Shown here piece by piece: positions 1-64,000 of a stretch of DNA of 64,000 nucleotides. Numbering within the stretch: the stretch's first letter is position 1; the number at the start of each line of letters is the position of its first letter. Source of the stretch: Amphiscolops sp. MND2022. Taxonomy: Eukaryota. The DNA is taken from contig OZ076409.1 in NCBI GenBank assembly GCA_964187785.1, positions 11,100,001-11,164,000 of the forward strand, given 5' to 3'. The position numbers and the translations under genes were made by a program. The notes under the pieces are model-generated. The model searched no databases and had not been told where the DNA came from. It saw only the letters and a list, made by a program, of their open reading frames with translations.

Positions 1-3000
1 GCTTGAGTTGTTGAAGTATCTCTCAGCATATTTAAACATAATTGACATAAATTCATACAGTAATATTTGTAGTTTAAAACCTTGTAATTATTTCGGAACT
101 GTGCGACGGATGAACTTACTTGTTTCAAATGCCTTTTTGTCTGCTTTCAGTTATGCTGCTTCAGTTAGAGGCTGGAATTCGAATGGATGAAGTCAATAAG
201 GCACATATTCAGAAGGGCTAGAATGTCGAATAACGGGCTACTTGTCATCAAAACAAAAAGTATAAAGAAAATTAAGTCAAGCTGATGACTAAAACTGAAT
301 CATAGTAAAATACAAACAACGAAAACGTTGCTGCAAATTTATGGGTTTTATAGATTCTGTAAGTTCGAAAGATGAGTTGTTGAAACTTCGAAATGATATG
401 TTGAGCTAACTCTTTCTCATTGTTGTTTTATTTATGTGAATTAAACACAGTTAAATGATATAATAATTACGCAATTTGGGTTGGGAGAAATAAAATTTGC
501 GGGTAGTTGATTCATCCGGCATTTGGCATGCCTCGGGCAGAGAATAACCAATCGGTTGGTTGGGATATCCAATCAAGAACAGGTATGAGCAGGTATCTGA
601 TATTCCATGTCTGTTATGGACACTTCATGTCAAAAATGGAAATATGATATCTGGTGTGTTCTAAATTTAGACCCCGCGGAAAACATTCATGGAGTTTACT
701 TCGAAACAACTACTCCTCAATTGGTCCGATTCGTATGGCGCCCAGGAACAAACGCAATTGAGTGTCAGCTGAGTTATGAGAGTAAGTTGGAAAAGTTTGG
801 CGCGTGGCGGTCCGACGTAGGACCAGTAATTCCAGAAGCAGTGAAAGAGGAATAGAATATTGTAATCTATGCATTAAGCAGACGTTGAATGCTAATGTAT
901 GGATAAAAGACTATCCCGCGGCAACGGCAGTAGCGGTGGCACACTTCCCAGTAGCTGGCTAGGCACGGTTCCGCTTCTCGAGCATGGGTATCGAGGAATG
1001 GAGGAACTGGTTATGAGGAACAGAACAGAGAACAGAACTACGCAACAAAATTGGGAATGGGAAAGAAGAGTATTAGACTGGGAAATGAAGTAAGAAACCG
1101 AAACAACGTGCTGCTGTTTTCGAGGCAACCAGAATCGCTGAACTGATAGAACTAAAAAGACCTGAGTTGTTACGTCAACTTCTTGTTAAGAGAATAGCAA
1201 CAGTTTGAGTAGCTCTATCCGTGGTTGTGTTGTAGGACCACCATGGCTGGTAAGACCACCTCGCGAAAGCTGAACAACACAGAAGAACGGTGGCGGTGGC
1301 GGTGGCGGAACAGATCTATCTTACTATCTACCACCTAGCACCGTGGCAGCAATGCATTTCCTAGTGGAGCAACACAGAATCAAGTTCGAGTAGCTGGCGT
1401 TAACAGGTAGCTAATACCATATTTCTGACATCACCGCGCCAATCTCCTCCCAATGTTTCCCTTTTCTCTCTACTCAGTAGGCTTCTCGGTCTATCTTAGC
1501 TGCAGCTTCGTTAGCACTTCCATAATATACCAAGCGTAAATATATACCAATGCTGAACTACCATACCAGCGTTCGCTGTTCAACCTTCGTCTTCAATTAT
1601 GTTAACGTATGCCGTACATGTTACAACTGTTGAACGCTAAGGAAACATTTCAGCCGTGGGACGCACTTACTGTTCCCTGTGACAATTCCATTTCCTTTTC
1701 CATATTTACCATTAATGTTGCTGATATTTAGTCTCTTTCTTTCCTCGATCTGTGCTAGCTGAACTAAAGCATTAACACCCCGCTGTACACACGTTTCCTA
1801 ATATGGAAATCTGCGTTCATGCCGACGACTTAACTATTCAACCGACTTGTGCTCGTCGTGAAATGCGACTTGAAAACAGTCGTAGACTTAAGCGGGCATG
1901 TGAATATAAACGAGAGTGAACAAATTCTAATGTCTCATAGCCAAGACAAAAACTGAAGATAACAACGAAAACATAAATTGGTAGAAAACTGCCGCCGCCA
2001 ACGCAGTTACCACCGAATGATGAATACGTTGACTTTGTTGGGAAAAAACGGCAAATGTACGAATCAAAGAGAGACATAGAAGAATAGTTAGTTTGGTGAC
2101 GTCATATCTAAATAACACAAGCGGCCGTTATCCATTGTTATAAATAACAGAAATTGTGGAAATGTATATTGGCTATAAATTCAATCAACTAGAGCTATTT
2201 CCGTCTATTGGAAATTCAGAAACAAGTTACATGTTTGTCTTTTTTTAAACTGCTTTCTTTTTTAGCGAAGCGGGATAAATTTAATGATCCTACAGTAAGC
2301 ATTAATTACCAAAAAAGTTTGGCTAATTGGGCAGTCAAAAACGCGCCTTTGTTTTTTATGCCAACACATTCCAAGACCTTTTCCACACAAAGAATGATGA
2401 AAAAAGTCATTAAACGGTTGCTTCCTACGCATACACCACATTCTCAGGCAATTATTTTGTATAATGAAGATTCATAGTTTCGCCTAATAAAGTAGTTATA
2501 GGAAGCGTATAAGCTAATTTGCATTAAGGTCTGCTTTCCCCGGGACATATCGGCACACCGTTTCTAGAGTAACTTGCAATCGTTGTCAAGACAAAATCAG
2601 GTCCAAAATAGTAACTTATTTCGCTTCAGTTTCGGCAACGTGTGACTGACGTACGTTTAATGACGTCATTAAAAACGGCTATTTCGCAATTTCACTCACA
2701 CGTTTGCAATGGTCGGCGCTAACAAACCTAATTCGCACATATGTCACCATGGCGCTTTCCTAACATGTGTGGAAAACTGTCAACTTGGCAGCAGATTGAA
2801 TAAATTTGCCGCTTCGATTTATTGCGGAAGCATAAGTGAGCGAGGTTGCGGAAAAATAGACAAAGCATTACTTGTAAACAAAACTCCGCGAAGTTTCTAG
2901 AGCTTGCAACTTTGTGTTCTTTCGTGAATCAACTAATCTGAATCGCAGACTTTCTGTCTCTGTAAACTATTGCAGCAAACCTCGCTACCTCAAAAGTTCA

Positions 3001-3896
3001 AACGATCTATGTTATGGTACATTCACTGTTATACCATGTACCAGTACACTAGTGAAACGTGAACTCAAACACATTCACACGTCATGCAGATTCAAGTAAC
3101 AAGAAGACAGAAAAGCCAACTTAGCTTAGCAATTCACAGCTCACCGCAACTCTCCAGGGTGGCCTAGTCATATTACTTGCGAAAAACAACCAGTCAAAAC
3201 CGACGGGAGCTGTAACCAATGGGACCCTGGACAGAAGAATCAAACCTTTTTACTCGATGCTTTTAGTTAGGACTAAAACCGCCATATTACTTCAATACGT
3301 CATTTCTTTTTGTTCTTCACGTCAAACGTACAAAACGACGGATATGAAATTCATACCTAGTGTGAAATATCTTGAAACTCTTGCCAAGAATCTTGCAAAT
3401 TCCTTAACCAAAGCGCCAAGAGCATATACGATCTTTCAAGATCTTGCCAAGAACTTCAAGAAAAATGCCTTATTTGTTTAACCGAAACCTCTCTTGAAAA
3501 ACCAAGAAATGCCATAATCGTGTCAAGAAATCCAAGAAAACCAAAAAAATACTAAGAATCTTGAGAAGAAATCCGGGAAAACCCAAGAATAAGCGGAAAA
3601 GAAGCATAAGGTCTCAAGATTCCCGTTTACAACCTAGCTCACGATAAAAAATTCGAACACAAAAGTTCAGGAAGGAAATCCGAACACAATGGAAATAAGA
3701 TTTATAAGCATCGAACAGTCGATCAGACAGTTGTCGGATATGGTTTCCAACCGCAAACATAGTTTGAAGCCATCTCGAACCACATTTCTTATATTGAGTT
3801 CAGAGGCTCTAAGTTAGTGAAACCATATTGATTCCACGTGACAGGACCCAGGACAAGAACTTGACCTCCAAAGGGTCCCACGAAGGAAGACCAAAA

Positions 3897-4143
3897 CACA
3901 GTGATTCTAGATGTTATTCCACCGAAACAGTTATTCTAGACGTTATTGCGTCGAAATAGTGATTCTACAAATTATCCCGGCAAAATGGCGATTTTAAACG
4001 TCATTCTACCAAAATACATTGATTCTAGATTTCATTCCGCCGAAATATGTTTTGAGACGTTATTCTTCCAAAATGTAGTAATTTTAGACGTTATTCCACC
4101 AAAATACAGTGATTTTTGGCCTTATTCCAGTAAAATACAGAGT
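3897..4143 (+). repeat. Degenerate tandem minisatellite, ~29-31-bp unit, ~8 copies
   Basis: Unit resembles cagtgattctagaygttattccaccaaaata. The array resumes at 4653 (agatgttattccacc) after the inserted element. Confidence 0.8.
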
Positions 4144-4652
4144 TTTTAGTTGACGCATTTTAGTAAACAAAGAGTGCGACTAATACAGTGGCAAGGTTTT
4201 CTAATTTTTTTTCGTCAGATAACAGAATGAATGCGTTGTGGACACTTTTTGCATTTGCAGAACTACTAAACTGCGGAAACGCAACTAAGTTAGTGCAAAG
4301 GGTCTCCCCTTTCATTTATACCATTTTTAACGTAAGATACAAAATTGAAAAAGATTATAGGGACCATTAATTTAACCCATTTCTAATTTTTTCGGCACTG
4401 TGCGACTTTTTTTCGAAAATTTTTTTTGTTTGAAAAGGGTCACCCTTCAATTTTTTGAAATTCTCGTCGTAATATCCGGAGTAAAGCGCTAGATCCAAAC
4501 TTTTGACGTTACAACCGAACTATATTTCGTTTTACTTAGGAGAAGGAGGTTCGAAAACAGGAGTTTTTCATGAATTCGTCCTTCGCAAATTTTGAATTCT
4601 GCGCTTTTTGAGCCTTGGATTTAGCGCCGACTTTAGACGTTTCCGTCTTGTT
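4143..4652 (+). mobile_element. Non-autonomous Helentron/HINE-like element copy
   Basis: 5' tttttagttgacgc...gtgcgact hairpin and 3' agcgccgactt...gacgtttccgtcttgtt end. Inserted in a T-run of the minisatellite with no TSD. Confidence 0.7.
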
Positions 4653-7006
4653 AGATGTTATTCCACCAGCCTTTCCAAATCTGGGTGATTTCATGTAGAA
4701 ATCATGACAATATAACCAAAACGTTATAAAATCCTACCTATCGAGCGGCTTCAGGAAACACGGTGCCACAAAGCGTACTTAATACTACCCGGTAAGTAAG
4801 ATAAATCTGTTAGAGAAGGTTTGTTTACAGTTCTAATGTACAAAAATGGGACACGTGCAAGTTTCATACCCCAACAATGAATTCGAATTTTCCACCTCTT
4901 GAATGTTTTGATATAAACCTTGATCAGAATCTTGTCATGATTTTCAAGATTTTTTAACTGTCCAAGATAATTCAAGATCTTATCAAGGGTTTCAAAAAAT
5001 AACGGGCGTTTGCAGGAAAACCCAAGATCTTGGGAAGAGTTTCAAGATATTTTACACTGGTTTACACTAATAAGTACACTAAGATATTTTACACTAATAA
5101 GTTTTAGACCTTTGAAAATTAGGCGTTTTCTCCTAAATTTATTATTTCTTATATATAGTTTCTGTTAGAGAAAAATGTTTTCGGGCCACAATGTGGCCCT
5201 TCGTAATTTTTTGGCATTAAGAAAATTATGACAATATCATACATAGAAGCCATGCGTAGAATGTTCATATGACTTTGCGCTTTTTGAGCATCGTTTGAGC
5301 TTTGGGCGGAGCGCAGATTTGACACATTCCCGTCATTTTTTCTTCATTTCGTGAGGATTTCAATCCAGTAAGTCTAGATTTTTTATCTATTCAATTCAAA
5401 ACTCTAAAGCTGGAAAAATACCGAAGGAACAAAATTTTATCATTCGATATTTTTTGGTTTTTGCGGATGGCTCCGGAGACGATTCTGCGCTAGTTGATAA
5501 AATGCTCAATAAGATTTTTGACGGACATTTCTCAATAGACTAGATTCTCGTGCAATAATACTCACCAATGCGTTGGGGTGTTTTACCAACTGACGAACTG
5601 ATATTCGAAAAAGACGGAAAAAAACAAAAAAAACCAAAAAAGAACTTTCAAAAGGTTTCCTCTCGAAAAGCCTCTGGGCTTATAGGAAGCCTATCCAGGG
5701 GCTATTTTAATTTCATGATTGTGCTTATACGTTGGTATTTTTCTATGATTATGTATAACATATATTGTACGCAATTTATGAAACATTTATCTACAGTACC
5801 TGATAAATTCAATTTTTAATGTAATATTATTACGTAGAGACTTCCGGAAGTTACTATGCCTGGTTACGAGGCCTGGGAAACACGAGGATGCGAGTTTGAG
5901 TCCTAGACAATAATTTTTTATGCTTGCCAAAAAAAAGAAAATTCCGAAGGGTTTTTGTCCTCTTTGAGGTTTTGTACGCGAAATGCGACTTTTGTCAAAG
6001 TCAAGAATTACATACCAACGGGTGTCACGAAAAATTAGTGCCACTTTTGAAATTTTTTTTCATCGAAGATCGCATTATTTTGTTTTAATTTTGCGATTTT
6101 GATGCGCCCGCTTTCGTTTTTGCCACTGTCCAACTTTTTCTGAAAAAAAGTTTTAAAAAACTCTAAAAGTATTGGTCATTGAACTTTTTTTGTTGTTTTT
6201 GCCATGTAATTTGCTATTTATTTTTCAGTGTTGAAAAAGCGTTTTTTGAGTCAAAGGGGTGTTTTATGATGTAAAAATGAAAAGAAAGGCATTGGCGTCT
6301 TTTCGAGAAAAGCTTCACTTTCGTGGAGTGTCCTGTATCATTTTTTTGCTTTTAGAAAGTAGTCTCTCTCTCTCTCTTTACTTGGAAATGGTCTCACTCT
6401 GGACTGACAGCATTCAATCAAGTTCCTACATGCTATGTCGTCTTTGAATTTACTTTTTTTGCAAGTTGTCACAGGCTGCCGCATGTGACGGAAACCAAAG
6501 TGAAGTAGCCTCAGCAATTGCAACAACTTTCGCCTTCTCCAGTAGTTATCCACTATTGTCAGATTGACCAATGGTCCTATGAACTACAAACACTCCCATT
6601 ATACAAAAGTACCTATTCTTATTATTCACGATTTTGTACACGTTTGTTATATTCATTATATTCATGGAACTACACATATTAACTGTCATGTAAACCAGTA
6701 ATGTTTGCTGTATTTAAAATTACCAAATGTTTTGTTAAATGTTGAAAACAACTTATAAGGTAAAAGAAAACGCGTTCAAATAGAATGAAGTGCTAGTCTA
6801 TTTGACGCGCTGTACATTCATCTAATTGGCGAATTAGCTGTTAGTACTCATTTATTCGATTGGACCGTTGGTCCACAGCATGAAATCATGAACTACCAGT
6901 AAGAAAAGTAAATAGAATTCCTGTTGCAACTGTTTGATGTTACTTTTAGACTCGTGCCTCCTTCCCCCCAATCTATTTTCAAAACCAGAGTAGTGTCATG
7001 ATGCTT

Positions 7007-7380
7007 TTTTTAGTCGGCGCTTTTCGTTGAAATCGCAGACTATAGCACTGACTTTTCTTTTTTTAAAGACAATCGAAGTGACAGATATTATAAGTTTTAT
7101 AAGCTGACTTGCGCTAACACTAACTGCCACACTACTTCTACTGGCACTTGAGATAAAGGCTAATTAGGCTTTTTTGAGGTCCCGTTTCCCACTTTTCGGC
7201 ACTATGAGACTTACCGGAGACCAAAAAAAAACGAAAACCAATTTTCGAAAACACATTTGAGATTTTTTTCAATTTTTTCCTCACGCGGTGTACTGTAGAA
7301 GATAATACTTGACACTTTGAAGTCCTTTAGCTATTTTTGAGCCTTAGATATGGGCAGACTTGGGCCGTTCCCGGCTTGGT
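7007..7380 (+). mobile_element. Non-autonomous Helentron/HINE-like element copy
   Basis: Starts tttttagtcggcgctttt and ends gagccttagatatgggcagacttgggccgttcccggcttggt; same family as the copies at 4143, 11663, 13604 and 16311. Confidence 0.65.
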
Positions 7381-7482
7381 AATATTTATTCCAGTGAGAC
7401 GTCCTTGTGAATTGTGTTGTCTGGGCTGTAGTTCTATTTTAACACGATTGATTTGTTAATTCTGTTTCTCAAGGTGTGGTCT

Positions 7483-8213
7483 CTATAAATACGAGCGCTC
7501 CTAGGTCGAGGACACAACCTGAATAACTGTGATAGTGACAATTTGACACAAACTGATGGTTATTGCAATTTGATACCTTTATCCTGTTCCGTTTCTACCT
7601 TTACATTATTGATCGTTCGTTTGAATCGTTCATATGAAAATTGTAGGGTCGCTACAATAGTCTTTCCTGAGCAATTACTTATTTTCTCAAGGTTTCGCAC
7701 TAGGAAACAAAACGCCGAAGAGGCAGTCAGACGTGATGTCTGATTTAGAAAATATGGACGTAATGTTAGGTGCCTACTCAAAGTATGAAGTAGATAGTGA
7801 TAAGGAAGATAGTAATTTAGAAGTGGACCTTGAGTCCAACAGACCAAGGCGGGACATGATACAAAATAGCAAAGTATCTAGGTCGCTGTAGACACCAACA
7901 GCATAGTTAACAGTGAAAATACACTTGAAATTGCTAGACTGATATATTCTGACGTTACAAACCAAGTTTGAAGAACGTGTAATGAGCTAACAAATTATAT
8001 ATAATTAGCAGTCAAATGATTGGGTTTTGAGTCAATGTGGCCAGAATTCCAGTAGACTAAACAGGACCACCGAATTTAAAAGTCCCAACTAGGAAGATAA
8101 ACTAAAAAGAAAACTAGGAAAATCACCTTGAATCAAATTCAACTTCATGTAATCAACGTAACTATGATAGGGAAGGCTCATGGAATTCTCAAAGGGTGAA
8201 AATGACTACGACA
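7483..8213 (+). mobile_element. Decayed LTR 3' part with a Gag-leader-like pseudo-ORF (TRKQ...RQSDVMSDLENMDVMLG family)
   Basis: TATA-like ctataaatacgagc at ~7483. Frameshifted reading resembles ORF 41198..41671 and the unit at 9935. Ends ...gactacgaCA at 8213. Confidence 0.5.
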
Positions 8214-9934
8214 CTAGTAAATCTTTTTTATGGTGGAAGTGGAAAACGTTATATCCATTTTTCTTCCAAAATTTAGGCCGAATAGTTTCAAGCATTATCA
8301 GAATGACTCTAATCTTTGTCGAACTTTGCATCAATTCAATTTTCTCAACAAAGTTTAAAGAACGCATGAAACAATAAAAAAAAACGTTTTGGTCCTAATT
8401 TCTTGACGTCATGTTCGATTTATTTGATCCTCTGGTTGAATGAGTAAGGGGTTCTACTGTCAGCAACCTGGAGCGATGGTAAATTTTTAAAATGAATATT
8501 TTTTCAACTAATTTGTGTTATAACAACAATAGAATTGCCGTAAATTTGAACAATAACATTTGTTCTAATTTATATTGGATCTTGCAAAGTCCTTGCTATT
8601 TTGGATCTTGGATTGGATATGTGCAAGGACTAGTTTTCAGATAAGAGTTTTTTGTTACTTTTTTGTCAAACAGTTCAGGTCGGAAGGTGTCTGAAACATA
8701 TTCCGTTGCTTTCGCAAAGACGAAACTGAAACTAGAAGCTCAAAATGTATAAGTTCTTTTGTTTGTCGCAGGACTCTCGGAGAAAAACAATTACAACAAT
8801 TGGGCAACAAATCGCACGCGGAACTTTGCCCATCTATGGCGGCAGACCTCACTCAGCAATCGGACAAACTAAAATTTATACTTCAAGAAGTAACCTTTCC
8901 ATTTTTAATGTTGCTCATTTCATATATTATTGTTGGATTCGAATATTTAGATTAGTCTGTTAATACATTACGCTTTGAGGTATTCAAATCAAGTAGCCAA
9001 ATCTATTGAAGCTGCAATGGATGTGAATTGGATTGAAACGCTGTGATAAATAACGTGCATTTGATAAACGGAAAGGAAACGAGTACATTTGTTGAAACGT
9101 CTTTTCTCGGCAGCGTTACTTACCAGTGCTATTTCAACCAATCAGAGCGCAGTTTTCATTTACATTTTTGCTAGGCTTTGTTATGCCGGTTACGGCCAAT
9201 TAACAATATAGAAGCTGTCTCTCTAGTGACGCTAGTCAAAAGGCCGGTTCTGGCCGGTAGTTGTGTTATTTAAACAGAATGCTTTGTTCCATTAGTATTG
9301 ATGTTCGCTTAAGTAGAAAATACTATGTAGTTACTGTGATACATTTTGTGCTTAGTAATGGTAATAATGGGTAAATGCCTACCGATGCCAATTTAATGAT
9401 ATACTGACCCTTGGAACCATGTTGATAGAAATGTCAGGTCCAGATTGTGGTCTGAAGGCCCTTTTCGGCCATTATAAATAACATGTACAAATGTGATGGT
9501 GCTTAGTAAGCAATTCCAAACAAACGTTCAGTCTGCACACGCAGGCACGTGCCCGAGAAGGATTGTTTGCATTCTCGTGATTTTAAAGTGAAAAAGTTGT
9601 TTGATGTGTTTGCCGCTTATAGATATTTGAAGCGTCATCCAAATATTTGAAAAGTCATGTAATATAAACAACTGCATCCCTTTGATGCCTTGACTTAGGT
9701 CCTATGATCCGATCAAGTGCTGATTTAGGAATTTGTTATCGATGATGTTCACATGATTGGTATGTTATCTCATCTGTTAAGGTATGTAAAAAATGTGAGT
9801 GTCATGCTGAGGGGAGTATATATACTCTCATCTCCCTGAAGCTCACACAATATTCACAAACTTGTTACTGTTCAACGACTTCCAGTTTCGTTTTCAGATT
9901 AGAATAATTTATTATTTACAATCGGGATTTCTTG

Positions 9935-10506
9935 ATGCCTACCACTAGGAGGCAAAAGAAGTCTAGAAAATCTAGAGACATAGATGTGTTATCTGATATG
10001 GTAAACCTTGACATAATATTAGGAGGAAATAACCTGGAAGTTAAGAAAGTGAATCTAACAACTTTGGCAGAAGGGCCGATAGTCCGTGTTACGACACTTC
10101 AGTGAATCATAACACTAATTCTCACTCTAACTCGCGTGAAGCTGAAATTGGAACTTTTGCCCAAAATGGCCAAAGTTTGAGGGAGCCTGATTCTAACAGT
10201 GAGTTTAATAGACTGTCAGGAGAATTGAATAAAGAATCACACAAGAGATTGGTGATTTTTTTAGTACTGTAAGTTCCCAGATCCAGAGGGCCATAAATGA
10301 AGCCATAAGCGATCAGATTTTGCCTCAGATCGAAGCTACATTAAGGTCCGGACAGGGACAGTTGTCCGAAAGAAGATGGGAATTTCGGGTTAGAAGACTG
10401 GGGTTCACATCTGAAGAAGCCCTAAATCGTAGATTCAGAAGTAATTCAAGAGATGCGTTTCCTATGCTCCCAAATAGGAATAGAGACCTAGAGAGGACTC
10501 ACGACA
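9935..10506 (+). mobile_element. Decayed LTR 3' part with a Gag-leader-like pseudo-ORF (MPTTRRQKKSRKSRDIDVLSDMVNLDIILGG...)
   Basis: ATG at 9935, similar to the units at ~7690 and 41671. Ends ...actcacgaCA at 10506, followed by TGGT (possible PBS start). TATA-like gtatatata at ~9816. Confidence 0.5.
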
Positions 10507-11468
10507 TGGTTCATAAATTTTGTCAATATTGATGGTGCCTAAAATGAATTCACCTTTTGATATCAACAAAAAAGCAAGTATAAGTTGACATAAGTGAGCT
10601 AATGGAATATAAAGAGTTGAGCTTTCAAACAAAATCAAATTTTGATTACGAAGAGTTCCAACGTCAAAAATTGCGTTGAAGTTTGAATTGGGTAATTGAT
10701 GGTTTTGAGAGATGAAGGCTGTAGCAAATCCTGATGTAATGTAGTTACCTGAATGTTTTTCCTGTATTCGTTTTGTGTTTTAGCGCAATGAATGCTTTCA
10801 TGTCTTCTTTATATTTGTTCCTTTGAATCCTATGCGTCGTTTTGATGAACAAAAACACCAATTGTGATTTTATTTGGGCGCCGGAGACAAAAATGATGTC
10901 TTCATTCGGAAATAACTTTTCCATTGACTTCAGTTGTTTTCTCTGACACTTTGAGATTTCAAAGGTATATTTTGTGACGACTTTTGTCGTTGGTAGACAG
11001 ACCAAAATAAATTCGATAGAAAAACTTCCAGTTTTTTTTCTCTTTGAAAATCTTTTTTTTCCGAAAAGTTTTCAGTGCTGCTCTGTAGTTCACTGAAAGA
11101 GTTCACACTTTTCCAGGAACCTCAAATTTTTTAAAGATTGTTTTCATTTTATAACGTTGTCAGAAAATATCGGTTTTTAAGCTCAGTTCCATGGCACAGT
11201 TTCACAGGAATTCTCTAGTTATGCCGAGGGGGGGTATCTTCGGTTGATCTGAGCTTCTGCTGTAATTTTCAGAAAACGTCTAAAAGCGGTTCAATTTAAC
11301 TTTCTGGTGTGCTTTTGAAATGAGTGTTTTAGTTAAAAGATGGCGGGTAGCGGGTAGTATTTTTTATATAGGTTACCCACAACTTAAGACAAGGGGAACA
11401 AAAGATGCATTCTAATTGTCCGAAAGAGTGAAATTTATCCATTTGTTTTTGTTCTCTGGCGATTGTTT

Positions 11469-11617
11469 TCATGTCATGAGATTGACGAACTCTTGGTAAT
11501 TCAGGTATCCGTCTTTGTCCTTGTCAACTTGGGAAATGAGTACGTCAATGTCTTCTGCGTCGATGTCCTCGCCCAAATTACACATCACAAACTTCAATTC
11601 AGCCGGTGAAACAAGCC
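11469..11617 (-). CDS. Calmodulin-like protein, last coding exon (end of EF3 and EF4)
   Basis: Acceptor ttttccag, phase 1. Translates (G)LVSPAELKFVMCNLGEDIDAEDIDVLISQVDKDKDGYLNYQEFVNLMT*. Confidence 0.9.
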
Positions 11618-11662
11618 CTGGAAAAATACAACTGGCCTCAATTCGTTATAACACTTTCGCCG

Positions 11663-12349
11663 TTTTCAGTCGGCGCTTTTCTAGTGAAAAGAGCCTGACT
11701 ATTACAGTGGCTAGTTTTTAGTCGGCGCATTTTCCTTTAAGGAAAAAAGCCCGACTATTACAGTGGCTAGTTTTTTTTCCTTTTTTTTTCGTCAGACCAC
11801 AGAGCTCATCGCGTATGTACCACTTTTTACAGAAACTGATAAGTTCACTCAGGCCAAGTTCGACCAATGCAAACTTACTGCAAAGGGTCCCCCCTTTCGT
11901 TTTTTACCTTTTTTACGTAACCTACAAAACCGGAAGACTCCAAAGGGTCCCCCCCTTTCAATTTTTTTCGGCACTGTGCGAATTTTTTTTTCGAAAATTT
12001 TTAATGTCTCAAAAGAGTCCCCCCTTCGGATTTTTTGATATTTTGCAACAGAAAGTATGTTAATGAATCCCAAAGGTCCCCCCTTTCCATTTTTCGGCAC
12101 TATGCGACGTTTTAGAAGTTTTTTTCATAAAAAAAATTCAAAAAAAAATTTTTCGAAAAATTTTTCAAAATTTTTTTGTTTCCAGTCGGCAAAAGTGATT
12201 TTCCAGTCATATCGAGCATGAAAGGCACACTTTGGGTGTCTCGAAAGTGTTTTCAAAGCTTTTCATGAATACATCCTGGGCATATTTAGAAAACTCTGCG
12301 CTTTTTGAGCATTAGATATAGCGCCGACTTTGGACGTTCCCGTCTTGTT
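11663..12349 (+). mobile_element. Non-autonomous Helentron/HINE-like element (duplicated 5' end) in the calmodulin-like intron
   Basis: 5' agtcggcgcttttctagtgaaaagagcctgact hairpin, repeated at ~11720. 3' inverted motif agcgccgact, then gacgttcccgtc hairpin and ttgtt. Internal aaagggtccccc...ttttcggcact subrepeats. Confidence 0.75.
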
Positions 12350-12350
12350 T

Positions 12351-12755
12351 TCTTTTTTTCGTCAGACCACAGACCTCATCGTGTATGTACCACTTTTTAC
12401 ATAAACTACTAAGGCCAGGTCCGGCCAATGCAAACTTAGTGCAAAGATTCCCCCTTTCATTTTTTTTACTTTTTTAACGTAACCTACAAAACCGGACGAG
12501 GCCCCTCTTTCGATTTTTTTTCGGCACTGTGGGACTTTTTTCGAAAATTTTTTAATGTCCCAAAGGGTCCCCCCTTTGAGTTTCTTGTTAATTTGCAACA
12601 GAATGCATGTTTATAAATCAAAAAGGGTCCCCCTTTTACATTTTTCGGCACTGGGCGACATTTTCCGAAAGAGAAAAAATCAAAAATTCAAGTTTTTTTT
12701 CAAAAAAAAGTCTTTTGCGCTTTTTGAGCCTTAGATATAGCGCCGACTTTAGACC
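12351..12755 (+). mobile_element. Second tandem, truncated Helentron/HINE-like copy
   Basis: Repeats the ttcgtcagaccacaga...gagccttagatatagcgccgactt body of the preceding copy. Confidence 0.7.
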
Positions 12756-13603
12756 TCCAAAGAGTCCCCCTTGAATTTTATTGAAGTCCAAATGGAAGGT
12801 TACGCAAGCCCAAATTGTGACTGAAAATTTTGCTGTTTTTCAGTAAACATTGTTTAAATCCAAACAGTTTTTACTTTGGTCGCCTAATTCGATATTTCTC
12901 TCAAGGAGTAGGTACGAAGTTACAAATAAATATCGTCTCCAATCCAAACATATCCACTGGATTCGGTTAGGACACCAAAAAATCTGAACCTTTTCTGTGT
13001 TTCAAAGATAACCCAATCTTTTTCCAAAGCACGTCAAACATAGTCCAATTTTGAACGCTCTCATGATCCGTTAGGTAACACTGGAGCTAACAGAAAGGAA
13101 TGTGTATTGTTATTTTCCTCAGTTTAAGGACTCAACATGTAGTCTACGTTCAACGGCAATGTTTGTTTTCATTAGTGGGGCTCAAATACCAAAACACCCA
13201 ATCATTGAGTTTCTTTCGGAAATAACAGTTCCTTGATTGTCAATCTTGATCATCAACGAAAGGACGGACGTTTTGCTCTTTTGTGGGTTCAAAACCCAAC
13301 ATATGCGCCAAACACACCAATCGAAATCAAATATCATGTTTTTTGACCTGAGTACAATCTGTGTTTGGCTCTGCAATGTATATCTCTAGTCGAAAATATC
13401 ATTCGCTGTATCTACACCCCGAGCTTTTCTTTCGTTCTGGCATTCATTTGTTGAGATAACTTTTGCCTCACTAAGGGCTTGTCAAACTGCTATTCGTAAG
13501 ATACAACGTGTAAACTACTCAATCCAGTATTCAAATGCCACATTGAAAGAATCAACCTAACCTCTCGCTTGCCGAGAACAGTTGTCTACGTTGACTAATG
13601 TGA

Positions 13604-14308
13604 TTTTTAGTCAGCGTTTTTGAAAAAAATGCACGACTCTTAAAAGCGGTAGTTTTTTCGTCAGTTCAACACGATCGGTTCCCTTCTTGTTAACTGCACT
13701 TTTACCATAAATACTTTTCTCCGAAATAATTTTTATGTCTCCAAGGGGTCTTCGCTTCAATGTTCTGAAATCTTGCTACATATTGGATGTTAAAACATCC
13801 CAAAGGGTACAATTTTTCAAATTTTTGGACACTATGAGAATGTTCAAAATTCAAATTCGTTGTTTATTTCTTTTGGAATGTTTTAGCATTTCCACCTTCA
13901 ATTTCTCGATATTTTGCTTCGAAATGGATGTTAAAATAATCCAAAGGGTAAAATCTACCACGGTTTGTGGCATTATGAGACTGTTCTCAAAATATATAAA
14001 CCAAAACTTTCTTCACTGCTGTTCAAAACTTAGACGTAATATCCGCAGTAAACCGCTTTATCCGAATGATTGACGTTATATCTGAAGTAAATTGCGTTCT
14101 ACTAACGCAAGGAGAAGTAATTGAAACACAAGCGCTCCCATGCACGCTATATCCCAACTTCTGAAGCGGTTTCCGAACACAAAAAGAACGCTTTGAGTGT
14201 TTTAAACTTTTTGTGAAACTTCATCGAAAAAGTTCCTTGGCATATTTTGAAACCTTCGCGCTTTTGAGCCTGAGGAAAAACCCCGATTTGAGACGTTCCT
14301 GTCTTGTT
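13604..14308 (+). mobile_element. Older Helentron/HINE-like copy
   Basis: tttttagtcagcg...gcacgactc start and gagcctgagg...gacgttcctgtcttgtt end. Confidence 0.6.
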
Positions 14309-15591
14309 TGGGTGAATCTTGTCTGTCGGGCTATATCCCTTTACTTGGAGCAGTCTACATTTTTGCTGACTATTGGAAGAGCGATCCCAAGTTATACACA
14401 GTCTTTGAGAAAATCCATTTGAGGCGGTTGAATATAGATGATGCTCGAGTTTAAATAATCTTGTATGTTTTGAGTTAAAATTTCCATCCAGCATTCTCGA
14501 TATTGGGTTACTTTTCTTGCAATTAACTGGCTCCAACTTTCGAAACCTATTACCTATTGCAGAAAATTTCACCAAAAAATGATCGCCAAAGATTTTGCCC
14601 CGTGTTTGGTATGTAACGGCAATCTATAACAGGTGGAGAAACCTGAGGGGATGGGGCTTCCAACAAGTCCGTTTTGCCTCCCGAGAATAAAATACGTCGC
14701 GTCAGGAAGATGTTCCTGCTTTGCTTGAGTATTCGCCAACTCTGTCCCAAACTGTTAATGCCAACTATAACGGGTATCTTCTTTTCTGTCCTGAAGACAG
14801 ACTAAGATGTCTTCGAATTGGGGTTGTGGATAAGTAGTAAATTTCTATGTCTATCAGAGGTTTAATAAGAGTAGCTCATGAGCTAAAACCTTAACAACTT
14901 TCAATAATGTACCGATTTACGCTGACCACGTACGACAAGAAGAGGCTGAAGACACCTTGCGCGAGAATTGAGCCAATAGACTTATGATTTAGATTTCATT
15001 TCAAAAAGTTACCACATGCCAAATTATGCGAATAAGTTTTATTCTTTCTTGGCGCGATTAGTTCTTGTTAATTGAGTCTCCGTCTCTATTCAAAATACAT
15101 TCTGCAGGTGTTTTTCTCACGTTCTCTTGTTTTCGCGGTCTCTCCACGCGGTTGAGTTGCTCTGCTTTCTTTATTAATTCGGGACAAGACTTTTCAGAAA
15201 ACATGTTCGAAGTCAACGTGGCTTTGGCTTTTTCGAATTTTTCAGGTCACAAATGTAATAATCCGCTCTGCCAGGGTCTTCAAGAGGGTCACGTTAAAAG
15301 ATAAGGCATTGTGCAAGTTTTCTTTGTGATTAAAATTATCTTATTATGTTTTAATATCTTAAACACTTCCCGGAAAACTTCAAGAGAAAACCCAAGGGGA
15401 TATCAAGGTTGACATTGGTGATTAAACTTACAAAGAATTGAACAATTCTCTCGACACGCGTTAATTTTAACTAATACATTCAAGAAAAAAGTAACTGACT
15501 GCATGAAATCATGCAAAGCTAACAAAGTAAGATGAAATGGAGTGTTTTAAAAACAAAGTTTTAAATTTTAAAAACAAAACCATCTCCTCAC

Positions 15592-15708
15592 CATCGCCAT
15601 CTTGGTCGAACATGCGAAACGCTTCTTGCAGATCGTCTTCTAGTTTTCTCTCCTTCAATTTTCCCGCCATCATTTGCAGGAACTCAGGGAAGTCGATCTC
15701 GCCATTTC
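15592..15708 (-). CDS. Calmodulin-like protein, middle coding exon (end of EF2 and start of EF3)
   Basis: Acceptor tttccag and donor GTGAGG, phases 1/1. Translates (G)[38 protein letters not shown](G). Confidence 0.92.
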
Positions 15709-16310
15709 CTGGAAATTAACCCAACTCATACTACTTTTTTAGATTGCAAAGTGGTAAATACTCAACTACACGATTGTTTTTGGTGATATTTTTTTCCGCA
15801 TTCGCTCTCACCACAAAAAAATTCTCAAGTTCATCCAAGTTTTGATTGAATTATTAAAAAAAGGATAGGTGATCCGCATTGAACGTTTAATAATTGAGAT
15901 TGTTTTCAGCTGAACTTCAAGAAATAAGCGTTTTTCTATAAAAAGCTACGATGTTGAGTCACGAGTTTCAGATCTATTGCCCTCGCTAACAAGCTTTGGT
16001 TTAATTAATGTTGATATAATAACAAATATTCACAATTTCTGCTAGTGGTCTAAAAATGAATGTTTTCTACTTTTCGGGAGATACTTGAATGCCTTGGATT
16101 TTGATATCTGCAATTGCGAATCTGTGCAGACGTGCAGGATTTTTTCTGCAGGGTTCTGTAGAGATCGTTGCACTGAATCTTGAAGAATCTTACAGATTGC
16201 TGCATTTTTTTCATCATATTGACATAAGTGAGATTTCTCACCAGTTGTAAACATTTTTATCATTCATTTGACATCTCTGTGCAGTTTTTATTGTGTTTCT
16301 GATTCGGTCA

Positions 16311-16788
16311 TTTTTAGTTGGCGCTTTTATTAATAAGAAAACTCGACTGTTACAGACAGTTTTTTTTCTTTTTTTTTCTTGTGACAGTTTCGATTTTTGT
16401 TCAATTTGTTCAACTAAACGATTACCTGGGATCCGCATCCAAATTATGGGAAAGGGTCTCCCCTTTCGTTTTTTGCTTTTTAAACGTAACATACAAAACC
16501 GGACGAGACTAAAGGGCCCCCTTTCAATTTTTTTCGGTACTGGGCGACTTTTTTTGATTTTTTTCTCCAAAGAGTCCCCCTTGAATTTTATTGAAGTCCC
16601 CCATCGTAATATCCGGAGTAAAGCGCTACATCCGAACTTTTGACGTTATATCCGAACTATATTACGTTTCAGTAAGGAGGAGGCGATGTTCGAAAACAGT
16701 TTTTCACGAAAACGTCCCATGCATATTTTAAAAACTGCGCATTTTGAGGCTTAGATATAGCGCCGACTTGAGACTTTCCCGTCTTGTT
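16311..16788 (+). mobile_element. Helentron/HINE-like copy inserted in an older foldback repeat (arms ~16115-16180 and ~16790-16850)
   Basis: tttttagttggcgc start and gatatagcgccgacttgagactttcccgtcttgtt end. Flanking arms gaatctgtgcaga... and ...tctacacagattc are inverted copies. Confidence 0.7.
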
Positions 16789-16879
16789 TCTTCGAATCTG
16801 CAGATATCTGAAAAGTTCTGCAAAATCCTTCAGATCTACACAGATTCGAAAACCTGGGTCGAAAACCTTGATGGCTCAC

Positions 16880-17054
16880 CGTCTTTGTCGATCTCGTTGA
16901 TGATAACTGACAGTTCCTCAGCAGCAGCCGGCTCCCCCAGAGTGGATAGAACTGCCCCCAACTCTGCAGTGGAGATGGACCCAGAGCCGTCTGTATCGAA
17001 TAGGTTGAAGGCCTCCCTCAACTCAGCTACTTGGTCTGGGGTCAACTGAAACAT
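16880..17054 (-). CDS. Calmodulin-like protein, first visible coding exon (EF1 and start of EF2); full protein ~146 aa with four EF-hands
   Basis: LTPDQVAELREAFNLFDTDGSGSISTAELGAVLSTLGEPAAAEELSVIINEIDKD(G), then a GTGAG donor. The three exons join in frame (175+117+149=441 nt). The true start may be on an upstream exon, because tttcag|TTG at 17045 looks like an acceptor. Confidence 0.9.
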
Positions 17055-17594
17055 TCATGTTTTGGCCCTTTTCTGCCCCACACACCAAAATTTTTGAACG
17101 TATATTTCCTTCATGAAAGTAAAAATTTCATACTAACCTAATTAAAAGTAAAACCTTATCTTCAAAACGGGACGTTATAGTCTATTAGAATAGTTTTTTG
17201 TTTGAACAAAACATTTTTCATGCATTTTGACTGTAATTATGTGTTCGTCAGCATTTTTTTGTGACTTAAAAGAGAGAGTTGTTGATTTCTTAGTCGAGAA
17301 TACGTGACTTCAGAGGCAACCTAACGTGAAAAAATGTATCTCAATTCCAACTGTCTCCCTGCAAATAAATGTAAAATTGAAGGTTTCTGGATTGTATTCA
17401 AGTCTTTTTGTTACAATATTTTCACTAATTTTCTAACAAAATGGTGGTGGGGGTGGAACAGAAAAGAGCCGATGTTTTAAATGATCTTCTCACTTCACAT
17501 GTATGATGCGTGACAAAACTCTAAGCGATTTATCTCAATAGATTTATTATGCAACATTTACAGACATTTGTGTTTCGGGATATGAAACGATTTA

Positions 17595-18660
17595 AATTCA
17601 AACGCAAGATATTGGAAATTAACTTCAGAATCATAATGTACGGCAAATTATTGTCATCATCAGCTATTTGAGAAGCGATGATCACATCAGATGAATAGTT
17701 GAGAACAAGAGGTGTCAATACAAACAAAGTATTCGTGTGTCGGTAACGAAGTCGCAAAAATTTTCACATTTGACTGCAGTAAAGGAAAATGCAGTGCAGG
17801 TATGGCAGCTAATCACGCAAATTTTTCGCATATTTCACGATGACAATGTCACGCTAAGAAGACGAAAATCACGCTAAGAAGACGAAAATCACGCCAAATT
17901 CAAGATTTTTCACACTTAAGCACGAAAAAACACGGTTTACAAGTGTTTCAATTCAACTTGGATGAATTAACATACAAAAATAATAATGTTTCAATGTTTC
18001 TAAATCACGTCTTTAACGGGGTTCCGTAATATTTTTCTTGAAACATGAGATTGTTCGTACCACTGTCAGAATTTTCTTCAAGTTCAAGATCTTTAAGAAA
18101 AATTATTTGTAACAGCGTTTAAATTGTCTCAATTACGTGTAATTGACAAGGAAGTTTCCGTTTTTCTTCTTTAAAACAAGTTGAATTTCACGTCACTAGT
18201 TGGCAAAATCTATCAATTAGATGATATTTCACGGCGGAATTGATTGAATAAAATTCATAGGATTACACGAATTTACAAGCCGTGTTCAACTGCCATGCAG
18301 GCCTGCAACATGTAAAAAGTTCCAGCAGTCTCAACGAGGGTTATGAATATTTATAAACATTCAACACATTGTTGATGTTGCTGAAACTTTGAGCTGTTGA
18401 AACTTTCAAGAAATACCCAGTTTATTAATCAAGATTCAAACTTTTGAAACTCCGTAACTCCGTAAAAGTAGCACAGCAGCGCTACCGACACGACCACTTT
18501 GTATTTACACTTTGTTTTCTCAACAACTCATGTGATGTGATCACCGCTTTTCAAATAGGACGCTAAACATGACGCTACATTGCAGTTTATTACGTGACTG
18601 AAGTTATTTTGCATTAAAATGGCTGTTGAACTGACATCGATTTATTTGCGTTTAAAACTA
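17595..18660. mobile_element. Foldback/MITE with long inverted arms and a nested TIR element at 17792-18305
   Basis: 17664-17747 (gctatttgagaagcgatgatcacatc...gtgtcggtaac) is the inverted copy of 18481-18559. Inner TIRs are cagtgcaggtatggcagctaatcacg and cgtgttcaactgccatgcaggcctg. Outer limits approximate. Confidence 0.6.
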
Positions 18661-18907
18661 GAACAGCTTCTTTAAGAAACCTGCAAAACTTCAAGGACTA
18701 AAATTGCCGCCAAAACTTTGATGAATCTTTCAAGCAGCTTGATAAAAGTCGAATACAACAGGTAAATATTTTCGCATTAAAGTTTCCGTAAGAGTTTTAG
18801 AAAATCATAATAAAAGTTGCTGGCAACATTAAAGTACATGCAAAAAGTTCAAGAAGTTTCAACCAGGGTATATATATATAATATTCAATAATATATATAA
18901 TATATAT

Positions 18908-19635
18908 TGTAACGATAAGCGCTGGCGCTTGAACCGCAACGTAGAGTGGAGGAACTAGAACAGCGAATATAATCTGGGACCTAGATCTCCGCGGCTCTAG
19001 CTCATTTTCCCTCCGAAGGAGCCAGTCCCAAGGTGGGGGAACCGTCTTGTAGGATACTCTCTGGCCTGGTCCTAGTCTGTAACTGCTAAAAGTAACAGGC
19101 ATCTTGCAAGACTCAAGACCACTGCTCAACTAGCCTTTAAAAATCGGGCTGAAAATCGATGAAGGTTGAACCGTAATATTGGAGAACCTGATAAAATCGC
19201 CAAATTGGATAAACAGATGTTAAACAACAGCTCTCGAGCATATTAATTAATCACATCGAAAAATACAATAAGAAATCAAGAGTTCAGAGTCATTTGATGA
19301 AAATCGACCTCAGCTTCCCAGCGCTAGCGCTATTTGCCACACAGGATACCACAGGGATACTCAGGCGAACATCTGGAACACTGGTTTCCTTTACTGTAGT
19401 AATGGATATCTCCCAGAGATAGACACAATACCGTGTTCTGTATGCGTTGGGGACGTCTCTTTGTCGTCTCCGGTGCTTGTTCGTCGCGAGCGGCGATTTC
19501 TGCTTTTCTGGGGTGCTTTTTCTGACAGGTACTTCGTCTTGAGCATGTTTGAGTGCCACGTCAAATTTGAACGAATTTTTGACAAAATTTCCAAACATGT
19601 CGGTTGATATTGCTGTACCAGAGCTTGCCGTTACA
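18908..19635 (-). repeat. 3' LTR of element A (728 bp)
   Basis: Matches 36833-37560 apart from about 5 substitutions seen by eye; TG...CA termini. Confidence 0.97.
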
Positions 19636-19651
19636 TCACTCCCCAGGCTCC
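19636..19651 (-). other. Polypurine tract of element A
   Basis: Minus strand ggagcctggggagtga directly abuts TGTAAC of the 3' LTR. Confidence 0.75.
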
Positions 19652-20395
19652 TGGCTTGTCGTCCCTGGCAAGCGGCGTCTGGCTCGTCTGGAAACTGCAT
19701 CACAGTGACTGCTGGGAACCATCATCCACACATCGGGGAACAAAGACGAGTCCTTGTTTTTCGGCAACAATTTCGGTCAGTTTTTGCGGTTTTTTCACGA
19801 AAAAAAAAGCTTACTGCCTAGCTATTTGTACAAAACACGAACGAGGTTTTAGCACCAGCTCGAGAGCTAAAGTTTTCAGCCGGTTAAAACTCGTTTGGGC
19901 AGCCAACTTACGTAAAAACGTTTTTTTGCGACCAAAGTCGGCTAAAATTTCCTTTTCTTACCATTTGATACTTGTAGTCTTCAATTCACTTCAGGCGGTT
20001 AAAAACTTTTTTTAGAGCTTGCGGGCTCTTACGGTGAACAACCAAATTGATGAAGAACACTAGACTAGAAAGAAAATGCAATCAAGAGGGATAAAACTTC
20101 TTTTGATTGTGACAACTCAAAAACACCGCGAACGGTGCGCAACAAAAATAGCAGTTTTTCTGAATAATAGTTTTTCTTTTCTTTCTGCTTGATAATTCAA
20201 GCCACTGGGGCAGGCGTACTCTATTGGCCGTACACCCAGTGCAACACTAATGGTACACTAATTATATAACCATAACTATGAACAAAAATTGCACTTTGTA
20301 CTGTAGCACCGTTCTAGATGGGAAGTTTTAAGGCGCTGTTTGTTGGCAGTTTTCGAGTGTATAGGGAGCGCGAACGCTCCCATTAGCGGCTGGGT

Positions 20396-23300
20396 TTATT
20401 GAGCCGAACTGCGTCGGGTCCGCTCTTTAGTGGCATCATCTGGGTTCTGTTCTGGGTTATCAGTCGACACTGACGCTCGACGTCGGGGAGAGACTTCTGT
20501 GGCAACCGTTTTAGAGTCTGACAGATCTTCGGGGAGCGACAACTCGGCAATGGGCTGCACTAGTGCTGCATTGGGAGTCAACTCGGCGGCGTGCTCTCCG
20601 GACTGCTTGTGCAAGGACTGAGGGCTAGTTCGCGACGAAGACGGGCCAACTGGTTCTGGCTCCAAGTGGTGGGTTGGAAGGTTAATTGTGATCGGTTGAG
20701 AGATGGGCCGATCCAAAGACATCGCCATCGTTGGGGCGAGCATGGTAGGCGCGAACGCCTGTTGTCTCGCTATTTCTGCTCTACCTTCTACTGCTAGTGC
20801 GACTCGGCGTGAGATCCACCCAGTTTGGCTCCAGAGCTCGCAAGCTCTCTTCCACTTAGGGAAGCTAGCAATCTCCAACTCCAGACAATACTCTTCCCAT
20901 CTTGCTCGTTCTGTCGAGCCCAACACGGAATTGATCTCATCATGCTGGACGATGGACATATCTCCAGACATAGTCATCTTTCCCGTAGGCTTCCATGCCG
21001 ACTTCCGGGGGAACGGGATAACGCGGGATTGGAGATTCCTTTGCCTGATCTGAGCAGCGCCTTCGATCCATCCTGGGATCTGGGCTGATTCCAAGTGCTG
21101 GATTTGACGGTTGAAAATCTCCGGGGCGCGTCCAACGGGTTTCGCCCTTGGCCAACCTAACGGCTCCTTCCAATAGCGGTTCGGGAAGGCGGTGCATTTA
21201 AAGCAGTACAAAGGGTCCACAGGTGGACCAGCACTAGTGCTGGCGCGAATCGCCTTTCTTATGAATTCCTGGCTCCACGGGAATCTGAAGGGGACTCCTT
21301 CCAAACTGAGAGGTGCGGAGTACCAATTCACAGGCCCATGTTCTCGAAGCAGAGGACATGCTTTCCTGGTGCGCGCGCGCAACAAACCCATCAGGTTCTC
21401 CTCCAACTCTTTTTCGGATTTCACGGTCGTGTACCCATGCGGCACTTCACCACTCAGCACGGCATGTATTACCCTTTGATATGCCAGTGAGGGACGGCCT
21501 CGCAGATAGGTGCTAAAGGAGACCATGTGCACTTGGACTGCTGTTGCTAACGGTTTTGTAGGGTATCGGCACACGCCCACTGCGCCAAAGATGGGGGCCA
21601 AGACAGGAGCCATGGCTGCCACGAAATCCTCTACCTCAGCCAGGGTGAGATCAGCAATCTGCTGCGGCAAGGGGAATCCTGCCGTTTCCCGTGGGATCTG
21701 CTGGTCTGAGTTGTGTAGTGGTTGGGATTGGTCCACGCCCACGAATAGACCGGAGGCGAACACCAGGGTGGAATATAGCCAGTGCTGGATCGACGCACGC
21801 ATGCGCTCCAGTTGGGCGGAATAATCTTGTTGGTCCTTGGAGGTCATTAAATGTCCCCAGCGGGTCAGGCTGCGTAGTTGTCCTTGTGCCAGGACCAAGA
21901 AGCTGTAGAACACGGTGAGGTCGCAGGCAATCACGATGTCGACTAATAGGGCTAGTGGTCCGGCTACGAACTTCGTTGGGCCCATCGCTAGCGCGAGCGC
22001 TAGTATTTCTCCGACAGTTGCCTCTCCAATTGTTTCTAGTAGCTTGTCCGTTTGCGTAGGGGTCAGCGAAATCTCGGAAGTAAGCACTTCAAGGTTCCAT
22101 CCCAGACCAAGACTGGTACAGAAGGCTTCCAATGGACAATTGAGCTCTCGAGCTGCTTCTGCTAGAGTCCTGGTGGCAAACCTAGTTTTGTACCAATAGG
22201 CGTAAGTGGTAGCTGCGGCATCGACCTCTGCCTTCAGATTTGTTGCTTCAATCGCCACTATGCACCGCAGTCCTACAGGCAGCTTCACGGGCTCGATTCC
22301 TGAGGCGAAGTGGATCTGAGGGATTGTTCTCTCAACGGTGCGCGCTGCAGGCCATGCACCGATTTGTTTTGTCAGTTCGGCTAACTCTGCACGCACTGGG
22401 ATTTCTTTGTCCTTTCGCACTAGCCAATTGTACCGACGAACAGCCACTCGTTCGGTCACATTTGACTCTCGGGCGATGCGGTTGCCGTCAAGGTCAAAGG
22501 CCATTCTGCCCATCCGCATTCCATGATCATAGAGGATAGCGTCGTCAATGGTTAGCTGGGCATTTCCCGAGCGTTTTATAGCCACGAGCGCTCTAGACAC
22601 GGCGGCAAAGAAGGCTGGATACGACAAGGTATCTGGGCGCAGGTCCTCTCGGTCCACAGGCAAGTTTGGTGCACAGATGGCGAATTCGACTCTGCGCGCC
22701 TTGCATACCTCCAGCAGAATGTAGACGAACTGCTGCAGACTTCGTGGCCAGTACATAAATCCTGGTGGGGATACAAAGAGCGCGAGCGCTCCCAGACGAC
22801 CCCTGAGGATCCCTGCGGCACGTTCCATTGCACCAACTACCTCATTTACTAGGGCTGCAATGTCTCCAGGTCGTCGGGCATCGGACATTATAGCGTCCAG
22901 GTCACGCAGCAACCCTTCGAAGGCCATGTGATCCAGAAGATTGGCAAAGATCACGCGCTGTGGAGGTGGTTCCTTCTGTGATCCCCTTAAGTTTGGATCG
23001 TATATGGCTCCAACCATCTCAGCGATCTCAGCGAAGCGAGACAGGGGCATAGTCAGTACCAGCACGTCAGGCATCAAGTTGTCAATAGGCAGGTCACTCC
23101 GGCAGGTAGAATCAACCGCCATGCAGTAGCGCGCGCGCTGCAGAGCTGCTTTCAATAGTGGTTTCAGAGATCTCAAGTTGCGGGCGTAGCGGGCGTTCGC
23201 TTCCCATGTCTCACCTTCTCGCAACACATACCGTGCGGGGAATTGCTCGGTGATGTTATGTTGCAGGGGTGCCATGTAATCGTTAGTTGTCGTGGGCAGC

Positions 23301-24703
23301 TGCTCTCGAGCACGCTGTTCCCAAGCCTGCTCCGACATATCTGCGTCCCGGGGGCGCAGCGAACGCGTGACCTGCGCCGGTATCGTAGTTCGATTAATTT
23401 CCTTTTGCTCCGTCTCAGTGGGAGGGGTCCTTTTCTTTATAGCGCATTGACTGGGGTAGAGATGCTCAGCCGCCATCCAAATGCGTTTGCTATCATTGGT
23501 GACTACTGAACCGGATACGTCATCAGATGGAGGGAGGAAGGCTGGAGGACGGGCCTCCTCCACCGTCTCAGGTATCTCCAGGGACATATCTATTGGATTC
23601 GTGCCCGAGGGCACAGAGCTCACTTCCGAGCCTGCATCCGGATCTCCATACTGCTCGATTGCGTCCGCTAGAGACATCTGAGGCGCGCCTCGACCTAGAT
23701 GACCCACTCGGTACGGAGGCCTAGGGATGACTAAACTTTTCAGCTGGGGTCGAGGTACATCAGCGCGCTCGTCGGGAGGGGGACGACTAGTCGGGCTCTC
23801 GGTTACTGAGCCAGCTGGGGTGACTGAGGCAGTTTCTTCAGTTAGTCGCTTTCTCCCGGCTTCTTCTCGTGTGCCAGTAGCAGCGCTTGCGCTGTTGCTT
23901 GGTCCGGCAGCAATTTCCACATCCATAGATGCCGTCTCGACTAAGGGAGCAGGAGGGTCACAGCCCGAGGGTTGAACAGCAGCTTGCAGATAAGTGGCTA
24001 GTCCAGGGATTCTCTGCTCTACGGCATGAACAAAATCGGAGGAGTTCGGATAGTTGGCCACTGCTTGCAATGCCACAATTACGGCCTGTTCGCTGGTACT
24101 CCTTCCGGTCAGCTCTGGGTTAGGTATGGGTGGTAACCGGGACCCCGAGGGCTCCCGATCAGAGACTGGTGCACTAGTAGTGGTTTGCAGTACCATGTGT
24201 GGCGCTCGATATGAGGTCCCAAAGGCAGGTGAACCGGAATAGGTTGGCGTCATTGGTACTGGTTTTGGTGCTGGTGGGGGCAATGCGACCATCTGAGGAG
24301 GTGGCATCGTTGCAATGCTGGCAGGCACCATACACAGGGAGGCTTCTTGCTCGAATCTCGTGCCCTGGCTGGGCCCGAGCATCGTGGTAGAGCGTTCATC
24401 CAGGAATTGATGCGTTAAGTCGTGGCCATCCCACGCATTGTTTTGGCAGGCTAGCGTGCGACGGTAACCGGCTACTTCCGTCACCAGAGACACAGATACA
24501 CCTGGCAGCGTCTGCATCGTGTCTAGTTGAGTGAGCAGGGCGGCCACGCCCGCTACCGCTAACGGTGAGAGGCCGTTCCTCAGTCGTTCTTCTACATATT
24601 GGACTTGATTAGTCCTCTGCGCTCGCGCAGGCAATTCTTGAGACCTATTGGTGTGAAGTCCCGTCGTGGGAATAGGCACCGTGTTGTTGGGGTAATAGGC
24701 CAT
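20396..24703 (-). CDS. ORF3 of element A, 1435 aa, function unknown; central degenerate SGNH/GDSL-hydrolase-like domain and Pro/Ser-rich disordered termini
   Basis: Uninterrupted ORF in the env position. Motifs CMAVDS, VLVLTMP, VIFANLLDH, LFVSPP and DLRPDTLSY follow the order of the SGNH blocks. No obvious signal peptide. Confidence 0.85.
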   Translation of the reverse strand: MAYYPNNTVPIPTTGLHTNRSQELPARAQRTNQVQYVEERLRNGLSPLAVAGVAALLTQLDTMQTLPGVSVSLVTEVAGYRRTLACQNNAWDGHDLTHQFLDERSTTMLGPSQGTRFEQEASLCMVPASIATMPPPQMVALPPPAPKPVPMTPTYSGSPAFGTSYRAPHMVLQTTTSAPVSDREPSGSRLPPIPNPELTGRSTSEQAVIVALQAVANYPNSSDFVHAVEQRIPGLATYLQAAVQPSGCDPPAPLVETASMDVEIAAGPSNSASAATGTREEAGRKRLTEETASVTPAGSVTESPTSRPPPDERADVPRPQLKSLVIPRPPYRVGHLGRGAPQMSLADAIEQYGDPDAGSEVSSVPSGTNPIDMSLEIPETVEEARPPAFLPPSDDVSGSVVTNDSKRIWMAAEHLYPSQCAIKKRTPPTETEQKEINRTTIPAQVTRSLRPRDADMSEQAWEQRAREQLPTTTNDYMAPLQHNITEQFPARYVLREGETWEANARYARNLRSLKPLLKAALQRARYCMAVDSTCRSDLPIDNLMPDVLVLTMPLSRFAEIAEMVGAIYDPNLRGSQKEPPPQRVIFANLLDHMAFEGLLRDLDAIMSDARRPGDIAALVNEVVGAMERAAGILRGRLGALALFVSPPGFMYWPRSLQQFVYILLEVCKARRVEFAICAPNLPVDREDLRPDTLSYPAFFAAVSRALVAIKRSGNAQLTIDDAILYDHGMRMGRMAFDLDGNRIARESNVTERVAVRRYNWLVRKDKEIPVRAELAELTKQIGAWPAARTVERTIPQIHFASGIEPVKLPVGLRCIVAIEATNLKAEVDAAATTYAYWYKTRFATRTLAEAARELNCPLEAFCTSLGLGWNLEVLTSEISLTPTQTDKLLETIGEATVGEILALALAMGPTKFVAGPLALLVDIVIACDLTVFYSFLVLAQGQLRSLTRWGHLMTSKDQQDYSAQLERMRASIQHWLYSTLVFASGLFVGVDQSQPLHNSDQQIPRETAGFPLPQQIADLTLAEVEDFVAAMAPVLAPIFGAVGVCRYPTKPLATAVQVHMVSFSTYLRGRPSLAYQRVIHAVLSGEVPHGYTTVKSEKELEENLMGLLRARTRKACPLLREHGPVNWYSAPLSLEGVPFRFPWSQEFIRKAIRASTSAGPPVDPLYCFKCTAFPNRYWKEPLGWPRAKPVGRAPEIFNRQIQHLESAQIPGWIEGAAQIRQRNLQSRVIPFPRKSAWKPTGKMTMSGDMSIVQHDEINSVLGSTERARWEEYCLELEIASFPKWKRACELWSQTGWISRRVALAVEGRAEIARQQAFAPTMLAPTMAMSLDRPISQPITINLPTHHLEPEPVGPSSSRTSPQSLHKQSGEHAAELTPNAALVQPIAELSLPEDLSDSKTVATEVSPRRRASVSTDNPEQNPDDATKERTRRSSAQ

Positions 24704-24715
24704 TATATCATAGGT

Positions 24716-24735
24716 CTAAAAAGGATTACCGTTAG
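24716..24735 (-). promoter_or_regulatory. Putative branch point and splice acceptor for a subgenomic ORF3 mRNA
   Basis: Minus strand CTAACggtaatcctttttAG|ACC TAT GAT ATA ATG: acceptor 12 nt before the ORF3 ATG and in frame with it. Confidence 0.65.
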
Positions 24736-24990
24736 GCTTACTAGGTGCATTGTGGGGAGAGCTTAAGGCTCATCATCCAATTACAATGGTACAAAGATGG
24801 CTCCATAAGGGAACCGCAATAAGTTTAAATTGTAGTTCAACTAACTAACTAGAACATAAAGATAGGAGTTATTTAACGATACGTTACAAGGTAATCATTC
24901 CATGGGATAGTTTAAGACTTCCTCCCAGACATGACAATTATCGGGGTGGATAAATTAAATAGGGGGCAATAGAAAAGAGTTTTGGGCGGG

Positions 24991-25420
24991 CTACTCCGGC
25001 CCTATGCTCAGAATGGACACATACACGTGGTTATGCAGCACGACGTGAATGCCAGTGCCCTCCAGCAAATTCGTTAGGGTATGGTACAGGTTTACCAATG
25101 AGAGGGCGGGTCGCTCTGGATCCAGTATAGGTAGGTGGACACTCGTGGATCCTTTCTCTATCAAGCGCTGTATCAAGTGCGTCATACAACGTAGGTAGTC
25201 GTCGGTAAGCAGCGGCGCACGCTGGTTTGCTCTGATTATCAGTAAGTGAATACTCTGATTGGGGTTTGGGTTGATATCAGGGAGAATGGTGAGAATCTCC
25301 CCCACCTTGGGACGTAGGGAGAACACATTCTCCTTGCCGCATTCTCGTAGCACGTACCGTAGGGACACGCTAACACCATATCGCCTTCTACTTGAAGAAA
25401 ATCAGTCACATCGTATGAGA
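24991..25420 (-). pseudogene. TARG1/OARD1 (Poa1p)-like macrodomain at the Pol C-terminus, frameshifted near 25362
   Basis: LSYDVTDFLQVEGDMVLACP//LRYVLRECGKENVFSLRPKVGEIL...IHLLIIRA...DYLRCMTHL...GSTSVHLPILD...LSLVNLYHTLTNLLEGTGIHVVLH follows the TARG1-type layout. Confidence 0.7.
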
Positions 25421-28400
25421 GGTGCTCTGTTGGGGCTGGATGCAGAATTCCCGGGTAGATAATCTCTCTCCCCGGCCCATTGTCGGCAGGAGAGCACACG
25501 CGGGGCGTACGCCCCTGGATTGCAGCCAGGTCTTGCCACACCGAGCGTGGCATCGCTCGATTATCACTGCTCGCCCTGACCCATGCGTCTAGGGTGCTCA
25601 AAGCGGCTTTTGAGGGAAGTGGAATCTCAAAAGTATGAGTCCACTCATCCAGCAATCTAATGCGAGGATAATTGGTGAAACAAGTGATGATTAGTTCCAA
25701 CCACCACGCGAATTTCACTTTGCCACGATACCAGTCTATAATGTGGAAGCAAAGTATCAAGTCCGCGGTAGTGAGGGTCCTCAGACCTTCCAAGCAGGAC
25801 AGCAGGTGCAGTGGTTCCACTATTGCCTCCACTCGTGGAGCAGTAACCAGCAACCACCAGTGCGGCGCTGGGCTGTATACTCCGCCCGGATCCACGTGAA
25901 TTCCGTATTTGTCACAGAGAAGATCAGCGGTGATGCATCGGACCATTTGCACAGGTTCCCGCTCGAAGTTGAAGGGTCCAAACGCAATATTGCTGGGTAC
26001 TGGGGGCATCACCGTTGCGAGGGTAAACTCTAACCCTTTTCCGTCGCTAGTCCACTCCTTGAATCGAGGACACGGAGCTTTCGCTACTCCAGGTAATGAT
26101 AACTTCTCCAGAATAGTATCCACGGGATGGTCTCCGTGTCCTTCCAGGGAGGAATAAGTCTTCTCAGCTCTCACCGTAAGGCGATGTACTAGATTTTCTC
26201 CCCGCTCCGGAGGAACTCCCCGGGCTCCAGTGGGAACCCTCCGGTTCTCATTGACGGCTAGCAAGCAAACACAGTCTCGCAGCCCACAGGTCCCGCATTT
26301 GTAGCGTGGTTGCCGCCTGCTTCTCAACTGGTATCGGGGGACCTCAGAAGCCTCGGTCGGCTTTGCTGTTTCCGATGGCATTGTTGTTGTTGTTTCCTTC
26401 TTCCTCGTTCTTGCCTTCGCTCTGACCAGCCGTTTTCGCGTTTTGGGTGGTCTCCCCCTCCCCCTTTTGAGAGAAGGAGCGGTCCCCGCTCCGGGCAATG
26501 TCGTGGGAAGGGTAGGCACATTGGACTGAGCGTCGTCATCCTCGGTGGCGGACTTCAGAGGGAGGGAAGGAGCGGCCGGCCAAATGGGATAGTTATTGAG
26601 GAAACTCGTCAGTGATGGACTTGTCAGTAATTGGGCCGATGTTCCCAATAATGAGGGCTGTTTTTCGGGGGAAGATATTTGTGGTGACGGAAAGCGCGCG
26701 CGCTCATGGTCTGAGAATAGTTGAGGTAGATGATGGGTAGGTGATATTGATTGGTCTGAAGGGGGTTGGGGGACTTCGGGTTCCCTACGATCAGCATCAA
26801 CGGGATTAGGAGGTACCGGTAACATGATTTCGGATAGCTCATCGTCAGTGCCCGAGGTCGAGTAGTCGAACTGCTGGTAGTGCATGCGGGAACCTCCAGC
26901 ACGCAACTTTGTGCGCAACCGGGTATCCATCCAATGGTGCTTGCGCGAAGGCAAGGACACGTCAGATGCTTCTGAAAGTAGTTGTTCAGTTTTATATGAA
27001 GGCTGGGACTTATCGTCGTCAACCACATCGATAGAACGTTCAGGGTCAGGGTCCATGAGTACCACTATTTCGCCGCTGTCCGCTTGCGTGGTGGCGGCGA
27101 GCTCAAGGGGCCCACTGTGATGAGGTTTCAGGCGCTCAAAATGAACCTTTTGGCCTGTGTCCAACACGTAGACACGTCCTTCTTGAAAGACTTGTACTAC
27201 TTTGTGCGGGCCACGCCAGGCGCGCATCAGCTTGGGGGAGCCTTTTTGCGGCACGTAGCGGCAAAAAACCCAGACAAGCTCTCCTGGCTGGTAGGCTCGT
27301 GCTCGAATAGCACGATCATATTTCAATTTTTGGCGTAATTGGGCCTGGTGCGTATTGCGCCGGACCAAGTCGTGAATTTCTTGTTGGCGAGCCAACACTT
27401 GATCCACGTATGCTTCATGCGTATCAAAGGACTTGGCCGCAAATTTAGGGTACAAAAAGGTGAGGGGGATTGCTTTCTCAACACCCCTTGTTAACATGTA
27501 GGGCGAGAAGCCTGTAGTGGCGTGCCTGGTAGAATTATAGGCACCGATCACTTCATCTGAGCATTGGTCCCAGTCGCGCATGCGGCGCGCGCAAAAGACT
27601 CGCAACAGGGTTAAGAGGGTTCGGTTTTGCCGTTCCACCAAACCTTGAGTTCGTGGATGTCCGGCAGTGGAGGTCATTTTAGTGACGTGAGCTGCCTTTA
27701 GGAACTCATTAGAGACTTCAGCAGTGAGGTTTGGAGCATTGTCTGATTGCATGCGAGTGGGGGTGCCGTGGCGGGCAAACCATTTCTGCAGCAGCAATCG
27801 TGGAGTGGTCACTGCGTCATAGTCGTGGTGACTACAAGGGACTGCCTTTGCAAATTTAGAGAAATGGTCGATGATGACCAAAATGCCGGTGTTGTTATTA
27901 TCAGAGGGGCAGATTTTTAAGTGGTCATACTGGACCAACTCGTTGAAGTAGCCACTCTGAATGTTTTTCAGTTGAAATCGTACGTCACCAGGCTTGTCAC
28001 GTACTTGTTGGCAGGTGAGGCACTGGCCGACGTATCGACCGACACTGCGCCGTATGCCGGGCCAAGTGTGGCGCTCTTGAATTCGAGCTACCACCTTTGA
28101 GATACCTTGGTGTCCCATGGCGTCGTGTGCACGGAACAGAATTTCATGCTGGTACAGCTGAGGCATTATGATCATGCACGGACGTTCGTGCAATGGGCGT
28201 TGGGTGGGGGAGTATTGCACGCAAAGGACGTCATTCTTGTTTATGAACAAGAGGTCCTTTTTCTGGCGAAAATAGTTACGTGCGAACTCACGCACGTTCT
28301 CGGGAAACACATCGTTATCTAGGGATTCACACTGCACGAGCTTCTTCAGTGCTAGCACTTGGACATCGCGGTTTTGGGCTAGGACCAAATCCTTGATCCC

Positions 28401-29576
28401 ATGTACGGTATGAGTGTGTTCATGGAGCTCGGTGTCAATGTCCTTGAGGGCCATGATCGACTCGCGCACGCCACCAGGAGAGTTCTGTAGCATGGCGTTA
28501 CTCGTTCCCGCCATAGAATAGATGGTGCGAGAGGGGACATTTACTGCATGTGTTGGCAGCAGGTAATCCTCGGTCGCCTCAGTGGTGACGTCTATCCAGT
28601 CTTCAGGATAGTCTGGGTAGAAGTCCTCGTGCTTTTGCAGCACGGGTGGAGGCTTGGGCGGTAGAGGTGCGGCTAGCGCCTTTGCCTGTCGTTCTCGCTT
28701 GTTCTCTCGTTGCACACGGCGAAGCACAAGGAGTGCTTGGTCAGGAGCCTTAGGCTCCAAGTTCTGCAGATGCGGTGGTAGGTCAGGATGATTTGGAATT
28801 ATTCGACCTTGCAGGTCGAACCAGGGGGCTACGGGAAGGTTGTCGAATTCCTCGGCCGAGAGGAAATTCCAACGCTCTCCGGTAGCTGGCAGCTGCGCAA
28901 GCTGCTGTTCTCGGCATCGATATTCGTTGGTTCGTTTGCTCAAGCCAACAGCATTGCGGTGTTGAGTTCGCGGTCTGTGTTCCACACGAAAGTGATACCT
29001 GTCCAGCGTCATGATCCAACGTCCAATCAATGCTTGGTCCGTGGAGTAGGTTTTCAACCAGGATAGGGCTTGATTATCGACTCTCAGGGTGAACTTTCGG
29101 GGGCGTAGGAAGTAGTAGGCTGCAAACATTTCCAGCTTGGGTGCCACATATTTGGCTTGGGTGGTGGTCAATTTCTTGCTGCCGTATATGATCGGTCGTA
29201 GGCGTCGCTCTCCTGGAGCTCCTTGCCACTGGTGTAGGATACCGGAAATGGCAACGGCGCTGGCATCGGTGTCCAGCACAAACTCTTCTTCGGAATCAGG
29301 CTGCGCGAGCGCAGTCGCCTCGATCAATGCTTTCTTGATTTCGTTGAAGGCCTTTTGCTGGTCAGGGCCCCAAGCAAACGTGGCATTCAGTCCAGTAACG
29401 GCGTGGAGGGGCGCAACCAGCTTGGCATGCTATGGGATAAATTCACGATAATAATTAGCGAATCCCAAAAAACTTTGCATCTCTGTCTTGTTGCGAGGGA
29501 TGTCCCAGTCGCGCAGTTTGGCAACAGCCTTCTGGTCCGGTTTGACGCCTTCTTCGGAGACTACGCGTCCCAGATA
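25239..29576 (-). pseudogene. pol: Element A pol, 3' part: RT thumb/connection, RNase H, integrase and a long C-terminal extension; in-frame TAG at 29430-29432
   Basis: FLGFANYYREFIP; RNase H FVLDTDAS; IN HHCC (HDAMGH...CLTC), catalytic YDH/QSDN/GLVERQN and WRGPHKV; later KRGRGRPPK and CGTCGLRDCVC. Confidence 0.93.
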
Positions 29577-32500
29577 TTAGATTTCTGGTTTCATGAAGTC
29601 GCATTTGGCTACGCGCATCTTGAAGCCAGCCTCGCGGAGGCATTCAAAGACCTCGCGCAGACGCGCCATGTGATCTTCCACAGTTTCCGTTGCTATAACT
29701 ATGTCGTCGATGTATGCCATGACCATGCTGCCTTTGCGATTGACTATTTTTTGTAGCGCTGGCGCTATTGCTCGCTGGAAGGTGGCTGATGCATTGCACA
29801 AGTCGAATGGCATTCTTCGCCATTCGAAGAGTCCCAACTCACAGGCAAAAGCTGTCTTGTGGCGGTCCGCCTTTCGCAACGAAATCTGCCAGAAAGCCCA
29901 GGCAAGATCTATGCTAGTGTAGATCTTTGCATTGCCCAGTCGCGCCAGCCTTTCGTCGATGCGGGGCAGGGGGTAGGCATCCTTAATGGTTACTTCATTC
30001 AGCGGTCGGAAGTCACAGCAAAAACGCAACTCCGCGCTTTTCTTTTTTACCATTACGATACCACTTGCCCAAGGGGACAGTGAAGGTTGTATCATCCCTA
30101 AGGCCAGTAGGCTCCGCACCTCCTGGTTGGCTCGTTCAGCCTTTTCGGGGGACATTCTGCGAGCGCCTTCACGGTGCGGTACAGCCCCAGGCTCTACCTC
30201 TATCGTGTGTTTAGCAATGGTACAGCGGCCAATATCCGCCTTACGCTTCATGAATAGGTCATCAAATTCGTTAAGAATGTTGTCCAAGGACTCGCAGGCG
30301 CTAGCGCCCCAGAGTTTTCTAACTTCTTGCAATTGAGAATCGGGCCCAGGGATCGGGGCCAATAGGTCCGGATCGGTGCGCTTGCGAATCTCGCGCTCCG
30401 AAAGCCCCGCTTCACTTGGATCCGTCGAAGACAAAAACTCAAATTCGGATGAAGAAGTCAACTCAGAAGCAGTGGATAGATTCATTTCACTGTACACTTT
30501 ATAAACAAAATTTGCTCGACTGTTGTCGGCTTCAGTTTTGTGGTCAGTTTCTGCAGTAGCATCCAGATTTTGGGGCACAGCCTGGTATACTAAAGACACA
30601 GGCACTACCGTGCCCAGGTGGGCACCACATCGTACACGCTGCTGGTTGCTGGTGAGGTTTATCAGACTCACATACAATGTTCCTGTCTCACTGACAGTGG
30701 CCACGCTGTCCTCTAAAAAGATGGTATTTTGCAATGAGGGATCAGACAACGAGGCGTTAAGCGCCACGGTCTGGAAAATTAATGGTTCAAGCGCGTTGGT
30801 GACAAGTTTAGCCTTTGCCACTGTACGCTCGAAAGGCTGTAGGACCAGGTCACTGTCCAGAGCAATGGGAGTAGTTAGCGAAGCAACACCTACCTGGGTG
30901 TGTGCATGATGCCAGACGGGCTTCACTGGTGCTCGCACCACTATCTTCATGGAGGTTAGATCTACCAGGACTTGGTAGGAACGGAGGAAGTTTCGACCCA
31001 GCAGAAAGTCCTCCACGCCCATTGCGTCATCTACCACGACGAAATTGGTTTCGAGTTCATACCCTCCCAATTGGAAGCGTACCTGCTCAGCCAACCCGAA
31101 AGTCTTTATCGTCTTCCCATTGGCAGCGTACAAATCAATTTGATAGGGTTTCAGGACCGCACCGGTCCGTGCAGCTACCCGGTTAAAGGCGGAGAAGGTT
31201 AGTATGGACACCCCGGAACCAGTGTCCACCAGGCCTCGCAGTGGGATAGGTGCCGCATGGGGCACCACAAAGGAGATAACAAGCGACGCACGCTCATCTA
31301 TCCGCGCTTCTCCGGTGGGTTCTTGGTGATTGATATTATAGCATTTCAGTTCTTGAGGTCCCAAGCATAAGCCGGGTGGGAATACATCTACCCCCACACA
31401 GGCCTCGAACTTCACGTCCACGCCGTCCATCGTTGCACAAACCGGTACTGGCGAGTATGTAGTCAGGGTCTCCGACTCTCCAGGGACGTACCACTGCTTT
31501 GGGTGGGGCAATTCCATCCGGTTATAGAGGACAGATAGCTCAACCCAGAGTTTCGCCAAGGTTAGCGTTGGTCTACGCACCTGCTCGGCTGCCAGCATCA
31601 GATGAATCGAGATCAACGTTCTCCCTTGCGGATCGAATGTGGTGGGCTCTAAGCACGTTTGAATCTGCTTTGTTCCGCATGTGACTATCAGTGGGGGATG
31701 AAACGCTGGAGGCTCCGCTGGGTGCAGCATTAACACGCGATCATCCTCCAGGGGTACAGTGTGGGCGGCCACACCAGCGGATTCCACCTCAGCCGATCGA
31801 TTGTAGGCCAATTCATCATTAGGCCTTGGAGCTTGAGAATGCTCACCGCAGGGGACATCCACATGGTCATAAACTCCACAGTGCGCACACTGATGAATAC
31901 TTGGGTAACTCTCCAACACGCCATCAGTTACATCTTCAGCAGTGACTTTCACGCCTTCTGTCTCGGGAGCTGCCACTGGTTTGCGAGCCTGATCGCGGGT
32001 GGGACAGTCCCGGGCAAAATGCCCAGCTTGACCGCAGTTGAAGCATGCGCCAACGGGTAGGCGTGCCGCAGGCTGCGCTGCAGCCTGATTTGGCGGGGCA
32101 TTGTTCGCAGGTGGGGGAGGCATTACTCCTTGTGGTAACACCATTTTGTTGGGGGGTAGCGGCGCGAAGGGATGAGGTCTAGACCTCATTGCTAGTCTGG
32201 GGTCATAGGGTTGAGGGAATTGGTTGGGTTTGGGGCGATTGCGCTGCAATTGGCGGGTGGTGAAGCGAAGGGATTCCACCGTAGGTGGTTCGGTCAGGAA
32301 GACTTCCGAGGCATATACTATAGCAAGTTCCCGCCTCAGCGCTGGGTCTCGTACGCCTTCCATGAAGCGCTGGAGGATTTCATAGCGCTTGGTAGTGATT
32401 GTCTCTTGCGGGAATCCTTGACTTCTAAGACCCTCTAGAGCGTCTAAATACTGCATCCAGTCTTCTTTCTCATGTTGAATGCGGCTCTGGAAGGCTTGTC

Positions 32501-32762
32501 GTACTTGCATACGATTTCCTCCAGCGCCAAAGCGGCTACATAGTAATTCAAACACCTTCTCGGGGGTGTCACGTTCGGATTCTGCTTTGTTAATGATGTA
32601 GTTGCGAGCTTCACCTTCAAGGTGACCAATGATGCTCCAGGCCTGGTCCTCGGCTGAGACCTTGGTTTGCGTTCTCTTCAGGTATCTCTGCATAATAAGG
32701 ATCCACCTATCAATGGATCCGTCTTTGGAACCGCGATATACATTAGGTCTCGCCTGAGCCAA
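29577..32762 (-). pseudogene. pol: Element A gag-pol, middle part: capsid-like region, CCHC knuckle, protease, dUTPase-like segment and RT; ends at a premature TAA
   Basis: CFNCGQAGHFARDC; LVDTGSG and FLLGRNFL (protease); YPLPRID, RMPFDLCNA and YIDD (RT). TAA replaces Lys in EI*YLG and the frame continues in phase into the next ORF. Confidence 0.93.
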
Positions 32763-34309
32763 GTCTCTGCCGGCGCTAACTCTTTTGACATCGCCTTTGA
32801 TATGGCGGCCGTGAATCTCAGCTGCTCAGGGGATATGGCTTCTCCTTCTTCGGCCTTAGCTTCCCCTTCGCGCGTCCTGTCATGACTACCAAGAGTGGCT
32901 TGTATTGACAGGTCAGCGATTTCGTCCTTCTTGCGAGTGCTGCTAGCACAGGGAGTGCCCGAGGGTAGTCCATGATCGGCTGACAAGTCCGCGGTCAAGT
33001 ATAAGAAGTCTGGTCCTGACATCGACATGGGGGCAGTTGCACACGTTGCTCCCTCGGTTTGAGAACCTAGGGTCGCCTTGGTGTTGGATAAGTCGACTTC
33101 AACCGAAGAATCAAGATAGATAGTTGACATCGGATCCACGCCTTGATCTCGAGTAGTGCTCTGGGCTGCAGAAGGCATTGATGACTCTGCTGAGTCGTGA
33201 TGTCCCCTCATCTGCACTCGTGCAGGCTTGCGCTCTGCCTCAGGCGTGGCTATCACCAAATTTCCGGCTACTCCTTCATCTTTCCGGGGCGCAGGCACTG
33301 CCGGCCTGGAAGTGCTAGGCTTCAACGCGCTTGGCAGTTCCGATTTCACTACCTGGCTCGGGTACGTCGGCTCCGAGATACGGACTGGACCTCCATTCCG
33401 CACGCCTCCACTTGCACTGGGCTGCCGCGGGAGTGACCTCTCACGCCTCATGACATCAATGGCATTGAGCACTGTGTGCATCTGATTGCTCAAGTCGTTG
33501 ATCTGCGTTTCCACGCGCAACTCGCGAGCCATCAACATGTCATTCATCTCTTCCATCCGGTGACCCAATGTGTCCACTCGAGCATTTTGCACGTTCTGCG
33601 CGGTACGCAATTGATCGCTGACTTGCAGGCCCTCACGCATCGTCGTCTGCATCACTTTAATATTTTCCACGATGGCAAGATGTTGCTCATTGCACTCAGC
33701 ACGAGTGCTGGCCAGACCTGCTAGAGCCCGTTGGGTTTCGGCTTGGGCATCCAATAACGCTGCCTTGTATACCGAAGACCGTTGCGACGAGGCCAATGAG
33801 CCTGTCATAATCCTGACACGGGATGCCTCTTGACGTGGTTCGCCTACCTGCAGTATGGGTGGTCGCACCTTCTTGTGCTTTCCGTAGGCACAGACCCGGG
33901 TAGGTCCTCGAGTGGTCCCGAGTCCTCGCTGTCTCGCGTAACTCATGCCTCCCACATAAGTGAGGTCCTGCTCCATGTCGGTCTGTGAGCCGAGTTGTGT
34001 CTCTCCAGCCGGGGGTGCGCGCGAGCACCCTTCCTCAGCCACCAATTCATCGGTTGCATTCGAATTGGGCCAGCCCTCCTCCACTTCATTGGCTCTATCG
34101 CGGCAGGTTTCGTCGACCCACTGCTCGGTCCGACGCGAATTTTCGGAAACACTGGAGTTCTCTGAGGGAGGAACCATAGCGGCCAATTCCTCTTTTCGCT
34201 GTTGTTCGATAGTGACTTCGTCAGACATGTCGTCTGAAAAACGCGAACAATCTATCGTGACCCACGATTGTGAACCTGTATGGGGCACCGCCATCAGTTC
34301 GGTGGCCAA
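32678..34309 (-). pseudogene. gag: Element A Gag N-terminal part (543-aa ORF, coiled-coil and disordered), separated from the capsid region by a frameshift near 32775
   Basis: Heptad-rich LLDAQAETQRAL...QINDLSNQM segment. Overlaps the next ORF at KELAP/RDLAQARP. Confidence 0.8.
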
Positions 34310-36799
34310 CGCGCTTATTAATAGCGATCGAGTTACCGCTCACGATTACTCGGAAAACTCAAATTGGGTCGCCGAACGTACCAGGGTCTTCAATTCGAAG
34401 CTGATCCCTTGGTCGTCCCGGTGAGCACTTAAGAAATTTGATGTTACTCAATGTCCTAGATTTTTCGAAACACGTTCTAGAGCTCGTAGGCTGTTCAAAT
34501 TTGCACAGCGTTTTCCCACAAGCTCACTGGGCCAGAAAATCAACCTGGTTTCGGGCAGAAAGTCTCCAGTCACTCACAGGAAGAATTTCAAAGAATTTTA
34601 GGATTTTTCAAAATTCGCACGACAACACTCAAGAGGCTCGTGTGTGCGCTAGAAGCGCTGTATCAAGCCCAAAATTGACCAGCAGATCTTAGGTACACGT
34701 AGCTTTACGAAAATGAATACAGTTTTGAGCTGCGCTCCTTCAACACAGTTTCACCTAGGTACTGACGTGCGGTACCACGATGTACCGAAATACACTGTTT
34801 TCCACGATTTTTTTTAGATTGCGGTCCACTGGAAAGAGCTAGCAAGCTCAAATTCTCTGCAGCAACGTAGAAACTAGCACAAGTTACGATGGTGGGCTGC
34901 AATATAGCCCCACCCGTCGGCTAAGGTGCCCGGGTTACTCGGAAAAATTAAGAAAAAACTGACTTTTTGCGCGCCTTCTTGGGTGCCACGTTTTTCCTTT
35001 TTTCTCAACAAGTATCACACAGATCGGCACCAAACTTGGAAGTTTATGCCAGTGGGCACCTAAAATGGCACTGATATGGTTGAATTGAAGCGCGAGCGCT
35101 TATTTGAGGTTTCGACCTACTATGTACGTTGTAAACGAAAAAACACTGTTTTTGACTACTTTTTTTTACAAATTGACCAAGAGGATCACCTCAGAAAGTG
35201 ATACGGCGGGCAAAATGGGACCAACGTGTTGCCCCACTATCCGTAGCACTGGGATAAACCCTCAATTGGTTGTGCCCGTTAGGTATAGGGCACTGACAGT
35301 CCAGCAGTTTTGGTTTTTTTCGGCTTTTTTATGCTTCTCTGAAGTCGAAACGTCAGAGAGCTTTTCTCGACTTTGGTGAGCGATACGCTCACCAAATTTT
35401 CGGCACTAACGTTAATTTTGGTGGTGATTACGAAAATGCAACAACTTTTTGGCTAGGGTTCAGGAATCGATGACCCGACCCTAGCTCAGAGACAGTCCGG
35501 TTTTGTGGAAAATTGATCAAATTCAGTGCGTTTTTCCACTTTTCTCAGCACTGAATGGGAGTTTTTACACGCGATTTTCACCACCACGCGTTATTTTTAC
35601 TACAAAATCGAAAATGAGAGCGCTCAAGCCCGCTCTCTTCGAATGAGCTTCGCTCTGGGTGTTTTCGGTTAATGCACTTTCTCTGCTCGAAAATGTCAAA
35701 ATTCACAAGTTTTTCGCACTGTATCAGCCCCAGGCTGCCTGAGTCCGCTACAAAAGTTGCAATTAGTATCCTGAGGGTCAACCACACTTGGGACAGTGCC
35801 GTACACTGTCGTTTTACACTTCCATACTCGTGTACGTTCACATTTTAGGTGCCTTTTTGGTCAAATTTCCACTTTTTCCACATTTTTCGGCATCAAATTG
35901 GCACTTTTATCACAATCAAAGGCTTCAACTTCACCTTTCGTGCCTCGTGCCGGCTTTCTCGAGCCTTGCAGCTGCTTTTTCAAAACTTTCCACCAAACTT
36001 TCCTGGCTTCTTTGAGCACTAGTGCTCGAAACCAAGAAAAACACCAAAAAACGCAAAAATGAGGTTTTTTTCTCCAAGTGCTATCTTTTTCGCAGAAAAG
36101 CACTTCGTAGGGTGTCGTTACATTTATAGTAGAACGTCACTGACCTGCACCAACGATTCTCCATCGAAAGAGGTGTATTTTCAAATTTTTCGCCAACCAT
36201 TCTCCATCTGAGCGACGCATCTGGTCACAGGGGGTGCATCTTCACCACGTTATTTCTCCACATCTAGACCAGACAGAAACACGCGGGTGGGACCATTAGC
36301 ACCGTCTGTTGTTGCACTTGCTGTCCACTAAAAACAATGCCTCTAGGACGTCTCCACGAGAAATGGAAATAGGAAGTAGGCAACACGAGATTTGTCCCCT
36401 CCTTCGCCTTGCTGGAGTATGGTCAACCATCCATCCGTTACCCTCTCACATGGCATAAAATGGCTGAAAATAGCTCAAAAAACCTGTTAGACACCCGTAG
36501 CCACGTGCTACGGTCCTCTACACCTGCAAAAAGGTACCCGCTGATGGGTACACAACACATCACACATATAGAGCGATTTCCTTCTAATATGCCCAAAAAT
36601 ACCATTTTCACACCTGAAAACACGTTTTCTTCGGCATTTTCTCTGGTTCGACGCCTCTCCCAATTCCAGTAAGACGTAATACGACTAAAAAGAGGTAAAA
36701 CTCTGCTTCTCTCTCCTGTCCAGAGTCGAAAACGGGCTTGGCGCTGATCACCAGGGGGCCAGATCTTTTAAAAACCGCTAGGGAAAGCTTCCCAAGACG

Positions 36800-36817
36800 A
36801 TCCCTCTGTGGTCGCCA
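36800..36817 (-). other. Primer-binding site, tRNA-Arg-like
   Basis: Minus strand TGGCGACCACAGAGGGAT is complementary to a ...ATCCCTCTGTGGTCG-CCA tRNA 3' end, recalled as resembling eukaryotic tRNA-Arg(UCG). It lies 15 nt from the LTR. Confidence 0.75.
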
Positions 36818-36832
36818 AAAAATGAGTTTCTA

Positions 36833-37560
36833 TGTAACGATAAGCGCTGGCGCTTGAACCGCAACGTAGAGTGGAGGAACTAGAACAGCGAATATAATCT
36901 GGGACCTAGATCTCCGCGGCTCTAGCTCATTTTCCCTCCGAAGGAGCCAGTCCCAAGGTGGGGGAACCGTCTTGTAGGATACTCTCTGGCCTGGTCCTAG
37001 TCTGTAACTGCTAAAAGTAACAGGTATCTTGCAAGACTCAAGACCACTGCTCAACTAGCCTTTAAAAATCGGGCTGAAAATCGATGAAGGTTGAACCGTA
37101 ATATTGGAGAACCTGATAAAATCGCCAAATTGGATAAACAGATGTTCAACAACAGCTCTCGAGCATATTAATTAATCACATCGAAAAATACAATAAGAAA
37201 TCAAGAGTTCAGAGTCATTTGATGAAAATCGACCTCAGCTTCCCAGCGCTAGCGCTAGTTGCCACACAGGATACCACAGGGATACTCAGGCGAACATCTG
37301 GAACACTGGTTTCCTTTACTGTAGTAATGGATATCTCCCAGAGATAGACACAATACCGTGTTCTGTATGCGTTGGGGACGTCTTTTTGTCGTCTCCGGTG
37401 CTTGTTCGTCGCGAGCGGCGATTTCTGCTTTTCTGGGGTGCTTTTTCTGGCAGGTACTTCGTCTTGAGCATGTTTGAGTGCCACGTCAAATTTGAACGAA
37501 TTTTTGACAAAATTTCCAAACATGTCGGTTGATATTGCTGTACCAGAGCTTGCCGTTACA
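36833..37560 (-). repeat. 5' LTR of element A (728 bp)
   Basis: Direct repeat of 18908-19635, followed on the minus strand by the PBS. Confidence 0.97.
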
Positions 37561-38809
37561 TATATTCAATAATATATATATATATTCAATAATATATATA
37601 TATTCAATTGTTTCAACAACTCCACGTAGTCTTGTGGAAGAAAGTTTCCGTGATTTTGTGAACGAGAACTGACATTTTTCGATGCTTTGGAGTTCTTCCT
37701 TTCGCCACCTCCTTGCTCACTGGTATCCGAGCTCCCCGAGATCGATTGTTTCCGAGAATCACAGCCTTCTGCCATTGACAAACATTCGCCTTGTTTTTCC
37801 CTAAACATCCGTGTTAAAGGCGAGAGCAAAAACAAGCAGGAAATCAACTTAACAAAAAATAGGGCAAATGCAAATATGGCCTCTTTAGAAGTTGAACATC
37901 ATTTCTACTAGAAGTTTGGAACACCACAAAAAACCTCAGTTTGGAACAAACAATTTTCTAGCTTCTATCTCAATCACCTATTGGCTTGAAATGATAACTT
38001 CACCGAGGAAAAACATCGGCAATCAATGTCACGAACATTTTCTTTATCATTAGTTCCAATCCGTTAGTTTCAATTCAATCATTAGTTTCAGCGCACTGAA
38101 AACCCTTAATTTGAACTCCTCATTATCGCATTTAGAATGGTTGTTCAAGTGATTATTATGTCAGTTTTTGCTTATAACAACCTTTAAAGTAGAAAAAACG
38201 TTAGATTACAAACCTGTTCAATGCAATGCGGAGGTTTCGTGTTATATTGATGCCGGTTCGAGACTAATTGTCATCAGGTAACACGAATACTCATAAATAA
38301 CAGGTGAAGTAACCATTGGTTTCACACCAGACTAGGTTTTATAGGAGCAGTTATCATAACAGTTACCGTGACATGCGATGCGGCCTTAGATTTGCATCTA
38401 GTTGCTAGCAAAAATGCAAACACATAATACTCAATTCTTAAGAAACTCAGTCGAGCAAAATTAACAGACAATGGCCTTCCGTTTATGGAAGTTTTTTTCA
38501 CACCTACAACTTGAATAAAAATGGAGATTTTGCAATATTGCTGAAGATGCTCGGATGAGTGAGATTTTTTCTTGTAAAAAAGGATCTCATTTTGGTGTAT
38601 TCGCTATTCACTAAGGTTACTCAGCATTTCTCACGTTAGAATAAAATAGATCCGCTTTCTCGTAACGACGGAGTTATCGTTAGCCAACTAAAAAATTCGA
38701 ACGCTAAGTTTCGACGTTCAGCTAAATTGTCTTCGAGAATACCGAACGTTAGAAAGTGATAAAAAAATTTCAAAATCGTTTAGCCTGAATCATTGAAAGT
38801 GCGAATGAA

Positions 38810-39230
38810 ATTCCACAAAAACTAAATCGCAATTTTTCGGCACTAAGCGACTTTTGTTGAATGTTTTTCCGACACTACAGAAGGATACCCTTTGAATGTC
38901 AGCGGAAACCAGCGTAGAGGGCCTCATAAGTTCTTTTTCGGCACTACGCGACTGAATGGAAAATTTTTTCATGAAATTTTTCACCTAAATTTTGGTAGTT
39001 TGAGGTTCTCAGAACCGAAGATCTTCGGAATCTGATGAGAGTTTTCTTCAAAATTGTGAAACAGGCAGTTTTCGGCTCTGTGCGTCTTTTTACGAAATTG
39101 TTCTTCGTTTCAATAAAGGTTCGCTGTTTGAGTTTTTTGACGTTCTTCGTTTAGAAAACGCGTTTATTGAGACTAAAAGGCCACGATATACGTAATTCAA
39201 GCACTGTCAGACTTTTTCGTACGAACAGTT
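38810..39230 (+). repeat. Degraded internal fragment of the Helentron/HINE-like family
   Basis: Recurring tttttcggcact...cgact subrepeats; termini not recognisable. Confidence 0.4.
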
Positions 39231-39991
39231 ATATTCGTGAAAACCAAATTTGGGTTTTATATGATATTTTTAATCATGAAAAGTTTCGCCATTGAATCCT
39301 TTCATTGATTTTTATCCCATACCTATACATTATTCAGTATCTTTTTGCTGTTGATACCAATTGTCGAAAGGTGAGGGGGAAGAAAATTCCTGTTTCTATG
39401 TTGAAGTTGCATATCACAAAATGGATGAGTACATAACAACAAGACTTCGCAAGACATTATCTCATTTGTCAGAACAATAATTTATCTAGAAGGAACGTGG
39501 TAATTTTCGGTACACTGCATGTTGTTACTGACCTCGTATAGTAGATGAATTTGTCGTAGCAGTCGTGGGGACAGTGACTCAGGCCAAATTATGATTGATC
39601 AAGAAATGTCCGGAAACACTGATTGAGATTAGAAATAGTTGAGGCCAGTGAAATAACTGATATTATATGAAGTATATACATTTCATAAGAGTAATGAGAA
39701 AAGAGGAGAGGTAACACAGAGGGGATAGTTTCGAAATATATTTACCTCAGGGATTGGTTTCCTCTTTTTTTCTTCTATTTGGTTTCTATATTTTGCAAAG
39801 ACACAAAGATTATTTTTCGAATAAGTTCATTCAGGAATACTTGCAATGAGCAATTGTAAAAAAAAAACAAAACTGAAAATTATGCAGATGTCACTTATGA
39901 ATGAAATTCAATGAAATTCATTCAAACTAAATGTTGAGTCACAACGTATTCCACCCCTGAAAAAGCGTTTGGCGAAAAGTGATATCATTGT

Positions 39992-41190
39992 TCAAGTGGA
40001 ACGATTGACACAGATAAAAACTGGGCGAAGTTTCAATTTTTGTCTACGAAGTCGACAGGGTTTTTCGTTAACTTTTTGACTGGTCTGTGAATGTAGCCAT
40101 GGGTCGTTTTGAGTCGACTGCATCCAGCCCCGAAAACACTTTGTCGACACTTGCCATTGGCCATAACACACGTGGTGTAAAATCGTCTTTAAGCCAAACC
40201 AAGTCGCCAGGCTGCAAATTTGGAGTTGGAGAGGGCCATTTGCCAGCTTGAGGAGTGTAAGCATGTATTCTTTCAGGAAACAATTCCAAAACTGATCGCA
40301 CAGCTGTTGTGCTTGCTTCCAACTGCTGGCGATAGTAACTGATTTATCCGAGAAGATGCCGGTTGTAAAAGTTGATAATGGGCGGCCTACCAGGAAATTG
40401 TTAGGTGTGATTGGTTCTACATCTCGGAAATCGCTGGATATTTGAGTTAGAGGTCGACCTTTCATAATACCAGTTACCTCGCACACAAAAGTCGGGAGGG
40501 TGTCATGAGTCAAAGTTCGAGAACCAATTACACGATAAAAGGCGTTCTCGAACACTTCCACCAAACTCTCCAAGAATCCACCAAAATGAGGCTATGATAG
40601 AGGGATAAAGCGCCAATCCAAACTGAGTAGTACCAAGAGCGTCCCGAAAGGCATTGTCCATTCGACGTTTCTCAGTACCATTTTCAATTCTTTCCAAGCT
40701 TTGATGAAAGTTGTCGCGTAGTCAGAGCAGATATGTTGAGGAGTTCCACGGAAAGAAATGAAACACCGAACTGTCATGAGCGTTGTCATTTTATTGAGAT
40801 GAGCTCACGTCTCGATATGAACAGCTCTTGTGACAAAGCAAGTAGAGAGCAGGCAATATCGTCACCTGAATTGACCATTGTCGTTGATGGGAAACGGACC
40901 AACGAAATCGAGTCCTGTTGTAACAAATGGGATTTGATGCGCAGAAGGTAAGCGACAAGTGGTAGATCAGCCATGATCGGATAGCCGAAGTGCTGGGTTA
41001 TCCTTCTGCAAGGAATACAATGATGGATGATGGTCTTGAGGGCAGACCGACAAATCAGAAGCCAAAACTTGAACAGAACTCTTGGACAATTGGCTAGCAT
41101 GGGAATTGCTTTAGTGTTTAGGGAGAAGGAAGAGATTTACTGCCGGATGTTTCGAATCAACAATGACTGGGTAACATGCGTCAAGGAGAT
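39992..41190 (-). pseudogene. BEL/Pao LTR retrotransposon integrase relic
   Basis: Read across frames: CIPCRR...PIMADLP, FISFRGTPQHICSDYATTF, VCEVTGIMKGRPLT, EPITPNNFLVGRP, QFWNCFLKEY, LQPGDLVWLKD...WPMA. These are typical of BEL/Pao integrase and its C-terminal domain. Confidence 0.88.
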
Positions 41191-41197
41191 AGTTAGC

Positions 41198-41671
41198 TTA
41201 GTATTTAACTTCGAGGCTCTTTTGTAGATCTCCGGACTCTCGGTCCAATGCTGAATTTCTTCCCTGTCCCTGAGCACCAATTGTATTTTGTATAGAAGAA
41301 AAAACTTGTTCAGTAAATACAGTGTATACTTTTGTTAACAATTGAGAGTTCAATTCAATTTTGGTCTCATCTAATTTCTTTGTAATTTGGCTAGCTATCT
41401 CAGTATAAATCATACTTGCTGTTTCAATTGTTATTTCACTGTTCTCTCTACTATTGGTATTTAGTAATGACTTGAAGTCTTCACCATTTTGGTTAATATT
41501 TTGCTGCGTCCCAACAGACTCAAGGCCTACATTATTGTCCCTATCACCTTGATCACTTTCTAAGTTACTTCTTGGAAATGTACCTAGCATCCTTTCCATG
41601 TAATCGCGATCAGGCTGAACTCCTGACTGTCTAGACCGTTTTTCCCTCGCTTTTTGTTTCCTAGTTGACAA
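41198..41671 (-). mobile_element. Gag-leader-like ORF (157 aa, MSTRKQKAREKRSRQS...) of an LTR family, truncated against the BEL/Pao relic
   Basis: Similar to the units at ~7690 and 9935; coiled-coil IASQITKKLDETKIELNSQ. Confidence 0.55.
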
Positions 41672-42707
41672 ATTTCTTGCTCGAGGAATACTGAATTTGA
41701 GATTCTTATTGTAATCAAATGTAGTCTATTCAACAGGTAATACAAATCAATTTGAAAGTAAAACAAATGCATGCTTTGTGACAATCGTTTTGTGAAGTGG
41801 TTTCAATTGAAATTATCTCCAAAAGATCCCCTCGCTTTGGGGCTCTGCTATACATGCAAATCACCATGACACGCTCAGTTATGAGAATCTTCAATCTAAA
41901 AAGAGTACCGAGTGTATAATGTCAATGTGACGTCATTCTAAAGTTAGTAAAACTAAAATCGAAATAGGGCACAGGTCTGTAGATAGACAAAAAGAGAAGG
42001 GGCAGTACGCCTATTCGTTTCTTTATGATGTCTTTGATTATTTTCTGCATCCATTTTGAATGAAAGAAACATATATAAACAGCACAATAAAAAGCATCAC
42101 AATAAACAGCATAATGGACCATCGGTCCGTTCACCTATAATTTAGGCGTTTCTGATTTGTTAATTTTGACTGCGCGTCGAAGTAGCCAGAGCTAGTGTTC
42201 TTTAGCCAGAGCCTGCAATTAGTCCAACTATCGTTGATTATCTATTTCACATTGCAACATTTGATGCTACTTCCTTGCCAATAACTACTGATTGATATCG
42301 TTACAAAATAAGAGTACATGACTTAGGTACTGAACAAAACACATATAGATGCTAAGTTCAAGGTTCCTAAGATGCTAAGTTCAAAGTTTAATATAATTTT
42401 ACAGGCAGAATCCCCTTTCTAGGTGATCGGACTGGGGGCCCCTTCTACAGTGGTAGTACTCCGACAGGCATCGTAAATTCCGAGCTTTCGGTCGGCGTGA
42501 CTTGATATTTGTTGCCATCACGGGCGGTGGCCTGCGACACATTTGCTGGTCAAGGTAAAGTAAAACAGTCGTACCGAGTTTCAGAACAACGTTCGCTATC
42601 AGTGTCATCAGGTTCCAAATTGATGTCATCATACCAAATAAGCTCTCCACAGATCGCTACAAAAGATGGAGTAAAAAGACTAGATAGATCTAAACCACTG
42701 GAATTGT

Positions 42708-42757
42708 GAAGAAAAAGAAGAAGAAGAAGAAGAAGAAGAAGAAGAAGAAGAAGAAAG
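42708..42757 (+). repeat. (GAA)n microsatellite
   Basis: Direct observation; about 15 units with one interruption. Confidence 0.95.
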
Positions 42758-45216
42758 TTAAAACCCAATTCCATAGGGTGGACGCCGAACAAGTATTTCG
42801 GGTTTTCAAAGTTGGTCCCCTTTTGGATACTATCTCCTCATAGTGAGGTTATGGTACTGTAATGACAGTCAGCTTGGGATATGTTTTCAGTTTCTCTTGA
42901 TTCAGAGGTCGACGGGACGTTCCTTATACTAATTGTTCCAGAGGTTTGTTCTGCCCCATTCTGTTTCTTCAAACAGGGAATCGATTTTTGGAAACAAATT
43001 CCCAATCATTGCAGGATTTCTCTCTGTTTTGTCTCTGTTTCCTTTATACTTCTGCCAACTGATTTTTTAAATTTCTCGGAGTTCTGTTTATCTCCTTATT
43101 CTCGGAGAATTCATTATCCGAAATGCTCGTGACTTTTTCAGGTAGGCTAGTTGTCTCCAATTCCTCTATAGTGCCCCATGGTGCATCTCGTTTAGCATTT
43201 CTCTTATATGATCTTTCGAGCTTTTTTCAGCGACTTTGAAGGTGTATTTTCACGAAAATTTCATAAAAGAGTTTTCAAGTGTTTCAATATTCTCAATTAC
43301 GAAATCAGACGAAATATTATGATTAATATCCCAAATTTCACACAATTTTTTTTCTTCCCATTCCGGGAAAAAAGTCCCCACAACTTCCATACCTCTGGCG
43401 TCCATCGGTGGCAGAAAAACAGAAAGTTCAGTTCAGCATTGTCGAACACAGACTCTCAGTTTGTTCCTGCTTTCCGGGAAAAGCAAGCGTCCACTTCCTG
43501 TCGGAGTTGCCACTCGGCTTTTCTTCGCTTCTAATTCCCGTCCTTCAGGACGCCGAAACTGTACTTGGCCGTGAAATAACATTGATGATTCAAAAAACAC
43601 TTTTTTAGAAGTCATTACAATCAATTTTCATGGAAAAGAAAAAATCTTCCTGATTTAACTCAAATACTCCACGATACATCATAATGCTTCAAATGGGTCA
43701 ATTTCACCGGGTTTTTAGGTGATTAGAGCTGAATTTTCAAAGTAACACAAATCTAGGTCCCAGGCCACTGTCTAGAACGCTTGAGTAATTATTTATTATC
43801 TCACTCGAAAATAGTTATGAACCGCACATAATAACAACAAAGACTGGGCACTGGCTCATATTTATAGACATTTTGTTAAAAAGCGACAATATTCAAAATC
43901 AACCCAATAAATCATTTCTACCTTGAATTTGATGATTCCCTTTTACCGGGACACGTCCGGGGCCGTGGTTCACGAGGTGGTGCTGTTCAAATGCAAAAAA
44001 AATTGCAGGTACTCACGCGCTTGAAAACTAACATAGAAGTGGTTCAATTCCAATACAGCGCACATTTCATTTCGAGGCCGCTAGCCAGGCCGGCGTCTCA
44101 TTTCTTAGTAGGACGCGGGATCGCCGCTAGAATTCTCAGGCCGTTCGCCAGGCTGAGCTTTTAACTATTGTAAATTACATAGCGCCGTTTAAATATCTAT
44201 TATAGCTTCGTGATTGTTGCTGACAACCCGTCTACAAGTAGGTAGTCGATAACCAATTAGTAATATGAAGTACTGTTCTAAATGGTTCAGCTCCGTTGTT
44301 TCGAAGTTAAAGGATGGATTTTTTGTTATTTTTTCAGATGTTGGTTCCTTCTTTCATTCTTTCTTTCCATTTCCCGTTTCCTTCTCCGTAAACTGAGCTT
44401 GTTTTGTGGCAAAATTCACAACTCAGCTGGGGCTGTGACAGTCCTCGGCTTCGGAGTTCAGTCTGGTCTGGGAGAATGAGAAATAACTGTGAAATAGATG
44501 GTATGAGGGTGTAGAAAAGTGTTGCTAGATCGTCTCGCATCGCGTCAATCGCACGCCAAGATGATTCATGGTCCCAGTCACTGCCCGAGTAGTAACCTTC
44601 AGAATTGCTTCATGAGCTGATGGGACTCATAAAGACGTTATCTGGTTTTACCGGATTATCGTGTGACAATTGTCTGACCGCGTCTCGGTTGTTCTCTTCG
44701 TTAACTATCAATTTATTTGGTTGCTGCTCGTATACGAGGACCACGTGTAGGTCCGCTGTTTTGATGATTTCGTGAAACGTAGTTGTCCTTGGCGGGTTAA
44801 TTATGTTGTATTTAGGCGGTGGGGTATTGGGTCTTTGTTTCTGCTGCTCCTGTTGATCTCGATCAAGGAAAACAGTGTCGTCATTGTTGTGTTCATTCGG
44901 AGTTTGGAAATTCTATTTGTTTCGGTTACGAACTGAATATCAGGCGGTTTGTAGTGCGGAGCTGAATAAATTTCGCGTTTCGTAATTTGTTCAGGAGGTT
45001 TCGTTGAATTTTGAGTTGTTCATCTGGCAGACCGCCCAAATCTCCCTTTTTAGTAGATAACTTCTGATACTAATACTTCTATGATCTTTTGCCACATCTT
45101 CTCTGTAATAGTATTTGCTATTTTCGGATTGCTTGAAACAAAAATGTGCTTTACGGAAGAAGACAGTGCACTTCTGCATTGCAGTCGTGAAGCTGGTCTT
45201 GTTGAGAGTTAAAAGA

Positions 45217-47710
45217 TGTGGAGGCAGTTATCGAGTCTGTGCTTGGGAGTGTGGAGGGGTGGACGTCAGTGGTGACAAGGACAAAAGTGGAGAGGTTTGT
45301 GGAGGTGGACATGACGTTTCGACATCGCGTGGATTTGGTGAGAGAGATTGTTCAAGTGATGATGCTGATGACGGAGATGAGGAAAGGTGTGCCGTCCTTT
45401 CGTTCTGCGCCCAGTGACAACCGTAATACCATTGACTATATGGCAAACAAGAGAAGTGAACTTTCCTAGAAATTAAATCAGCGGTAGTAGTTGTGTTGGA
45501 CCGCGTTATTGTTAAGTTTACTTTCACTGTTACCAACGATGAACTTGATAAGGACTATTCGTCAAGCTGCAGGACTAGGTCCCAGAACAAGACGAAACAG
45601 CGGTCCAGTCGTGTGCTGTCCACCAGTAGTGTGCGATCGACCAAGCGTGTGCGCTTGTGTGACATCCTTTTGGGTGCCATTCACAGGTCTCTTACTCTGT
45701 ACGACAGTTCTCGTGACGACAATGTGCCGCCGACAATTTCTGCATCAAGTGTTCTTGAAAGGTACTCTTGCTTGTTTCTCCTTGTTTTGAAAGTCTTCTC
45801 TGTAATGGGTTGTGGTTCTATATTCAACGCCCCATTTTTATGTACTTCATTTTTTACTGTTGTCGTTGCTGACCTCGAGACTGGGCTGGGTGGTTTGTTC
45901 TGCTGCCGAGAGTAATGTGATTGCCTGTGCTGAGACTGACGCTGTATCAGTGCTCCCAGCAGGACCTTCCCGAGATACCATGACGCACCATGGTCGTGCC
46001 GCTGTCGGATTGGGGCCGTCTGTTATCCACAATGTGTCGGGAAAAACGAATAGTTTCGTTTTTGTGTATGTTGTGTATTTTTTTCCATTTTTCCTCTGTC
46101 TGTCTTTCCGCTGTTGACTAGTTGGTTTCGTTTACACTATTGTGAAAAGTTGTGGTTTGTTCTTAGCTGGCCTGGAGTCTGTCCCTCCTGGTTCACCCGT
46201 AGTGATGTCTGCCGCACCTGTGTCTTATATTGACTCGACGTGCTGCCCGGACTGAGGTGACCTAGGCATTGAGAGAGAGAAGGACGTTGGCCAAGTATCT
46301 ATTCGGTTATTGTCTCCCATACTGCTTTTTGTTCGTGTGGTTCAACCTTGTTCATCGACATTTGTTCCTTGTTTGGGTTTTGTTTGTTTCCTTGTTGTCA
46401 TCCTCATCATGCGTTACCGGATTGCTCTTTCAAATCTGTTTATTTAGAATTTGAAGAGTTGTCACAGTTGCTAAAGACAAAGAGCACTGATGCCAACAAT
46501 TCTTGTCGTGTGTTGGACGCTCTGGACTCCAAATAGGAAAAACTGGCTCGTGAAGAGGAACCTGCGAAGAAACAGACTGACCGACAGGTCCTGACCAAAG
46601 CCATGAGTGACCACCCCATTCCGAGGTTGTTCGTCAGCCGACGAAACAACAAAAGCCCAGTACACTTCGACTGCTCCATTTGCCAAAATGTTGTCTCCTT
46701 CTTGTCTCCTGGACCCCGAGGCATTCGGAGGCATTTTTAAGAGCAAAGGGCATTATCTGAAGACCGGCGTTACCGTTTAGATGACGAGTACGTCATCTAT
46801 ACAGTGAAGTTTGATGCTATTCCTGTTAGTGAAGAGTCTGCAGTGCTAATGTCCGAAATTGAGAAGACACCGCATTTGACCCTGGGCGAAATGATCAGAT
46901 TTGTGGAAGACGAAGTTTATGCATTGGTTGGCGACACGTCCAATGTACCTCCAACGACCCTTGTTGATTGCGTGTTCGAGTTGCTGAGGAGTGGTGGTTC
47001 GAAGGTACTCCTGCGCCGTCTGGGGCATCAATTCCAAACGACTCCGCCCGTTGACAGCCCATATGTCTCTGTTACCTGGAGCAAGACTGAAACTTTGTTG
47101 GTGATCGTGCAAACGTTCGACCCGCGTGGACATCGTCGTCTGGAATCGTAGCTAGGTGAGAGACCTATTAGCTTGGCGCTGCAAGCTTCATTCTCCGTTG
47201 TTAATTGTACCGTCTGCCGTTGTCCTGATTCTTCTTTATGTAAAGTGTGCCTTATAGACGAGGATCATTGCGCTGCCTACTTTGAAGCAGAGATACAGTT
47301 TTTGTCTCGGGCAATGCCGTTCGTTTCTACTCGTCTAGGGCCTGTTGCCATCCAAAACTGCCCCCGCTTCTATTTAATGACTACATTAACTAGTGACGTG
47401 CTGTGGGTTGACCCGTACCCATTGTTGCGGTTGCTTTCGGCTTCGATTCTTTGCGTTGTTTGTTTGACGTGGCCAGTTTCGTGTGTGTTGGTTCGAAGGA
47501 GATTATTAGGAGGTGACGCCGAATACTGTCGTGGACCTGTTTCAGGACCTTGTCGCCTGTCTTCTGGACGCCGGCTGTCTGGACGATGTAGAGAATGAGT
47601 CTGCAGTAAACGAGTTCAAATCTTTTGTACTGGTGATTGTTCAGAAGTTTTTGAAGTGTTCGACTATTTGGAAGCAAGTGGGAGTTACCAGTGTCGATCT
47701 GATGTGAAGC
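45217..47710 (+). pseudogene. Antisense zinc-finger/hAT-transposase-derived pseudogene within element B
   Basis: HFDCSICQNVVSFLSPGPRGIRRHF/KSKGHY finger at ~46660-46756. TTLVDCVFELLRSGG, TWSKTETLLVIVQTFDP and GPVAIQNCP align with the intact gene at 57782-62542. Contains stops and frameshifts. Confidence 0.6.
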
Positions 47711-48339
47711 AAGTTGATCGACTGCTGCCTGTTGATGTGTGCCCTGCTCCCAGTATGTTGCCCCACTTTGATGTTTTCACCAGTGGAATGTTTGGAGGAG
47801 CTGAAAAGTATTTTCCGAACTGACATCAGTTTAAAAGTTGTAGAACCATCAATCCCTGGAGTGGTATCAGTCGCCATGCCTGCAAGGACTTCTTTAACAG
47901 TACATTTCCTTGTTATACAACAATTTTGTGTTCTTATTGTCGTCTGGCTCTGCAGTGCGCCCCGTGGCTTATGGTTCGGCCTCTGCAACTGACCTTGTTC
48001 CTGCTGAAAGTGAGCTGACTGCATCAGGTTCGTCATCGCGAGTAAGAAAAGGAAGTAAGAAGTGTCAACGTCATAGGAAATCCTTCTGATCGTGACTTTG
48101 TTTTAAACTTCATTGGTTGAATTTATTCTTGTAGTTTGTTTTGTATTTATTCTATACTTATTTCTTGGGTTATATTAACGGACTCCTCCTGAATGTATTC
48201 TTATAGAAATGGAAATATTAGAGACAAAGGAATGTAAAAAATGCACCAGTATAAGAAAACAATCCGGTGGCGACTCAATGTCCAATTGGGTTTTTGAAAT
48301 TAGTATTCAGTCTCTGTTTATTTTTCATTCGAGTTGAAG

Positions 48340-51300
48340 AGTGAGAGAATCTGTAGCCACTTTTTCTGAAGGGATTTTGAGTTAAGTTCAGCATACTTCT
48401 CCTGGATTTTGCCTGAATCGTTTCACATTTTCGGTCCTGGGCCATCCCTCAGGCCTGGGCTTGAAAAGTTCACATTTCTAGGTCGCTGTCCAGGTTAATT
48501 TTCTGGGTTGGTGCGTTTTCTGGGTTAGAATCTGGGCTATTGTAGTGGGCGAAATCTGGTTTCTAATTTGACGTTGGGTTTGATCTGAGAATGTAGTTGG
48601 GTGTTTGAGGGAATATGAAGTTTCGGTGTAATGGGATTATCATTTCTTCTTAATTTTCCACGTCATCCGTGGTGTTTTGTGTTCTTGTGTTAGGTCGGGG
48701 TCGTTTCTGGGTTTTCTTTTTCGGGTGATGGGTATAGGAGTTCAGACTTATCAGCTTGGTTTTATTGTTGATGTAGCTCATATTCTTTGTAGGTTTCTGA
48801 CCATGCTAATGCATATAGGTCATCATGTTGTATTGTTACCTCGTTGTCCTGTTGGAAATCTTTGGGTGATACTGTTATATCTGGCAGTCGTTTGCTGCTT
48901 GTAAAGGGTCGCAATTTGATCCTCTGCAATAATTGAGTGAGGTTTGTTTGAAATTTTTGTTCTAGGTAGTTGTTGTTAGGGAGGGTTTTGACCACGACAT
49001 ATGGCTCCGTCCAAAGGTAATCTCGAAACGGCAGTTTTGTAGCATGGCGATGAGCCTTTGGATGTAGTTCATAGCAGTATTCGTTCACTACCAAGGGGTT
49101 AGCTGATGCTTTGTTGTCATAGTAGCATTTGTGGCGTACGTCTGACTTCATAGGTGATTGTTGTGTCTGGCTGATGATTTGATGAGTCTGTTGTAATACT
49201 TCCTCCGCCAGTTGGATTGGGGTTTTAAACCATTTTTCAGGTCGTTTACGTTATATGGTACTCTTCAGCAGAACACTCGGCTGGGTTTGCATGCCAGGGA
49301 TGCGTGATATGATAAGTGTAGATTAACACAGCCACTGGTAGGAAATGATGCCACTGGGTACGGTTTTCTCTTGTCGTCATCTTCAGATTTTCATAAAGGG
49401 AGGCGTGGGTCCTTTCTAGGTTACCAATGGTTTGAGCATGTTTGGTTAAGGCGTAGTTTAGTTGGATGCCCAGAACTTAGGTTGTTTGTGCCATTGGTTC
49501 TGTTATGAACTGGGATCCTTTGTCTATTATGCTGGTTGTAGATAGATAGCAGTATCTGGTGAATATGTCGATCAGGACACAGGCAACTGTCTTTGTATCT
49601 ATCCTGACCAAGTTGTATGCAAAAAGCGACCGAGACAAAACGTCCTTCGCTGTGATGAGTACGTTATAGCATTCTGATTGGTCGTCGAAGGTTACTATGT
49701 CCATCTGGAGGACGTCTTCGGGTCCCATTGCCATCTGTGACGTGTCTATCGATGGCGGAGTGGTTGAAGTACTCGGTGTCATTTTCGTTTGAATGCTCTC
49801 TGGGCATTGTGATATGCGTCGGCTTATTTTGGTGGCCAGTCTGGGGTAATAGTATTTTTCGTGGCATTGAAGTATAATTTTGGCAAAGGCGGGGTATTTC
49901 CCGAGCAGCCCATGCTGGTGTTGAATGTATTCGTGTATTAGCTGATCTGCGAGTAGGACTTGTAGGTACTTTGCTTTCCTTAGAAGTACTGTCTATGAAA
50001 GATTCCGTCTTTGATCATGGTCCCGTTTTGGGCGAGGTGTTTCGCTGCTCTTGCTGCGTAGATGGGTGTCTTTTGATACTCGGACATCTTTCAGTTTGAG
50101 ATTTCTAAGCACTGGGTCTTGGCCTTAGTGTGGTCTCAAGCTACGTGGAAAAATGTTCTCATCGTGTAGATACCTTTGCTGTTACCTGTCTGGGTCTTGT
50201 TTGTTGTTGCAGAACCTGGGAGGGTTTTGCGTTTGAGAATCTGGGGTATGGATGGCGGTTTTGAGGTCAAGTTGTTGGTACGGTTGCGAGTTTATTTTCT
50301 TTTTTCCCTTGTTTCCTCTCCCAGATGTCCTCTTCCGTTTTGGAAGCATCTTCTGTGCAGTTTAGCAGTGGCTGTTTGATACAAAGGTCGCAGGTTTTTT
50401 CCAGGGACTTGTTTATGGTTTCAAAGTTCGTGATCAGTTCGTGATCAATTTTCGCTGGTTTTTCCGATTTGATGAGTTCGTCAAAAGGGCGATTCTTTCT
50501 GATAATCTGGGGATGTAATTTCTTTAGTAGTTTACAAAGCCGAGATATTTTGTAATTCTTTTCTTTGTTCTCGGAAATTTGAGCTTTTGTAGATAGTTTT
50601 GAATTTTGTTGTTTTGAGGTCCCACGCTCAGAGGAGAGGTCGTTCAGCCAAGAAATTCCACTTCTTTTGCTCCAAACTGACATTTGGCCATTGTAACTGG
50701 CGTCTTGCTGCGCTGATGCATTGGAATACTTCTCTCAAATTGTTTTTCAACTCATCGGGGGTATTGGTCGCTATACCAATGTTGTTCACCTGGGCGAATT
50801 TATCCCTCTTTATGGTTTTGTCAAGGTACTCTCTCATGAAGCTCGCGAAAGATAGATGACTGCGAGCCACTGAGGCCTTGGGCTAGCGTGGGGTACGCCA
50901 ACGTCCTGCTGGCGAAGTTCAACGCTAGAAGTTGTACTGACTTCTGATCTTCCATTTGCAGAACGTGGTGAGCTTGTGAGCAATAAAGCTTATATAACAA
51001 CTTTTTGCAAGCGAGGTGCTGCACGGCGTCTGTCATTGTGCTGACCGGATGATTGTAGTTAATGTAATCACCTGAGAGCAGGTTGTTGAGCTTAATGAGG
51101 TCGACTGAGAGGCGCAGGTTTCCGGTCGGTTTTCTTCGTGTCAATATGGGGCTGGCGTATTTGCTGAAAGGGACGATTGTTATAATGCCAAAGTAGTGCG
51201 TAATTGCTAGCTCTACAATGAAGTCCTCTTTTAGGTTAATTGGGCGAATTGAGTAGACGAGTTCTTCGGTTTTTGGTGTTAACTTTTTTCCGAAGTCGTG

Positions 51301-52400
51301 GTTCATCCCAATGTCCAGCCTGTGCCTGGCGAAAATATCGTGAAACTCTATTAGGATTTCTTCAATGTCTTTCTGGTCCTCATCATTTAGTTGTGAATCA
51401 TCCAATTTGAAGCTTTTGAGCAATGTTTCTCGTTCTTCCGGGCTGTTGATTGGTCCCGTTTTGGGATTGCTTCGAGTTCTTTGATTTCTCTCACTTTACA
51501 TCTCTGGATGGGGGTATGGGTATTTGGGTCGTCGGCAATTTTTGTCGTGAAGAACCAATAATATATGTTGGCAGACGGTTTGTCTGAAGTTTTTAGAAGT
51601 TCGTTGACGTATGTGAGGGCGCCGTCATAATCAACTTCTGCGAGCATTTTCAGTGTTGTTATGCTGAGCGGTTTCAGTTTTTTTGCCTCTGCTGGGGACA
51701 TTATTTTGAATTCTCCAATTGTTGTATTCGTTTTGATGGTGAATGAGTGGGTGTTGTTTGTAACCCTGACTTTCTGTTTGATGGTGTGGATATGGAACTT
51801 GCCGTGTATAAGGGAACACCACTGCAATGGTTGGTAGCCGGGATTATGACACCGGTTGTGTCGATGGCTGATGATACATCGGTGTATGCTGTGGTCATTT
51901 GCGTCGTTTCGGCTGGTATAGTGATGGGGTGTTTTATCTGGACCTTGTACAGTTTTTTGTTTCTGGTGTTTTTGTCGGTCTCAATGGAATACGTGAGGTG
52001 GGGGAAATTTAACAGCCCTTAGCTCACGTCCAGGATGGCGCTGTTATTCTTGAGGAATGTGAGGTCGAGTATGGGTCCAGTGATTCGTTTGGCGACGATG
52101 AATGTTTCTCCGAAGTTCCAGTCTCCTATTTCGAATTAGGCAACATGGTTTTTGTGGGTGTTTGATTGTTGCCGTTAACGACTGGGAATTTAAATGGGTG
52201 GGTTCATCTCTTTGATGATGTCTTTGGGTGAGATTTGTTGTATTTTGACGTAGTCTGTTTTTAATAAGCAATTTACTATTGCACCTGAGTCCATTCAGGC
52301 GTCGAGGGTGAGTTCTTGGAAATCCATGGGAGCGAATAGCTTCTTCTTCTTCTTCTTCGAGGGTTATCGCTGGGAAAATGGATATGCAGGTGTTTGTTAC
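48340..52400 (-). pseudogene. pol: Decayed gypsy pol (PR, RT, IN)
   Basis: DA*MDSGA (protease); FARHRLDIG, PFSKYASP, NHPVSTMTDA, AQGLS and VNNIG (degenerate YVDD) (RT); LQMDIV...DKGSQF and WTEPYVVVK (integrase). Confidence 0.9.
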
Positions 52401-54416
52401 TGGGTCGAGGGTGAGGTATTCTGCAATCTGATCTATGGGGTAGGGCTTAAGTTCAGTTCGCCCTGAGGTGGTATGGCTTCATCTCCAGTGGAGTATTCAG
52501 ATTGCATGTTGGTTTCATCATTTGTAATGGGTCAAGGGTCCTCGATTTCTTTTCTTGACTGGCTAGTGTGAGAAATGGTGGAGACTGATGTCTCTTCGGA
52601 GGAGATAGGTCGCAAACGCAGTGACTTTAGGACTCTCCTTGTGTACGGTTTGGACATGATTGTACTCGTGCTGGTTGTTAAGTGGGCAGGGTCCACGGCT
52701 TCAGTCGTGGGCCTGCTGGTAGTGTTTTCGATTGGGTGGAAATCGGGTGGAAATTGGAAAAGTAAATGTTAAGTATGGCCAATGGCATAAACTACAGGAA
52801 CAAGCAAAGAATACTGTCGCCTCATAATACTCGTGTTTGGCACTTTTGTAGTCTACAAGTAGTCTAAAGCGACTATTGAAATCTGCTGGCTTCAAAGCTC
52901 GTAGACAAAAGGATGGCCTCTAAACACCTCTTTAAATAATTTTGCTGGTTGCCAACAAGACGTTTTGGGGCATGGAAAGGGCAGCTCTAGACGTTTCCCA
53001 TCACTAGAACTTTTTAAGGGGACAGTTCACCTCAATATATTTAGTACTCGTCGTCACGAAAGCGGTAGTGGGACAAGAAAGAAGAATTAAAAAACTCTTG
53101 AAACATCTTTTGAAGTGACTTGCTGCGCCCCATCTATTCTGTCAATAAACCGTTCCACCATTTTTTTTTCAAAACGAGGGGGCATTTACTGACAGCAAAG
53201 TGCTTTTTAGGAGAGAAAAGTTGAGGTTTTTACGGATGTAATTCATAGTGTCAGCGTATGATTCGTCGCGTTTTCAACTGATTTTTACAGATAGTTGTTC
53301 CATCATTTTCTGATCAGAAGACGCAACGCCTCCTGGGAACGAAAAAACTAGCACGGTGAAACTACTTTGTCCAACATTAAGAATTCGCAGTTGATATTTC
53401 ACTTTTTCAAACCCCCGTGATATTTGTACGAATTGTTAGGGTTTTTGGATGTTTCGGTAAAAGGATTAAAGATTTTGACATCGAAACGAAAAGGTGTGAG
53501 GTGGCGACTCCAAAGATCAGTTGCTTTTATAAATAGTCGAGCTGCATCTTTTTTCGTGTTAGTATTGATATCAGAGCTCTCACATTGTTAAGGTTGAGAA
53601 GTCGGTTTGACTTCAACGTCAAAGGAAAATTCATTGGTAAGGCAAAAATAACTGCGCAAACGTGTCTCATCGTGATCTCATTGTGGGGTATACGGGTGAA
53701 ACCTCCTGGTGTTTTTGTTTCCTTGCTGTAACGTAAAAGAAAACCGTTGTGAAATTCGCACTAGAAGGGTTGAAAATGTATTTCATCAGCAGTAGCACGT
53801 TGAGCCAGTTTGAGGATCTCACTTCTTGACTTACAATTCATCGTGGGCGAGTTTTTCCATAAATATTATCTTACATTTTTCGAACTTTGAGTTGTTCCAT
53901 TCGTAATTTGTCATGATCTTTCCTTTGTATCGCCATCGAGAATATCGTGTCAAAGTCATGAAAATGTTGAAATACATCATCGGAACACGCGTACTCTTCG
54001 GTGTGGTCGTTTGGGATTTCCTCTTTCCTAATCACACCACCTGGGTTCAGTGTCAAGTTTGATAAAATTCTCTCCCGATCCGAATTAGTTGGTTTTCTAA
54101 GTGGGACTCAATCTCGTTGATGTTTTTGCTATGCTGTTGTGTCGTACGGTCAAAGAACTCACATTCCTGAGTCTTTCCTGAAAGCCTTTTCTCAGGCAAA
54201 CTGCTTCCTTTCTGAGTCTCGTGATGTATTCGGGTTCAACTCTTGGTGTAGAACGCTGCATATACCATTTTACCTTTTCGTCTTTGATCGAGTCCACCGA
54301 CCGGCCGCAAACCATGCATCCGGTATAACGTACCTCGCTGACATTCTGGCAGGGTACTGAATTCTGTACATGGTATGACGCATGAAAGTTGCTCGGAGCT
54401 GGCTGGAGAAGGGGGG

Positions 54417-54726
54417 TGTCGAACCCAACCGTGTGGGTCGGCTTTGAAGGACCTTTCGAGGTTGACTGTCGGTTTTCGGTGTCTGTCTTACTTATGACAG
54501 CCATCATTAAGTCCTTCAGTTGACTGAACTCATTCTGTAGTTCGTTTATCTTTCTCTCATAACTCTCTTTTATTTCAGATAACTGAGACGAGATATCGGA
54601 AACCTCGTTGCTATCAGAATCATTGGCAGAAGACTGAGCCATGTCTGGGTCCGTTTGAATGGGTGTTTCTGATGAGGAACTAATAACTCTTCCGCTTCTG
54701 AGTTCTGTGCCTAGATCTGGGTTCAT
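54417..54726 (-). mobile_element. Element C: Gag-leader-like ORF (MNPDLGTELRSGR...) running to a putative LTR terminus ...GGTTCGACA at 54417
   Basis: LRSGR start and coiled-coil SQLSEIKESYERKINELQNEFSQLKDLM. Sequence character changes abruptly after cgaCA, the same terminal motif seen at 8213 and 10506. Confidence 0.55.
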
Positions 54727-55376
54727 AGAGGTGAGAGAAAAGGAATTATGAGTGAAGACTGGATTCTGGATGGTTTTTCGATGTATTTTACTATTTTGTG
54801 CCTTTATTCGAACTCAAATTCACTATTTCTGAACTTGAGATGTAAATGCGATGAGTTTTACAGTAAGACAAGGATACTAGTAAAAATGAGAAATAGTTAA
54901 CGAGGATTAAGCAGAATTCATCCAAATTTCATCGAACAGATATCGATCACGGAATTACTCAGAGTTGTGAAGGTAGTGTTTTACGATGAATAAGAGATAT
55001 GTTTTTCTAGTTCAAATCTGTCGTAACTCGTCCAACTGGACAGTAGCTAATCGCAATTTCGGTCTGAGTAATCTCTAATGGCGGTCCAAAATACAGCAGT
55101 TCACGTGTCTTTTCAGGCTGGTAAGACGCTAAATCTCTTACCAGCCGACTCTTATTGGCTATTGCCAGTTGGTGCTAATTGGTAAGTCACGTGACCGGTG
55201 TTGTGAACTGCCGCAAGTTGGCCAAACCACATGGTACATCTACATATGCTAATTATGACTAATCATCACTTTACAATGTCGCAATTGCCTGCACACAGTG
55301 TCATGGTTTCTATAGCAACTCAAATCATTCAATAATGTACTAATTTCAAGTCAAAACAGAGTAAACTGCATCACAG

Positions 55377-56262
55377 GATGAGAAAACGATGTTTTTCCAA
55401 CTAATTCTAGCACTAAAATCAATACTTCAAAAGCAAAGATGGAAACGCGATGAATTCGTCAGAATATTTGCTGATTTTCAAGTCTAGTTTAGCTCTGGAT
55501 GAAAATGCGATGAATGGTGGTCTTTTAGCTCGAAAATCAACACGATATGAACTGGCGATGATAAAAGGATGAACTCGTCTTCAAAATGAATGATTTCCAG
55601 CACAATTTAAATCAACGATGGTAAAAGGATGAACTCTCCTCGAAAATAACTAATTTCCAGCACTAGTGAAATTGACGATGAATTCAGGATGAATTCAGCC
55701 AATAAAACAGGTGAAACAGCTAATCCTGCAGTGAAGACAAATATACGATGACTTTAGGATGAATACATTCAATAAAACAGCAAAATCTAATGAATGAAAT
55801 TCCAACGATGGGTTTAGGATGAACTCAACTGAAAATTCGGCTAATTCTAACGTAAGTCGAACTAGCGATGAATTTACGACGAACTAGTGATAAGTTAATC
55901 TAATAAAACAGATATCCAGCACTTCACTCTTTTTTAGGATGAATTAAGGATGTACTTTCTCATTTCTTGCAGTTTCTGTTCAGGGCGATGAAATATAGAT
56001 GTGTTATGCTCTTTTTAAGAAATGAGAAGCACATTGAAGGTTAATAATCACAAAACGACGATGAGTATAGGATGGCTTTCATGCATTTTAAAGTCCCGTG
56101 AGATCCGCTGATGGATCACTAAATGAAATCAAATAAATGTCTCAATTTTGTTCACCCGCAATCTTGGCGATGTGATTGCGATGAACTTTGATAATTTAGC
56201 ACTGTAATTTCACTAGTAAATAAAGTTAAAGGATCACTAAATCCGCTGATGGATTAGTGATG
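55377..56262 (+). repeat. Phased array of GATG-N7-GATG motifs (13 perfect copies, spacing mostly 60-70 bp)
   Basis: Copies start at 55377, 55438, 55498, 55557, 55617, 55677, 55747, 55807, 55938, 55987, 56060, 56169 and 56248; intervening sequence is divergent. Confidence 0.9.
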
Positions 56263-56475
56263 AACTTTTCCCGAAATTCGTCACGACTACAAGTCCTGAG
56301 GCGAGGGAGCTAGTAGAAGTTACAGATTCCATTATTTCTACATCTCTCGGTCCAGTCTGACCGGAAAACTTCTCTCCCTTATCGTGACAGACCAATATTG
56401 AATAAGATAGCACATTAAAAGCTATTGGCCAGATCATTTGTGCGGACACCGGAATTAGAGCGCTCAGTATTAAGT

Positions 56476-56488
56476 AAATATATATAGC
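56476..56488 (-). promoter_or_regulatory. Putative TATA box for the Gag-direction transcript of element C
   Basis: Minus strand gctatatatattt...gagcgctc; context resembles ctataaatacgagcgctc at ~7483. Confidence 0.4.
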
Positions 56489-57781
56489 TCAAAATCAGGG
56501 GGGATAGGGATTAAAGTACAAGTAACGTAGGGTTGCTCACAACCATGGCTCTTATTATATGACATCATATTGCCCATATCTAAGTACATAAGACATAATA
56601 TTTACATTACAAATATTTAGTAGATTATATTTCCATCATGCTGGCATGACACTCCCCGGGGCGGGATTTGGACTGAGAGTGCAGGGGCCAAATGTGCAGA
56701 GGATGGTTGTCTCGGCGTTGGCTTCGACTGGTCCTTCGTTTGGTTGGGGAGAAAATGGCCTTCGTTAGTTCTGAATTGGCATGTCCTTCGTTTGTTCTGT
56801 CCTGTGAGAGCTTCTCTGAGAAGAGGACCTTCGGTAATTGTCTTTTCTGGCATCATCCTGGGTGATTTCGGTTAAAATTTTCGACGCGGCAACTCTAATT
56901 CTTGGTCCATCGAATGTCCGCTGATCTGTATTTTATTGGTTGTCATGCTTTTGACGGGAGTTTCGGCTGGTTATTTTCGGTAGGAGCTGATTTCTCGGAG
57001 AAAAGTTTCCCTCCAAAACGCCTACGCTGAGTAAACAATTCGATTAGCTTCATTGACATATTGGCAACGAGTCGGGGATGAATGAAAGATGAATTGTTTG
57101 CTCAGCGAGACATCAATGCTGTTTAGCGGAATGGCTGGCTCCGTTGCTTTGTTCACTCGCGATGGAAAGGAGATGAATCGTTGTCATAGCAACTGTCAAA
57201 AGTTACTTCCGCTGCTCGACTTTGAGTGAAAATGAGAAAGAGATGAATTCGTCGCCAAAGTAACTGTTGCTCGATCTGATTGGCTGAGACTGAACTTATA
57301 ACTGAAGGAAATTACAACCGGCTGTCAGCAGCATTCTCATCCATAAATCATCCTCCATTCAAGTCGTTTTGAAAATCGCCACGATTTCCTTTGCGCGTTT
57401 CCGCTCAACTTCGCCGGCATTGATCTGAGACTGGCAGCTGTCAACAAATCAAATACTTGAAGTTTTTTTGTCAAGTCCTAGGAGAGGACGATCCATTTTC
57501 AGAGAAGGCTTGAGTTGGCTGTACTGGGAAGAAAGGTGATGCCAGTATTTGAAATCGGAGTTTTTTCATCGATTTTTCATCTTCTGAATTCAAGTATTTG
57601 ATTAACATGGCATTCAAGCTGCGTCGCGCTTTTTGAAATCTTCTATTGAATTTGTTCTTCTGTAATCATGGTTGATCAGGCCATTTAATTACTGATCAAA
57701 TTCTCTGCTCTTGGATTCTTCGATTTCTTTCCTTCTTTCACCGTCTTCCATTCTTTTCAGATTGTTTTGCAATTCTTCGCG

Positions 57782-60700
57782 ATGTCGGATATCAACTCCG
57801 TCTATTCGTTACCAGAGACCGAGGTCACAGAAAGTAAGTGCACTATTTTTTCTCTTCTTCACAAACGGGCCGGGGAATAATTAGGAATTGAAGGCGTGTC
57901 TTGGTTTTAGCGGACTCCGTTCACTCTGTCGGCATAATTTCCGAACTGACTACGTTGCAGACAGTTCCGCCTCAAGATGCTCCAATCCCTGCAGCATCTC
58001 ACGCACCTCAGTATCAACCTGAGCAGCAAACTGAACAGGCCCCTAACGTCCCGTATCTTCCGCAGTGTAAGTACTATCCTTCCATTCTTCAGTTCAGTCT
58101 TCGAATCTCTCATATCTCATCCTTACTCCGTCCAGTAGCTGACTCCTTTTCGTATGGTGTTTCAGACCACTACCCTTGGTATGCCTCCCTAGGCAGCATC
58201 ACCTTCGGGTGGTATGACCGCCACATGCGGGACATGCTGCGGGACAGCATCCAGCAGTACAGTGAGTTTGTCAATTTCCTTTTCACTTCTCTAGGCTATC
58301 GTCCGAACACTCCGATGTGATTCCGATGTAAACATCTCATCTGCATGTAGTGTCCTTTGCGGTCGATTACCCATGTAATTCACCTTCGAGATGAATTTAG
58401 GATGTGTCATGAACATTCACAGCTCTCCATGACTGACTCGCTGTAAATCCCATTTTTTGAAGATGAGTTTTGGATGTATTCTTCTCCGGTTTTCTTTCTT
58501 CGCGCGGCGTACGCGCTCTTTCTTCTCTAATCGTCGTCGTCCAGTAACTGTTTCTTCTTTCAGGTCCCACACCGATCCACGCACCAAGGCCTCGTCCCAT
58601 CAGCTATTCCGTAGGAGTAGGGACGGGTGATTTCGCCGCAACTAGTGCTGATGCTAGCACTCAAGGAGGGCCCCCTCCACTAGAGTTGTCTTCGTTCCTT
58701 GAGGACCTGTCACTAGGTGCAGTGAGTTCTCCTGTGATGAGGCCTTCCGCTTCCGTCCTCTCACCGAGTCTCCATCGGTACCTCAACGCCAGTGTCTCTC
58801 CCAGGAGTCCTCTTCCTCCACCTCGCGTCACAGTTGACACCGCTGTTAATGCCGTTGTCAATTTCATAGATGCAGCCGTTGATGCCTGTGTGGATACCGC
58901 GGACAAGGAGGTCCAAGCCGTTACTGAAACTGCTGATGATTCCACGTCCTATGAACCCCAGGTGGAGACTTCTCTGTCTGCTTCTTCTCCTCCACCGGTT
59001 GCTGATGTTCCGGGGGCGTTTGATGGCGACGTTGATCCATCTGAAGTTCCTTCAACTGGCACCACTGAGACCCGACTGGAGATCCCTGACGATCTCTCAT
59101 TGCACAGTCCTCCATCTGGCATGTCAGTTCCAGGAAGTATTGTGTCCAATGTGGGTACTGTCGACCTCGAGACGTCTCCAATGGGACCCAGCCTGTTGGG
59201 CTCCGATGACGAGCCCATTGCATCTCGTCTGCCAGGTTAACTAAACAGCTTTAAACCGGTGAAGTATCTGATCAGTAGATTTTCATTCGTTTCCCTTTTC
59301 GTTTTTACTTTTGCTAGCATTTTTCACGTTTTTCTCTTTTTTATCCGTTTTTCATCGTTTTTCTGTTTGCACTATATGTTTTCCGCAGTTTTTCATTTTG
59401 CATCGTTTTCTCATCGTCAAAAGTTTTGAACAATAGTCTTTTCGCTCTCTGGTCCTTTTTTTTGAACTCTTCATCTCTTTTACATCTCTAAAATTTCTCG
59501 TTTCGTTTTTCTCTATCTTTCAGTGTTTTTTCTTTTCAGTTTACATCTCTTTTTCATCGTTAAGTCGTTTTCGCTCTAGAATATCTCAAATTTGGTTCAA
59601 AGTCGCTCTATTCATCTCTTTTTCATCTTTCGAGGCTTTCATTCTTTAAAGTTTCCATTTTTTCATCCTGGTGGTCTACAAATACATCTCTTTTTTATCC
59701 TTTTCATTTTTTCTCGTTTTTTCGCTTGTATTTCCCGATGAAAATATTGTTTTACATCATTTTTTCATCATCTCGGGGTGAACTTTTTGGAAAATTTCAG
59801 TGGATTTTCGAATTTGCTTGTTCTGCGGATGTGTAGAGGAAGAGTTAGACAATTTCCGTTTTCTTGTGATTTCAGGAAAGAAGATTCTCAAGACTGCGTG
59901 GTTTGCTCACGCGTATTGTGGATTGGCCCTGGGCTTTGCTAAAGACCACCGCACGCGAGATTCCTATGTCAGGTGTCTCTTGTGCAAGCAGGACGTCAAG
60001 ATCGCCAGCAGAGGTATCACGACGTTCTGGGAGCACTGTCGGGGGGTTCGGCACCACCGACTTGACTGTCTGGTTCGACTGCGACGGGGTCTGGCACTGA
60101 GGAAACGTGATGGTACGTTGATGTCAGAGGCGGAAGCTGCGGCTGTCACTCCAACATTGGTGGGCGAGAGTGTGCCACAAATGGAAGTGTGTCCGGATGT
60201 AACAGTGATGGAAGCGCTACGTATCGAAGCGGAAGGGAGGTCTGTGTGGAGCGATGTTTCCGATGAGCCAGAGGACAGACGAGTCGAAAGTGTGCGGTTA
60301 TTTCTGTGTTTGGTAGTGGATGCGATGTACCGTGGTTGCGACTTTTCCAGTGTGCAACATCTCTGGGATTTAATAGTCTCATCTTGTCGTCAACATTCAT
60401 CGCTGTTTGGCGCGGCTTGTCGTGAATCGGACGTGCTGGTTATTATTCTATATTTATATGTATTACATGTTTTGTGTTCATGTTACATGTAGGTGTGTTC
60501 CTTAGGTTTCATGTATTGTGATTTTTGCCAAAGTTCTCTCTCAATGGCGACAACGAAAAACTTGTTGTGAAGGTCAAACGGAACTGTGTTTAGTCTCAAT
60601 AGTACTAGCGTATAGGTTGACTGCTTCTCTTTTTGTAAAATGTGTGCTATTTGTGCGTTTAGAGTGTAGTGCTGCTGGGGCTCTGGCCGTATGTGATGCG

Positions 60701-62542
60701 GCGAGTGATCGGCATCTGGTCTGAGTCTGACTACAGTAGCTTCAGCGTTACCACTGTTGCAGACAGGGTGGTTGGCACGGTGACCGTTTGCACGTTGGAA
60801 GGGCCTTCAAGTTATGTTGTCTTCTCCCTAGCGTACGGTCAAGAGTGGGAGCAGGAAGCTGTGTCATGGATTGTGAATCTCCTTTGCTGTTGTGTTGGAC
60901 CAGTTGCGCCTGTTGGCATCAATTGTGGGTTGTTGCCGAGAGTGGAGAGAGTTTTGTGTGCATCCTCTGGGCCGTATGTTATTACGTTTGTGCCGTTGAA
61001 GCTTCACGACTTGAACAAATGTCTTGTGGATTCTAGTGTGCGTGTGATGGGTGGAAGTGACCTGTATTCAATTTTTAACCATCTACAAACTAGACTGAAA
61101 GAGTTTGTGAGGGATCCAATTCTGCTGGCATGTCCAAAACTGTTGCAGGTAAATATATTTAGGGTATCGTTGTGTGCGTGTTTGTCCTGGGATGTTAGTT
61201 TGTGACTGTTCTTAGGTATGAGGCTGTCGAGAGTCATGTGCAACTGTTTGTTATAAGTTTCTTCTGGTGTTTCAGTGTATTCTGGATGGAGAAGTGACTC
61301 TCTGGGATGTGCCTGATGTTTTGACAGAACTCTACAGTAATTGGATTGAGATCTCCTGTTTGTTGCGAGAACCGAGCAGCTCTGGGACAATTGAGTCCTT
61401 GGATCTTGTACTGTGTGGAGACCCAAGTGTTCCACTGCGATTTCATGCTTTGGCTATCGTTTTTCGTGCTCGTATGTACACTTTATTTTGTATAGTAATA
61501 TAGATTTTAGGATAGGGGATTGGGATAAGTTTTACCTTTCCGGACTATAGTGGTTGATTGTCGGGTTTACTTTTATGTGTACTTTAGTATCGGCTTTGGT
61601 GTTGTTTTAGTCGTTGCTTCATATCGCTGGAGTTTCAGCAGTAGTGGACTGAGGAGCTGTCACTGGGCATATGAGAGTGCGTGCTTCATTCATTCGATTT
61701 TGTCCAGAGTATGTGACGAAAATGAACTGCCTGCTGTGACAGACGTACGAGCGTGCTTGGAAGTGGAAGTAGCCAGTCTTGTGTTATCAGAAGTTAAATT
61801 GGGTGCTCTTCAAGATGAATTCATTGTACATTCATCGTGTTTCGACAGTCCGGATGTATTTGTGGCTGATGTAGCGACAGTGAGGAGTTTCTTTCTAGTC
61901 TTGGTAGAGGAGGTTCTGCAAATTCGCGGGATGAAAGAATCAGTGTCATTTCATCTAAGTGTGTGCTGCCCTGCTGTGTTATTGTGTGGAGATGCAAATG
62001 TGCTTGCTAGTGAGGTGGAGCAGTTCACAGAATTGTTAATCGATCTGCGGAGAATCCGTACATCAGAGAAACGACAGATGGATGGAAGTTTCAGGTCGTT
62101 TTTGACGAATTTCCGGCGCGGGGCAACTGATGTCGCTGTTGACAGTTGCAGTTCAGCCGTGGATATTCTCCGAGCCTGCGATAATCTGCATTCTCGACGT
62201 TTGTTTCGTTTCCTGATGTGCCTTGGAGGGAGTCCCCTTTTCCCAGGAACTTTGAGTTGTGTTGGTGTGGGGCAGTTGCGTGCGAATGTTACAACTAGTG
62301 TGTGTGCTACTATCTTGAGTTTCCTCAAGACTCATTGTGTTCGCCAGTTTGAAAGTGTCAGTGGGCCCTTAGTAGAAGAAGTCGTCGACGCAATAAGTCG
62401 ATTTACAGTCCTGTCAGAGTTAACCGAAGAGATGCTCTGGGATGACGTCGGAGTTGTTGCAGACGAAGCTTATCGTCAATCTCTTTATGAGTTGATGGGT
62501 TTCACTGAAGAGGGGGAACGTGCTCCGAGTCCGGAAGTTTGA
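57782..62542 (+). CDS. Intact 8-exon gene, ~1060 aa: disordered N-terminus, C2H2-type zinc finger and hAT-transposase-derived body lacking the DDE triad
   Basis: Exons 57782-57833, 57911-58066, 58136(or 58166)-58261, 58564-59235, 59876-60438, 60663-61148, 61276-61471 and 61611-62542. All are GT-AG and phase-compatible, summing to 3183 nt. Motifs: CLLC...WEHCRGVRH, FVPLKLHDLN, SYRW and RLFRFLMCL. Confidence 0.8.
59340..59770 (+). repeat. Intronic phased CATC-N7-CATC array (~71-bp period)
   Basis: Perfect copies at 59401, 59472, 59544, 59613 and 59755; near-perfect at ~59342 and 59685. Confidence 0.85.
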
Positions 62543-62867
62543 AGACTTGCTGTTCGCTACAATTTTTGCTGTATATTGTTTCATTGTGTACGTTTTGATT
62601 TATTATTTTATTTTATTTGTGGTACAGGTAGTGTTAGTGTGGGTGACCAAATCAATGAAAATACTATTAGATGAGGGAGGAGTGAAAAATACTACGTCGG
62701 AAAGGTCGGTAGTATGATTTATGTACATTAATTAAAATTTGGTGCCCGAAATTCATTTTCATTTAGAGCTGTTAGTGGTAGACGTTGTAGGTAGTGAAAT
62801 TTTGCGGTTCATAACTTTCTTAGTCTGCTAGTAAGTCATGTCATTGAGCTATTCGGGTTCCTGTTGT

Positions 62868-63250
62868 CATCGCTTTAACATCGTTTTTTCGTTGTCGTAA
62901 GTCTCAAATGGCTCTTCTCACGGTGATCATCGTTGTTACATCTAATATACATGTAGGTAGTATATCAGCGTTGCGGTATTGATTTTACATCTCATTTTCA
63001 TCACGTTTTCCTCGGTTGACCGGGCGACGTCGCGAAAGTTGTTTTCTCATCTTTTTTACATCGTTTGTTATATGCGATTCCTTGCATGTTTGTTACATGT
63101 GATTTTCCTACATAGTTCATCGTTTTTTCATCTTGCCTTTGAATTTTTGCATTTTTGCTAGTTTTTGGTGTAATTCATCGTTTTTGCATCGCAAGTTTGT
63201 CTTGTCCAGTTTTTGCTCATTTTGCTGTATAGTTCATCTTCTTTTCATCG
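62868..63250 (+). repeat. Downstream phased CATC-N7-CATC array (~60-bp period)
   Basis: Perfect copies at 62868, 62928, 62988, 63048, 63118, 63176 and 63235. Confidence 0.88.
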
Positions 63251-64000
63251 TATTTTTGAAATGTACAATTTTTGCGTGTATTCGATGTTATTTTGCTATA
63301 ACGTAAGCGGGGTTGCATTTTTCATGTCCGGGGGAAATTTTTATTAGTATTGCGGTGATTCAGAGTGTTTTCTTCATGTATTTTAGCGTTATACGGTTAT
63401 AATCGTTTGTCGTGTTTTTGAATTTGCATGAATTTTATAGTACATGTGGTTTGATCATCGTCGTCATTTTTCTAATTTGTCATCTTCGGAACGTCATAGC
63501 ATGTATTTTTAGTTCGAATTCTGGTGACCGCCGCGTGCGTGGCAGTCGAAAATAAGTTCACTCAGCAGTGGTACTGATAGCCTGTAGGCGTGCAAGGTAC
63601 TAGTGGCTTCAGTCCAAAGCTGGGTGAGTGGAGCTGCTCCGCTCCTTTCAGATGAATTGAATCTCGTAGTTTCGGGCTATATATAGTGTATATGTCATTT
63701 TTTCGGTTGGTTGTTTGCCATTATTCATCGAAATGGGTTTGTCCATTTGACGGTCAGTCCGATCAATTAATATGATTGACAACTACAGTTATGCATGTGT
63801 CCAGTTTGAGACTATCTGTTTCTTGTATTTACATGTATGGATTGTTACATGATGTGTTCTTTTTAAATGGGTTGCCCCATTATTGACATGTCGTTATATG
63901 TTCGGTGTCAGTTTCATGTTTTTTAATTTTATTTTCGTTCATTTGGACAGGGCTTTGTCGTCACAAAGCCCCTACAAAACTAACTGAGAATCCACTAGCC

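Follow-up and report, generated by a model that had tools for sequence, protein, structure and literature searches.

A retrotransposon of Amphiscolops sp. MND2022 seems to end its polyprotein in a macrodomain, which raises the question of what such a domain does behind an integrase and whether it still has to do with ADP-ribose. The window, the whole stretch of 64,000 nucleotides that was analysed, holds a full-length Ty3/gypsy element on the minus strand (18908-37560). The element has LTRs of the TG...CA type, a 5-bp target duplication (TATAT) at both flanks, and the order protease, reverse transcriptase (RT), RNase H, integrase, as expected of a Ty3/gypsy LTR retrotransposon. Pfam finds a CCHC knuckle, protease and RT on the frame 29577-32825, and RNase H and integrase on the frame 25239-29429. 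This copy is dead, as gag has a frame change at about 32770 and RT has two in-frame stops (29430-29579); a further gag-pol lesion lies at about 25360. The features discussed here are collected in Table 1.

Table 1. Coordinates in the window of the element and of the features of its polyprotein.
Feature	Position	Strand	Remarks
5' LTR	36833..37560	-	728 bp, TG...CA
gag-pol region	24991..34255	-	gag with CCHC knuckle, protease, RT, RNase H, integrase, tail
Integrase zinc-binding and core domains	27654..28163	-	Pfam; an intact copy has them in one ORF with the macro pair
Basic AT-hook-like stretch in post-integrase spacer	26442..26468	-	Pfam AT_hook in sisters, E 0.33-0.37, under the cut-off
Y-x-L-R and Cys-x2-Cys motif in spacer	26283..26333	-	conserved; further Cys residues to 26260, kept in distant members
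Macro-1, shortened macro-like repeat upstream of macro-2	25650..25958	-	about 105-115 aa; loop D-x-x-R-G at 25722-25736
Linker between repeats	25425..25649	-	about 75 aa; predicted, at lower confidence, to have two helices
Macro-2, terminal TARG1/DarG-fold macrodomain with rebuilt pocket	24991..25424	-	core to about 25033, then conserved last strand and stop; broken in the window copy
Lesion of the window copy	25357..25361	-	net loss of about 28 nt relative to 45 of 47 sisters, frame shifted
Strand with Arg at the TARG1 K84 position	25228..25248	-	profile alignment
Rebuilt diphosphate loop D-P-E-R-P replacing TARG1 G121-C-G123-L-D125	25108..25134	-	ungapped register
Extra ORF	20396..24715	-	open, 1439 codons, between pol and 3' LTR
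3' LTR	18908..19635	-	99.3% identical to 5' LTR

Three smaller features of the element are recorded here. The gag ORF (32771-34255, minus strand) has an N-terminal extension of about 490 residues upstream of a capsid-like region; it shares 67% identity with the relative P0276, compared with 85% for the remainder, and is thus fast-evolving. A sequence starting TGG and resembling a primer-binding site, presumably matching the 3' end of tRNA-Arg, occurs at 36800-36832 on the minus strand, 16 nt past the 5' LTR and not adjoining it. The insertion site is an AT-only, microsatellite-like stretch (18880-18907, 37561-37575), a single site from which no preference can be claimed.

The Pol frame (25239-29429) overlaps a second frame (24991-25401), and the original prediction joined the two over a small deletion into one domain. 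The join is borne out by related copies. A search of proteins 239-2000 residues long with the second frame gave 47 matches, and in every one of them a match to the Pol frame is part of the same protein. In 45 of the 47, two anchor motifs are 11 residues apart; in the window they are 5 nt apart, so sister copies supply the missing spacing, as had been proposed. The breakpoint is ambiguous by a few bases, and the loss takes out the first phosphate-binding loop region of this copy. A search among longer proteins found a natural gag-pol ORF of 3113 residues, equivalent to 34255 to 25000 of the window, that has the protease, RT, RNase H and integrase families in one frame and the terminal domain at residues 2961-3100, followed by 13 residues and a stop. 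Since the sisters are continuous and this ORF ends in the domain, gag-pol normally terminates in the macrodomain, and the break is a defect of the window copy; intact sisters do not stop before it. Programmed -1 frameshifting was considered and ruled out: the sisters are continuous, and the two slippery-type heptamers present (25267-25270) are about 90 nt past the break.

By fold, the terminal domain (macro-2) belongs to the ALC1/TARG1/DarG class of macrodomains, in agreement with the prediction of a TARG1/DarG-class domain of about 140 residues. A profile of distant relatives matches TARG1 with E 8.8e-8 (profile 27-165 against chain 6-142), while the next match outside TARG1 has E 0.21. A single distant member matches TARG1 with E 6e-5, and searches with the predicted fold return the macro alpha/beta/alpha fold, closest to TARG1 and DarG. 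The match depends on the distant-relative profile, one distant member or the fold because the window piece alone has no macrodomain match in Pfam or PDB. Nor do 19 close sisters in Pfam, or a shallow profile of close sequences (A1) in PDB; a structure model from A1 (23 close sequences) had pLDDT 35 and was set aside. The Pfam Macro family (PF01661) matched one of 76 members, with E 0.3 and 11.5 bits against a gathering cut-off of 22. A Macro cluster in ESM Atlas at 0.89 is a lead only. PHROGs and NCBIfam gave weak matches only, the best being phrog_335 'phosphatase' with E 0.002 for P0174, and tblastn against phage sequences gave only partial matches, with E 0.007 or worse.

Although the fold is that of TARG1, the ligand pocket is not. 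Aspartate 125 of TARG1-type enzymes resolves the lysyl intermediate, and aspartate 20 is the adenine-binding residue of ADP-ribose-binding macrodomains. Residue states were counted in 145 rows, those among 275 stored proteins that have at least 70% coverage of and at least 25% identity to P0010; many of the rows are decayed, related copies and not independent. The profile alignment is ungapped around the last loop, where the Gly of P0174 falls on TARG1 G123. The motif HLLIIR (25248-25231), previously aligned with TARG1 YLITK, keeps that register in the profile alignment, with Arg at K84; this position has R in 137 of 145 rows and K in one, and T-K is seen in 2 of 165 domain copies. The G121 position has D in 127 of 145 rows, and L124 has R in the same number. 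The G123 position has E in 120, K in 6 and G in 4, and the D125 position has P in 114, G in 6 and S in 6, with Asp outside the six commonest states. Among ungapped rows, 3 of 137 still have Gly at the G43 position and 114 of 129 have the Asp of D20. A set non-redundant at 70% (34 rows) has R at K84 in 29, D at G121 in 27, and E, K and G at G123 in 19, 4 and 3. No GxG loop is found in the 165 copies, 139 of which have D-x-E/K-R and 6 D-x-G-R. These 6 include the most TARG1-like distant members, which are seen on contigs of 1.1-1.5 kb and belong only putatively to a retroelement, and P0186 has Gly at both G43 and G123.

In TARG1, K84 and D125 are catalytic, the GxG loop is a clamp for the diphosphate, which its dipoles stabilise, and the hydrolase family has the pattern TKx(30,35)Px[IL]GxGxD (PMC6397177, in excerpt); that pattern is found in none of 312 stored proteins. 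The substitutions G123E, G43E and I44E each abolish ADP-ribose binding and catalysis in TARG1, and G123E is not recruited to PAR (PMC5928194, in excerpt). Most of the family thus carries naturally, in macro-2, the laboratory substitution that switches off ADP-ribose binding by TARG1, next to a second acidic residue at position 121. Loss of the Lys alone is no proof of inactivity, since SCO6735 is active with Gln at that position (PMC9967889, in excerpt). Judged by K84, D125, GxG, G43 and the family pattern together, the sequence of macro-2 falls outside the TARG1/OARD1 hydrolases. By analogy with the human TARG1 mutants, macro-2 probably neither hydrolyses nor canonically binds ADP-ribose, while the retained D20 may mean that the adenine subsite is still in use.

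Macro-2 is probably the second of two tandem repeats. A comparison of position-separated sets by hhalign relates macro-1 to macro-2 at 89% (E 2.3e-6), and the loop signature with D and R is common to both repeats and to members at about 30% identity. The strength of the relationship is moderate: the macro-1 profile alone finds no macrodomain in PDB and does not match macro-2 of P0010 or P0276 at iE < 0.05. Two other profile comparisons were discarded, one with E 1e-30 because the iterated macro-1 set had pulled in 143 macro-2 segments, and one that aligned only the shared linker. Mean identity among 11 long sisters (45-55 non-independent pairs, with approximate region borders) is 91.8% for the integrase end, 82.5% for the spacer, 91.5% for macro-1, 89.7% for the linker and 87.2% for macro-2. 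Changes in macro-2 are more often conservative (a share of 0.47) than those in any other region; in the spacer the share is 0.30. The distant relatives P0288 and P0307 have both repeats, at 50-59% and 39-40% identity. Conservation of the repeats, including that in these distant members, argues against simple decay. No related loci were found in viral or JGI metagenome contigs.

These features are best accommodated by a captured pseudo-enzyme that now docks on a protein, a reading to which we assign a probability of roughly one half, the docking and tethering being proposed from position and analogy. A Ty3/gypsy ancestor would have acquired, at the end of its pol gene, a macrodomain of the TARG1/DarG class, whose diphosphate loop would have been rebuilt to D-x-x-R-G before the domain was duplicated. 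The upstream copy would have shrunk to macro-1, and in most of the family the terminal copy would later have become fixed for Glu at G123. As the C-terminal part of the gag-pol translation product, following the integrase and a basic spacer, the pair would most likely neither hydrolyse nor canonically bind ADP-ribose, and would dock the integrase or pre-integration complex, or a tail released by the protease, onto a protein of the host or of the element. Such docking would serve, for example, chromatin tethering or shielding of the element from host restriction. A protein partner is favoured over RNA because macro-2 is acidic in the four members with Glu at G123 that were measured (pI 5.5-6.0, 11-14 K+R against 16-18 D+E); two distant members with Gly at G123 are basic (pI 8.6 and 9.3).

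The pair may also read something else. It is possible, if on the unlikely side, that the Asp/Glu/Arg loop and the duplication turned a TARG1-type eraser into a reader of a different ligand that directs gypsy integration or counter-defence, a counterpart of the chromodomain. A basic or modified chromatin peptide and an adenine-bearing nucleic-acid end would be candidate ligands. Were this so, the natural members with Gly123 and Glu123 would record a switch from an ADP-ribose reader to a new specificity.

It is rather unlikely that the pair binds nucleic acid, or a ligand with an adenine, in some way other than the canonical ADP-ribose mode, and so aids packaging, reverse transcription or target capture. 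Such a ligand could be RNA, the ends of cDNA, or a nucleotide that has no diphosphate at the position in question. The tandem SARS-unique macrodomains, which bind nucleic acid and Paip1 instead of ADP-ribose, are among the fold-search matches. The conserved Asp at D20, the conserved Arg at K84 and at L124, and the basic pI of the distant members would suit such a ligand. TARG1 with G123E or G43E retains RNA binding, but RNA binding by TARG1 is attributed to basic patches (PMC5928194, in excerpt), and the four measured domains with Glu123 are net acidic.

The original prediction is poorly supported and must be considered doubtful. On this view the pair, without catalytic activity, would read ADP-ribose or PAR and thereby guide integration to PARylated chromatin or mask targets that carry ADP-ribose. 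The TARG1 fold, the Asp at D20 and the six copies with Gly123 are in keeping with it, tandem macrodomains are known PAR readers (PARP14 macro 1-2 is among the fold matches), and conserved Arg residues near the pocket might replace backbone amides as phosphate ligands. Against this, the loop whose dipoles stabilise the diphosphate in TARG1 (PMC6397177, in excerpt) has acidic side chains at 121 and 123 and Pro at D125, 134 of 137 ungapped rows lack Gly43, and G123E is the standard binding-dead mutant of TARG1, with no recruitment to PAR (PMC5928194, in excerpt). The original prediction had considered the K84 position alone and had overlooked the change of this loop.

There is little to recommend the pair as a vestigial passenger, in which a captured enzyme decayed and persists as folded filler. 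All catalytic and binding glycines and residues have changed, most recorded copies are fragments, and macro-2 is conserved only about 5 points above the spacer among close sisters, below macro-1 and the integrase; however, the new loop signature is kept in both repeats and at about 30% identity, macro-1 is conserved like the integrase end, and both repeats persist at 39-59% in P0288 and P0307. An active eraser that removes ADP-ribose from protein or DNA by altered chemistry against host PARP defence is very improbable, as K84, D125 and the GxG loop are all changed and G123E inactivates TARG1 (PMC5928194, in excerpt), even though SCO6735 works with Gln in place of the Lys (PMC9967889, in excerpt) and BFVD lists structurally similar domains of RNA viruses, poxviruses and phages.

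Chromodomains sit close behind the GPY/F motif of chromovirus integrases. The macrodomain was said to sit where chromoviruses carry a chromodomain, which holds only loosely, in that both are borrowed folded modules that lie, within one ORF, on the C-terminal side of a Ty3/gypsy integrase. The fold is unrelated, however, and the repeats start about 420 and 600 residues past the motif that we take to be GPY/F-like (Pol-frame residue 738, against 1336 for macro-2), so that macro-2 is behind a long spacer and macro-1, a repeat missing from the original prediction. No chromodomain is among Pfam matches up to E 1, and the element does not classify as a chromovirus. The spacer has chromatin-contact candidates of its own, so targeting may be independent of the macro pair. 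In addition to the AT-hook-like stretch, there is the Cys motif, closely preceded by Y/H-x-L-R in 24 of the 27 stored proteins that have it, and this cluster is possibly a separate chromatin tether plus a small zinc site. The Y-x-L-R motif presumably resembles the Arg anchor of foamy-virus Gag. In that Gag motif, an invariant Arg anchors on the acidic patch of H2A/H2B (PMC6042332, in excerpt).

The closest known relatives differ from macro-2 in several respects. Human TARG1 (OARD1, C6orf130; PDB 4J5R, 4J5S, 2LGR) shares about 12% identity with macro-2, which has Arg at K84, Pro or Gly at D125, a D-P-E-R loop and mostly no G43, and which is part of a retroelement polyprotein, with a second repeat in front of it. 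The SARS-unique domain of coronaviruses (Mac2/Mac3; PDB 8UFM, 6YXJ) is of another macrodomain class and origin, and is an analogy of use only. In arthropods, retroelement polyproteins are often annotated with TARG1-like domains. No description of a TARG1-type domain at the end of a gypsy Pol was found among the matches listed from open-licence literature; gypsy elements with a macrodomain may well have been described before. The DarG macrodomain (PDB 5M3I, 5M31, 5M3E) and yeast Poa1p (6LFQ) are near systems, but DarG requires K80 to take ADP-ribose off thymidine (PMC9967889, in excerpt), while the domain here has Arg at the Lys position and is without a partner toxin. Teleost epsilon-like endogenous retroviruses have macrodomains as additional ORFs (Basta et al. 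2009, as cited in PMC4977317, in excerpt) and likewise represent capture by an LTR retroelement; the gypsy Pol described here ends in a rebuilt pair, in tandem and in frame. LTR elements are known to take up macrodomains; a tandem, pocket-rebuilt, Pfam-invisible pair on an integrase tail is a new form of such capture. Among a host TARG1, a bacterium and an RNA virus as source, the RNA-virus, poxvirus and phage macrodomains in BFVD give no clear winner.

Accessory domains of gypsy integrases decide insertion sites, and few kinds are known. The macro pair, invisible to Pfam, is found in a many-copy family with several diverged subfamilies, and if it docks on a host protein, it would be a new route of target-site selection or counter-defence. 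With the natural Gly123 and Glu123 members, the way in which a macrodomain departs from ADP-ribose biology could be tested directly and without engineering. That LTR elements have captured macrodomains more than once, counting the fish retroviruses (as cited in PMC4977317, in excerpt), hints that ADP-ribosylation acts on such elements.

The element also has the extra ORF of 1439 codons, unbroken despite four gag-pol lesions in the same element. It has a Pro-rich N-terminal part and a long middle of alpha/beta appearance, which by eye we presume to recall SGNH-type folds. No family match was found for it in Pfam, PHROGs or NCBIfam, nor for parts of it in PDB (residues from 21500-23200) or ESM Atlas (residues 520-800). 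Elsewhere in the window, a decayed RT from another gypsy element is present at 50482-51495 (minus strand). Two ORFs at 59782-62542 (plus strand), the first with a Cys/His pattern that by eye is like a BED finger, suggest a DNA transposon. The region 4100-16800 has an AT-rich repeat of several hundred bases in dispersed, diverged copies (families D2-D8, D10 and D12).

Follow-up and report, generated by a model that had tools for sequence, protein, structure and literature searches.

The far end of the window (the whole 64,000-nucleotide stretch of DNA analysed here) holds the 3' third of a Ty3/gypsy LTR retrotransposon that is young, autonomous and present in high copy number. Antisense to gag and pol, this element carries a predicted multi-intron gene, the product of which is most likely a regulator that reads about 54 sites of a bipartite motif, GATG-N7-GATG, within the element itself; we put the probability of this reading at roughly 0.6.

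Extra antisense genes in LTR retrotransposons have been documented in plants and in one fungal family, according to passages of PMC7264820, PMC11963269 and PMC4408406, and a full-text literature search yielded none from an animal and none with multiple introns. The family described here is a clean test case, as it combines a dN/dS of 0.05-0.17 and hundreds of open copies with a protein without known relatives and a candidate target motif that is conserved and sharply defined. If the protein does read the motif, simple retrotransposons can evolve sequence-specific regulators of their own, as complex retroviruses did. There is also a practical side: gene predictors would mistake the 1050-codon gene for a host gene at many places in this genome, and annotators should treat it as transposon-borne.

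The element and its boundaries

The element is 19.3 kb long in total, lies on the minus strand and reaches 9.7 kb past the window end, where positions are given as own-contig coordinates. The putative LTR end of the first-pass annotation is confirmed, and position 54417 is the exact outer edge of a 2235-bp LTR: in a copy-boundary comparison, homology to the window starts at 54416/54417 in all six near-identical copies. This 3' LTR (54417..56651, minus strand, TG..CA ends) holds the largest motif array and a copy of the gag start. Its partner, the 5' LTR, repeats 54417-56651 at own-contig 71480-73714, 7.5-9.7 kb past the window end, with TG..CA ends and 5 mismatches over 2235 bp (99.78% identity). 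The whole element is enclosed by a 5-bp target-site duplication, GGGGG, found at 54412..54416 and again, beyond the window, immediately outside the other LTR (own-contig 73715-73719); a second complete copy has CGGTT on each side. At the inner edge of the 5' LTR, where a primer-binding site would lie, the adjoining sequence starts with TGG on the sense strand.

Outside the window, pol, gag and the 5' LTR occupy own-contig 65194-73714 on the minus strand. Gag is a 530-aa open reading frame with a CCHC knuckle (Pfam zf-CCHC), and pol has its Pfam domains in gypsy order (RVT_1, RT_RNaseH, Integrase_H2C2 and rve), with a D-T-G protease motif read in the pol frame. Extension of the contig, proposed earlier as a search for pol and the partner LTR, thus yielded both, the pol stop lying at own-contig 65194, and the LTR pair, the 5-bp duplication and the gypsy-type gag-pol bear out the LTR-retrotransposon context that had been claimed. 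The Gag-like leader noted in the first pass (54097..54813, minus strand) proved to be the start of the same element's own gag: it consists of the LTR-borne first ~75 gag codons (MAQSS...THTVGFD), followed by chance read-through below 54417, and it matches the gag N-terminus up to '...THTVGFD', diverging exactly at the LTR edge. Since the gag start lies within the LTR, it is present again in the 3' LTR.

At the DNA level, exon 8 of the antisense gene is found in at least 29 copies at 94-100% identity, and at the protein level it has 1337 candidate matches in the genome, of which 128 were scored. The order LTR, antisense gene, pol is kept in six of six young and five of five divergent copies.

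An antisense accessory gene under selection

The predicted gene (57782..62542, plus strand) has 8 exons, 1050 codons and 7 GT..AG introns, in good agreement with the intact, spliced gene of ~1060 aa and seven junctions claimed at the outset. Exons 1 to 4 (57782-57833, 57911-58066, 58166-58261 and 58564-59235) encode a fast-evolving, low-complexity N-terminal third of the protein, exon 5 (59876-60438) a Cys/His finger (CLLC...H..H), and exons 6 to 8 (60663-61148, 61276-61471 and 61611-62542) an orphan globular part. Between the 3' LTR and the ATG lies a spacer (56652..57781) with four motif sites, which is presumed to contain the promoter of the antisense gene. Past the stop, 62543..64000 (minus strand) is the start of a 2.65-kb tail-to-tail spacer that separates the gene from the pol stop. 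Mapping of copies, suggested earlier as a way to see whether the gene sits antisense in gypsy 3' regions, placed it between pol and the 3' LTR and in antisense orientation in 11 of 11 copies examined; in these copies the gene is element-borne, and it is multi-copy, unlike the single-copy gene outside retroelements that had been named as the contrary outcome.

The part of the protein encoded by exons 5-8 is well conserved. These exons (722 codons) are open in all five subfamily copies compared, pN is ~0.14 and pS ~0.71, and dN/dS lies between 0.05 and 0.17 in all 10 pairs. Identity by codon position is 0.79-0.82 for the first, 0.87-0.88 for the second and 0.47-0.49 for the third position, compared with 0.50-0.66 across introns 5-7. 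Four divergent copies retain every GT/AG site that was mapped. The N-terminal exons are poorly conserved, with the projected frame of exons 2 or 4 broken in all four divergent copies examined, which makes the gene model less certain in its 5' part outside the young subfamily. Relatives at 24-63% identity occur as multi-copy clusters in other assemblies, with the intron position after exon 6 conserved; word-index protein searches for longer relatives of exons 8 and 6 found none.

Strong purifying selection while the subfamilies diverged to silent-site saturation implies that the gene serves the element; judged by these sequence comparisons, it is a real accessory gene and not a passenger. Third-position identity between copies rises from 0.47-0.49 in the antisense gene through 0.60-0.62 in gag to 0.82-0.84 in pol, values which suggest that gene, LTR and gag variants may have travelled together while pol was exchanged.

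The GATG-N7-GATG motif

The window contains 39 matches to the motif, against 1.85 expected, a count that none of 100 shuffles reached, and 37 of the 39 fall within 54769-63249. Over the whole element there are 54 sites with a spacing of 7, compared with 0-2 for every alternative spacing between 0 and 20. Successive sites are mostly 58-61 bp apart, or ~70 bp. The largest array, of 16 sites, lies in the LTR (54769-56262); the spacer between LTR and gene holds its four sites at 57077, 57161, 57338 and 57567; intron 3 has three (58314..58476, plus strand) and intron 4 five, ~70 bp apart (59401..59769, minus strand). Downstream of the gene follow seven sites spaced 58-70 bp (62868..63249, minus strand) and, just past the window and before the pol end, a further eight (own-contig 64632-65081). 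The earlier proposal that the motif ties the region upstream of the leader, the shared promoter, intron 4 and the sequence downstream of the gene into one unit is upheld by these arrays, with intron 3 as an additional location.

The arrays hold their place and orientation in five divergent copies, and the core motif bases are 86-95% identical, compared with 64-70% for other non-coding bases. The consensus is cGATGaaaaa(g/c)GATGAa, with the half-sites one helical turn apart. Orientation is strongly biased: seven of the eight isolated gag-pol sites and all 20 sites of the three internal arrays are oriented with the sense RNA, and from intron 4 to gag GATG is on the sense-RNA strand at 27 of 31 sites. 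The opposite orientation is found at all three intron-3 sites and at 15 of the 16 LTR sites, and the sites of the LTR-gene spacer split two and two. As the motif is common to all subfamilies, there is no protein-site co-variation that would link protein and motif.

A proposed element-encoded regulator

The protein would consist of a disordered N-terminal third, a BED-like Cys/His finger beside a basic stretch and an orphan globular domain of ~690 residues. It is most likely a nuclear regulator encoded by the element, and its likeliest targets are the ~54 conserved bipartite sites, which occur in both LTRs, in the introns of the gene itself and in the spacers; that it binds GATG-N7-GATG is what we infer from this arrangement. 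Binding would activate or shield transcription of the element, a role resembling that of retroviral transactivators or antisense regulators, with an unrelated protein. Because introns that lie antisense are not spliced out of the element's RNA, each retrotransposition passes the gene on intact, introns included. In a stronger version, the retroelement would recognise itself, its own antisense zinc-finger protein reading the ~54 sites and so governing chromatin or transcription at all copies of the family. This version, which we consider only tentatively, would amount to a regulator in the style of complex retroviruses, with an orphan fold and more than 1000 gene copies in an apparently animal genome.

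Alternative explanations

According to the first-pass annotation, the gene derives from a captured, catalytically dead hAT transposase, which would bind the arrays by its BED finger and oligomerise by its hAT C-terminal domain, an origin that now appears unlikely. A zinc-finger-like segment of exon 5 (approximately 59975..60069, plus strand; C-x2-C ... H-x5-HH...C) lies N-terminal to the large globular part, as in hAT transposases, its ligand residues are invariant in five of six subfamily versions, and three of the six versions, the window's own not among them, match Pfam zf-BED weakly (best E 0.012, short of any accepted threshold). The best hhalign match, non-significant, aligns this segment with the BED finger of a true hAT, and W-S/T and H-x-L-N strings in exon 6 recall hAT blocks by eye. 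Fold models were made on exon 8 and exon 6 each singly; that of exon 6 opens with three strands and a helix, at a pLDDT of 41 that makes it unusable, whereas that of exon 8 is confident and all-alpha, with no transposase among the matches listed, and a two-copy complex prediction for the exon-8 domain, scoring 0.00, speaks neither for nor against pairing. As to the C-terminal domain, PF05699, the hAT C-terminal dimerisation family, matches neither exon 8 nor any of 48 relatives at E<=10; the same model finds at least 150 true hAT C-terminal domains elsewhere in this genome, and no match listed lies at this element. No Pfam hAT family matches any exon, even at E<=10, or any of 48+50+6 family members, and PDB profile searches with alignments of exons 5, 6 and 8 gave 0 matches at E<=10. 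For the RNase H-like DDE core, which in hAT transposases is split by an all-alpha insertion domain, the sequence searches gave no signal. Comparison of the family by hhalign with five true hAT transposases of this genome gave probabilities of 0.04-0.5%, and with the hAT C-terminal domain 0.12%, against 99.8% for a hAT-versus-hAT positive control, so that the HHpred- and AlphaFold-type comparison recommended earlier speaks against a hAT origin, as do the Pfam, PDB-profile and fold searches. Neither hAT terminal inverted repeats nor the 8-bp duplication of hAT elements, which the first pass had named as contrary evidence, were found at the unit, which has LTRs at its ends and a 5-bp duplication instead. 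A DNA-transposon reading, with the inverted motif arrays as subterminal repeats, was dropped on the copy boundaries and the LTR pair.

Somewhat less improbable than a hAT capture is that a host factor docks at the arrays, which would act as an enhancer or insulator like the Su(Hw) sites of Drosophila gypsy, and that the antisense protein does other work for the element, for instance in countering host silencing, in nuclear import or in integration targeting. The motif is conserved and reaches its highest density in the LTR, upstream of the gag start, a position typical of enhancers, and it does not change between subfamilies with 20-40% protein divergence, as expected for a conserved host reader. 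None of our results argues against such a reader, which would leave unexplained why sites fill the gene's own introns and both its flanks. A role in RNA, with GAUG-N7-GAUG acting in the sense genomic RNA for packaging, export or splicing protection and the LTR copies, in opposite orientation, serving the antisense transcript, seems to us rather improbable. The orientation bias of the internal sites would fit this role equally well, but the sites of one array arise by tandem duplication and would share an orientation anyway, those inside gag-pol coincide with Asp-Glu-rich coding, and the distance of one helical turn between half-sites indicates duplex DNA. Finally, retroelements can transduce genes, as stated in a passage of PMC7264820, and the gene could be a host gene picked up by one element and useless to it. 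Against such a passenger, which we consider most improbable, stand its presence in 11 of 11 copies of subfamilies saturated at silent sites, the low dN/dS and an exon 8 that is open in 120 of the 128 scored genomic copies.

Comparison with known systems

The closest known kind are the antisense extra open reading frames and tandem repeats of plant Retand/Tat/Grande elements. As described in parts of PMC7264820, PMC11963269 and PMC4408406, aORF-3R of plant Tat, Retand, Grande and RIRE2 elements and of fungal Boty is an additional gene that runs antisense to gag-pol and lies between pol and the 3' LTR; it is present in most copies, shows about the same conservation as the proteins of the element itself and encodes a protein thought to be nuclear or DNA-binding, of unknown function. 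Placement and antisense orientation are the same in our element (11 of 11 copies). In contrast, the gene described here has seven introns and 1050 codons, its host is apparently an animal, judging by the kinds of hAT and gypsy elements in the genome, and its repeats are copies of one conserved bipartite motif that also fill the LTRs and the gene's introns; for the plant aORF domains Transposase_28 and PMD, no Pfam family was found on any exon, and there was no SMC similarity.

HTLV-1 HBZ is likewise an antisense spliced gene beside a retroelement's 3' LTR, and is thought to be regulatory. The likeness lies in this arrangement, splicing being predicted in our case, whereas HBZ, from a vertebrate retrovirus, is a small bZIP protein and the protein described here has no bZIP and no relation to it in sequence or fold. 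An HTLV antisense promoter is mentioned in a passage of PMC7264820. With hAT and BED proteins such as Hermes, the ZBEDs, BEAF-32 and DREF, the protein shares a Cys/His finger on the N-terminal side that weakly resembles zf-BED; in contrast to hAT elements, neither a transposase core, an insertion domain or a hAT C-terminal domain nor TIRs or an 8-bp duplication could be detected in the unit. In flies, BED proteins recognise clusters of CGATA-type sites, which resemble the cGATG found here. The Drosophila gypsy element carries a phased Su(Hw) array of 12 sites that is read by a host protein; both are gypsy-type elements with a phased array of one short motif, which in the present element amounts to ~54 bipartite sites in six places.

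A young Ty3/gypsy element carrying a gag start in its LTRs

The window comes from a eukaryotic assembly of 1.07 Gb. Homology to it begins at 54416/54417 in all six near-identical copies, which were taken with flanks, and spans the whole 14-15 kb retrieved. A minus-strand direct repeat forms the long terminal repeats (LTRs), one at 54417-56651 and its partner past the window end at 71480-73714 on the same contig; they are 2235 bp each, differ by 5 mismatches (99.78% identity), and have TG at the start and CA at the end. GGGGG is found on either flank of the element, a 5-bp duplication, and CGGTT on either flank of a second complete copy. Between the LTRs, also on the minus strand, lie a 530-aa gag frame with a CCHC knuckle and an overlapping 1703-aa pol frame with a D-T-G motif, RVT_1, RNase H, an integrase zinc-binding domain, the integrase core and Integrase_p58_C. 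Together these features identify a minus-strand Ty3/gypsy element of 19.3 kb, whose 3′ third falls in the window; the element itself, both its ends and its young age are established. The first-pass annotation, which had inferred a retroelement end and advised extending the contig to find pol and the partner LTR, is borne out on this point by the LTR pair, the duplication and the gag and pol frames.

The gag frame opens at MAQSS, still within the LTR and about 75 codons ahead of its inner edge. A 238-aa gag-like open frame at 54097-54813 (minus strand) is the same as the gag frame as far as THTVGFD and diverges at 54417, the junction between 3′ LTR and flanking DNA, and is therefore an LTR-borne copy of the gag start; a separate gene was rejected on these grounds, since the divergence falls exactly where the LTR stops. 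With the gag start codon and first ~75 codons inside the LTR (54417-54813; 71480-71876), every 3′ LTR carries a dead-end gag N-terminus, which continues its frame into flanking DNA.

The antisense gene and its conservation

A gene model on the plus strand, antisense to the element, comprises eight exons (57782-57833, 57911-58066, 58166-58261, 58564-59235, 59876-60438, 60663-61148, 61276-61471 and 61611-62542), with GT..AG at 7/7 introns and a frame of 1050 codons, in agreement with the spliced gene of ~1060 aa and seven junctions first read from the sequence. Its suggested antisense placement in a retroelement also holds: the order LTR, antisense gene, pol is kept in the six young and all five divergent copies examined, and continues with gag and a second LTR in two divergent copies complete within the retrieved stretch and likewise in a third, whose outer LTR is cut. 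When the model was projected onto the six young copies, four retained the full 1050 codons and every splice site; in another, exon 8 contains a stop, and in the last the intron 2 donor is TT. In four divergent copies all mapped GT/AG sites are preserved, the lengths of exons 1, 3, 5, 6 and 7 are unchanged, and the length of exon 8 is also unchanged in the two copies in which it was mappable. Many contigs carry exon 8 DNA, which at 94-100% identity numbers at least 29 copies, with further tiers at 83-87% and ~70%. The position, exon structure and copy number of the gene are thus established.

On comparative sequence evidence, the gene is part of the element and under selection. None of the four divergent copies has an interrupted frame in exons 5-8; over 722 codons, pN is ~0.14 and pS ~0.71 versus the three most divergent copies, and dN/dS is 0.05-0.17 in each of the ten pairs among five copies. 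Identity at codon positions 1, 2 and 3 is 0.79-0.82, 0.87-0.88 and 0.47-0.49, respectively, and that of introns 5-7 is 0.50-0.66. A genome-wide protein search, in which 128 of 1337 candidates were scored, returned matches of 59-100% identity, stop-free in 120 of the 128. Exons 1-4 (57782-59235) encode a fast-evolving, low-complexity N-terminal third: exon 4 is 46-68% identical, versus 69-86% in exons 5-8, and 606-702 bases long, and all four of the divergent copies have their projected frame broken, either in exon 2 or in exon 4. Third-position identity between subfamilies is 0.82-0.84 for pol, 0.60-0.62 for gag and 0.47-0.49 for the antisense gene, a mosaic suggestive of recombination that swapped pol among lineages with different gag, LTR and accessory gene.

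Outside the family, an exhaustive HMMER search found 60 proteins related to exon 8 (E≤1e-3, 24-63% identity), all exon-sized calls of at most 367 aa. For exon 6 there are 49 relatives, 58-97% identical and each from an ENA assembly; none carries a Pfam domain, and those long enough have the intron after the same KLLQ. Clusters at 46% and 37% identity, of 28 and 13 members, lie on different long contigs, indicating that the relatives are multi-copy as well.

Origin of the antisense protein

The gene had been proposed to encode a captured, catalytically dead hAT transposase, an identity that our comparisons do not support. Apart from zf-BED, no hAT Pfam family matched any exon or sets of 48, 50 and 6 family members at E≤10, and profiles of exons 8, 6 and 5 had no match at E≤10 among all PDB sequences. 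PF05699 detects 150 or more genuine hAT C-terminal domains in the genome itself. In profile-profile comparisons with five of its intact hAT transposases (597-697 aa), exons 6 and 8 reached a probability of 0.12%, and a 101-row exon 5-8 family at best 0.5% (E 0.11; 0.04% in global mode), with its finger placed on the hAT BED finger, versus 99.8% (E 5e-29) for hAT against hAT as positive control. The unit has no terminal inverted repeats and is bounded instead by LTRs and the 5-bp duplication. As far as could be tested, no structural similarity to hAT transposases was found. Among the six subfamily versions, exon 5 scores sub-threshold as zf-BED in three (best E 0.012), with DUF7830 (E 0.04-0.1) on the same finger. 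For the part encoded by exons 5-7, a distant and since eroded hAT ancestry is improbable.

In maize Grande, rice RIRE2, Silene Retand, Phaseolus PvRetro13 and fungal Boty, the stretch separating pol from the 3′ LTR is described as holding extra antisense ORFs, and the sections of that source on these ORFs give their function as unknown (PMC7264820). Tat elements are described with antisense ORFs bearing PMD or Tr28 domains (PMC4408406), and bdelloid rotifer elements with diverse ORF3s on the sense strand (PMC5408684). The present family works like the plant antisense-ORF elements, but the plant domains are all absent here. Full-text searches of published main texts yielded no antisense gene of several exons in an LTR retrotransposon from an animal.

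GATG-N7-GATG arrays and a possible mechanism

The motif GATG-N7-GATG, noted early as tying the unit together, occurs 39 times in the window versus 1.85 expected, a count reached in none of 100 shuffles, and 37 of the 39 sites do cluster at the unit (54769-63249). Over the 17,063 bp made up of a single LTR and the internal region, 54 sites have spacing 7, versus 0-2 at each other spacing from 0 to 20. Aligned sites give the consensus cGATGaaaaa(g/c)GATGAa, in which a GATGA half-site is repeated directly at a distance of 11 bp. Sixteen sites lie in the LTR, four upstream of the antisense gene, three in intron 3, five in intron 4, two in exon 5 (60109 and 60196) and seven downstream of the gene; beyond the window, an array of eight lies ahead of the pol end (64632-65081), with a single site in the opposite orientation just upstream (64549), and eight isolated sites lie inside gag-pol. 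Successive sites in arrays are mostly 58-61 bp or ~70 bp apart. The density in five divergent copies is 45-68 sites per 20 kb, with positions and orientations unchanged. A comparison of subfamilies over non-coding DNA gives 86-95% identity at the eight core bases, versus 64-70% at the remaining ones; the motif is therefore under selection, and its specificity and conservation are established.

Because its finger adjoins a basic stretch, we infer that the antisense-gene protein would be nuclear and DNA-binding, and GATG-N7-GATG is a candidate target of this protein, which would amount to the self-binding that the first-pass annotation proposed. Fly BED-finger proteins recognise clustered CGATA-type sites, by analogy with which cGATG is a plausible BED-like target. 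Alternatively, the arrays may be read by a host factor, with the antisense-gene protein doing a different job, or the repeats may function at the RNA level. The antisense introns would come through retrotransposition, since splicing does not remove them from the sense RNA; this is established logic for retroelements.

Related and neighbouring sequences

Four exon-8-like open frames lie head to tail, ~1.1 kb apart, on another contig (C7:2716039-2720273) at 60-61% identity to that of the window; they resemble a tandem array that arose from a portion of a related element. Within the last 500 bases of the locus of divergent copy dC2, the outer LTR breaks off and is followed by sequence 94% identical to pol of the window subfamily, pointing to a nested insertion by that young subfamily.

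A second, unrelated gypsy-like element occupies 20396-34339 (minus strand); it is GC-rich (52-55%), with zf-CCHC, protease, RVT_1, RNase H and integrase frames, and a 1439-aa sense frame without Pfam family (20396-24715) follows the pol-type frames. Just upstream of the 19.3-kb element, 44000-54000 is strongly skewed throughout in both GC (+0.12 to +0.24) and AT (-0.12 to -0.32), and its sole frame of at least 200 aa belongs to no Pfam family.

Follow-up and report, generated by a model that had tools for sequence, protein, structure and literature searches.

The 64,000-nucleotide stretch of DNA analysed here (the window) carries a directly repeated dyad, GATG-N7-GATG, that belongs to a young LTR retrotransposon and whose half-sites and spacing are under selection. 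From comparisons among copies and families, we consider it probable that these dyads are double-stranded DNA sites, likely bound by a transposase-derived protein that the element itself encodes in antisense, a form of self-recognition that probably keeps cognate copies active.

Number, spacing and orientation of the motif

Between 54700 and 63300 we counted 22 copies of GATG-N7-GATG and 15 of CATC-N7-CATC, 37 altogether, against 0-2 copies for each other spacing from k=0 to k=30; the remaining 54.7 kb of the window held two k=7 copies. The sequence-only reading had listed about 30 motifs with half-sites 11 bp apart; the motif proved real, k=7 was the sole enriched spacing, and the coordinates given, including a 13-copy array at 55377-56262, were correct, with the count rising to 37. 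The recurrence at ~60 and ~70 bp that it described is part of a wider ladder of 48-49, 58-61, 69-73 and 79-81 bp. The whole element, which extends past the window, contains 70 motifs, and a triple-dyad pattern gave 13,600 matches genome-wide versus 29 for the reversed control. The motifs are located in the LTR, the introns and the 3' non-coding DNA, as follows (from the motif count, and for the U3 array also from conservation).

54769..54933, both orientations: three dyads near the probable gag-pol start, at 54769 and 54839 (GATG on the plus strand) and 54919 (CATC on the plus strand)
55377..56262, plus strand: U3 array of 13 dyads, spacings 49-79 bp
57077..57581, both orientations: four dyads at 57077 and 57161 (plus) and 57338 and 57567 (minus), flanking a conserved CCAAT block at ~57270-57420, the putative antisense-gene promoter
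58314..58476, plus strand: three intron-3 dyads with GATG on the antisense-mRNA strand, missing from the earlier list
59401..59769, minus strand: five intron-4 dyads, ~70-bp spacing
60109..60210, plus strand: two exon-5 dyads (60109, 60196)
62868..63249, minus strand: seven-dyad array downstream of the antisense-gene stop

Outside the window, a second 3' array of nine dyads follows 1.4-2.1 kb to the right of the last of these.

A switch of strand at a divergent promoter, with CATC from 57338 onward and one exception, had been proposed, such that both transcripts would read CAUC-N7-CAUC and the dyads might be sense-strand RNA elements (CAUC/YCAY) for an RNA-binding protein. There is a local flip of orientation at the conserved CCAAT-containing block, and in the nearer predicted transcript the majority of copies flanking it would be CAUC, but six of the 37 copies break the rule. 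The RNA reading fails because of five further GATG-strand copies to the right of 57338 (58314, 58390 and 58462 in intron 3, 60109 and 60196 in exon 5), the three intronic ones being retained at orthologous positions in diverged copies. Both orientations occur on both predicted transcripts: the intron-3 copies are GAUG in the antisense pre-mRNA, genomic RNA spans the element with both orientations, and uniform sense-strand YCAY clusters of the Nova or Y-box kind were found on neither predicted transcript. With the 13-copy array lying in U3, upstream of the probable gag-pol start, and with whole-turn phasing being the expectation for duplex DNA, a role in RNA appears very improbable. A micro-ORF reading, with ATG...TGA in frame within GATG-N7-GATGA, was also rejected, since some copies are intronic and both strands carry them.

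The host element

An intact 19.3-kb Ty3/Gypsy element, with LTRs 99.8% identical and a 5-bp target duplication, contains this region, and each of the 7/7 copies examined (the window copy and six others) had a 5-bp duplication of its own. Gag is followed by the PR-RT-RH-IN order, with RT, RNase H and integrase identified; at the expected PBS and PPT places beside the LTRs there are a tract beginning with TGG and a short run of purines.

54412..54416, no strand: target-site duplication GGGGG, 5 bp, repeated after the far LTR at contig position 11173715
54417..56651, minus strand: 3' LTR, 2235 bp, TG...CA; partner LTR 17,063 bp rightward, outside the window, with 5 mismatches
54417..54726, minus strand: copy of the gag 5' end carried by this LTR (ATG at 54726); the frame in the partner LTR continues into gag with CCHC knuckles
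55040..55340, no strand: conserved promoter-like block with CCAAT-like and CACGTG words, defined by footprint and putatively the gag-pol core promoter
56652..56670, minus strand: short purine tract abutting the LTR at the PPT position, its role suggested by that position

Of the two divergent transcripts predicted earlier, the leftward one does not come from a host gene; it is the retrotransposon's gag-pol unit. The Ty3/Gypsy context, and with it the antisense gene as a likely source of the binder, had been overlooked. Scored matches numbered at least 136 for family A, at least 121 for family B and at least 150 for family C. No comparable dyad was present in a control LTR lacking the antisense gene (18908-19636), a single and therefore weak control. 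Reading the repeats at 54.7 and 63.3 kb as subterminal repeats of a hAT element was abandoned once the LTR pair appeared.

Conservation and helical phasing

When the window copy was compared with 17 other diverged copies, the 68 non-coding half-sites were 93.6% identical, versus 77.3% for the 7-bp spacers and 75.1% for 4,100 other non-coding bases, and in the same comparison 201 other 4-mers had a mean identity of 74.8% and a maximum of 92.5%. Spacer length was 7 in 471/485 orthologous sites in which both half-sites are kept, while length was altered in 887/6,239 control stretches. The spacings between motifs form a ladder of ~49/60/70/80 bp (R=0.70 at 10.5 bp, for 34 spacings in one element; phasing p ~1e-4 against two nulls), and the larger shifts in orthologous intervals are of ~10 bp (60/70, 58/70/80). 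The selection on motif and spacing supposed by the sequence-only reading is thereby borne out, the motifs being conserved above the spacers among paralogues, and support extends to its suggestion that a dimeric or multimeric protein may bind the DNA at these sites.

That the arrays are a functionless, decaying minisatellite is hardly credible given the better-kept half-sites and the retained spacer length, and the motif and ladder are common to five separate arrays whose units are dissimilar, only 24-41% alike outside the half-sites. TRF does report one 60-bp two-copy array at 55556-55681, so unit duplication contributed. The phasing might otherwise belong to in-phase A-rich spacers that would curve the DNA or set nucleosome positions: A/T makes up 77-96% at spacer positions 4-8, and three 60-bp steps make 180 bp. 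Selection falls, however, on the GATG half-sites and not on the A-tracts, the dyads of sister families are GC-rich, and we regard this explanation as improbable.

The antisense gene and its product

57782..62542, plus strand: antisense gene, 8 coding exons, 1060 aa, predicted to be hAT-transposase-derived (frame, splice sites, profile alignment)
57782-57833, 57911-58066, 58136-58261 and 58564-59235, plus strand: exons 1-4
59876-60438, 60663-61148, 61276-61471 and 61611-62542, plus strand: exons 5-8
59974..60054, plus strand: C2H2 zinc finger (CLLC...H...H), Spin-doc/BED-like, candidate DNA-recognition module (alignment, Atlas)

The 1060-codon frame is open, GT/AG borders are found at all 7 introns in 17/18 copies, and identity in exons 5-8 is 46-49% at third positions versus 84-88% at second positions; these alignments show the gene to be spliced and under coding constraint. 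It moves together with the LTR element; no inverted pair bracketed it among the best 25 of 42 by length, and no 8-bp duplication was seen.

The product is predicted to have a hAT fold on the strength of a model of a sister-family homologue. For this family-C model the ten best Foldseek matches were all Hermes transposase (best E 6e-4), the VIA comparison gave Z 11.9 and rmsd 4.9 over 387 aligned residues, with the next match at Z 6.2, and the RNase H-like core with a helical insertion, as in Hermes, is present. The window gene is tied to it by profile alignment, with exons 5, 6 and 8 aligning to the sister-family protein profile at E 6.5e-8, 6.1e-5 and 1.7e-3. The catalytic positions (the strand 1 end, strand 4 and the helix of the third residue) were placed via predicted secondary structure and not by residue-level superposition; in 23 C/D sequences none of them carried a conserved acidic residue. 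The protein is predicted to be a hAT transposase without catalytic activity. Pfam gave nothing significant on the window's exons, exon 5 folded alone (pLDDT 66) had no informative structural match, a PDB sequence search found no match below E 0.06, and a word-seeded search of exon 8 against longer proteins returned no matches; such searches with the family-C protein and the finger alignment gave 33 and 42 matches, all from one source type, which does not speak against relatives elsewhere.

The CxxC...H...H pattern of the finger is invariant across the alignment, and Spin-doc and BED clusters are among its Atlas look-alikes, at 0.90-0.92, with Pfam BED at sub-threshold level only. Within family A the finger region is 90-96% identical versus 57-83% for exon 8. 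Between families C and D the finger is again the most conserved part (72-80% versus ~40% elsewhere), so its conservation within A is no specific evidence.

Pairing of finger and motif among sister families

GATG-N7 occurs 27-39 times per locus in 19/19 family-A loci and 0-2 times in 32 B/C/D loci. The sister families, with different fingers, have instead their own spaced repeats (GGCC-N6-GGCC, CAGGC-N7-CAGGC): GGCC-N6-GGCC was found in 9/10 family-B loci and 0/41 others, and AGGC-N8-AGGC in 3-5 copies in 10/10 family-C loci. The putative recognition residues likewise vary by family (ITT, PYE, PRG, E[PL]E). Sequence comparison thus shows finger and motif to pair family by family, with the B, C and D motifs picked post hoc among many 4-mer and spacing combinations in related loci. 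These motifs are sparse, at ~1-5 per locus versus 34 in A, and the family-D motif (GTCC-N8) is weak and leaks into B. ACTG-N8-ACTG was rejected as a family-B motif because it sits in coding DNA.

The same pairing bears on whether the dyads are instead sites for a DNA-binding protein of the host, for example a domesticated BED-finger protein acting as transcription factor or insulator, with the antisense gene serving otherwise. LTRs routinely gather host-factor sites, and CCAAT-like and CACGTG words are conserved in this same LTR. The Drosophila gypsy element, with its 12 Su(Hw) sites, is a parallel, and different host factors are common among different LTR families and would yield the same motif-by-family table. 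BEAF-32 and DREF are examples of host proteins with BED fingers that have insulator and promoter roles. Against this, three to four sister families each have a different dyad together with a different putative recognition helix, the 8/8 array loci checked (of 100 listed) match the family-A LTR, and arrays also occupy the introns of the antisense gene; we consider a host protein rather unlikely.

Proposed mechanism

If the element's own protein is the binder, two BED-like fingers would read the two half-sites one turn apart, and a transposase-type multimer would span dyads set at whole-turn steps, coating U3, the antisense promoter, the introns and the 3' spacer. Such coating would act in trans on all cognate copies, by raising transcription or keeping repressive chromatin away. 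If the sites are bound, activation or anti-silencing would be slightly favoured as the outcome, a role on cDNA or at integration would be a lesser possibility, and repression or insulation somewhat less likely still.

A broader scenario, which we put forward tentatively and at a little under an even chance, is that a Ty3/Gypsy clade took over a hAT transposase, disabled its catalysis and made of it a self-recognition code with no fewer than three and perhaps four orthogonal pairs of finger and motif (GATG-N7, GGCC-N6, CAGGC-N7, GTCC-N8), each family activating or shielding its own copies through a multimer on phased arrays and with no reliance on DNA demethylation. No CpG-methylation signature was found: CpG o/e was 0.94-0.98 in pol, gag and flanking DNA, with no consistent excess of CpG transitions, so a VANC-type demethylation step is unsupported.

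Comparison with known systems

Our literature search, which covered the main texts of openly available papers, returned no LTR retrotransposon with a hAT-derived antisense gene. A close parallel is VANDAL/VANC of Arabidopsis, in which a TE-encoded accessory protein is matched by short motifs, specific to each family, that have accumulated in introns, between genes and in terminal non-coding DNA (PMC5735166); motifs of this kind, gathered in the non-coding parts of the encoding element, are also what we found. In contrast to VANDAL/VANC, the host here is an LTR retrotransposon and the protein is predicted to be hAT-derived, whereas VANC is reported to be MAIN-related (PMC13547354); a helically phased, spaced dyad in old, diverged units replaces fast-turnover tandem repeats, and a CpG-methylation signature was not seen. 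The VANC domains DUF1985 and DUF287 had no Pfam match in the element's proteins.

Spm TnpA and the AtMu1 transposase are transposase-derived regulators of cognate copies that have lost catalytic residues, as is predicted here, and in the available part of bioRxiv 10.64898/2026.08.24.746577, where 'retrotransposon' and 'LTR' are absent as whole words, they act on their own DNA-transposon family, whereas here a class II enzyme would serve a class I element. If binding is true, VANC/TnpA-style self-recognition would no longer be confined to DNA transposons, a captured class II enzyme having brought it to class I elements. It would then help explain the high copy number of families A, B and C, and the families would supply natural orthogonal zinc-finger/motif pairs for studying the co-evolution of specificity and site.

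With Hermes and other hAT elements with subterminal repeats, as described in PMC10368747, our element shares a predicted fold, a putative N-terminal zinc finger, paired 4-bp motifs and an AT-rich context; in Hermes, binding of 4-bp motifs by the BED fingers is cooperative and requires an AT-rich neighbour. It departs from them in three ways: neither terminal inverted repeats nor an 8-bp duplication was observed around the gene, the catalytic acids are not conserved, and the direct repeats lie 11 bp apart over 19 kb.

The antisense ORFs of plant Ty3/Gypsy elements (Grande gene23, RIRE2, Retand TRP28) are also similar, lying between pol and the 3' LTR with their own promoter, predicted DNA binding and family-specific repeat arrays (PMC7264820, PMC11963269). 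For most of them these reviews report no clear origin, Retand's having a 'transposase 28' domain, and such ORFs are a puzzle of long standing, their origin and function being described as unknown in PMC7264820. The gene reported here differs from them in its splicing, its predicted hAT fold and the candidate target motif that covaries with it; its origin can be traced, and the candidate target could be tested with few probes.

Motif Counts and the Host Element

Between 54700 and 63300, the dyad with a seven-base spacer occurred 22 times as GATG-N7-GATG and 15 times as CATC-N7-CATC, compared with 0-2 same-motif pairs at each other spacing from 0 to 30, the spike anticipated from the sequence-only reading; two further dyads lay in the other 54.7 kb of the window. 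The coordinates in that reading were correct, but its list of copies lacked five on the GATG strand to the right of 57338 (58314, 58390, 58462, 60109, and 60196), and because of these its rule of a strand switch with one exception has six. Across the 1.07-Gb eukaryotic assembly, a pattern of three consecutive dyads gave 13,600 matches versus 29 with a reversed control, and eight of eight loci checked among the first 100 listed matched the window LTR (64-75%).

The array at 55.2-56.4 kb was repeated across the genome, mostly as pairs ~17 kb apart (40 of 1,579 candidates scored), and belongs to a 19.3-kb Ty3/Gypsy retrotransposon, which with its copies we call family A:

54417-56651: LTR, 2,235 bp, containing the array
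57782-62542, plus strand: antisense gene, eight exons, open 1,060-codon frame
beyond the window, minus strand: gag, and pol as a frame of 1,703 codons (protease-like, RT, RNase H, integrase)

The partner LTR, 17,063 bp rightward, differed at 5 of 2,235 bp, and TG...CA ends with a 5-bp target duplication were found in all seven element copies examined. The whole element carries 70 dyads, 16 per LTR and 38 internal. In the pol and gag frames of locus L025, seven dyads fell within coding sequence; three of these, in the part preceding the protease, were separated by 48 and 69 bp. A non-coding block across the LTR end (56517-56950) was very highly conserved, with repeated CCTTCGTT words, and is possibly an RNA or cDNA signal.

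Other elements and repeats lay nearby. The young element was inserted in the short minus-strand ORF of an element of sister family B (window 54097-54416 and L026:3688-4203), and the gag start and that ORF are fused in the chimeric 238-aa ORF at 54097-54813. A decayed element of sister family C (42974-52750) retained an LTR remnant, a broken antisense gene, a broken pol, and two CAGGC-type dyads (44075 and 44138). A further Gypsy element (18908-37561; 729-bp LTRs, 99.3% identical) contained an extra sense ORF of 1,439 aa at 20396-24715. Repeats at 3870-4140, 4260-4650, 11850-12790, and 16430-16790 comprised a tandem array with a 29-31-bp unit and members of a dispersed family that has several copies within the first 17 kb.

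Conservation and Spacing of the Dyads

We fetched 19 further copies, whose exon 8 ranged from 58 to 83% in protein identity and which each had 27-39 dyads per 10 kb, and aligned 17 to the window copy (70-85% nucleotide identity), excluding L047 and L062 as rearranged. Non-coding half-sites (n = 68) were 93.6% identical to the window copy, against 77.3% for spacers and 75.1% elsewhere; solitary GATG/CATC (n = 26) reached 82%, and control 4-mers (n = 201) averaged 74.8%, the highest being 92.5%. Both half-sites were kept in 485 of 629 site-by-copy cells and not in 144, and the spacer was seven in 471 of the 485; length changed in 14% of control stretches, a control not conditioned on conserved ends. 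Adjacent repeat units were only 24-41% alike outside the half-sites. The earlier proposal of selection on motif and spacing with free spacers is supported by these figures, beside which neutral repeats are scarcely credible.

The 34 dyad-to-dyad spacings of 40-95 bp in one element clustered at 48-49, 58-61, 69-73, and 79-81; four spacings (76, 84, 87, and neighbours) fell outside these classes. Helical phasing gave R = 0.70 at 10.5 bp (p ~1e-4), and R = 0.53 once the 60-bp class was removed. Most orthologous intervals differed by 0-4 bp, with larger shifts near 10-bp steps. Half-site conservation, kept spacer length, and phased spacing together favour a protein on duplex DNA. DNA bending as the source of the pattern appears improbable, and the RNA element that the sequence-only reading had also offered very improbable.

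The Antisense Gene

GT/AG ends were present at all seven introns in 17 of the 18 copies. Third codon positions were about twice as divergent as first and second. Projected frames lacked stops in 7 of 18; stops elsewhere may be real lesions or projection slips. Introns could persist because the gene runs antisense to the genomic RNA. Exon 5 encodes a CxxC...H...H finger, whose look-alikes, as leads only, include Spin-doc and BED clusters.

Relatives occupy the same position and orientation in sister families B, C, and D (RT identity to family A 65-67%, tested for B and C). The family-C homologue is a long frame without introns, and the predicted structure of its protein (pLDDT 79.5) matched Hermes transposase; window exons 5, 6, and 8 aligned collinearly with family C (probabilities 95, 65, and 15%). 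None of the three inferred catalytic positions held a conserved acidic residue. The gene body (58735-62922) was swapped for a diverged version in four of the six young copies, and a fifth lacked it, despite ~97% identity in LTR and pol, which is recombination between lineages; finger and motif were unchanged across family A.

In families B and C, the interval from the antisense gene to the 3' LTR holds a further short ORF in sense orientation (L073:1525-2346, L079:3470-4099), with no Pfam match. Family-C copies at L081/L082 are in tandem with a 13.6-kb period.

Family-Specific Motifs and Fingers

GATG-N7-GATG was confined to family A. The family-B motif lay in the LTR and upstream and downstream of the gene, as in A, and the family-C motif in the LTR; in footprints, B and C dyads formed conserved islands. 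Three GGCC-N6-GGCC words occur in the window (9242, 9457, and 12413). In Hermes BED, a helix with the residues before the first histidine enters the major groove (PMC10368747).

Table. Dyad motif and residues preceding the first histidine, by family
A: GATG-N7-GATG; ITT in 8/8 fingers (9 loci examined, one yielding no finger)
B: GGCC-N6-GGCC; PYE in 7/7
C: CAGGC-N7-CAGGC; PRG in 9/10
D: GTCC-N8-GTCC (weaker); E[PL]E in 11/12

Because the motifs were picked post hoc in related loci, this table is suggestive, a pointer to a possible family-specific code rather than a binding test. Sites for a host factor are a rather unlikely reading of the dyads. Most likely, the antisense protein would bind each dyad through two fingers, multimerise across dyads at whole-turn spacing, and act in trans on cognate copies, promoting transcription or shielding them from repressive chromatin. 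CpG observed/expected was near 1 and a consistent excess of CpG transitions was not seen, which argues against a demethylation step.

Comparison with Known Systems

We conclude that the dyads are real and selected, and that they represent a putative variant of transposable-element self-recognition. The literature searched yielded no report of an LTR retrotransposon with a hAT-derived antisense gene. The proposed action resembles that of VANC (PMC5735166) and of transposase-derived activators (bioRxiv 10.64898/2026.08.24.746577), although our system is a member of neither, and the layout is shared with the antisense ORFs of plant Grande/Retand elements (PMC7264820, PMC11963269).
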